The notes under the pieces are model-generated. The model saw only the letters and a list, made by a program, of their open reading frames with translations, had not been told where the DNA came from and did not search any database. The position numbers and the translations under genes were made by a program. From an uncultured Alphaproteobacteria bacterium (GTDB lineage Bacteria; Pseudomonadota; Alphaproteobacteria; Bin95): a stretch of DNA of 41,927 nt. The stretch is taken from the NCBI GenBank assembly GCA_938084065.1, contig CALKDI010000007.1, positions 1 through 41,927 on the forward strand, in the 5' to 3' direction. Positions 1-41,927 of this stretch are shown here, piece after piece; position 1 is the first letter of the stretch; the number at the start of each line of letters is the position of its first letter.

Positions 1-146
1 AAGATCCCGCTTTTGCCACTGTCGTCGGACTAGTGCTGTTCGCGCAACGCCAAACATCGGGCCCCAACCCGTTTGGCAATGGCAGCAGCCGGGAAAGGAC
101 CGGAATGTTCTCGCGTATGAGCGGTTGGCTTCGAGGTGATCGATGA
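1..146 (+). CDS. ftsA: Cell division protein FtsA, 3' end (partial)
   Basis: Frame 3 reads [13 protein letters not shown]...[13 protein letters not shown] (TGA 144-146). This fits the FtsA C-terminal PxFAT(A/V)VGL motif and amphipathic helix, directly upstream of ftsZ. Confidence 0.85.
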
Positions 147-252
147 TGGCAGCCCCTGCCCACCCCAAGCAATCGCGCACAACACCCGCCCGCAAAAGTC
201 CTATCCAAACGACAGCCAGCACCCACCATTTTTCAGCCCCGGAGACCACCCC

Positions 253-1875
253 ATGACCCTAGACCTCTCCTTGCCCGAACAGATCGACGATCTGAAGCCC
301 AATATCACTGTGATTGGCGTCGGAGGTGCCGGCGGCAATGCGGTCAACAACATGATCCGCAGTGGGCTAACCGGCGTCGAATTCATGGCGGCCAATACCG
401 ATAGTCAGGCGTTGCGCTTGAACCTGGCCGATCACAAGATCCAGCTGGGCCTGAACATCAGCCACGGTCTAGGTGCTGGCTCTCGTCCAGACATCGGCCG
501 CGCTGGCGCTGAAGAAGCGCTTGATGAGATCATGGCGCACCTCGAAGGCACGCATATGGTGTTCATCACCGCGGGCATGGGCGGCGGAACCGGAACCGGT
601 GCCGCTCCGGTGATCGCCCGTGCAGCGCGTGAGCACGGCATTTTAACCGTTGGCGTCGTGACCAAGCCCTTCCATTTTGAAGGCATGCACCGGATGCGCA
701 CGGCGGACGCCGGCATCGAAGAATTGTGGAGTTATGTCGACACTCTCATCGTCATCCCCAACCAAAACCTGTTCCGCATTGCCAACGAAAAGACAACGTT
801 TGCCGACGCCTTCCACGTCGCAGATGACGTGCTGCATTCCGGGGTGCGCGGTGTGACCGACCTGATGGTCAAGCCTGGCCTGATTAATCTGGATTTCGCC
901 GATATTCGCTCTGTTATGCGCGAAATGGGCCAAGCAATGATGGGCACAGGCGAGGCCTCTGGTGAGCGCCGGGCAGTTGAAGCAGCCGAAGCTGCCATCT
1001 CCAACCCACTGTTGGATGACGCATCGATGAAGGGCGCGCGCGGCGTGTTAATCAACATTACCGGCGGCGCCGATATGACCTTGTTTGAGGTTGACGAGGC
1101 CGCTAACCGCATTCGGGATGAAGTGGATCCGGAAGCCAATATTATCTTCGGCGCCACCTTCGATGAAAACGTAGAAGGTCTCATCCGCGTCAGCGTGGTC
1201 GCCACTGGCATCGAGAGCACCGGGATGGCGCTTGCTCCACGAGCGACGGCATCTTATGCGGCGCCGGAAACCAAACCAGTAGAAGTTGAAGCGCCACTAG
1301 CCCCCGCTGCCGAGACGGATGCTGCACCTGTCGAAACAACCGCTCCTATCGAGGCGGTTGTACAAGACGAACCGGCCAAGGACCTGGCCCAGCCATTGGA
1401 AGCGGCCCCACAGCCGCAAACTGATCCGTTGCCGCTAATGGCAGAAGCAGAGGCGAATGGGGCGGCAGAAGAGCCCGAAAAAGCACCTCGTTCCAGCCGT
1501 TGGTCGTTGTTTGGCAATGGCGAAAAATCAAAAGCAAAGCCTGCAAAGGCAGAGCCGTTTGTTGCAGCAAAACCTGCTCGCCCGCCGGAAGATGTAAGCG
1601 GCATGCCTCGCACCAACCTGGATAACCCAGTCCAGCAGCCCGAATCTTTGGACGAACCTGCAGCAAATAACGGTGGTGGATTCGCATCACTTTTCTCTCG
1701 CAAGCCCGCAGAAGCGCCAAAAATTCCACCGCAACGCCAGCCTATCGAGGACGAAAATGTCCTCGTATTGCCAAAGCAGCCTGTAGCCAAGCCTTCGCCT
1801 GCCCCGGCAGCGCCTCCCCAACAAAGCGAAGATGTGCTTGAAATACCAGCGTTTTTGCGACGCCAGGCACGCTAA
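253..1875 (+). CDS. ftsZ: Cell division protein FtsZ
   Basis: [13 protein letters not shown], tubulin signature GGGTGTG, NLDFAD, C-terminal [13 protein letters not shown] 253 follows GGAGA RBS. Long alphaproteobacterial linker. Confidence 0.98.
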
Positions 1876-1895
1876 CCAAAACTCGAGATTGGATG

Positions 1896-1927
1896 AGGCC
1901 ATCGGTGTTCTGCCGGTGGCCTTTTCT
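1896..1927 (+). terminator. Rho-independent terminator after ftsZ
   Basis: AGGCCATCGG-loop-CCGGTGGCCT stem followed by TTTCT. Confidence 0.75.
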
Positions 1928-2284
1928 ATTTGCAATTGATTGATTCAAATCATTCTTTTCCCGCAACAAACCGTAACAAACCGTGACTTGTCGGCTAACT
2001 GCTTAGATCGTAGAGCAAGACCTAGTAGGAATACGTCACGATACTCCGAAACAGGGTTTGCCGTTGGCAGTCTGGATTGGGCAGTAACCAAACGTGGTTG
2101 TGATGTAGGCCGACTACAGCGGCGTCTTCGGAAGCAGTTGTAGCCAACACAGGATGTTGCGGGATTACAAACCAATCCATGCAGCAAGGGCGCAGCCCCA
2201 AGGGCAAAGACCATGGTAGACGGCCTGGCATTACAACAACGTACGTTTGTCGATAACGAAGCCTTTATCGCTTCGGACGACAGC

Positions 2285-3220
2285 ATGCAGAGCTTTTACT
2301 CGCAAACCGCGCCAGCATTTATGCCTGGGCAGCAGACAACCTTGCGTCAACAGGTTCGATGCTCTGGCATAGGTCTCCATTGTGGCCAATTGGTTAATTT
2401 GACTTTGAAACCGGCCCAGCCCAACACCGGACTTCGCTTCATGCGGACCGATTTGGACGAAGCCAGCGCTTGGATTGATGGGACCTGGGATAGTGTCAGC
2501 GAAACAACGCTGTGCACAACGATCAGCAATAGCGCCGGTGCTCACGTCGCGACGATTGAGCATTTGATGGCGGCATTGGCTGCCATGGGTGTCGACAACG
2601 TAATCATCGAACTGGACGCGCCGGAACCACCGGCCATGGATGGCAGCGCGGAACCGTTCATGTTCCTGATCGAGTGCGCTGGTGTGGTTTCTCTGCCAGC
2701 CCGGCGTGCGCTGTTGCGAATACTCAAACCTGTTCGGGTGACCGAAGGGGAGAAATTCGCGGCCCTGATCCCCGACAATGGCTGCAGCATGGATGTCGCT
2801 ATCGATTTTGAAAGTCCAGTCATCGGGCAACAGCGGATAGCGGTGAACCTGTCAGGAATTCGGTTCAAATCCGAACTTTCGCGAGCACGCACCTTTGGCT
2901 TTGCACACGAGGTCGCCTATTTGCAGAGCAAAGGATTGGCACGGGGCGGATCTTTGGATAACGCAGTGGTGATTCAGGACGACGCGGTCATCAATCCAGG
3001 CGGTTTGCGGTATGCTGATGAGTTCGTCCGCCACAAAGCGCTGGATGCCGTTGGCGACCTCTTCATAGCCGGCGGCCCGTTCTGGGGTCGCTATGTCGGC
3101 AACCAGGCTGGCCACAAGCTGAACAACCTGTTGGTGCGCGCCGTTATGGACGACCCGAGTGCCTATGAATGGACGACGGCTAACCTCACCACATTGCTAG
3201 CACCAAAGCTGGCAACCTAA
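2285..3220 (+). CDS. lpxC: UDP-3-O-acyl-N-acetylglucosamine deacetylase
   Basis: GIGLHCG, TIEHLMAAL, DGSA, ARTFGF, EFVRHKALDAVGDL Zn motif. Start uncertain (2213, 2285 or 2321). Confidence 0.96.
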   Translation: MQSFYSQTAPAFMPGQQTTLRQQVRCSGIGLHCGQLVNLTLKPAQPNTGLRFMRTDLDEASAWIDGTWDSVSETTLCTTISNSAGAHVATIEHLMAALAAMGVDNVIIELDAPEPPAMDGSAEPFMFLIECAGVVSLPARRALLRILKPVRVTEGEKFAALIPDNGCSMDVAIDFESPVIGQQRIAVNLSGIRFKSELSRARTFGFAHEVAYLQSKGLARGGSLDNAVVIQDDAVINPGGLRYADEFVRHKALDAVGDLFIAGGPFWGRYVGNQAGHKLNNLLVRAVMDDPSAYEWTTANLTTLLAPKLAT

Positions 3221-3330
3221 TAGCGCTATAATACGGGGCAGAGGTCTGCTGGGTCGTTGCTCAACCGGACGAATCCGGGCTACATAAGCGACGCGACGCT
3301 TGCTCCGCAGCTTAGGACTTTGAAAAAATC

Positions 3331-4878
3331 GTGTCCCACTGGCACTCTATAATCAGCGCCTCACGCGGCTGGTTGCGCATAGCGGCCGCCCTTGCCGTTG
3401 TGGCAACGCTTGCAACCGGATGCAGCAATACCGACAAACCGAAGTACGAAGAAAAGCCTGTTACAGACCTCTATAACAATGGCTTAGATTTTTTAGCTGA
3501 CGGAAACTATTTTAAAGCAGCTCGCGAGTTCGAAGAAGTCGAACGGCAGCACCCATTTTCAATTTGGGCACCTCGCGCTCAGATCATGGGTGCCTTTGCG
3601 CACTTTGAAGGCGACAAGTATGATGATGCCGTCATCAGTATCGACCGCTTTATTCAGCTACATCCCAACCATGTCGATGCGCCCTACGCCTATTACCTGA
3701 AATCGCTGGCGTATTATGAGCAAATCGTCGACGTAGATCGTGATCAGGCGACGACCGAAAAAGCGCTGCGCGCTCTGGATGAAGTGGTCCGTCGTTTTCC
3801 GGCTTCGGTTTATGCCCGTGACGCGCAGCTAAAGCGCGACCTGGCGTTCGACCACTTGGCCGGGAAGGATATGAGCATCGGTCGCTACTATCTGCGTAGT
3901 GGAAAGGCTGTGGCGGCTATCAACCGTTTCCGCCGGGTGCTGCGCCAGTATCAGACAACCAGTCACACTCCAGAGGCTCTGCATCGGTTGGTTGAGGCTT
4001 ATTCGGCTTTGGGCTTGGAAGACGAAGCGAAACGCACAGGTGCCGTGCTGGGGCACAATTTCCCTGGATCAACTTGGTATGCGGATAGTTATTACCTGCT
4101 GACCGGCGAACGTGTGGACGTTAAACCATCCTTCAGCCCCAGCGATTGGATTGATGATTCCTGGGATTACTTGTTCGTTCCAAAACACGCGATCGGCGTT
4201 GTCGATCTGGATGCTGAACCGAGCCGCAAGGACGACTTAACCACGCCGGTAACCGATACTGGGCCGACTGTTGCATCCTTGGGTGAGTTCAAGCCGGTTC
4301 CGAAAGACGGCGACAAAGCAAAAGCAGCACTAGCCGCCGCCCCATCGGCTGGAACTCCAGATTCGGCAGCCGCGACCGCGAGTGCCGCAAGTTCGGCCTC
4401 GCCGACTTTGCCGGAACCCGGTTCAGCAAAGGTGGTTGAGCAACCAACAGCAGTGGCGACGTCTAATAACACCGCCCTGAATGCTCAACTGACCTCCGCC
4501 GAAGGTCAGCAGTCTAGCGCTGCGGCGTCGGCTGTTGGTTGGCAGAAAGCCGCCGATGCTGCGACCGATCCAGCCACCCGCGAACGTGCATCGAAAAATG
4601 TGGAGATAGCCAACAGCGCCAGCACCTATTGGCAGGCCAGGGCGGACCTGTTGCGGTTGGCGGTCAATGATCCGACCAACGTCACAGCCAAACGTAGCCA
4701 GGAAGAACAGGTCGCCAAAACAGCTTTAACCTATTGGCGAACCATCGAAAAACACGGCGAATCCGAGACCGAGCGATCGGTTGCAGCAGCCAATGCTGCT
4801 GAGGCTGAGAAAGCGCTGGCTTACTGGAAAAGCCAGGGCCGAGGCTGGCTTGGCCGACTATTTCGCGGAAATCGGTAA
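3331..4878 (+). CDS. bamD: Outer membrane assembly lipoprotein BamD with long C-terminal extension
   Basis: Lipobox LATGC, TPR-type BamD motifs (FEEVERQHPFS, DRDQATT, AAINRF, PEALHRLVE, NFPGSTWY), position between lpxC and recN. Confidence 0.92.
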   Translation: MSHWHSIISASRGWLRIAAALAVVATLATGCSNTDKPKYEEKPVTDLYNNGLDFLADGNYFKAAREFEEVERQHPFSIWAPRAQIMGAFAHFEGDKYDDAVISIDRFIQLHPNHVDAPYAYYLKSLAYYEQIVDVDRDQATTEKALRALDEVVRRFPASVYARDAQLKRDLAFDHLAGKDMSIGRYYLRSGKAVAAINRFRRVLRQYQTTSHTPEALHRLVEAYSALGLEDEAKRTGAVLGHNFPGSTWYADSYYLLTGERVDVKPSFSPSDWIDDSWDYLFVPKHAIGVVDLDAEPSRKDDLTTPVTDTGPTVASLGEFKPVPKDGDKAKAALAAAPSAGTPDSAAATASAASSASPTLPEPGSAKVVEQPTAVATSNNTALNAQLTSAEGQQSSAAASAVGWQKAADAATDPATRERASKNVEIANSASTYWQARADLLRLAVNDPTNVTAKRSQEEQVAKTALTYWRTIEKHGESETERSVAAANAAEAEKALAYWKSQGRGWLGRLFRGNR

Positions 4879-4894
4879 GAGGTAGAATGAGGCC

Positions 4895-6592
4895 ATGCTA
4901 CGCCAGCTGGCCATTAAACGCGTTGCTCTGATCGACGATCTCACGCTGGAATTTACCGGCGGGCTGGGCGTATTGACCGGAGAAACCGGCGCAGGCAAAT
5001 CCATCCTGTTGGATTCGCTAGGACTTGTGCTCGGTGCGCGAGCTGACGCGGGGTTGGTCCAGGCTGGTGCTGACCGAGCCACGGTCAGCGCTGTTTTTTC
5101 AGAAGATGCCGTTGCTATCGCTTTGCCCTACCTGGAAGACGCAGGGCTGGAGCTGGAGCCTGGGGAAGATCGGCTGATCTTGCGTCGGGTCCTCTCTGCC
5201 GAGGGCCGAAGCCGAGCCTATATCAACGATCAGCCAATTTCCGCAGGCCTTCTGCGCCAAATCGGGTCGCGGTTGGTGGAGGTGCAGGGCCAGTTCGACT
5301 CCGGCGGCCTGACAGACCCTGCAGGCCATCGCGATCTACTGGATGCGTTCGGCGGACTGGCCAAGCAACGCGGGTCTGCGGCTGAGGCTTATCGGACCTG
5401 GCAAGACCTGGACAAATCGCTCAAGGCACAACAGGAGGCGCTAACCAGCTCACTAGGCGATGCAGATTGGCTACGCCATGCCCTGAGCGAGTTAGAGGAT
5501 GCCGGTCCGGAGGCTGACGAGGCCAGCAAACTGGCGGAGGAACGCCGCTTTCTGCAAGCTCAGGAGCGTATTCTGGAGGCTATCAAAGGCGCGCAGAATG
5601 CCGTCGCCGGTAAGAACGACGTGGCCGGCGCTCTCCGCACCGGCATGCGCACGCTGGAGCGGTCGGCAGACAAAGTCGGTGAGCGGTTCCAGCCTGCCAT
5701 CCTAGCGCTGGAGCGTGCTGCGATCGAGTTCGACGAGGCGTTAACAGCGCTGGATGAGCTGGCGCGGGACGTTGACCTAGATGGCTCACGACTAGATTTT
5801 GTCGAGACCCGCCTGTTCGCCCTGCGCGACCTCGCCCGCAAGCATCGCTGCGAGCCCGATCAACTGGCCGCTGTTCAAGAAAAGCTGGCAGAGAACCTGG
5901 AAGCACTCGAACGCGCTGATCAAGCATTGGAAGAAACGCACCAGGCGGTGGCGGAAGCGCGAGTGGCTTTCGAGACTGAAGCAGCGGCCCTTTCTAGCGC
6001 ACGCACCGAGGCCGGGGTCCGGTTGGATAAGGCTGTGGCCGGAGAGCTGGCGCCGCTGCGCTTGGAAAAAGCGGAATTCCGCACCGATATCGAAGAACTA
6101 CCCCCAGACCAATGGGGTGCCACTGGAGCAGACCGCGCGCGGTTCTCGGTGCGCACCAATCCCGGCATGCCCTATGGCCCGATTGAGCGCATAGCCAGTG
6201 GCGGCGAGCGAGCGCGGTTCCTGCTGGCATTGAAGGTGGTGCTGGCCGCGGCAGACCCTGTCGGCACGCTGGTGTTTGACGAGGTCGACGCCGGCATCGG
6301 CGGCGCGACGGCAGCAGCAGTCGGTGAGCGACTGGCACGCCTGGGTGATGACGTGCAGGTGCTGGTCGTGACCCACTCACCGCAAGTCGCGGCCCGCGGT
6401 GTCAAGCACATGCATGTGCGCAAGGCTGACGTTGATGGGCACACGCGGACCAATGTCTCAATCCTGGCCGATACCGAACGGCTGGAAGAAATTGCCCGCA
6501 TGCTGGCCGGCGAGATCGTGACCGAGGAGGCGCGGGCGGCAGCGGTTCAATTACTGTTGCCCGGTGGGGGAAGCGGCAAGACCGCGGCCTGA
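4895..6592 (+). CDS. recN: DNA repair protein RecN
   Basis: Walker A GETGAGKS, coiled coil, ASGGE signature, FDEVDAG, VTHSPQVAA. Confidence 0.97.
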   Translation: MLRQLAIKRVALIDDLTLEFTGGLGVLTGETGAGKSILLDSLGLVLGARADAGLVQAGADRATVSAVFSEDAVAIALPYLEDAGLELEPGEDRLILRRVLSAEGRSRAYINDQPISAGLLRQIGSRLVEVQGQFDSGGLTDPAGHRDLLDAFGGLAKQRGSAAEAYRTWQDLDKSLKAQQEALTSSLGDADWLRHALSELEDAGPEADEASKLAEERRFLQAQERILEAIKGAQNAVAGKNDVAGALRTGMRTLERSADKVGERFQPAILALERAAIEFDEALTALDELARDVDLDGSRLDFVETRLFALRDLARKHRCEPDQLAAVQEKLAENLEALERADQALEETHQAVAEARVAFETEAAALSSARTEAGVRLDKAVAGELAPLRLEKAEFRTDIEELPPDQWGATGADRARFSVRTNPGMPYGPIERIASGGERARFLLALKVVLAAADPVGTLVFDEVDAGIGGATAAAVGERLARLGDDVQVLVVTHSPQVAARGVKHMHVRKADVDGHTRTNVSILADTERLEEIARMLAGEIVTEEARAAAVQLLLPGGGSGKTAA

Positions 6593-6657
6593 CACCGGGC
6601 TTGCGCCGTTCCAGTAAGCGCGCGAGACTGGGCATCTACTAGCCAAGGAGAAAAACC

Positions 6658-7206
6658 ATGGTCGACCTCGACAAATTCGTTGCCGATTGCCGCGAGGCGC
6701 TGAAGACCCGTGACCCCGCCAGTGTGGTGGAAAAATTGGTTCAGGACGTCATTGCCGACCCAGCCGCGCTGGATGCCGCGTTTGCCGCCCGGATCACCGG
6801 CACGTCGCTGCAGGATCGGATGATCTGCAATGATGAAGAGCTAACCGTGGCCCAAATTGCCGCCCCGCCGGGCCTGCGCTCGCCAGTTCACAATCACTGC
6901 ATGTGGGCGGTGATCGGCGTTTATGATGGCCAGGAGCACAATCGTTTCTTCAGCGATGCCGGTGGCGAGCCGGAGCAGATTGGCGAGCAATTGCTCAAGG
7001 TCGGCGATATCTGCCGCCTAACTGCGGATACGATCCACGCCATCCACAATCCGCTGCCGACCCGCTCTGCCGCGATCCACGTCTATGGCGGCAATCTGGT
7101 GACTCGTGAGGGCCGCAGTGTCTGGAATCCGCACTCGAACGAGCGTGAGGATTACGAGATCAACCAGCTGTCGCGCTACACGAAAGAGCTCAGCGAACTG
7201 GCTTGA
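6658..7206 (+). CDS. Cysteine dioxygenase-like cupin metalloprotein
   Basis: SPVHNH...GQEHN, IHAIHNP and AIHVYGG cupin/CDO-type motifs. Strong AAGGAG RBS. Confidence 0.75.
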   Translation: MVDLDKFVADCREALKTRDPASVVEKLVQDVIADPAALDAAFAARITGTSLQDRMICNDEELTVAQIAAPPGLRSPVHNHCMWAVIGVYDGQEHNRFFSDAGGEPEQIGEQLLKVGDICRLTADTIHAIHNPLPTRSAAIHVYGGNLVTREGRSVWNPHSNEREDYEINQLSRYTKELSELA

Positions 7207-9339
<2,133 letters not shown>

Positions 9340-9344
9340 ACAGC

Positions 9345-10298
9345 ATGAGCGACCACCCTGTCGACCTGGCGATGATCCAAGCGGCTGCGCGCCGGATCGA
9401 AGGCAAGGTCCGCGAGACGCCGATGCTGGACCCTGCGCCAATGCGCGGGCCCGTGTTGGATGCCGGCCGGCTGTTGCTAAAGCTGGAATGCCTGCAGGTG
9501 ACCGGCAGCTTTAAAGCGCGCGGTGCCAGTAACAAACTTTCAACTCTGGACGCGGAGGCCAGGCAGCGCGGGCTGGTGACGGCGTCCGGCGGCAATCATG
9601 GTCTAGCTGTCGCCTATGCGGCGGCCAGTGCTGGCGTGCCTGCGGCGATATTCGTGCCAGAGAGCACGCCCGCGGCTAAGGTCAAAAAATTGCGCCAATG
9701 GGGGGCAGATGTCACCGTCCATGGCAAGGTTTGGGACGAGGCACAGGAGGCAGCTCTGGCGAAGCAACAGGCTTCTGGCCAGACTTACGTCCACCCCTTC
9801 GCCGACCCGGAGGTGATTGCCGGCCAAGGCACGCTAGCGGTTGAGATCCTGCGGCAGGTGCCACATGCGGATACTCTAGTGGTGGCCATTGGTGGCGGTG
9901 GCTTGATCGCTGGCGTTGCGACAGCTGCCAAGGCCATCCGGCCCGGCATCAAGATCATTGGCGTGGAGCCGACCGGCGCGCCAACGCTCTATGAAAGTAT
10001 GCGGGCCGGCGAATTGGTAACACTGGACGAGATCACAACCGTTTCAGGCTCTCTCGCCCCCCGCCGCTCCATGCCGATCAACCTGGAACTGATTGCCGCC
10101 CACGTCGACCGTATGGTGCTGGTGTCAGACGAGGAAATGCGCCAGGCCGCAGAATGGCTGTGGTTTGAAACCGGCGTAGCAGCTGAGCTAGCCGGTGCCG
10201 CGTCTCTAGCTGCCCTGATGACGGGCCGTCACCAGCCAGAGCCAGACGAAACCGTCGTGGCTATTATCTGCGGCGCAGGGGCAGACGGGCTGAGTTAA
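9345..10298 (+). CDS. PLP-dependent threonine/serine dehydratase family protein
   Basis: KLECLQVTGSFKARG, ASGGNHG, GQGT, IGGGGL. No C-terminal ACT domain. Confidence 0.9.
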   Translation: MSDHPVDLAMIQAAARRIEGKVRETPMLDPAPMRGPVLDAGRLLLKLECLQVTGSFKARGASNKLSTLDAEARQRGLVTASGGNHGLAVAYAAASAGVPAAIFVPESTPAAKVKKLRQWGADVTVHGKVWDEAQEAALAKQQASGQTYVHPFADPEVIAGQGTLAVEILRQVPHADTLVVAIGGGGLIAGVATAAKAIRPGIKIIGVEPTGAPTLYESMRAGELVTLDEITTVSGSLAPRRSMPINLELIAAHVDRMVLVSDEEMRQAAEWLWFETGVAAELAGAASLAALMTGRHQPEPDETVVAIICGAGADGLS

Positions 10299-10327
10299 AA
10301 CCCGGCAGGCCGTAAAAACAGCCGGGC

Positions 10328-10618
10328 CTATAGCGCAACCCGCGTCCCGCGGCTTTCCTCTGCTGATGGCATCGGCAATTCGATCTCGATCTCGAGGGTC
10401 GAGACATCATCGCCACGGTCCAACTTCACCACTGCCTTGTTCTGATCAACCGAGACGTAGCGGGCAATCACTTCCAGCAGCTCTTTTTGCAGACGGGGCA
10501 GGAAATCATCGCCATCCCGGCTGATACGCTCATGCGCCAGCACGATTTGTAGACGGTCGCGGGCCGCTGCTGCAGATGCAGCGGGACGTTTGGCGCGAAA
10601 GAAATTCAGCAGGCTCAT
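10328..10618 (-). CDS. minE: Cell division topological specificity factor MinE
   Basis: MSLLNFF amphipathic N-terminus, ARDRLQIVLAHER, overlaps minD stop. Confidence 0.95.
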   Translation of the reverse strand: MSLLNFFRAKRPAASAAAARDRLQIVLAHERISRDGDDFLPRLQKELLEVIARYVSVDQNKAVVKLDRGDDVSTLEIEIELPMPSAEESRGTRVAL

Positions 10619-11430
10619 GCGGCACCTCGGAACAAGCGGCTGAACAGGCCCTTTTTCTCGGCGACCATAAACCGATGGCTAATATCTTCACCTAGGAAGC
10701 GACCAACCGCATCAGAATAGGCTTTACCGGCGGTGGATTCTTCTTCGAGAATTACCGGAACACCCTGATTCGATGCCGACAGCACACTCTGGCTTTCCGG
10801 AATAATGCCAAGGAGTGGAATAGCCAGGATATCCTGGACGTCCTCGACCTTCAGCATTTCACCGCGTTCAACACGCCCTGCGTCGTAGCGGGTTAGCAGA
10901 AGCTGTTCCTTTACAGGAGTCCGCCCCTGCTCCGCCCGCTGCGAGCGGCTGGCCAGCACGCCCAGGATACGGTCGCTGTCACGGACGCTAGAGACTTCCG
11001 GGTTGGTGACCACAATAGCCTGGTCAGCAAAATACAAAGCCAACTGCGCGCCGCGCTCAATGCCAGCCGGGCTGTCGCAGACGATGTAGTCGAACATCTC
11101 CCGAAGTTCGTTCAGGATTTTTTCGACGCCATCCTGGGTCAGCGCGTCTTTGTCCCGCGTTTGTGATGCAGGCAGGATCGACAGGTTTTCGACCCGCTTA
11201 TCCCTAATCAGTGCTTGCTTGAGATTCGCTTCTCCCTGGATCACATTGATAATGTCGAACACCACCCGGCGTTCGCATCCCATGATCAGGTCCAAATTGC
11301 GCAGGCCGACATCGAAATCCACAACGACGGTCTTATGACCGCGCATGGCCAAGCCTGTGGCAAACGCAGCACTGGTCGTCGTCTTACCGACCCCGCCTTT
11401 GCCCGATGTTACGACGATGACTTCAGACAT
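10615..11430 (-). CDS. minD: Septum site-determining ATPase MinD
   Basis: GKGGVGKTT, DVGLRNLD, DSPAGIE, C-terminal membrane targeting sequence KKGLFSRLF. Confidence 0.97.
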   Translation of the reverse strand: MSEVIVVTSGKGGVGKTTTSAAFATGLAMRGHKTVVVDFDVGLRNLDLIMGCERRVVFDIINVIQGEANLKQALIRDKRVENLSILPASQTRDKDALTQDGVEKILNELREMFDYIVCDSPAGIERGAQLALYFADQAIVVTNPEVSSVRDSDRILGVLASRSQRAEQGRTPVKEQLLLTRYDAGRVERGEMLKVEDVQDILAIPLLGIIPESQSVLSASNQGVPVILEEESTAGKAYSDAVGRFLGEDISHRFMVAEKKGLFSRLFRGAA

Positions 11431-11472
11431 CGTGCGTTTCTCCTTAACCTCTGGTTTACGCTGCGGCCTGTC

Positions 11473-12258
11473 TCAACCGAGCGGGGTGAACCGCATTTCT
11501 TCGCCATTCAGGCTGATTTGCAGCCGCTGGCCGATCAAAGCTGGATCAACATCGTCTCGCACCCGGTACAGGCCTGCGATGGAGATCAACTCTGGATCGA
11601 AATTCAGGGCGAAGATTCTGGCTTCGTCAAAGCCAGAAGCGCCCGCAATGGCGCGACCGCGCAACGCGCCGTACACATGTACATGGCCATCGGCGATGAT
11701 TTCCGCACCAGCGTTGACGGTTGCGGTGCAAATAATGTCCCGCCCCTGTGCATAAATGCGATTGCCGGCGCGTACCGGAGTGGTGACCAGCAGCGCGGGT
11801 TGCGGTTCAACCGCAGCCGATTCGGCTTTGCCTTGGCCAGATTCAGGCTCCGCTACTGCAGCAATGGGTTCAGCAACGGTCAGCTCGGGCACCGCCGGCT
11901 CAATTTCTTCCGACACCTGCGCAGTCTTTGGCTTGAAAAGCTGCTGGCCTTTGTTCAGCTGCGAAAGGCCTGCAGCAGCTGCAGCCTGCCGCAAGCTGCC
12001 GGTCCCGCCAGTTGTCCCGACTGGAACCAACCGCAGGCTACGCAATCCTTGTGCCAAACCGGCAAAATCAGGCTGGCTACCATTTGCCGGCAGATCATCA
12101 AGCCCCAGTACTATCGGTGAATCCCGCAGAAAAGCTGGCGATTGCTGGATCAACCGCTCCAATGCTGGAACGACGATCTCTGGCGCGCCATCGCGAAGCT
12201 GCAGCACCACCATATTAAAATTGGTACCGCGGATAGCGAAAGGTTGAGGAGGCGCCAT
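11473..12258 (-). CDS. minC: Septum site-determining protein MinC
   Basis: PVRAGNRIYA, GAEIIADGHVHVYGALRGRAIAG, ELISIAG beta-helix. Start placed at MAPPQPF. Confidence 0.93.
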   Translation of the reverse strand: MAPPQPFAIRGTNFNMVVLQLRDGAPEIVVPALERLIQQSPAFLRDSPIVLGLDDLPANGSQPDFAGLAQGLRSLRLVPVGTTGGTGSLRQAAAAAGLSQLNKGQQLFKPKTAQVSEEIEPAVPELTVAEPIAAVAEPESGQGKAESAAVEPQPALLVTTPVRAGNRIYAQGRDIICTATVNAGAEIIADGHVHVYGALRGRAIAGASGFDEARIFALNFDPELISIAGLYRVRDDVDPALIGQRLQISLNGEEMRFTPLG

Positions 12259-12719
12259 GCTAAGAGAATTCCACCAACGTTCAGGCCGGCCATGTGGGCG
12301 CAGGCTTGCTATTGAGATAGTCTTTGCTCTAACTGCCCTGCGGCGTAGCGTCGACCGCCTGGTTACGGGTAGGCGGCGATCTATGATCAAATTCGCTGGC
12401 ACCCGCTGCATACCTGCCACCGCGAGGGCTATTGAAGGATAGAGCTTTTTAACAGGAAAATCGCACTATTTCAGATCGTTACTTGACCACAGCCCTCACC
12501 ATTAAAGATAGCCAAACTGCGCCTCGTTGCCATGATCTAGCGTGGCAATACGGCCTAACGATGAACCAATTCGGCAGCGCAGTGGCAAATTTGAGATCGT
12601 TGCCGAATCAGGGGGTTAGAATCATCTGGACCGGGACGCCAGCAGCCGTTCCTAACATAGTTGGCTTATAGCACTTTCGGCTGCTACGGCCCGCCGCACG
12701 ACGGTTGCGGTGCAGCATG

Positions 12720-12748
12720 TTGATATTTCCGCTCCCGGCTTCTAGGGT
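12720..12748 (+). promoter_or_regulatory. Putative sigma70 promoter of serC-serA
   Basis: TTGATA-N17-TAGGGT about 80 nt upstream of the serC ATG. Confidence 0.5.
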
Positions 12749-12825
12749 TCGCCGCATTCCGCATTGCGGAACTTTGGCCCGCCACCCCTCTGGCCGATAC
12801 CGACCTCTTTTAAAGGTTTGGACCC

Positions 12826-13977
12826 ATGCAGCAGCCGTCTCTTAAGCCTGCCAGCCCCAATTTTTCGTCCGGTCCCTGCGCCAAACGGCCTGGATGGACA
12901 CCCGCAGCGCTATCCAATGCGCTGCTGGGCCGATCGCACCGATCTGACCCAGGCAAAGCCAAACTCGCCGCGGTGATCGACAAAACGCGGGCTCTGTTGA
13001 GCATCCCCGATGATTACCGCATAGGCATCGTGCCGGCCTCCGACACCGGCGCCGTCGAGATCGCGCTCTGGTCGATGCTGGGCGCCCGCGGCGTAGACGT
13101 GCTGGTGTGGGAGAGCTTTAGCAGCGACTGGCTCGGCGACATCCAAGGGCAATTGGACCTGGATGACGTGCGGGTGCTGAAGTCCGACTATGGCGCACTG
13201 CCCGACCTCTCCCAAGTCGACCCGGCACGGGATGCGGTGTTCGTCTGGAACGGCACGACCTCAGGCGTTCGTGTTCCGAACGGCGACTGGATTGCGGCGG
13301 ATCGGGAAGGCCTAACCATCTGCGACGCGACCTCCGCGGCGTTCTCTATGGATCTGCCATGGGACAAGCTGGATGTGGTCACCTGGTCCTGGCAGAAGGC
13401 TATGGGCGGCGAGGCTGCACACGGCATGCTGGTCCTGAGTCCGCGCGCTGTTGAGCGCCTGGAGAGTTATACCCCGCCCCGTCCAATTCCTAAGGTGTTC
13501 CGCCTGACCAAAGGCGGTAAGCTGACCGAAGGCATCTTCCGCGGCGAGACAATGAACACGCCCTCTATGCTGTGTGTCGAAGACGCCCTCGACGCTCTGG
13601 ATTGGATCGCCAGCATTGGCGGTCAACCGGCCTGCAAGGCGCGGTCAGAGCAATCCCTGGCGCATGTCGCAGCCTGGGTTGAGAAAACCCCGTGGGCAGC
13701 ATTTTTGCCAGAGGTGCTTGCCACACGCTCCAGCACATCGGTGTGTTTGACCATCCAAGACACTGACCTGGGCGACAAAGCGGCTGAAATGCCTGCACGC
13801 ATGGCGAAATTGCTGGATGCAGACGGCATTGCCTACGACATCAACGGCTATCGCTCGGCCCCGCCCGGCCTACGCATTTGGTGTGGCGCGACTATCGAGC
13901 CTAGCGATGTTGCCGCGTTATTACCTTGGCTCGACTGGGCCTTTGCCTCCGTTAAAGCCGACCTGCTCAAGGGATAG
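12826..13977 (+). CDS. serC: Phosphoserine aminotransferase (alphaproteobacterial/Methanosarcina type)
   Basis: [34 protein letters not shown] lysine, NTPSML. Confidence 0.95.
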
Positions 13978-13983
13978 AGCACT

Positions 13984-15558
13984 ATGCCAAAAGTTCTGAT
14001 TGCCGATGCGCTCAGTGAGCGTGCCGCCGCTATTTTTACAGCCCGTGGCCTGGAGGTTGATGTCAAAGTCGGCCTGAAGCCGGACGAATTGCTGGCCATT
14101 ATTGGCGAGTATGACGGCCTGGCGATTAGGTCCGCCACCAAAGTGACGGCCGACGTCCTGGCGGCAGCGCCAAACCTCAAAGTCATCGGTCGTGCCGGCA
14201 TTGGCGTTGACAATATTGACGTCAACGAAGCTACCGGGCGCGGCATTGTCGTGATGAACACGCCTTTCGGCAACACCATCACCACAGCCGAGCACGCAAT
14301 AGCGATGATGTTCGCGCTGGCCCGGCAAATCCCGGCAGCCGACCGCTCAACCCAAGCTGGCAAGTGGGAGAAATCCCGCTTTATGGGCGTTGAGGTGTTC
14401 GGCAAGACACTGGGCGTTATCGGCTGCGGCAATATTGGTGCGATTGTCGCCGAGCGTACCCTTGGCCTGCGCATGAAAGTGGTGGCCTTCGACCCGTTCC
14501 TATCGCCAGAGCGAGCCGTTGACCTGGGCGTTGAGAAGGTTGAGCTGAATGAGTTGCTGGCCCGCGCCGACTTCATCACCCTGCACACGCCGATGACGGA
14601 CCAGACACGCGGCATCCTGAACGCTGAGACCCTCGCGCAATGCAAACAGGGCGTGCGGATCATCAACTGCGCCCGCGGCGGCCTTGTGGTCGAAGAAGAC
14701 CTGCGGGCAGCCTTGGATAGCGGCCATGTGGCTGGTGCTGCGTTCGACGTGTTTGTGAACGAGCCAGCCAAGGAAAACATCCTGTTTGGGCTCGACAACG
14801 TTGTAACCACACCGCATCTGGGTGCCGCGACGGAAGAGGCACAAGAAAACGTCGCTCTGCAAATCGCAGAGCAAATCAGCGATTATCTGCTGACCGGTGC
14901 CGTATCCAACGCGCTGAACATGCCATCCATCAGTGCTGAGGAAGCGCCACGGCTGCATCCGTTCATGGGCTTGGCGGAGCAGTTGGGCAGCTTTGCCGGC
15001 CAACTCACCGAGACCAGCCTGCGTAAGCTGACGGTGGAATATCGTGGCTATGTCGCGGAACTAAACACTCGCCCGCTGACCGCTCTCATTCTGATGGGGC
15101 TGCTAAAGCCGCTGTTGAACAGTATCAATATGGTCAACGCGCCGGTAATCGCGCGCGAGCGCAATCTTGATGTGACCGAGGTTAAGAATGACCAGTCCGG
15201 CGACTTCCAATCGCTGATCCGGGTCACGGTCGAAACCGAACGCCAGACCCGCACGGTGGCAGGCTCCCTGTTCGGCAACAAGTCGCGTGTTGTCCAGGTT
15301 CAGGACATCAATTTCGATGCACAGCTAGGCGCAAACATGCTGTTCGTACGCAATGAAGACAAGCCGGGCTTTATCGGCAAGCTGGGCACCACGTTGGGCA
15401 ATGCCGGGGTCAATATCGCCAACTTCCATCTTGGCCGGTCGCCCAACAATGGCCATGCGCTGGCGTTGGTGGAGATCGATGAGCCTTGCTCCGAAGCGGT
15501 GGCCGACGAAATCGCCGCGATTGATGGTGTCATCCAGACCAAAGTCATGCGGTTCTGA
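13984..15558 (+). CDS. serA: D-3-phosphoglycerate dehydrogenase
   Basis: RAGIGVDNID, GCGNIG, NCARGG, TPHLGA, C-terminal ASB and ACT domains. Confidence 0.96.
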   Translation: MPKVLIADALSERAAAIFTARGLEVDVKVGLKPDELLAIIGEYDGLAIRSATKVTADVLAAAPNLKVIGRAGIGVDNIDVNEATGRGIVVMNTPFGNTITTAEHAIAMMFALARQIPAADRSTQAGKWEKSRFMGVEVFGKTLGVIGCGNIGAIVAERTLGLRMKVVAFDPFLSPERAVDLGVEKVELNELLARADFITLHTPMTDQTRGILNAETLAQCKQGVRIINCARGGLVVEEDLRAALDSGHVAGAAFDVFVNEPAKENILFGLDNVVTTPHLGAATEEAQENVALQIAEQISDYLLTGAVSNALNMPSISAEEAPRLHPFMGLAEQLGSFAGQLTETSLRKLTVEYRGYVAELNTRPLTALILMGLLKPLLNSINMVNAPVIARERNLDVTEVKNDQSGDFQSLIRVTVETERQTRTVAGSLFGNKSRVVQVQDINFDAQLGANMLFVRNEDKPGFIGKLGTTLGNAGVNIANFHLGRSPNNGHALALVEIDEPCSEAVADEIAAIDGVIQTKVMRF

Positions 15559-16574
15559 TGCGCTGGCTCGCTGCTCTGCTTGGACTGCTTGGACTGCTTG
15601 CGGCGACATCGGCAGCAGCGGACCCACCATGGGATACACGCAAAATCCCGCTGCTAGCCCAACCGGTGTCCCTATCTTCCGATAGCGACAGCCTGCACTT
15701 GGCCTTAGCGGACGGCTCAAACTGGCTTGTCGAGTGGGATATTCCCACCGGCAGGCCCGTGCTGACCGAAGACCGACCCGAGCCAACCATCTCGGTTCCC
15801 GGCATAATCCCGGACGGGCGGGTTGCGGTTGGCAGCGGCCTGGTTCATTGGGCATGGCTTGCCGAGCCAACCGACCAATACCCCCACGGCATTCTGGGCG
15901 ACGAGATAGAAGCCACAACCCTGGTCGTAGAGACGCGAGACGGCACAAAGTTGCAGGCCAAAGCGCCAGATGATTCAGTCTTTGAAGACCTGCAGCCGCG
16001 GCTCTGGGATCTGGATCAGGATGGCGAGCCTGAAGTTTGGGTGATACGCGCTGACCATCGCGTCGGTGCCCGCCTAGAAGCCTATGGCGTCGTGAATGGG
16101 GCCTTGATGCTCCGCTATTCAACAGCACCTATTGGCAGAGGTTTTCGCTGGCTGAACCCGATTGGCATTGCCGACTTCACCGGGCAAGGCATTCCAGAAC
16201 TGGCCTTGGTAATCACCCCGCACATTGGCGGGGTATTAACGCTTTATCGTATCAACGGCGACCAGTTAAAGCCGGTCCTATCCGCCCGCAGCTTTTCCAA
16301 CCATGCGATTGGAAGCCGCGAATTAGGACTGTCCTGGGTTGGTGACATAGACGGCGACGGCCTACCGGATATATTGCTGCCGGGTCCAAACCGCCAATCA
16401 CTCCAGGCTGTTTCACTTGCCAGAGCTGAGCCAAAGCTCATCGCGCAGACCGGGTATTTCCCGCAGATCCAAACCAGCCTTACAGCATTGCCCCTCGCCG
16501 ACGGCAGCCGCGTCATCCTATTTGCCGATGAAAGCCCAGCTTTGCGTTGGCTGCACTTGCCAGCGCGGCCCTAA
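15558..16574 (+). CDS. Secreted FG-GAP/VCBS-repeat protein
   Basis: Signal peptide, then three DxDxDG-type repeats (DLDQDGEPE, DFTGQGIPE, DIDGDGLPD). TGATG overlap with serA. Confidence 0.7.
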   Translation: MRWLAALLGLLGLLAATSAAADPPWDTRKIPLLAQPVSLSSDSDSLHLALADGSNWLVEWDIPTGRPVLTEDRPEPTISVPGIIPDGRVAVGSGLVHWAWLAEPTDQYPHGILGDEIEATTLVVETRDGTKLQAKAPDDSVFEDLQPRLWDLDQDGEPEVWVIRADHRVGARLEAYGVVNGALMLRYSTAPIGRGFRWLNPIGIADFTGQGIPELALVITPHIGGVLTLYRINGDQLKPVLSARSFSNHAIGSRELGLSWVGDIDGDGLPDILLPGPNRQSLQAVSLARAEPKLIAQTGYFPQIQTSLTALPLADGSRVILFADESPALRWLHLPARP

Positions 16575-16629
16575 GCGTTAGAACAGGCTCCGTTAGCCCA
16601 AAGCTGCCGAAATCCAGAAAGCCCACGCC

Positions 16630-17775
16630 ATGACAGAAAGCGCTGCCCTGCTGCCTAGCGGCCTGCGAGATACCTTGCCGCCAGAAGCCGAGCATGAGGC
16701 TGAGGTAACGGCCAGTCTGTTGGCGACGTTCCGGCAGAACGGCTACCGGCAAGTCTCACCTCCATTGGTCGAGTTTGAGGCGTCCTTGCTCACGGGCGCC
16801 GGCGCTGCGATGACCGACAAAACGTTCCGTCTTGTCGATCCTGCCTCTCAGCGCACCTTGGCGGTGCGGGCGGACATGACCCCGCAAATCTCCCGCATCG
16901 CCGCAACACGGCTGAGCCGCTGGCCCCGGCCGCTGCGCCTATCCTACAACGGCACGGTTCTGCGGGTCACTGGTGACCAATTGCGGCCCGACCGACAGTT
17001 CCGCCAGGCCGGCCTGGAGTTGATCGGTAGCGACAGCGACGCTGCTGATGCCGAGGCCATCGTCATTTCCGCCGAGGCCTTGACGGCTCTGGGTGTACAG
17101 GGCCTCACCGTCGATCTGAGCCTGCCGCTTTTGGCACCGGCCATCCTCCCTGCCCTATCCCAAGACGGAGCCCTCTCTGGCGAGCTGCGAGAGGCGTTGA
17201 ACCGCAAGGACCAAGCATCAATTGAACGGTTAACCGGCGACGCCGCACCACTCCTGACGCAAGTTATGGCCACGGCAGGGCCTGCTGCGGAAGCGTTGGA
17301 CAGGCTTTCAGCGCTGCCTCTTCCCGATGCAGCTAGGCAGGTATTGGCACCAGCACAGACGTTATTGCCGCTTCTGATGGCTAGCCTTCCAGACCTCGTC
17401 GTGACGCTCGACCCGGTGGAGCATCGTGGCTTTGAGTATCACAGCGGCATCAGTTTCTCGCTGTTTGCCCGCGGCTTGCATGGTGAGTTAGGCCGCGGCG
17501 GTCGCTATTGGGCGACAGCCCCTGGCTTTTCCGGTGAGACGGCGACCGGTGCCACCTTGTATCTGGACATGGTGATGCGCGCGTTGGAGCCAGCGGCAAA
17601 AACCAACCGCCTCTACCTACCGACCGGTACCAGCCCAGCCGAACGCAGGAAGTTGCAGAGCGAAGGGTGGTGGACCGTCGCAAGTTTGGAAGCGTCCAGC
17701 AACGCTGCAACCGAAGCAAAACGCCTAGGCTGCAGCCATGTTTGGCAAGCGGGGGCGGCAGTCAGCGTCGCATAA
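16630..17775 (+). CDS. hisZ: ATP phosphoribosyltransferase regulatory subunit
   Basis: LLPSGLRDTLP, RADMTPQISRIA, RQFRQAGLELIG, FEYHSG, GRGGRY (HisRS-like fold). Follows serA. Confidence 0.9.
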   Translation: MTESAALLPSGLRDTLPPEAEHEAEVTASLLATFRQNGYRQVSPPLVEFEASLLTGAGAAMTDKTFRLVDPASQRTLAVRADMTPQISRIAATRLSRWPRPLRLSYNGTVLRVTGDQLRPDRQFRQAGLELIGSDSDAADAEAIVISAEALTALGVQGLTVDLSLPLLAPAILPALSQDGALSGELREALNRKDQASIERLTGDAAPLLTQVMATAGPAAEALDRLSALPLPDAARQVLAPAQTLLPLLMASLPDLVVTLDPVEHRGFEYHSGISFSLFARGLHGELGRGGRYWATAPGFSGETATGATLYLDMVMRALEPAAKTNRLYLPTGTSPAERRKLQSEGWWTVASLEASSNAATEAKRLGCSHVWQAGAAVSVA

Positions 17776-17801
17776 GCGACGCGACAGCGCCTCCGAAACA
17801 C

Positions 17802-18389
17802 CTACGCAAAATCGCTAGCGAGAGCGGCCCGTGTTCCCTCTGGCACGACGGCGATGTGGCCGTAATGTTCATGGGCAACGCCAACCAAGACCTGAGTGCC
17901 GGGCGTTTTGAATAGGGCAATTTGCGCATCCGTAAAATCAAAATGCACGAACTGCACCGATGAAGCCTTGCCGTCCGCAGACGTGCGATCAGCGTCGGTC
18001 TCCGCCCTACTCATGATGCGTTCGCCGCCGATCTCAATGAACATAGTGTCCTCAACGCCGCCCAGGCGGTTCAGCACGGACTTGCGGCGAATTTCATCGT
18101 CGATCTCGAACATCACCGTCGCGATCAGTTCTTTGCCCTGCGGCACCAGCGGGTTGTAGGCTTCGAGCTCGTCTGGAATTTGCGCTTCCCCGCCCTTCTC
18201 AATTGCCAACATCTCGTGGACCTGGTGCCACATAGTGTCATAGCTCTCAAAATAGAAAGTGCAGAAAGGCCCGACCTCCATGCGGCGGGATTTTTTCAGC
18301 GCCGACATCTCTGTGCGCTTCTGCTTGCGAATAAGCTCATAGTCGGCCAGCGCCATAAGGTCAGCGCGCGTGATCTCAGTCCGCGACAT
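17802..18389 (-). CDS. DUF3501 family protein
   Basis: FESYDTMWHQVHEMLAIEKGG, AYNPLVP, KASSVQFVHF. Third gene after rubrerythrin and Fe-S oxidoreductase. Confidence 0.8.
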   Translation of the reverse strand: MSRTEITRADLMALADYELIRKQKRTEMSALKKSRRMEVGPFCTFYFESYDTMWHQVHEMLAIEKGGEAQIPDELEAYNPLVPQGKELIATVMFEIDDEIRRKSVLNRLGGVEDTMFIEIGGERIMSRAETDADRTSADGKASSVQFVHFDFTDAQIALFKTPGTQVLVGVAHEHYGHIAVVPEGTRAALASDFA

Positions 18390-18421
18390 GATTGCGGTTA
18401 CCTTCTTTAACAATAACGAAT

Positions 18422-19774
18422 TTAGGCTAGCCCATAGGCGCGGGCAAACAACTCAACCGGATGCGGCGCATCTTCAACACGGGCTCCAGCCTCGATAAGG
18501 CCCATACCTTGTGCAATGTGCATGCCAGCAAGCGGGCATTCGGACACGACATAGTGCTTACCAGCGGCCTCTTTGGCATTCTTAACAGCGGCCCGCGCTA
18601 CCGGTTTCCCGACTTTGTGCCCCACCTCATAGTTGTCTTTCATGATGCCCCAAGAGCCACCATGACCGGAGCAACGCTCCACAACTTTCAGGTCAATATT
18701 GGGGATAAAGCGCAATAGCTCGGCTGCTTTCTGACCCATATTTTGCGCCCGCGCATGGCAAGCGATGTGAACGGTCACGCTGCCATCCAGCGGCTTCAAG
18801 CCATCGGCCAGACCTTCGTTCTTGGCGATATCAACGATGTACTCGCTGATGTCTTTGGTCGCCGCAGACAAGGCTTTAACGTTCTCATCATCTGGCACAA
18901 TCAGCGGCCATTCAAACTTCAGCATCAGGGCGCATGATGGCACCAGCGCGATTATCGGCAGGCCCGCGTCTACCTGAGGGCGGAGCTGAGCCGCAACCTT
19001 GCGCGCCCGGTCAGCCACATTCTTGATATCACCCTGCTCCAATTGTGGCATGCCACAGCACATTGGATAGATCAGTTCCGCATCGACGCCGTTTTGCGCC
19101 AGGATCGCAAGGGCCGCCGTACCGGTCTCAGTCCGGTTGTGCTCCGCAAAGCAAGTGGCAAACACCAACGCCTTGCGCGCTGCGGCCGGTGCTGACGTAT
19201 TGCGCACCGGCGGCTGAGACTTGGTTTGAGACGACAGCGATTTTGCAGCGAATGTTGGCAATGCCGCGTCACGATGAACGCCAAGAGTCTTTTCCATCAA
19301 AGGCCGGGTCAGGTTGTTGCCTTCCTTGCTGGCCCAATTGCAGAGACCGGGTGCCAACCGCGCCATGCTGGCATTGCGGTCAGTCTGGGTCAGTTGTTTG
19401 GTGCCGAAATCAGCGCCATCCTTCTGAAACTCAGCTGCCCGATAGCGCAACATCAGATGCGGGAAATCCAGATTGAACTCATGCGGTGGCACATACGGGC
19501 ACTTTGTCATGTAGCACATGTCGCAAAGCGTGCAGGCATCAATGACCGGCTTGAAATCCTTGCTGTCCACCGTGTCGAGCTCAAACGACGGCGCTTCATC
19601 GATCAGATCGAACAGCTTTGGGAAGGAGTCGCAGAGGTTGAAGCAGCGGCGGCAGCCATGACAAATATCGAACACCCGACGCAACTCCGCATCAATCGAC
19701 GCGGGATCGGTAAAGTCTGGTTCGTTCCAGGGGATGGGGTGACGGATCGGGGCTTCCAAGCTGCCTTCAGCCAT
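18422..19774 (-). CDS. Rubrerythrin-associated Fe-S oxidoreductase (GlpC/CCG-domain family)
   Basis: CHGCRRCFNLC, CTLCDMCYMTKCPY, CCGMP, CSGHGG, SECPLA. Confidence 0.88.
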   Translation of the reverse strand: MAEGSLEAPIRHPIPWNEPDFTDPASIDAELRRVFDICHGCRRCFNLCDSFPKLFDLIDEAPSFELDTVDSKDFKPVIDACTLCDMCYMTKCPYVPPHEFNLDFPHLMLRYRAAEFQKDGADFGTKQLTQTDRNASMARLAPGLCNWASKEGNNLTRPLMEKTLGVHRDAALPTFAAKSLSSQTKSQPPVRNTSAPAAARKALVFATCFAEHNRTETGTAALAILAQNGVDAELIYPMCCGMPQLEQGDIKNVADRARKVAAQLRPQVDAGLPIIALVPSCALMLKFEWPLIVPDDENVKALSAATKDISEYIVDIAKNEGLADGLKPLDGSVTVHIACHARAQNMGQKAAELLRFIPNIDLKVVERCSGHGGSWGIMKDNYEVGHKVGKPVARAAVKNAKEAAGKHYVVSECPLAGMHIAQGMGLIEAGARVEDAPHPVELFARAYGLA

Positions 19775-19899
19775 AGCCAACTCCTATTCGGCACGCCAAT
19801 ACATGCCGGTTACGATCAGAATAATCAAACAAATGCGGGGGAAGCGATGGAGCGCCGGCAATATCGACGCTCCATCTTTCAGAATAGCTGAGGCGAGGC

Positions 19900-20313
19900 T
19901 TAGAGCTCGTCTAGGGCTTTCTGGAAACGACCAGCATGGCTACGCTCAGCCTTTGCCAGGGTCTCAAACCAATCAGCGATCTCGTCCAAGCCTTCTTCGC
20001 GAGCTGTGCGCGCCATGCCCGGGTACATATCTGTGTACTCGTGGGTTTCGCCAGCGACAGCGGCGCTCAAGTTTTTGTCGGTGGAACCGATCGGCAGGCC
20101 CGTGGCCGGATCACCAGTTTCCTCAAGGAACTCCAGATGGCCGTGTGCGTGGCCCGTCTCACCCTCAGCGGTGGAGCGGAAAACGGCGGCGACATCATTG
20201 TAGCCTTCGATGTCTGCTTTCTGTGCGAAGTACAGATAACGACGGTTGGCCTGGGATTCACCGGCAAACGCCGCTTTCAAATTGTCTTCGGTCTTGGTGC
20301 CCTTGAGAGCCAT
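19900..20313 (-). CDS. rbr: Short rubrerythrin (no rubredoxin domain)
   Basis: [33 protein letters not shown] diiron ExxH motifs. Confidence 0.92.
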
Positions 20314-20382
20314 GATGACCTTCCTCCGAGAAAGATGGGAAAACTTGTGTGATGCCGGAGCCCATCCCCGTCACCTGGGCCG

Positions 20383-20411
20383 ATTGTGGTGCCTTGCTGT
20401 CCGTTTGTCAA
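20383..20411 (-). promoter_or_regulatory. Sigma70 promoter of rubrerythrin operon
   Basis: Minus strand TTGACA-N17-CACAAT. Confidence 0.7.
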
Positions 20412-20412
20412 G

Positions 20413-20429
20413 TTTAGAATATTTCTAAA
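20413..20429. promoter_or_regulatory. Iron control element (ICE box, Irr operator)
   Basis: TTTAGAA-TAT-TTCTAAA, an exact match to the TTTAGAA-N3-TTCTAAA consensus, adjacent to the -35 box. Confidence 0.85.
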
Positions 20430-20455
20430 ATATTCGATAACTTACTGATACCTAC

Positions 20456-20878
20456 CTAGTCGTTGCGCACGCGCACTACGATATCGACGCGGTCAATTTG
20501 CGTGCCTAACGGCGGACTAGGCAGGCTGGCTACATTAATAAGCTCAGCCGGGATGTCCGTCAGTTCGCCGCGCTCAACGTTGAAGAAGTGGTGGTGCGAA
20601 CCGGTATTGGTGTCGAAATAAGATCGCCCCGGATCGACAACAACTTCGCGCAGCAAGCCAGCTTCACAAAATTGGTGCAAAGTATTGTAGACGGTCGCCA
20701 GGGAGACGGAGAGTCCGGCATTCTCGGCTTCCAGATGCAACTGGTCAGCTGTGATATGACGTTGTTGGTCACCGGAAAACAACAACCGGCCCAACCCCAT
20801 CCGTTGCCGCGTCGGACGCAAATTCGCGTTTCGAAGCTGCTCTATGATACTGCTGTATGATCGGTCGGTCATTGCCAT
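20456..20878 (-). CDS. irr: Fur-family iron response regulator Irr
   Basis: LRPTRQR, SLATVYNTLHQF, FDTN..HHHFF. No C-terminal CxxC. Sits next to an ICE box. Confidence 0.85.
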   Translation of the reverse strand: MAMTDRSYSSIIEQLRNANLRPTRQRMGLGRLLFSGDQQRHITADQLHLEAENAGLSVSLATVYNTLHQFCEAGLLREVVVDPGRSYFDTNTGSHHHFFNVERGELTDIPAELINVASLPSPPLGTQIDRVDIVVRVRND

Positions 20879-21002
20879 TCCCTATCGTTGCCGGTCAAAA
20901 GTACAATTTAAACTGCACTCTGTGAGCCTCAGTATATATACGAGGCCCACCACCACTGCAAAACGAGACAGCGCAAACAGTGACCGCCGTCACAAACTTA
21001 GT

Positions 21003-22403
21003 TTAAGCGCCGCTTTTGATGCGGTCTACCAACTCTTTAACTGTTGGGACAAAACCATTGGCGTAGTACGGGTCTGATGCGAACCGATAAGCGTTATGAC
21101 CAGCAAACATCAACTGAGTATCAGGCTCAACGCCATGAGCAATGTTCTGCAATGTCTTTTGAATACAATAAGATCGCGGGTCCGTCTTACGACCAGTGGT
21201 ACCCGCCTCTGATTCCGACCAGTTCGAGAAGCGACAAGCCGACAGGCAACCCATGCATTCAATCTGATGGGTCAGAATTTGGTTCCGCGATTCCATGGAG
21301 ACAAATATCAGTGTCGAATCCGGAGTTCGCATAGCCTCTGCAAAGCCATCTGCCTTCCAGCCCTCTGCCCGATGCAACTCCTCGCCCGTCAAATAGACCT
21401 TGCGCCCGCGCGGCCCCATCGGGAATGGCGTGTCATGCTCGCCCACCGGTTCGCTGGAGAAGGCAATTTGCCGTTCGTTGCGCTGCCGCAACTCCTCAAT
21501 AAAATCATTGCGGACGGCAGACGAATAGAAACCCGTCGGGCTGTAACGATTTAGGAAGACGTCGCCTTCCTCTAAGGTCAGCAGCCGCTGTTTCCACTCA
21601 TTAGAAATAGGACTTTCCTCGGTCAACAACGGCCGTGTTCCGAACTGGAAGGCGACCGGCGCAAGCTCTGGATCATCAATCCAATCGGCCCATTCATCCA
21701 GACGCCAGACACCGCCAGCCATCACGACCGGTACGTCATTCAATCCAACCTGGTTCATCAGCTTCCGCAGCTCGCGAACACGCGGTTTGGGGTCCTCTGG
21801 CTTTTCTGGATCTTCACTGTTCGACAGGCCATTGTGACCACCGGCGCGCCAGGGATCTTCGTAAACGACACCCCCCAACCATTCCGGGAACTTGTGATAG
21901 GCTCGCTTCCACAACGCGCGGAAAGCACGAGCTGACGAGACAATCGGGTAATAGTAGACGCCGTACGAGGCCGTGATTTCCGCAACCTTATACGGCATGC
22001 CGGCACCGCAGGTTACGCCATCGATCAAACCATGGGCACCCTGCAAAGCACCGTGCAGCACCCGCTCTGCTCCGCCCATTTCCCACAAAATATTCATGTG
22101 GATGGGGCCAGCCCCATTGGAAATTTCATAAGCGGTACGGGCTTGAAAGATCGCACCACGCACCGCGTGGGCGATCAGTTCATCGTGTCGGTCGCGCCGG
22201 GTTCTGCCCAGATAATCCTGGAAAACCATTTCCCCGTCGTCATCGCGGGAGTCCGCGTTAACACCAGAGAATGTGCCTGCTCCGCCGGTGGCTGCCCACG
22301 CGCCGGAGCTTTCACCGTTGGACACCGCAATACCTTTGCCCCCCTCGATGAGAGGGAGAGCATCGCGGCCGGAAATCCGCATCTGGTTCAGCACAAAGCC
22401 CAT
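21003..22403 (-). CDS. Nitronate monooxygenase / 2-nitropropane dioxygenase-like flavoprotein
   Basis: EGGKG, GAGMPY, AGGHNG, MAGGVW, FQFGTR FMN TIM-barrel motifs, plus CMGCLSAC...C. Confidence 0.75.
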   Translation of the reverse strand: MGFVLNQMRISGRDALPLIEGGKGIAVSNGESSGAWAATGGAGTFSGVNADSRDDDGEMVFQDYLGRTRRDRHDELIAHAVRGAIFQARTAYEISNGAGPIHMNILWEMGGAERVLHGALQGAHGLIDGVTCGAGMPYKVAEITASYGVYYYPIVSSARAFRALWKRAYHKFPEWLGGVVYEDPWRAGGHNGLSNSEDPEKPEDPKPRVRELRKLMNQVGLNDVPVVMAGGVWRLDEWADWIDDPELAPVAFQFGTRPLLTEESPISNEWKQRLLTLEEGDVFLNRYSPTGFYSSAVRNDFIEELRQRNERQIAFSSEPVGEHDTPFPMGPRGRKVYLTGEELHRAEGWKADGFAEAMRTPDSTLIFVSMESRNQILTHQIECMGCLSACRFSNWSESEAGTTGRKTDPRSYCIQKTLQNIAHGVEPDTQLMFAGHNAYRFASDPYYANGFVPTVKELVDRIKSGA

Positions 22404-22433
22404 GAGGGCGCGACCCTTTCGAGAGCGTGTAGC

Positions 22434-24551
22434 TTAAGAGTCTGCTTGAGCAGAGATCTCTTCGCCGGTTTCTTGATTGACGACTTTCATCGAGAGCTTG
22501 ATCTTGCCGCGATCATCAATGGCAAGGCATTTCACCTTAACCATCTGACCTTCGCTAACAACATCGCCAACCGTGTTCACGCGCTCGTTCTTCAACTCGC
22601 TGATATGGACCAAGCCATCGCGCGGGCCGAGGAAGTTCACGAATGCACCAAAGTCCATGATCTTGACGACCTTACCGTCATAGATCTCACCAACTTCCGG
22701 CTCCGCGACGATGCCACGAATCCAATCGATAGCGCGCTGAGCCGAGTCGGGATCCGTGCTGGCGATCTTGACGGTGCCATCATCGTCGATATCGACCTTC
22801 GCGCCGGTTTCGGCGACGATTTCGCGAATGACCTTGCCACCGGTGCCAATGATGTCGCGGATCTTATCCTTCGGCACCTTCATCGTGGTGATGCGCGGTG
22901 CGTTCTGGCTGACCTCGGTGCGAGCATTGCCAATGGCGCGCTCCATCTCACCCAAGATGTGGATGCGACCATCACGGGCCTGCTTCAAGGCTACCTGCAT
23001 GATCTCCTCAGTGATTGAGGTGATCTTGATGTCCATCTGCAGGGAGGTTACGCCAACTTCGGTACCAGCCACTTTGAAGTCCATATCGCCCAGGTGATCT
23101 TCATCACCAAGGATATCGGACAGCACAGCATAGCGGTCGCCTTCCTTGATCAGGCCCATGGCGATACCAGCCACCGGACGCTTCAACGGCACACCAGCAT
23201 CCATTAGCGCCAGGGAGCCACCGCAGACAGTCGCCATCGAGGACGAACCGTTCGACTCGGTGATCTCCGACACCACACGCATGGTGTAAGGGAAGTCTTC
23301 CTTTGACGGCAGCAGCGGGCGAATTGCGCGCCACGCCAGCTTACCATGGCCGATCTCACGACGGCCCGGCGGGCCAAAACGACCAGCTTCACCCACAGAG
23401 TAGGGAGGGAAGTTGTAGTGCAGCAGGAAGTGCTCGCGATACTCGCCGGCTAGGGCGTCCATCATCTGCTCGTCCTGGGCGGTACCCAGCGTCGCAATCA
23501 CCAGCGCTTGAGTCTCGCCACGGGTGAACAAGGAGGAGCCGTGAGCGCGCGGCAGCACGCCAACTTCCGGAACGATCGGGCGAATATCCACGGTGGTGCG
23601 GCCATCGATGCGCTTGCCAGTATCTAGGATACCGCCACGAACGATGTCACTTTCCAGCTCTTTGAACAAGCCGCCAGCGATCTCAAGATCGGCGTTTTCT
23701 GCGGCCAAAGTGGCCATTGCGCCGCTTTTCGCTGCAGCAACCGCATCCTGACGCTCAGCTTTAGCAGGAATTTGGTAGGCATTGCGGACACCATCAGCAG
23801 CCAATGCAGCCATGCGGGTGCGCACTGCGGCGACGCCATCAGCTTCGCCTGGCATGTTCCAAGGCTCTTTGGCAGATTCTTCAGCCAGATCGATAATGCA
23901 ATCGATGACTGGCTGGAAGCCACGGTGGCCGAACATGACCGCCTCGAGCATACGCTCCTCAGACAGCTCTTGCGCTTCAGACTCAACCATCAACACACCG
24001 GCATTGGTACCAGCAACGATGAGATCAAGCTTAGACTCTTTCATCTGGTCGAGCGTTGGGTTCAGGACCAACTCGCCGTTGACCTCTCCGACGCGGGTGC
24101 CAGCGATCGGGCCCAGGAATGGGATGCCAGAAATGGTCAACGCCGCACTGGTGCCAATCATCGCAACCATGTCCGGATCCGTCTCCATATCATGCGCCAG
24201 CACGGTGCAGATGATCTGGGTTTCGTGGCGGAAGCCTTTGGCGAACAGCGGGCGGATCGGGCGATCGATCAGGCGAGAGGTCAGGACCTCTTTCTCGCTC
24301 GGCCGGGCTTCGCGCTTAAAAAAACCGCCGGGAATCTTGCCCGCAGCGTAGGTTTTTTCTTGGTAATGAACGCTCAGTGGGAAAAAATCGATGCCGGCAC
24401 GAGGCTTTTTCTCGGCGACTGCGGTGCAAAGCACGGTGGTGCCGCCAAGAGAGATCAACACAGCGCCATCGGCCTGGCGGGCGATACGCCCAGTTTCCAA
24501 GATCAGCGGGCGACCTGCCCACATTATTTCTTTTCGTACGATATCAAACAT
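22434..24551 (-). CDS. pnp: Polyribonucleotide nucleotidyltransferase
   Basis: [43 protein letters not shown] and S1 domains. Confidence 0.98.
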
Positions 24552-24575
24552 GCGTTCTATATTCCTTACAGTCAT

Positions 24576-24600
24576 CGACACCGGGCCCGGCCCGGTGTCG
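24576..24600. other. Perfect hairpin between rpsO and pnp
   Basis: CGACACCGGGC-CCG-GCCCGGTGTCG, 11-bp stem. T-tract only on the + (antisense) side. Confidence 0.7.
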
Positions 24601-24608
24601 TTTTTGAT

Positions 24609-24878
24609 TTAGCGGCGCAACTCAAGGCGAGAAATAAGGCTGCGGTAGCGTGCCTCTTCCTTGCGCCGCACGTAATCCAGTAGCGAGCGACGCTGCGCAA
24701 CCAGCATCAGCAGGCCACGACGTGAGTGAACGTCCTTGTGATGCTCTTTCAGATGCTCTGTCAGGTTCTTGACGCGCTCCGTGATGATCGCGATCTGAAC
24801 CTCCGGCGAACCGGTATCGCCCTCTTGCAGGCCGTACTCTTTGATCAACTCTTGCTTACGCTCAGGCGTGATCGACAT
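24609..24878 (-). CDS. rpsO: 30S ribosomal protein S15
   Basis: 89 aa, [22 protein letters not shown]. Confidence 0.97.
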
Positions 24879-25860
24879 CGTTTGCTCCTTCTGTGTTGGG
24901 AGAGGCCGTCGCAATTTCTTCACGAGGCGGCCGATGGATGATCCGCAGGGGTTTGGCTTGACCTTCCTCGAGGCGCACGAGCGCAACCGTAATATCATCA
25001 CAGATAGCGCGAAGGACGTCGCCGTCCTCATATGCGTCTACCCGATCAGTATCACTTCTGCGGAACAGTGCCACGGGGCGGCCATGCCGAAGCCCTACGG
25101 CTTCGCTTCCGGAAACGGCCAGCGCCGGGATGTCGGCCAGCGCGGTCTCCACCGGAAGCAATTCTGGTGAATCTTGGTCTATATGACCGGTGTCTTCGAG
25201 TTTTGCTAGTGTGTGGGCCATATCTTCATGAAAAGGCCCAACGGCTATTCGACGCAGCGCAGTCACGTGGCCGACTGTACCCACAGCAACAGCGATATCG
25301 CGGGCGAGGCTGCGCATGTAAGAGCCCTTGCCACATTCGACCGCAAACACCGCGTGGTCAGCGTCTGGCATGGAATGCAAATCGAGTCGGTCGATCTGGA
25401 TCGTCCGCGCTTCCAGCTGCACTTCCTGCTTTTCCCGCGCCAGGTCATAGGCGCGGACGCCATCGACTTTGATGGCTGAGAAAATTGGTGGAACCTGTTG
25501 GATTTGGCCGACGAATTGGGGAAGGGCTGCTTCAATGGCGGCCCTATCTGGTCGCACATCGCTGGTGGCAATCACCTCGCCCTCAGCATCGTCCGTATCC
25601 CGCGCCTCGCCCCATTGCACGGTGAAGCGGTAAATTTTCTGGCCATCCATGATATACGGAACGGTCTTTGTTCCTTCACCCAACGCTATCGGTAGCACAC
25701 CAGTCGCCAAGGGATCGAGCGTGCCGCCATGGCCCGCCTTAGCCCCCTTTGCCAACCGCTTGATCGCGTTGCAAACCCCCGTTGAGGTGATGCCAGACGG
25801 CTTATCAACAATGAGCCAACCGTTAACGTTGGCTTTCGGCTTCCGCCGCCTGGGTGCCAT
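24862..25860 (-). CDS. truB: tRNA pseudouridine(55) synthase
   Basis: [41 protein letters not shown]. Confidence 0.96.
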
Positions 25861-26246
25861 TAATTTTGGCCCTTTGCCAATAGCTCATCAATACGTTCAG
25901 CCACGGAGAACGAGGTATCGGCCCTAAACGTCAGGTCCGGTGTGAATTTGGATTCCAACTTTGTGGCGATCTGCCCGCGCAAATAGCCACGCGCACGCTC
26001 TAGCGATTTCACCACAGCGTTTGCATCTAAGCCCCCCAAAGGAGTCACAAACACAGTCGCATTTTTGAGATCCGGCGAAGGCCGCACCTCTGTAATGGTG
26101 ACATGGGCGTCGGCAAGCACGGGGTCGCGGAATTCACCGCGCGCCATGATCTCCGACAACGAATGGCGCAGCAATTCACCCATGCGCAATTGGCGCTGGG
26201 TCGGCCCCTGAGGGCCACCGCTGGATCCACGACGACCGCGAGTCAT
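25860..26246 (-). CDS. rbfA: Ribosome-binding factor A
   Basis: RQLRMGELLR, ITEVRPSPDLKNA, TPDLTFRAD. Confidence 0.95.
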   Translation of the reverse strand: MTRGRRGSSGGPQGPTQRQLRMGELLRHSLSEIMARGEFRDPVLADAHVTITEVRPSPDLKNATVFVTPLGGLDANAVVKSLERARGYLRGQIATKLESKFTPDLTFRADTSFSVAERIDELLAKGQN

Positions 26247-26270
26247 CGGCCGCCCTCCCCACCATCGGGG

Positions 26271-29123
26271 CTAAATGGTACGGGCAACCTCTTCCACCTC
26301 AAAACATTCGATAACGTCGCCGGCCTGCAGATCCTGATAGTTCTCAAAGGACATGCCACACTCGTTACCATCGCGCACTTCGTTGACGTCGTCCTTGAAG
26401 CGCCTGAGGGTCGAGAGCTTGCCTTCGTGAATGACCACATCGTCGCGCAGCAGACGCACACCTGAACCACGACGGACGACGCCGTCCGTGATACGGCAAC
26501 CGGCGATCTTGCCAGTCTTGGTGATGTTGAAGACCTCGAGGATTTCCGCATTGCCAATCTGGGTCTCGCGGATCAACGGCGCCAACATATCGCTGAGCGC
26601 AGCTTTGATATCGTCGATCAATTCGTAGATGATCGAATAATACCGAATTTCCACACCATCCCGCGTTGCTAGCTCCCGCGCCTGCTTGTTCGCGCGCACG
26701 TTGAAGCCGACCACAAAACCAGTGGAAGCCGTAGCCAACGTAATATCCGACTCGTTGATGCCGCCGACACCTGCATGTAACACGCGGACAGCAACCTCAT
26801 CATTGCCCATGCGCTCCAGCGCACCAACAATCGCTTCCTGACTGCCTTGCACGTCAGCTTTGATCACAATGCTCAATTCTTGAGTTTCGCCGGCCTTGAG
26901 ACGATCGAACATCTGATCCAGAGAACCACGTGCCGTTGTAGCAGTGCGCTTGTCACGAACCATACGCGTACGGTATTCGGCGATTTCGCGAGCCCGGATT
27001 TCGTTCTCAACGACGACGGCTTCATCGCCCGCCATCGGCGTGCCTTGCAAACCAAGCACCTCAACTGGCATCGCGGGACCAGCTTCCTTAAGCTGTCGGC
27101 CACGCTCATCCGTCATGGCACGAACCTTGCCCCATTCACTGCCGACGACAATCGTGTCGCCAACACGCAATGTGCCACGCTGCACCAGGATCGTTGCGAC
27201 GGAACCGCGGCCCCGGTCGAGCCGGGCTTCTACCACGATGCCATTAGCGGCGCGGTCGGGATTGGCCTTGAGGTCCAACACCTCAGACTGCAGCAGGATA
27301 GCCTCCTGCAATTCTTCCAGGCCGATCCGTTTGAGAGCTGACACGTGCACGAATTGGACGTCGCCGCCGAATTCCTCTGCCACAACTTCATGCCGCAGCA
27401 GGTCCTGCTTAACCCGCTCTGGATCAACATCGGGGCGGTCAATTTTATTAACAGCCACAATCATCGGCACGCCCGCCGCCTTGGCATGGGCGATAGCCTC
27501 AATCGTCTGTGGCTGCACGCTATCATCCGCAGCGACAACCAAAATGACCAAGTCAGTGACCGAGGCACCGCGACTACGCATTGCGCTAAACGCGGCGTGA
27601 CCAGGTGTATCTAGGAAGGTGATCTTGTTGCCGGATGCCAGTTGCACCTGATAGGCGCCGATGTGCTGGGTGATGCCACCGGCCTCACCGCCTGCAACGT
27701 CGGTCGACCGCAAGGCATCAAGCAGTGAGGTCTTGCCGTGATCGACGTGGCCCATGATGGTCACTACTGGCGGACGCGGCAGCATATCTGCGGCGTCGTC
27801 CTGCGGACCGGCCAAGCCTTCCTCAATATCTGACTCAGCGACACGGCGCAGGTTGTGGCCGAATTCTTCGACAACCAGCTCAGCAGTATCAGCATCAATT
27901 GTTTGGCTCAGCGAGGCCATAACGCCCATTCGCATCAATGCCTTCACGACATCAGATGAGCGCTCCGCCATACGGTTGGCCAAGTCTTGGACGGTAATTA
28001 CCTCTGGAATCACAACGTCGCGCACGATTTTCTGCTGCTCCCCGCCGGACTGGCGTTGACGTTGGCGTTCCCGCTCCCGAGCCCGACGGACTGAGGCGAG
28101 GCTGCGCTGCCTCTCCTCAACTGTCTCCTCGTCAAGCGCTTGGGTAATGGTCAGGCGGCCGGTACGGCGGCGTTGTTCTGTACGGTTCCGCGGCGTCGCC
28201 GGGCGTTTTACATCGCCACGACGGCTGCGTGCCTCTTCCTCTTCCAATGCCGCTGTGCGGTTGGTTGCGAAGCGCACGTTGGCACCCGCATCCTCCGGTG
28301 GCACAGCTGCCGGATCTGGCATGACATCGGGGACATCGCGGCCCTTAACGCGTTCGGCTTTGGTCTTGCGTCGTGGAGCAGCGTCGGCCTCATGCTTTGC
28401 AGCATCCTTGGCACGACGGGCAACATCCGCCTCAATCTTGCGGCGCTCTTCGCTCTCTGCCGCTTGCAGAGCGGCGAGTTCGATTTCTTCCTGCGTAGGC
28501 TCGCGCGAAACTTCAGGCTCGGGCGCTTCTACAGCAACCGGAGCAGCGTCCTCTAAAGCCGGCTTGCTGACGTCCGCTGCAGGTGCTTGTTCCGAAACAG
28601 GCTCCTCTGCGACAGGCGCTGCATCGACGGTCTGATCCGCCTCGGCCACAACGTCAGTCGCTTGCGGCGCTTCCTCTGCGGGTTCTTCAACGGGCTCAGG
28701 TTCGGCCGCTTTGGCTTCAGCGGCATCAATCGCGGCAGCCTCTTCAGCCTCACGACGCGCTCGGTCCTCAGCGGCCTGCAGACGGCGCTGCATCGCATCA
28801 TCTGCGTTTGGCGCTGCGCTTTGAGCAGGTTCGGATTCAGCGGGCGTTTGCTGGTCTGCGCTACTCGCTTCCTTCTGCATGGATCGCAGTGCACGGATGC
28901 GGGCGGCGCGCTCTTCTTCGCTCAACGCGCCGGCATCACGACCGCCACGACCACCACCATCAGCGCCAGCACGTTTGCGCTTGACCTCAACAGTTACCGT
29001 TTTGGAGCGCCCGTGCGAGAAACTCTGTCGAATTTTGCCTGAGTCAGCCCCCTTCGAAAGACCTAACTTGCCTTTCGTCAGAGAAAGCTTTCCTGATTCG
29101 CGCTCGATCGTTTTATCCACCAT
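26271..29123 (-). CDS. infB: Translation initiation factor IF-2
   Basis: [11 protein letters not shown]-terminus, [17 protein letters not shown]. Confidence 0.98.
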
Positions 29124-29130
29124 GATCCGC

Positions 29131-29784
29131 TTATTGCTCTCCGCCGGCGCCGTGCTGCCGGCTGCCTATCAATCCTGCATAGCGTTGCGCATCCGCCAGG
29201 AAACGCTCGCCCAACTTACCTGGCATCAGCGCCAGATGTACCAGATGATCCCGACCGACGGACTCACCCAACTGACTGGCTGTAAACCAGTCTATCACTT
29301 CCAACTCACGCGCCAGGCCAGCCAGCTTGGCTTTGCCGTTCTCCGCGCCATCAGACGCCTCAATTAGCACTGCAACCTTACCGCGCGCCAGACTCTCCTT
29401 CACCTGGAAGAAGCCGATTTCCAATTGTCCGGCACCTCTGGCCAGCCCTAGCCAATGCAAGCAACGGGCCGTCAGTGTCGCTTCAAGAGTTGCCAAAAGT
29501 CCATCAGGCACCGTCGCCGGCCCGCGGGCCGCTTTGGCGAAGGCGTTCGTTTTAAGCGCCTTCTCGACGATGTCCCGATCTGCCGACAACCAATATCCGC
29601 GCCCTGGCAAGGTCTCGGCAAAATCCGGAACGACATTGTGATCTGGGTCCAATACGAATCGGATCAAGCCGTGGCGCGGACGGGGTTGACGGCTGACAAT
29701 ACACCGGCGTTTCGGCTCAGCTGCTGCTGTAGCCGACCGGTGCGTTGCTTTCGCCGTCGAGGTGTCGTCCGCTGCCAATGTCAT
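29131..29784 (-). CDS. ylxR: YlxR/DUF448 RNA-binding protein with L7Ae-like C-terminal domain
   Basis: [34 protein letters not shown]. Lies between nusA and infB. Confidence 0.85.
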
Positions 29785-29803
29785 ACCAGTGCTTTGCCGC
29801 TCC

Positions 29804-31438
29804 TTATTCTGCCGCTTGCTCAGACGGGTCAGCCTCATCGGCGCCACCGTCTACAGCCTCATCTTCATCGAACCAATGTGCACGCGCTGCCATGATAATG
29901 GCATCCGCATCAGGCCCGCCAATTGGGCTGCTGTCAGCACCTAGACGCTGCGCAGCCTCTTCCATGCTGGCGATATCGTCGACAGTCGCGGTTTCAGTCG
30001 ATGGGTTGACGATATAGCGCAATTCATCGCTGGCGAGGTCGGCCAAATCGTCGAGTGTCGTCACTTCAGCTTCGCCCAAGCGGACCAACATGGCCAACGT
30101 CAAGCCTTCGACTTCCAACAGATCATCGGCGATTTTCAGTTCCGCAACACGCTGCGTCAGGCGCTCCTGCTCTGCCAGGACAAAGTCCTGAGCACGGCGT
30201 TGCAACTCTTCCGCGATTTCCTCGTCGAAACCCTCGATTTCCGTCAATTCTTCAACGTCGGAAAACGCTATTTCCTCGACCGAAGCAAAGCCTTCTGCCA
30301 CCAGCAGATGGGCGATCACGTCATCGACATCCAACTTCTCGATAAAGGCCTGGGTGCGCAGTCGGATCTCTTCCTGGCGGCGCTCCGATTCCTGGGCCTC
30401 TGTCATAATATCGATAGACCAGCCGGTCAGCTGGCTTGCCAACCGCACGTTTTGGCCACGACGGCCAATGGCGAGGCTGAGTTGATCATCCGGAACAACA
30501 ACCTCAATCCGGTTGTCCTCCTCATCAATCACAACCTTGGCGGCTTCCGCCGGGGCCAATGCGTTAACAACGAAGGTCGCCGGGTCATCGGACCACGGGA
30601 TAATATCAACGCGCTCGCCCTGCAGCTCATTCACCACCGCATGAACACGGCTGCCACGCATGCCAACGCAGGCGCCGACTGGATCAATGGAGGAATCGTT
30701 CGACAGAACGGCAATCTTGGCACGGCTGCCCGGGTCACGGGCGGCGCCTTTGATCTCGATGATACCGTCGTAGATTTCGGGCACTTCCTGCGCAAACAGG
30801 CACCGCACGAAGTCCGGTTTGGTCCGAGACAAGAAAATCTGAGGACCGCGTGATTCATCCCGCACGTCGAAAATCAAGGCGCGGACACGGTCATTACGGC
30901 GGAAATGCTCGCGCGGGATAATCTCATCACGGCGCAATATGGCTTCGGCGCGACCCAAATCGACGATAACGTTGCCGAACTCAACCCGCTTAACGACGCC
31001 ATTAACGATCTCGCCAACACGGCCAATGTATTCCTGATACTGCCGCAGCCGCTCGGCTTCACGCACCCGCTGGACAATCACCTGCTTGGCGGTTTGTGCA
31101 GCTATGCGGCCAAAGTCCACTGGCGGCAGGTGGTCGGTAAGAAACTCACCGACTTCGGCATCTTTCTTTTCACGCTGAGCAACACTCAGCGGCATCTGAA
31201 CGGCTTCGTTCTCGATATCAACGCCATCGGCCACGACCTCTCGATAGCGGGTCAGCCGTATATCGCCCGTCCGACGATCCACTTCGGCACGAATATCGTG
31301 TTCAAGACCGTATTTGAAACGTCCAGCGCGCTGGATGGCTTGCTCCATCGCATCCAGCACTTCCTCGCGATCGATACCTTTCTCGCGGGCAGCAGCTTCC
31401 GCCACTTGCAAGAGTTCGGCGCCGAGAATTTGCACCAT
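29804..31438 (-). CDS. nusA: Transcription termination/antitermination factor NusA
   Basis: FGRIAAQTAKQ, ARDPGSRAKIAV, DPVGACVGMRG, AIGRRGQNVRLA. Confidence 0.98.
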   Translation of the reverse strand: MVQILGAELLQVAEAAAREKGIDREEVLDAMEQAIQRAGRFKYGLEHDIRAEVDRRTGDIRLTRYREVVADGVDIENEAVQMPLSVAQREKKDAEVGEFLTDHLPPVDFGRIAAQTAKQVIVQRVREAERLRQYQEYIGRVGEIVNGVVKRVEFGNVIVDLGRAEAILRRDEIIPREHFRRNDRVRALIFDVRDESRGPQIFLSRTKPDFVRCLFAQEVPEIYDGIIEIKGAARDPGSRAKIAVLSNDSSIDPVGACVGMRGSRVHAVVNELQGERVDIIPWSDDPATFVVNALAPAEAAKVVIDEEDNRIEVVVPDDQLSLAIGRRGQNVRLASQLTGWSIDIMTEAQESERRQEEIRLRTQAFIEKLDVDDVIAHLLVAEGFASVEEIAFSDVEELTEIEGFDEEIAEELQRRAQDFVLAEQERLTQRVAELKIADDLLEVEGLTLAMLVRLGEAEVTTLDDLADLASDELRYIVNPSTETATVDDIASMEEAAQRLGADSSPIGGPDADAIIMAARAHWFDEDEAVDGGADEADPSEQAAE

Positions 31439-31440
31439 CG

Positions 31441-31965
31441 CTAAACCACTCCCTCATCCGCCGACGTTTCAGTCGACTCTGCCGCTTGGTGTGCGGCGAT
31501 CAATGCATCGGTCAATACGAGCTTGGCTGATTGAATAACGGTGAGTGGCAACTCCACCGTCTCTCCGTCAACATCCAGACAAACACTCTCTGCCTCGTTC
31601 AGGCCCAATAGCAGCCCCTTATAACGGCGGCGGCCATCGCGATTCTCTTCTAGTTCCACCTTTGCCTCAAAGCCGGCAAAGCGCACAAAATCTTCCGGGC
31701 GCGTCAACGGCCGGTCAATGCCAGGCGAGGACACCTCCAGCGCGTAAGCACCAACAATCGGGTCAAAAACATCCAACACCGGGGACAGCGCTCGACTCAC
31801 GGCTGCGCAATCGTCCACGTTGACATCGCTGCCATCCTCGCGCTCGATCATCACCTGCAGAACTTGCCGTCGCCCACCATAGAACTTTACCCGCACCAGA
31901 GTACAACCCAGTGCAGTGATTTGCGGTTCAATGGCAGTTTCGATTTTTCGTGGTCCGCGTTCCAC
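31441..31965 (-). CDS. rimP: Ribosome maturation factor RimP
   Basis: DDCAAVSR, LEVSSPGIDRPL, AKLVLTD. Confidence 0.95.
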   Translation of the reverse strand: MERGPRKIETAIEPQITALGCTLVRVKFYGGRRQVLQVMIEREDGSDVNVDDCAAVSRALSPVLDVFDPIVGAYALEVSSPGIDRPLTRPEDFVRFAGFEAKVELEENRDGRRRYKGLLLGLNEAESVCLDVDGETVELPLTVIQSAKLVLTDALIAAHQAAESTETSADEGVV

Positions 31966-32025
31966 TCAGACTCCCGTCCGCCCAACGCCCTAAAGGCTCA
32001 GCACGGCTGCTATCTAAAGGCTACT

Positions 32026-32060
32026 AACAAAACAGGGCGGGACCCATAGGGACCCACCCT
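32026..32060 (-). promoter_or_regulatory. rimP leader hairpin / terminator-like element
   Basis: Minus strand AGGGTGGG-TCCCTATGGGT-CCCGCCCT followed by GTTTTGTT, upstream of rimP. Confidence 0.6.
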
Positions 32061-32133
32061 CTCCATTGCTCATACAGAGAGCACTATCAATCAAATGACA
32101 GTGGCAGACAAATACCCGGTATGGCCAGAAAAT

Positions 32134-32835
32134 TCAAGCAAAATCGGACATGTGCCGCCGTTGCAAGGACAAGTAAGTCGAATGACGGCCCGCTTCTAGG
32201 CCCTTGGTCTCAAAACGGGTTCCAGGCCAGTCATCTGGCCGCACGCGCCAATCGTCCGCGCACGCCGGGCTCCAATCAAAATCAGGGTGCCGCCGCAAGA
32301 CACGCAGCATCCACACCAGGTAATCTTGCACATCTGTTGCGACGCGCAATTCGGATCCCTGCGGCATCAATCGGCCGAGTTGATCCAGAACCTGCGTGTT
32401 AACGATTCGTCGGCGCCAATGGCGGCGTTTCGGCCATGGGTCCGGAAAAAGAACAAACGCCCGGTCGATCGAACCTGGCGCCAATTGCTCCAACAGCAGC
32501 CGAACGTCGTCATCCAGCACCCGGATATTCTGTAAGCCCTGCTCAAAAGCAGCCGCCACTAATGACGCCATGCCATTTACGAACGGCTCGACGGCGATAT
32601 AGCCAATGTCTGGGTTCTGTGCAGCTTGCCAAACCGCATGCATGCCATCGCCGGACCCAATCTCTAACCAGACCTCCCTCACGGGATGATCGAACAGAGT
32701 GAGGGGATCCAACGGTGCGGATGCTGTCAGCGGGACGCGCAAGCGTGGCAATAACTCTTGCACAGCCTGCAGGCCACGATGCCGCAGCGGCCGGCCAACG
32801 CGCCGACCGTGCAACTCACGCTTTGCGGCGATCAA
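32134..32835 (-). CDS. trmB: tRNA (guanine-N7)-methyltransferase
   Basis: [29 protein letters not shown]. Confidence 0.95.
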
Positions 32836-34013
32836 ACTGTTTTCTTCAATGCCTCGACCAAGTCCGTCCGCTCCCAGGAGAAGTGGCCTTCATCGGTCGG
32901 CTTTCGGCCAAAATGGCCGTAGGAGGAGGTCGGCACATAAATCGGGCGGTTGAGGTTCAGATGCTGACGGATGCCGCGCGGCGACAGGTCAAACAGCGTC
33001 GGCAAAATCTTTTCCAACCGCGCTTCCGTCACGCCGTCAATGATAGTGCCATGCGTATCGACATAGAGCGACAACGGCTTGGCAACGCCAATGGCATAGG
33101 CCACCTGGATCGTGCATTTGGTTGCCAGACCGGCAGCCACTACGTTCTTTGCCAGATAGCGCGTGCCGTAAGCGGCAGACCGATCAACCTTGGACGGGTC
33201 TTTGCCACTGAAAGCACCGCCACCATGCGGAGACGCGCCACCGTAAGTGTCGACAATGATCTTGCGCCCGGTCAGTCCGGCATCACTGTCTGGGCCGCCA
33301 ATAACGAATCGGCCGGTCGGGTTTACGTAGAATTCAGTCTCCGGGCACATCCAGCTATCATCCGGCAGAACACCCATGACGAACGGGCGCACAATTTCAC
33401 GCACCTCGTCAGTGCTCAGACCTTCATCGTGCTGAGTTGAGACAACGATCGACGTGGCACGAACCGGCTTGCCATCACGATATTCTAAGGTGAACTGGCT
33501 TTTGCTATCAGGACCCAAGCCTTTGATCGCGCCAGACTTGCGCGCTTCGGCCATCCCGCGCAGCACGCCGTGGCTGAAGTGAATTGGCGCCGGCATCAAA
33601 TCTTCGGTCTCGGAGCAGGCATAGCCAAACATCAAGCCTTGATCGCCAGCACCCTCATCTTTGTTGCCAGCAGAATCGACGCCCTGGGCAATATCTGCCG
33701 ACTGGCTGTGCACGCGAACATCCACCTTGGCATTCTGCCAGTGGAAATTGTCCTGATCATAGCCGATGTCGCGAATAGCCTCGCGCGCCAGCTTCTCCAT
33801 CAAAGCGTGGTCAACGCTTGCAGGCCCACGGGTCTCTCCAGCAATGCAGACATAATTGGTTGTCACCAATGTCTCGACGCCGCAACGGACAAAGTCGGCT
33901 TCGGCCGTAGACAGATACGCATCAACGATTGCATCGGACACGCGGTCACAAATCTTATCCGGATGACCTTCCGAAACCGATTCACTGGTGAACAGATAAG
34001 ACGAACGGGTCAC
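32832..34013 (-). CDS. metK: S-adenosylmethionine synthase
   Basis: [28 protein letters not shown]. Confidence 0.98.
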
Positions 34014-34163
34014 GGGCTATCCCTTTGTCAGCAATGGTAAGGCAAGGAGCAGACTTAGATGAAGATTCAGGGCCTGCGTTGACGAACCGCCCTTCTGCCC
34101 AATTCCCCCGCCGTCCGTCAAGGCCCCTGCCTGCCGCACGACCAATCAAAGGCTTGGGTGCGA

Positions 34164-34613
34164 CTAGATATCTTCGCGGGGAAGACCATCCCCCATCGAC
34201 CGCATCAGGTCTAACATCCGCCGCCGAACGGCCGGATCTGGGATAGCATAATAAGCTCGCACCAGCAGCAAGGTCTCCCGCTGCGTCATTGTATCTGCCT
34301 GATAGGGGTTAGGGCTGTCTTCCGCGACGCCGTTCGTGGCGCTCTTCTGCCCATCGTCCATTTCGTCGAAGAAAAAATTGACCGGCACATCTAATGCACG
34401 CGCCAGTTGATACAAACGCCCCGCGCCAATCCGGTTGGCGCCCCGTTCATACTTTTGAACCTGCTGGAACGTCAGATCCAATGCAGAGGCTAGGCGCTCC
34501 TGGCTCAACCCCATCAACGTACGACGTTGACGTACACGGTTGCCAACATGGATATCGACCGCATTCGGCTTTCCTCTGGTTTTCCGCTGCGGTTTTCTTT
34601 CTTGAACGTCCAT
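34164..34613 (-). CDS. XRE-family helix-turn-helix transcriptional regulator
   Basis: VDIHVGNRVR...SQERLA..LTFQQVQKYERGANRI, the usual alphaproteobacterial gene upstream of metK. Start uncertain (up to 34709). Confidence 0.88.
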   Translation of the reverse strand: MDVQERKPQRKTRGKPNAVDIHVGNRVRQRRTLMGLSQERLASALDLTFQQVQKYERGANRIGAGRLYQLARALDVPVNFFFDEMDDGQKSATNGVAEDSPNPYQADTMTQRETLLLVRAYYAIPDPAVRRRMLDLMRSMGDGLPREDI

Positions 34614-34894
34614 CAACTCAAAATCCCCTGGATTTTCTCTTGCGTTTTTTTTTTCGCGCGTCCGGGTCACCAAAACACGCCGCTCATCCCAAATAATATA
34701 TGCATACATCTGTATGGGTCAAGCAAATTCCCGCATGAGGTGAGTGGTTCGATGTCGTCACTACCGAAAGGATGAAATGCTAGCAAACCTTTGTGGCAAA
34801 TTCACGGCTTGGTTTAGCAATTATTTTTCTTTCACTCAAAACGGGAGCGAGCCAATAAAAAACAATCAAATTCGCGATGCCGCCATCTCAATAA

Positions 34895-35776
34895 TTACCA
34901 TCGCAGGAATGGCATAGCGTACGTAGGGTTGACTTGAAATTTCGAGGATAATTGCGACACGGTTTCTGATGACGGAGGGTTACTTGCAATTTCGTCTACA
35001 TGTATCCCGCCAGACAAGAACATCGACGATATTCCCATAATATTAGCGCCTTTGACATCTGTACGTAGGCCATCACCTATTCCCAGCAATCGCTGACGGT
35101 CCGCAATTCCAGTCAAACGGAAACATTGATGGTAGACCGAGGCAAATGGCTTGCCGTGATAGGCAACCGCTCCCCCCATGGCCTGATACCGCTGGGCGAG
35201 ACTGCCGGCGCAGATAACGAATTGATCGCCGATATGCACCACCAAATCGGGATTCGCACAAACCATCGGCATGTTGCGATCCCGCGCGTCCTGTAGAAGG
35301 CCTTCGTAGTCCTCAACTGTGTCGCTGTTATCGAAAGGGCCAGTACACAGAATAAAATCCGCGTCGGCAACCGTCTCTACTAGAGTGAGACCGTTGTCAG
35401 TGTGGACGCTGGCATCGCGAATCGGCCCCAGCCGGAAGCAACGGGTGCCTAGCGCTGCGTGGAACGGATCATCGCGCTCCGCTAGAGCTTGCCACGCTGC
35501 CTCGCCGGAAGACATGACATAATGGTAGGCGGAGCGCGGCACACCCATTCCATCCAATCGCTCAACCAATACCGAGCCACGCCGCGGGCCATTCGATAGC
35601 AGGCAGACGGTTTTGCTGGCTGCGGCTGCACGTTCCAATGCGTCAACGGCTGCGGGGAATGGCGTGAGGCCGTTGTGCACGCAACCCCACAGATCGACCA
35701 ACAGCCCGTCAAATTGATCGATAACAGCCGACAAGCCGGACACGATTTGTGGAGTAGGAGAATTTGCAGTCGTCAT
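34895..35776 (-). CDS. HAD-superfamily subfamily IIA hydrolase (TIGR01459-like)
   Basis: DLWGCVHNG, LSNGPR, CANPD, GKP, GDGLRTD. Confidence 0.88.
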   Translation of the reverse strand: MTTANSPTPQIVSGLSAVIDQFDGLLVDLWGCVHNGLTPFPAAVDALERAAAASKTVCLLSNGPRRGSVLVERLDGMGVPRSAYHYVMSSGEAAWQALAERDDPFHAALGTRCFRLGPIRDASVHTDNGLTLVETVADADFILCTGPFDNSDTVEDYEGLLQDARDRNMPMVCANPDLVVHIGDQFVICAGSLAQRYQAMGGAVAYHGKPFASVYHQCFRLTGIADRQRLLGIGDGLRTDVKGANIMGISSMFLSGGIHVDEIASNPPSSETVSQLSSKFQVNPTYAMPFLRW

Positions 35777-35823
35777 TCGTCTATCCTAACAGCAATCCGT
35801 ATCGCGTTTCCGAGGCGACACAG

Positions 35824-36888
35824 TCATCGATGATCAGCGGCAACCGCCGCCTGTACCGAGGCAAAGCCTCCCGCAGCCAGCAAATCAGCCAGTTCAGCCT
35901 CCACTCGCGCAATAACCTGCGGGCCTTGATATACCATAGCGGTATACAGCTGTAGCAGAGAAGCACCGGCTCGAATTTTGGCATACGCGGACGCACCGCT
36001 GTCTATCCCACCAGCACCAACAATAAAACCGCCGCCGCTGGCCTGCCAGACCAGCCGGACCAGATCGGTTGAGCGCTCGAACACAGGCGGCCCACTCAAG
36101 CCACCAACCTCGCGCGCGCCTGGACTTTGCAATGTCGCCGGCCGTGCAATCGTTGTGTTGCTGACGATCCAGCCATCGACCGCCCCGGTCTTGGTCAATT
36201 GCTCCACGAGACTAGCGGCGGCGGCATCTGACAGATCCGGCGCCAACTTAACCATCAGGCTGCACCGCGAATTCGCCAGGTCTCGAGCATCACGGGCAGC
36301 CTCGACGATCGCTCTTAGACTTTCTTCCTGCTGCAAATCACGCAGCCCCGCTGTGTTGGGTGACGAGACGTTGACGGTGACAAAATCCGCATTGGCAGCG
36401 AATGCCTGCACACCCGCGGCATAGTCGCCTTGAGGGTCAGTGCTATCCTTGTTGACCCCTAGGTTCACCCCGACAACCCCACCGGCCAGCCGCGAATAGC
36501 GCCGAAACAGCCGCAAACGCTCGGCAACGACGGCATGGCCTTCGCTGTTAAAGCCAAAGCGGTTGATAACCGCCTGGTCCTTGGTCAGGCGAAACAGACG
36601 GGGCTTGGGATTGCCGGGTTGTGGTTTGGGCGTCACCGCACCGATTTCGATGAAGCTGGCCCCCATTCGCAACAATGGCGCTATCGCCTCACCGCCTTTA
36701 TCAAGCCCCGCGGCGACGCCGAGTGGCGAGGTCAGTTCGCGTCCAAACCCCTGTGTTGCGAGGATCCGAGGCGGCGGCGGCAAGGTCGGCGCGAGCCCCA
36801 GCGCCAGGGCCTTAACCGCCAAGCGGTGCGCCGTTTCCGGATCAGCCAGCCGCATGACGCGCATCGCCCAATCGTTGAAATAGCTCAT
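35824..36888 (-). CDS. pyrD: Quinone-dependent dihydroorotate dehydrogenase
   Basis: DPETAH, AAGLDK, GNPKPRLFRL, INRFGFNS, NVSSPNT, KLAPD, GGLSG. Confidence 0.96.
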   Translation of the reverse strand: MSYFNDWAMRVMRLADPETAHRLAVKALALGLAPTLPPPPRILATQGFGRELTSPLGVAAGLDKGGEAIAPLLRMGASFIEIGAVTPKPQPGNPKPRLFRLTKDQAVINRFGFNSEGHAVVAERLRLFRRYSRLAGGVVGVNLGVNKDSTDPQGDYAAGVQAFAANADFVTVNVSSPNTAGLRDLQQEESLRAIVEAARDARDLANSRCSLMVKLAPDLSDAAAASLVEQLTKTGAVDGWIVSNTTIARPATLQSPGAREVGGLSGPPVFERSTDLVRLVWQASGGGFIVGAGGIDSGASAYAKIRAGASLLQLYTAMVYQGPQVIARVEAELADLLAAGGFASVQAAVAADHR

Positions 36889-36931
36889 CAACACCACGCC
36901 AGATTGTCAGTTGGAGAGTGGCTAAGGTTTA

Positions 36932-37381
36932 TCAGCCTCCCTTCATCCCGTCCAAGGTTCGCGGCGCCGCAGCATAAAACACAATCTCACCGATCTGGAC
37001 CAAGGGCTTGGTCCCCCGTGCCCAATCAGGCATATCGCCCATCCGATGGAACGCGGACGCGCCTAGGCTCGGGTCTGGAATGCTGCCAGCCAAAGCCCGG
37101 CGCGCAGTGCGAATCGCCATGGTGTGGCTCGCGCTCCCGACCAGCGGCAGGCGCACTGGGTGGGCGCTATCCGCCAGCACCGCGTCGGCGACGATCTGCA
37201 TGCGGTTGCCCGCTCGGGCAAGAACGCACGCCACGCCTTCCATCGCCCGGACATTGCCATCCAGCACAATGGCATCCAGCAGACTGCCCAAATGCTCTGT
37301 CGGGCTCTGCCGTGCGTGTGCAAGCAAAACCGTTTGGCCATACTGATCTTTGGCCGGCTGCAAGGTTGCTGCCAGGGTCAT
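36932..37381 (-). CDS. Degenerate SleB/Hydrolase_2-like cell wall hydrolase
   Basis: C-terminal DPSLGASAFH....PDWARG..P...IGEIVFY resembles DPTxGATHYH...PxWA...IGxHxFY. N-terminal catalytic EARGE and QFS motifs are not recognisable. Confidence 0.6.
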   Translation of the reverse strand: MTLAATLQPAKDQYGQTVLLAHARQSPTEHLGSLLDAIVLDGNVRAMEGVACVLARAGNRMQIVADAVLADSAHPVRLPLVGSASHTMAIRTARRALAGSIPDPSLGASAFHRMGDMPDWARGTKPLVQIGEIVFYAAAPRTLDGMKGG

Positions 37382-37406
37382 ATCGTAATCCTTCAGTTAG
37401 AGTGGG

Positions 37407-38879
37407 TTAGATAGAAAAGTCCGTGTTGGCTTGAACGACACCGCGACCGCGCCAATCGGCGGTGCGGGGGGCGGGTGGTTGGGTCGATAGGCGAACTGGG
37501 GTGGCTGCGATGGCACCGGCGACAGCATCCAAACCATCGTCACGCTGATTCACGCCCGGTCGCCATTCCCGCATTTCCCGGCGGAATGGCGTCTCCAGCA
37601 CACTGCGGTGAGCGTGCAGCAGCCGCGCGGCCAGCGGCACCTCCAGCGCTTGCAGAATGCGCTGATCTTTGTTCTGCCGCGCGTTCGCACTCTGCACGCT
37701 GATGCCTAGGCGCGCGCGGGCCAGCGCCTGACGCAGCAATCCGGGCAAGAAAGCGCCGATGCCATTGGTCTCAATAGTGATCGACGGCAGGTGTAGATGG
37801 GCCGCCAGGCGCGCCACCTCGTGGCATTGTTGACTGGCGGGGTCGAGGCCTGCCGCCTCATCCACCTGCAGATAGGCGACGCGATGCAGCCAGAGGCCAC
37901 CGTCCGCATCGACAAACACGGCTGCAACCACACTGCTATCGCCGCGTCCGACCCGACCAAACGCCGGGTCCCACCAGGCGCTGACTCCGATCATTTGGGT
38001 CTGACCGATCGATAGAATGTGACGCCCATTGCGTTCGATCAGCTCCAGATCATCGTCATAGTCCTGGATCTGATCGGGATCGAAGCGGGTAGCGCTGGGA
38101 GCCGTCGGATGCAGCAGCATCTGGCTGGCAAAGGCTGAAGGGCCGATACGCGCCCTCATCGTGGCGATAGCATCCGGCGGAAACCGCTCCGGCCAGACGC
38201 TGTCACCCTTCGCGGTTAGGATCGGCAATACACATCGTCGGAAACCATCGAGATACGGGGTCTCCTCTCCCACTTCTGCCCGTGCCTGGCGGGCATAAAT
38301 TGAGTAATAGGTGTGCGGCGTGCCGGCATAGATCTGGATGCCGTCTGGAGACACGATATGCTCAATCTCTGCCAACCGATCCCGCAGCCAGGCGCGACGG
38401 GAGGCGGTGCTGGCAGTGTTGGGCACCTCCACGTCATCACAGATCACGGTGTCGGCGTGCGCACCGGTGATGTTGGCGCCGATACCACGGGCCAACAGGG
38501 ACGGATCGCGCCAGGCTGCCTGCCTGGCGACCGTGAACGCATCGTCCGTCCACATCCCCGCCCCTTTGCCGCGCAAAGCCGCGCAAAGCGGATGCCGCTC
38601 GACCACCTGGCGGGCATAACGGCTGAGCTTGGTCGCCAATGCCTGCTCCGCCGCCAGCACCAGGATGCGATGGTCAGGGTCGCGGTACAGCAACCATGCC
38701 GCCATCAACCCCAGCAGAGTGGATTTCCCGCAATTGCGGAAGGCCAGCAGCAGCAATCGCTGCTCGCCCTCCGATAGCTGGCGCGCGATCCAGCAGACTA
38801 GTCGGCGATGGACCGCTGGCGTGGTCTGGCCCTGCCAGCGTTGCCAGAGCAAAGCGAATTCTGGAAAGGATACGGTCAT
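37407..38879 (-). CDS. terL: Phage terminase large subunit, T7 gp19-like
   Basis: LLLLAFRNCGKS (cf. T7 ILQAFRGIGKS), ITGAHADTVICDDVEVP (cf. LTGSRADIIIADDVEIP), YAGTP, nuclease WDPA..GD.S, IETNG, DDGLDA. Confidence 0.9.
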   Translation of the reverse strand: MTVSFPEFALLWQRWQGQTTPAVHRRLVCWIARQLSEGEQRLLLLAFRNCGKSTLLGLMAAWLLYRDPDHRILVLAAEQALATKLSRYARQVVERHPLCAALRGKGAGMWTDDAFTVARQAAWRDPSLLARGIGANITGAHADTVICDDVEVPNTASTASRRAWLRDRLAEIEHIVSPDGIQIYAGTPHTYYSIYARQARAEVGEETPYLDGFRRCVLPILTAKGDSVWPERFPPDAIATMRARIGPSAFASQMLLHPTAPSATRFDPDQIQDYDDDLELIERNGRHILSIGQTQMIGVSAWWDPAFGRVGRGDSSVVAAVFVDADGGLWLHRVAYLQVDEAAGLDPASQQCHEVARLAAHLHLPSITIETNGIGAFLPGLLRQALARARLGISVQSANARQNKDQRILQALEVPLAARLLHAHRSVLETPFRREMREWRPGVNQRDDGLDAVAGAIAATPVRLSTQPPAPRTADWRGRGVVQANTDFSI

Positions 38880-39223
38880 AGTTCCTCCCCTTCATCCACG
38901 CCCTCGCCGGCAGCCAAATCGCGCCGCACATCCGCCAACAGCAGAGACAGATCAGCCGCCCCCTGCCCCGGCTGTTCCGCCAAATGCGCGTGCACCAGGT
39001 CATGCAGGCGAATGAGCGACTGCAGATGGGCGAGCGAGGCCTTGCGCGCGTTTTCCCAGGCGGTAACCTCTCGCGGGCCATCGTCATCACCAGAATCCGC
39101 CTGCAACAGGCGGCGGTAGGACGCGAACTGCGCTTCCAACAACGCGGGCAATCGTTCGGCCAGAGTTGACCAGGGTAGCGGTGATTGATCCGTTGAGTGG
39201 TTGTCCGAACGATCGTCTGCCAT
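38876..39223 (-). CDS. Hypothetical helical protein, candidate terminase small subunit
   Basis: 115 aa, ATGA overlap with terL start. Call rests on position only. Confidence 0.5.
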   Translation of the reverse strand: MADDRSDNHSTDQSPLPWSTLAERLPALLEAQFASYRRLLQADSGDDDGPREVTAWENARKASLAHLQSLIRLHDLVHAHLAEQPGQGAADLSLLLADVRRDLAAGEGVDEGEEL

Positions 39224-39229
39224 GAGCCC

Positions 39230-39541
39230 CTACACCGGGTCGCTGGGCTGCTCGGACGTTTGTGGCGGCAGCAGTTGCAGCTGCTCACCCGCGGCAACGA
39301 CACAACTGGTGCCGGACGGCAACGACGCCAGCAGCGTCCAACTGCCACCCGGCCCCATCCACAGCTCCATCACCTGCCCAGTGTCGGCAAGGCCAAGAGC
39401 GACCTGGTTCTCGCTATGGCGGGCGCTGAGTTGCTCAACAATGCCAGCTCGCGGCCCACACGGCGTCGGCGCAGACTTAGCTGCGCCGGCCATCGCTATG
39501 CTGCACGCGGCCAGGGCCAAGGTTCGTGTTATTTTGGTCAT
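39230..39541 (-). CDS. Small secreted protein with two conserved-looking Cys
   Basis: GGAAGGAG RBS, signal peptide, CGPR..IVEQL...E...GL...GSWTLL...GTSC pattern. Confidence 0.65.
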   Translation of the reverse strand: MTKITRTLALAACSIAMAGAAKSAPTPCGPRAGIVEQLSARHSENQVALGLADTGQVMELWMGPGGSWTLLASLPSGTSCVVAAGEQLQLLPPQTSEQPSDPV

Positions 39542-39560
39542 GGTCACCGGCTCCTTCCCT

Positions 39561-40175
39561 CTAGGCCGCACGCGCAGCGCAAAACGCGCCCAGTTGTGAG
39601 CGGATCACCAAGAAGTCCTGCGCCATGCCCGACAAAAGGCTCAGCCGTAGCAGCACTGGCTGTCCAGCTGCGATACCAGCCGCGGGGCCAGCAGCATCTG
39701 CCAGAGCGGCCTGATAGGCCAGCGCCGCCGACTCCATCGCCCCACCGGAATTCGCTGCAGCCCGCATTTGGTCCAACGCCTGCTCCAGCGCCGTCGGAGG
39801 GACTGCCGGATAACGGGCCAGCACCCGCGCCGTCAGCAATTCAGCCCGATACACCCGGCTGGCAGGCCCGCAATCGGAGCCCAACAAAGCATCAGCGGCC
39901 TTGTCGCCAAGCGCGGCGCAGGCGCTAACCAAAAGCCCCAACGCCAAAGCTGCCGCCATGGTCCACGCCGGCATGCTCGCCTTGACAGGTGTTTTGGTCA
40001 CGGTCGCACCAGCGGTCGGGGTGTGTTCGATATTTGGCACCAGCCAAACAACTCCGGCGGTCAGAACCACTCCTAACGCCTGCTCGAGATCCGGCTCGAA
40101 CGGCACAAACGCAGCGACGAGCTGAACCAGTGCCTGAGCGACAGCTGCCGCCCAAGCTTTGTTGTTTTTCATCAT
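39561..40175 (-). CDS. Holin-like membrane protein with internal lipobox (possible lysis/spanin fusion)
   Basis: Two N-terminal hydrophobic segments ending GVVWLVPN, a Thr/Pro linker, then a hydrophobic stretch with LVSAC and a helical Ala-rich domain. Confidence 0.5.
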   Translation of the reverse strand: MMKNNKAWAAAVAQALVQLVAAFVPFEPDLEQALGVVLTAGVVWLVPNIEHTPTAGATVTKTPVKASMPAWTMAAALALGLLVSACAALGDKAADALLGSDCGPASRVYRAELLTARVLARYPAVPPTALEQALDQMRAAANSGGAMESAALAYQAALADAAGPAAGIAAGQPVLLRLSLLSGMAQDFLVIRSQLGAFCAARAA

Positions 40176-40191
40176 GACGTTGCCTTTTTGT

Positions 40192-40443
40192 TCATATAAA
40201 CATTGAACGCGTGAGCAAGCTGGTCATCAGGCCCAGCATGCTGACGATCAGCAGCCCCAGGACGCTGACGATCCAGCGCCAGATTGAGGCAAGGCGGGTG
40301 TTAATCCGCTCTGTCTGACGCTCTATCTGGTCCATGAAGGCCCGAAGATTGGCGCTACGCTCCTCGCAGTGCCGCTCATGGGAATCCAGACGAGCGGTGA
40401 TTTCGGCGATGCGCTCCCGCGCGTCGGTATCGATATCTGCCAT
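40192..40443 (-). CDS. Phage-type coiled-coil protein with C-terminal TM (XhlA-like architecture)
   Basis: RLDSHERHCEER coiled coil, then WRWIVSVLGLLIVSMLGLM TM. Immediately after the tail-like gene. Confidence 0.55.
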   Translation of the reverse strand: MADIDTDARERIAEITARLDSHERHCEERSANLRAFMDQIERQTERINTRLASIWRWIVSVLGLLIVSMLGLMTSLLTRSMFI

Positions 40444-40447
40444 GCCG

Positions 40448-41927
40448 CTACGACAATTTCTCAACGGTCAACAAGCGGCCCGGCACCCGGCTTTCCAGGG
40501 TGTGCCCTCCGCCTTCGGCCATCCATTGCAGTCGGAAGGTGTTGCTGCCCGCAGCCAGCGTCACCGGCACCTGCGCCATAGAGATCACCGTCCCGCGCGT
40601 GTCGGTCGGCGGCAAGTATTGCAGCGTCTCTGCAATCGCCGCGCCGTTCAGCGTCACCTGGGCCAGGTTCGCGTTGCTGACCGGCGATTGGTTCCCAACG
40701 TGCAAGGAGAAACTCAACAACGCCTGGTCGCCAGCTTCGCCTTGTACCGCCACCTCCTCCGCCAGGTCGGTAAAGCTGGTCGCGGTCGTCGAAACCGTCC
40801 CCGATCCGTGATCGCTGGCCACTACCCGCGGTTTCGGCAGCGTTCGCAACAGGGTCAGGAATGCGCCAAAGGCTGGCGCATAGATCAGGTAATGACCCAC
40901 CGTGCTCGGATGGTTCAGGCCATTGCCACCAGCGCTATCTGGGTTGCTGCCCCAGTCACCCAACCCCAGTAGATCGTCCTCATGCAGCAGCGGACGGGCA
41001 TAGCGGGCCGGATAACCAACCTTCAGCGTGCAACCTATCTGCGCAGCGCCGACCCCGCCCAGGTAGACCCGATAGGCGCAACCGCCATCGGCCAGGCGCG
41101 AATAGTCGATGGTATCGATCTTCAACGTGCCGTTGATCCAGACCCGATGCCGGGCTCCATCGCAGCGCACCCGCACATAGTTATCTGCTCCAACCGTCGG
41201 CGCGGTATCGACCACGTGCGCCACAGACGTGGCCTTCCAATAGATCCGGACGTTCACGCCAGACCATTGTAACTCGTACCGCTCACTCGGCGTGTCCGCA
41301 TCGACGCGGTAGTTGAACGCCAAAACGTCGCCGCTCTGCGCGGGGCGGAAGGTCAAGTACGCTTGGAAATCGGCAGCATTTAGCTTGCGTCGGGGCCGGG
41401 CGACACCGGTAAACACAAGCCGCCCAGAGGTCAGGTTAACGCCACCTGCACTGCCCTCAATTGTATCCCACCAATTGGTGCCGAAGGCGCGGAACGCATC
41501 CTCGCGGAACCAGCGACGACGGCCTTCATCCACACCATCACGCAGGAAATGGTAGACGCGGTTGGCGTCCAACAGAGGCAGCCGGTTCGCCACCGCGAAG
41601 TCGCGCAACACACGATACCGGCTGTCCAACGCGGTTTGCTGCACCTTAAAAGTTGGATCCAGCCGGGTGGGCAGGAAGGTGGTTGCCAATGCTACCGTCG
41701 GCGGCGCTGCCCAGGTCTTGGTGTAGTCATGGAAGCTCTGAACCGCAGTGGCGTACGCCTGATCCGCCATAGTGAAGTTGTTCATGCCGTGCGCCCAAAC
41801 CACCAGATGCGGCGCGGCATCCTCCACATGCTGCCGCCAGGACACACCCAACTGCGAACCATCAGGCCAAGCAACAGAGGGAAATCCAGTCGGCTGCACC
41901 CGATAAAACCCCAGGTCCCGATCGCCT
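40448..41927 (-). CDS. Tail-spike/fibre-like protein with SGNH hydrolase motifs (5' partial)
   Basis: Frame stays open to the window edge (GDRDLGFYRVQPTGF...). SGNH-like VVWAHGMN and NGLNHPS, beta-rich insert, C-terminal beta sandwich (TSFTDLA...LAAGSNTFRLQW). Confidence 0.6.
   Translation of the reverse strand, partial: GDRDLGFYRVQPTGFPSVAWPDGSQLGVSWRQHVEDAAPHLVVWAHGMNNFTMADQAYATAVQSFHDYTKTWAAPPTVALATTFLPTRLDPTFKVQQTALDSRYRVLRDFAVANRLPLLDANRVYHFLRDGVDEGRRRWFREDAFRAFGTNWWDTIEGSAGGVNLTSGRLVFTGVARPRRKLNAADFQAYLTFRPAQSGDVLAFNYRVDADTPSERYELQWSGVNVRIYWKATSVAHVVDTAPTVGADNYVRVRCDGARHRVWINGTLKIDTIDYSRLADGGCAYRVYLGGVGAAQIGCTLKVGYPARYARPLLHEDDLLGLGDWGSNPDSAGGNGLNHPSTVGHYLIYAPAFGAFLTLLRTLPKPRVVASDHGSGTVSTTATSFTDLAEEVAVQGEAGDQALLSFSLHVGNQSPVSNANLAQVTLNGAAIAETLQYLPPTDTRGTVISMAQVPVTLAAGSNTFRLQWMAEGGGHTLESRVPGRLLTVEKLS

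Follow-up and report, generated by a model that had tools for sequence, protein, structure and literature searches.

We identified a 14,864-bp element, located between recR and pyrD of an uncultured alphaproteobacterium, that very likely represents a domesticated, vertically inherited and selected set of particle genes. Our preferred reading, toward which the evidence leans without being decisive, is that it descends from a temperate podovirus (HTVC010P/Hodr type, RNA-polymerase-less, with T7 gene order), is now fixed in the chromosome, is no longer able to integrate, excise or replicate, and makes particles like those of gene transfer agents (GTAs). That these particles carry host DNA is an inference as readily doubted as believed; no particle, packaged DNA or transfer was observed. 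It is possible, but no more than that, that the copy of this species is fully functional today, because its spike gene carries a TAG codon and a frameshifted gp12 allele exists. This element family was described in none of the papers found.

Extent, layout and control of the element

The analyzed stretch of DNA (the window; 41,927 nucleotides) constitutes one entire contig (CALKDI010000007.1, here C7) of a 399-contig draft genome of this species (G000; completeness 94%). A preliminary description of the window had reported a module of seven tightly packed minus-strand ORFs next to pyrD. All seven ORFs were confirmed in place, and the tight packing (overlaps or gaps under 30 nt) held on ORF coordinates, the junctions from the spike gene to pyrD measuring -17, +16, -11, +6, -4, +25 and +34 nt. 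The boundary of the module had to be corrected, as it is cut by the contig end and not by biology: since the window is a whole contig, the seven genes cover no more than the 3′ third of the element. The remaining part was found on contig C187, which exactly abuts C7. A naive join of the two contigs keeps the spike gene in frame and aligned to an independent IMG/VR contig (L081) in a single HSP of 11,478 columns with 99.9% identity. The element is present in a single copy in the G000 genome.

Gene identities were assigned with Pfam, PHROGs and NCBIfam. The 5′ end of the element, 4 nt from recR, carries a CI-like repressor of the LexA-family S24 type (Peptidase_S24, 8.2e-22; phrog_4, 4.8e-27; GDSM motif present), which lay outside the view of the preliminary description and adjoins one divergent sigma-70-like promoter. 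This promoter (TTGAC-N17-CATAAT) is conserved across 16 intergenic regions. The host LexA is encoded by a separate gene on contig C101. To our knowledge, no GTA with a phage-type repressor has been reported, which counts against the GTA reading of the element. Downstream of the promoter follow two small genes and the genes for the portal, a Bbp19-like protein, scaffold, capsid, the gp11/gp12 tail tube and gp14, and then those for an SGNH-esterase spike, membrane/lysis proteins, a small TerS-like protein, a T7-type TerL and a SleB-like hydrolase. They form a single, tightly packed string in the same orientation that ends 34 nt before pyrD. The upstream reading proposed in the preliminary description had thereby recovered the portal, scaffold, capsid, tail tubular A/B and one internal protein. 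Between positions 35500 and 41927, no promoter-like site and two terminator-like sites (4.7 expected) were detected, and neither type of site was present at the junction of the element with pyrD. The GC content was 61.9% for the element, 58.7% for the 16 host genes of the window and 60.2% for the whole genome; GC3 was 70% in the element versus 64% in these host genes, and alanine was not enriched (13.0% versus 12.9%). Of the earlier statement that the genes are "GC- and Ala-rich rather than foreign," the host-like composition held, whereas the alanine enrichment failed.

No tRNA gene was found in the window, C187 or C42, and no integrase gene on C7, C187 or C42; the eight tyrosine-recombinase matches of the genome are located on seven other contigs. 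The upstream contig contained neither a replication gene nor an att-sized spacer. The claimed absence of an integrase, tRNA, att repeat and terminator at the pyrD junction held, and an upstream integrase, replication genes and att repeats, named beforehand as a refuting outcome, were not found. Queries with the gp15-like and gp16-like proteins of phage Hodr gave no match in the G000 genome, and integrase and gp15/gp16 queries gave none in 20 loci of other families. A single-subunit RNA polymerase was not found in a search that lacked a positive control.

The element co-diverged with its host under purifying selection

TerL was present in 28 of 60 relatives, including 9/9 other genomes of the genus and 15/17 of a sister genus; nine of the ten genomes of genus g2 yielded no copy of the element. 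The element occupies the pyrD locus in seven of the eight fetched genus genomes (G002, G003, G004, G005, G007, G008 and G009), and its adjacency to pyrD was also observed in six loci of other families. Gene order was identical in G003, G004, G006, G007, G008 and G009. In every pair, the dS of element genes equaled that of recR and pyrD (0.13 to 0.34 versus 0.20 for pyrD in G005-G009; 0.9 to 2.1 versus 1.26 for recR and 1.52 for pyrD in G000-G009), and both dS and identity of pyrD to relatives tracked the element genes. dN/dS ranged from 0.02 to 0.35 in the pairs G000-G009, G000-G005 and G005-G009 and reached 0.44 elsewhere. A tree of the concatenated element genes (17 rows) and a PNPase tree (26 rows) displayed the same genus clades and inner splits; this congruence with the host tree rests on one marker only and mostly on one family. 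The element set has co-diverged with its host under purifying selection, and the synteny and dN/dS tests proposed earlier both favor vertical inheritance under such selection.

The element family extends beyond this group. Of 401 alphaproteobacterial genomes sampled, 76 encoded the capsid at E<=1e-20, 65 of them with at least 53% identity. Among 20 loci from 17 other families, seven included pyrD, two included pyrD together with the HAD hydrolase gene as in the window, and seven carried a gene of the GTA_holin_3TM family after TerL, as did G021. In the capsid tree, 38 chromosomal copies formed one clade (support, 100/95), and the nearest phage, Hodr, fell outside. TerL shared about 30% identity with its best phage matches versus 46 to 80% among chromosomal copies. 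Patchy presence and a TerL nested among phages, which would have refuted the earlier proposal, were therefore not borne out. Among the 80 best IMG/VR contigs carrying this TerL, most measured 9 to 20 kb, a length that fits the element but not a 35-kb phage.

Genes of the element within the window

Table 1. Element genes and pyrD flank in the window, with positions, strand and main evidence
Feature	Position	Strand	Remark
Tail spike, C-terminal 492 residues of 860-codon gene	40448..41927	-	ORF open at contig end
orf90, coiled coil and C-terminal membrane helix	40192..40464	-	Hydrophobic stretch 58-90
orf204, membrane protein with holin-like N-terminus	39561..40175	-	Hydrophobic segments 7-27, 68-91
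orf113, small exported protein, role unknown	39230..39571	-	phrog_25396, 3.9e-17 (function unknown)
orf115, putative small terminase subunit (TerS)	38876..39223	-	By position only; 4-nt overlap with TerL start
TerL, T7-type large terminase	37407..38879	-	NF033889 termin_lrg_T7, 3.9e-114
hyd149, SleB-like cell-wall hydrolase, last element gene	36932..37381	-	Weak Hydrolase_2 match
Element-pyrD junction, 34 nt	36898..36931	.	No room for att site
pyrD, host flank outside element	35824..36897	-	Pfam DHO_dh, 1.3e-71

The N-terminal 367 codons of the spike gene are located at C187:3-1103. Spike orthologues with 63 to 86% identity were found in eight genus genomes. The part within the window gave no Pfam match at E<=0.01; the G004 orthologue possesses a T7-fibre-type N-terminal tail-attachment domain (phrog_1640, 7.7e-29) and a Lipase_GDSL_2 match (9.3e-10). 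orf90, kept in nine genus genomes with a dN/dS of 0.09 to 0.19, showed weak PHROG matches to a hemolysin (phrog_1193, 8.5e-4), which we take to be XhlA-like, XhlA being part of the PBSX lysis module, and to a holin (phrog_689, 5e-3). We infer that it encodes an XhlA-like lysis-associated protein. An alignment of nine orthologues displayed orf204 as one conserved ORF in which no internal Met is shared; an invariant Cys lies in the third hydrophobic segment of the protein, the C-terminal domain spans 115 residues, and no family was returned by Pfam, PHROGs, NCBIfam and the Atlas. orf113 has a signal-like N-terminal segment and two conserved Cys. It had no match in G005, G007 and G009, and from this absence we consider it dispensable. 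orf115 was kept in nine genus genomes (dN/dS, 0.13 to 0.31); its three-helix model (pLDDT 75.6) had no significant fold match, and only unnamed clusters were found in the Atlas.

The T7-type assignment of TerL, already made from the sequence alone, held in NCBIfam (termin_lrg_T7, 382 bits at a cut-off of 150) and in PHROGs (phrog_38, 2.7e-76). Its Walker A (G51-K52-S53-T54), D148-D149-V150-E151 and nuclease (W302-W303-D304-P305-A306) motifs are invariant in eight aligned copies, and dN/dS within the genus was 0.07 to 0.21. The wall hydrolase claimed for hyd149 was supported by a Hydrolase_2 match of 21.1 bits, below the Pfam cut-off of 27, and by an AF2 model (pLDDT 77.7) whose top three PDB matches were SleB catalytic domains (4F55, prob 0.99; 4FET_A, prob 0.97; all non-SleB matches, prob <=0.04). 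Its dN/dS was 0.08 in the unsaturated pair G005-G009. hyd149 is a putative endolysin, its catalytic acid being unverified.

Proposed mechanism, alternatives and related systems

In the mechanism that we propose, DNA damage would lead to self-cleavage of the repressor in a few cells, and the operon would then make heads and short tails. TerL would pack chromosomal DNA into the heads, since the locus can be neither excised nor amplified, and the lysis genes would free the particles. With gp14 kept and the gp15/gp16 trans-periplasmic core lost, the DNA would reach only the periplasm of the recipient and would be taken up from there by ComEC/DprA, as for RcGTA; this periplasmic delivery and uptake would make the element a GTA-like device. 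The capsid resembles those of 34- to 35-kb phages, so the head may hold the whole locus, unlike that of RcGTA. The earlier inference of a distinct GTA class is supported as a candidate, with GTA function inferred and not shown. As a side observation, ComEC was detected in 10/14 and DprA in 11/14 controls; these genes are nearly universal, and their presence says little.

One alternative, which we regard as unlikely, is a dying defective prophage that was selected until recently and now drifts to loss without present function. It is supported by an in-frame TAG at spike codon 140 (C187:684-686, outside the window; CAG in the closest relative, G009), which was unchanged in all four sequencing runs examined (at most four samples of three studies) and in L081, and by a gp12 frameshift near codon 33, caused by the loss of 5 nt, in runs X4 and X9 (two of the four) and in L081. 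Decay was also observed elsewhere: G002 retains only a remnant in which TerL is frameshifted and the head genes are absent, portal and gp12 are truncated in G019, hyd149 is frameshifted in G004 and orf204 in G007, and one copy of the class sample (G420) contains internal stops; the near-absence from g2 points the same way. Against this explanation, gp12 is intact in G000 and run X7, as is every other G000 element gene except the spike, and the element family is intact across 65 of the 401 sampled genomes. No relaxation was detectable on the G000 branch, where the spike (16:136 nonsynonymous to synonymous codons) evolves no more loosely than the rest of the element (78:524; Fisher p=0.49).

Also unlikely is a role of the particles as a PBSX-like SOS-induced killer or decoy, or in altruistic lysis, with packaging as a leftover and nothing delivered. 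PBSX, a defective prophage of Bacillus subtilis, is SOS-inducible, under SOS-type control too, chromosomally fixed and nonreplicating, and its particles package host DNA. SOS-type control by the S24 repressor, loss of the gp15/gp16 ejection core, the receptor-destroying SGNH spike and the full lysis cassette, with GTA_holin_3TM in relatives, support this view. However, the genes for TerL, portal and scaffold rank among the most conserved, and the catalytic motifs of TerL do not vary, which would be unexpected if DNA content were irrelevant. Killing by a short noncontractile tail alone is not known; PBSX is a contractile-tailed Firmicutes particle that kills without transfer, and its structural genes are not homologous to those of the element. 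A still mobile element, either a temperate phage with early genes elsewhere or a satellite using the replication/ejection functions of a helper, is very unlikely: the CI-like repressor, the complete head, tail and packaging set, the filing of relatives as viral contigs in IMG/VR and the existence of temperate relatives with a T7-type TerL and an integrase (Alcaligenes phage Piluca) speak for it, but neither end has an integrase, att site or tRNA, the locus and its neighbors are the same in species with saturated dS, the copy is single, the queries of the 20 other loci were negative and the chromosomal capsid clade excludes known phages.

The preferred reading, a GTA-like descendant of a podovirus, invites comparison with the RcGTA type (Rhodobacter capsulatus, Caulobacter CcGTA; Rhodogtaviriformidae). 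Both are head-tail-packaging clusters of about 15 kb without integration/replication genes, inherited vertically in Alphaproteobacteria under purifying selection, with a GC content slightly above that of the host, and relatives of the element share the GTA_holin_3TM-family holin after TerL. There is no sequence kinship, GTA_TIM being absent from G000; the element has podovirus architecture, a T7-type TerL and a scaffold gene, whereas RcGTA is of the HK97-type siphovirus kind. RcGTA is controlled by regulators of the host, for example CtrA and GafA, and the element has a CI-like repressor instead; its packaging and transfer are unproven and its head size is unknown. A GTA-like element of Faecalibacterium prausnitzii (FpGTA; PMC12946183) was likewise judged "most likely podovirus-like"; it comes from Firmicutes, has two loci and is backed by experimental packaging data, while the family described here belongs to Alphaproteobacteria, is of the T7/HTVC010P type and lacks experimental data.

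The late region of coliphage T7 (gp8-gp19, Autographiviridae) shares with the element the order portal, scaffold, capsid, gp11, gp12, gp14, fibre, lysis, TerS and TerL; the TerL match is equivalog level, and the gp14 matches are weak. In contrast to T7, the element lacks gp15/gp16, has a Phage_capsid_2 capsid instead of the gp10 type and is of temperate ancestry with a repressor. The earlier label "T7-derived" therefore held only in part, for TerL and the order of the genes. Among phages, the temperate podoviruses Piluca and YeP4-6 (Yersinia) gave the best matches to TerL (29 to 31% over 93 to 99% of the length, far below the identity among chromosomal copies). Piluca also has a small TerS directly upstream of TerL and a CI/Cro switch, but the genomes of these phages measure 35 kb and include genes for a tyrosine integrase, recombination and replication. 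For head and tail, the closest free phages were not T7 but Pelagibacter phage EXVC031P Hodr and other RNA-polymerase-less HTVC010P-type pelagiphages. Unlike the element, Hodr is a 34-kb phage with early genes and gp15-like (783 aa) and gp16-like (1,247 aa) proteins, and its terminase, encoded upstream of the portal, is unrelated to the element TerL at E<=0.01. Identity to Hodr amounted to 50% for the capsid, 35% for the portal, 34% for the Bbp19-like protein, 33% for gp11, 32% for gp12, 29% for the spike N-terminus and 26% for the hydrolase.

Gene content and control region of the complete element

The window is the whole of contig C7 (41,927 bp), one of 399 contigs of a draft genome (G000) that is 94% complete, and only part of the element lies on it. 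Using the complete locus of a relative (G004) as a guide, we located the remainder on contig C187 of the same genome. The spike ORF runs past the end of C7, a simple join of C7 and C187 keeps the reading frame, and the joined sequence matched an independent IMG/VR contig (L081) in a single HSP (99.9% identity, 5 mismatches, one 5-nt gap). Therefore, the two contigs abut without missing bases, and the element spans 14,864 bp.

Features of the element, its flanks, and sites at related loci
Feature	Strand	Size	Location	Matches or remarks
Host core chromosome			window 1-36,897	ligA, pnp, truB, infB, nusA, metK, HTH gene, HAD hydrolase, pyrD
XRE-type HTH_3 gene		181 aa	window 34164-34709	between metK and HAD hydrolase; two genes downstream of element
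recR			4 nt from element	upstream flank
CI-like repressor	opposite	209 aa	C187	Peptidase_S24, 8.2e-22; phrog_4, 4.8e-27; GDSM motif
Divergent control region		88 bp	between repressor and operon	
Two small genes	minus		between control region and portal	
Portal	minus			Head-tail_con, 7e-132
Bbp19-like gene	minus		after portal	
Scaffold	minus		after Bbp19-like gene	
Capsid	minus			Phage_capsid_2: G004 orthologue, 1.9e-82; PF19821 on C187, 4.2e-82
gp11-like and gp12-like tail tube	minus		after capsid	
gp14-like protein	minus		directly 5' of spike	
Spike	minus	860 codons		followed by the rest of the window genes
orf90	minus			coiled coil and C-terminal membrane helix
orf204	minus			multi-pass membrane protein
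orf113	minus			small exported protein; PHROG of unknown function
orf115	minus		overlaps start of TerL by 4 nt	TerS candidate
Variants in natural populations			L027 (G000:C187), 3410 and 7297	
Subclade copies without upstream recR			L015 (G003), 3134-5038; L031 (G008)	
Split TerL			L181 (G113:C4), 4446-5255 and 8636-9220	residues 207-490 and 1-195
GTA_holin_3TM family protein			L034 (G021), 16616-17173	2.9e-10
pyrD at capsid end			L176 (G316), 12198-14981	opposite strand

On the C7 side, an ordinary core chromosome gives way to seven minus-strand ORFs that fill the contig from 36,932 to its end, with junctions of -17, +16, -11, +6, -4, and +25 nt and a gap of 34 nt to pyrD. The preliminary description had reported this tight packing and a T7-type TerL, and both held: the coordinates confirmed the former, and TerL scored 382 bits against NCBIfam termin_lrg_T7 (NF033889), far above the cut-off of 150 (phrog_38, E value of 2.7e-76). 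The Walker A, Walker B-like, and nuclease motifs of TerL are unchanged across 8 aligned copies. The portal, scaffold, capsid, tail tubular A/B, and internal virion genes that the same description proposed to look for upstream were all found on C187, gp14 being the internal one. The wall hydrolase hyd149 scored under the Pfam cut-off for Hydrolase_2, and its structure model (pLDDT of 77.7) had SleB catalytic domains as its sole credible structural matches. We consider orf115 a possible TerS, putatively assigned by position only; its three-helix model gave no BFVD fold match with an E value of ≤0.001, and an Atlas search with orf115 and orf204 returned unnamed clusters only.

Several candidate annotations were rejected. 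An assignment of orf115 to T5_Terminase_small (Atlas cluster, 0.78) rested on a chance-level score, and orf90 reached 19.1 bits against a cut-off of 50 for the "GTA head formation protein" NF048001. Upstream of the portal, a 949-aa ORF is an antisense artefact of dnaX-ybaB-recR, and a 247/183-aa ORF is one of the repressor gene; conservation is 89 to 92% for the 209-aa ORF on the opposite strand versus 50 to 61% for the 183-aa ORF. An 853-aa "tube" ORF in G004 is an over-extension; two genes that overlap at ATGA, gp11 (213 aa) and gp12 (634 aa), are the true ones.

The control region carries a promoter of the type TTGAC-N17-CATAAT, which is kept in 16 copies. No promoter-like sites were found inside the window part of the element, and terminator-like sites were fewer than expected by chance, which fits one long operon. 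The repressor meets the criteria for the CI/LexA family (S24 domain, catalytic serine motif GDSM, and N-terminal DNA-binding region). It is therefore probably of the autocleavable type, with cleavage itself inferred from sequence alone; a PDB sequence search with the repressor gave no match. The host LexA, with a LexA_DNA_bind domain, is encoded by a separate gene on contig C101. Exact copies of GAAC-N7-GAAC, which we take to be the LexA box, occurred at one position of the repressor/operon intergenic region in 4/8 sister-genus copies and in G045 (background rate, 1 per 25 kb). None of seven control regions of the genus, that of G000 included, contained the exact box, and we therefore do not claim direct LexA control for this genus. 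The XRE-type HTH_3 gene between metK and the HAD hydrolase is conserved within the genus.

Missing functions and comparison with known particle systems

The preliminary description had proposed searching the upstream contig for an integrase, replication genes, and att repeats, and none were found. Replication genes are absent from the element, there is no room for att sites at the recR or pyrD end, and no tRNA was detected in C7, C187, or a further contig, C42. The same three contigs lack a tyrosine recombinase, all 8 matches in the genome lying on 7 other contigs. The absence of an RNA polymerase, which had likewise been raised, was supported at the locus only: there is no room for a single-subunit RNA polymerase gene between recR and pyrD. 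The genome-wide profile search (PF00940) gave no match in G000, but 0/14 controls were positive, and it was hence uninformative.

The element thus meets the GTA criterion of phage-like structural and packaging genes in a chromosome without means of integration, excision, or replication. It is also inherited vertically and kept under purifying selection, a further GTA criterion. It does not meet the criteria for a functional temperate prophage: an integrase, att sites, and replication or early genes were not found at either end, and presence is not patchy. The sole temperate-phage trait left is the CI-like repressor. As a T7-like system it qualifies by its TerL and by the late gene order portal-scaffold-capsid-gp11-gp12-gp14-spike-lysis-TerS-TerL and fails by lacking the gp15/gp16 core (ejectosome). 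The gp14 gene is directly followed by the spike gene, with no gene between; in Pelagibacter phage EXVC031P (here called Hodr), the 34-kb free phage closest in head and tail genes, large internal core proteins of 783 and 1,247 aa lie between gp14 and the fibre. Searches by tblastn with the gp15-like and gp16-like proteins of Hodr found no match in G000 or in 20 loci of other families, a weak test for such fast-evolving proteins. A further GTA criterion is a head too small for the encoding locus. Here, the locus measures 14.9 kb, and its capsid is 50% identical to that of this 34-kb phage, the closest cultured one, a sign that the head may be larger; sequence alone does not reveal the T number.

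The contrast drawn earlier with the siphovirus-like RcGTA-type agents also held. TerL, capsid, and portal belong to families other than those of RcGTA, the RcGTA criterion was not met, and the RcGTA domain GTA_TIM (PF13547) had no match in the 94% complete G000 (a Caulobacter control was positive), and G000 has no RcGTA-type cluster. Few independent GTA lineages are known, and those studied to date in Alphaproteobacteria resemble siphoviruses. The full-text literature searched, supplementary files not being covered, yielded no account of an alphaproteobacterial GTA-like family of T7 or HTVC010P type; the podoviral prophages treated in PMC10386132 are PhiGT1-like temperate podoviruses and not this element family.

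Descent within the family and state of individual copies

TerL was present in all nine other genomes of the genus and in 15/17 of the sister genus; among ten genomes of another genus in the family, one had a weak, different TerL match. The eight genus genomes that were fetched share the same gene order, with pyrD following the hydrolase in seven and the eighth contig ending within TerL. Element protein identities track those of pyrD and recR, and the dS of the element equals that of its flanks in every pair. The dN/dS ratios of the element were 0.02 to 0.35 in the three pairs closest to G000 and up to 0.44 (G004-G007), with 0.03 to 0.15 for recR/pyrD. The checks of synteny and dN/dS proposed in the preliminary description thus support vertical inheritance and purifying selection, and patchy presence among close strains, which it held would refute such descent, was not observed. 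Its comparison of a TerL tree with a host species tree was run as a concatenated portal-capsid-gp11-gp12-TerL tree (17 rows) against a PNPase tree (26 rows). The trees agreed on both genera and on the splits within them, a congruence that rests on this one host marker.

The pnp genes of two members of genus g2, G010 (L067, C141) and G012 (L068, C25), show one in-frame TAG each, and that of G008 is split and shows a TGA. In the subclade of G003 and G008, the repressor is preceded not by recR but by genes for a luciferase-like monooxygenase and a 2OG-Fe(II) "Oxygenase-NA"; across the genus, it is the pyrD side alone that does not vary. No remnants were found within 1.5 kb upstream of pyrD in five genus g2 genomes, and loss cannot be distinguished from never having been present there because the neighbourhood differs.

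Spike codon 140 is TAG in G000 and CAG in its closest relative. Contigs from four public runs, which represent at most 4 samples of 3 studies, carry the TAG unchanged, as does L081. A 5-nt deletion near codon 33 frameshifts gp12 in two of these runs, X4 and X9, and in L081; gp12 of G000 and of run X7 does not have it. Run X9 also showed an in-frame 6-nt insertion in the portal. On the G000 branch, the spike had 16 nonsynonymous versus 136 synonymous codon changes, no looser than other element genes; therefore, either the damage is of very recent origin or the spike remains functional although split. Decay was also seen elsewhere: G002 retains only a remnant, the G019 copy has truncated genes, and G004 and G007 have one frameshift each. 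RNA-library contigs of two runs (X7 and X16) cover most of C187; however, we make no claim of expression because DNA carry-over is possible and contigs give no expression level.

Distribution in Alphaproteobacteria and proposed mechanism

Of 401 alphaproteobacterial genomes sampled evenly, 76 had a capsid match (E value of ≤1e-20), nearly always in single copy; with a threshold of ≥53% identity, 65 genomes, or about one in six, carry the element. Among the carriers are some very small genomes as well as marine and estuarine lineages that are abundant. In the capsid tree, all 38 chromosomal copies formed one clade (100/95) with Hodr outside. The earlier proposal was that a TerL nested among free phages would refute domestication; in this tree, the chromosomal capsids were not nested among phages. 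Twenty loci of 20 kb from 17 other families were compared. TerL lay near the capsid gene in 17/20, portal and scaffold were often elsewhere, and queries for integrase and gp15/gp16 matched none of the 20. pyrD fell within the 20 kb in seven loci, two of which held both pyrD and the HAD hydrolase, as the window does. In one copy (G316), pyrD adjoins the capsid end of the cluster rather than following TerL, possibly an inversion with pyrD linkage retained. TerL is split in one of the 20 loci, from a 0.9-Mb genome (G113); the pieces are ~3.4 kb apart, and the portal adjoins the C-terminal one. A GTA_holin_3TM family protein follows TerL in 7/20 loci, and in many copies its gene stands directly behind that of TerL or of the hydrolase; none was detected in the genus of G000. 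This family is named after the release holin of RcGTA, to which the element is otherwise unrelated.

The gene content, single repressor and promoter, absence of mobility genes, and long-term selection are shown. Their simplest explanation is one old domestication beside pyrD, after which the element descended vertically, was rearranged, and was lost at times. The alternative, repeated site-specific integration at pyrD, is disfavoured, as no integrase was found and the element co-diverges with its flanks. Under the domestication reading, RecA-stimulated self-cleavage of the repressor would switch on the operon in some cells, heads would fill with chromosomal DNA, and the cells would lyse; chromosomal packaging is proposed because the locus cannot excise or amplify. 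Particles with gp14 but without gp15/gp16 would bring DNA as far as the periplasm, where ComEC/DprA, proteins that are present but near-universal, would take it up. Packaging of random host DNA and its delivery to recipients are inferred from sequence alone, without particle DNA data.

A bolder reading, possible as a whole but tentative, is that a single very old domestication predates the split of many alphaproteobacterial families and has been anchored beside pyrD ever since, a T7-order podovirus having become an SOS-triggered GTA of a new, independent class. Because the element cannot excise, its T7-type terminase may start at a fixed site in the locus and package successive headfuls of neighbouring core chromosome in situ, as a hard-wired lateral-transduction engine. 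The outer-membrane protein gp14 would have been kept and gp15 and gp16 lost, leaving periplasmic delivery only, followed by ComEC/DprA uptake.

If the element is a GTA, it would constitute a second, unrelated alphaproteobacterial lineage, podovirus-derived, and provide a natural experiment in which different viruses were domesticated in one host class to a similar end state. It would also connect the SOS response to gene exchange in a way that can be tested and alter estimates of the host share in virus-like-particle DNA of seawater and guts. The conserved position at pyrD is an uncommon kind of molecular fossil, from which a domestication could be dated. IMG/VR holds 356 TerL relatives, most of the best 80 on 9- to 20-kb contigs; such loci are filed there as viral contigs and therefore also contaminate statistics on viromes and prophages. 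A 5-kb "Bacteriophage sp." record from human faecal samples (MT838907.1), with a capsid 57.7% identical and thus closer than that of any cultured phage, may represent part of a chromosomal element of this kind and not a phage.
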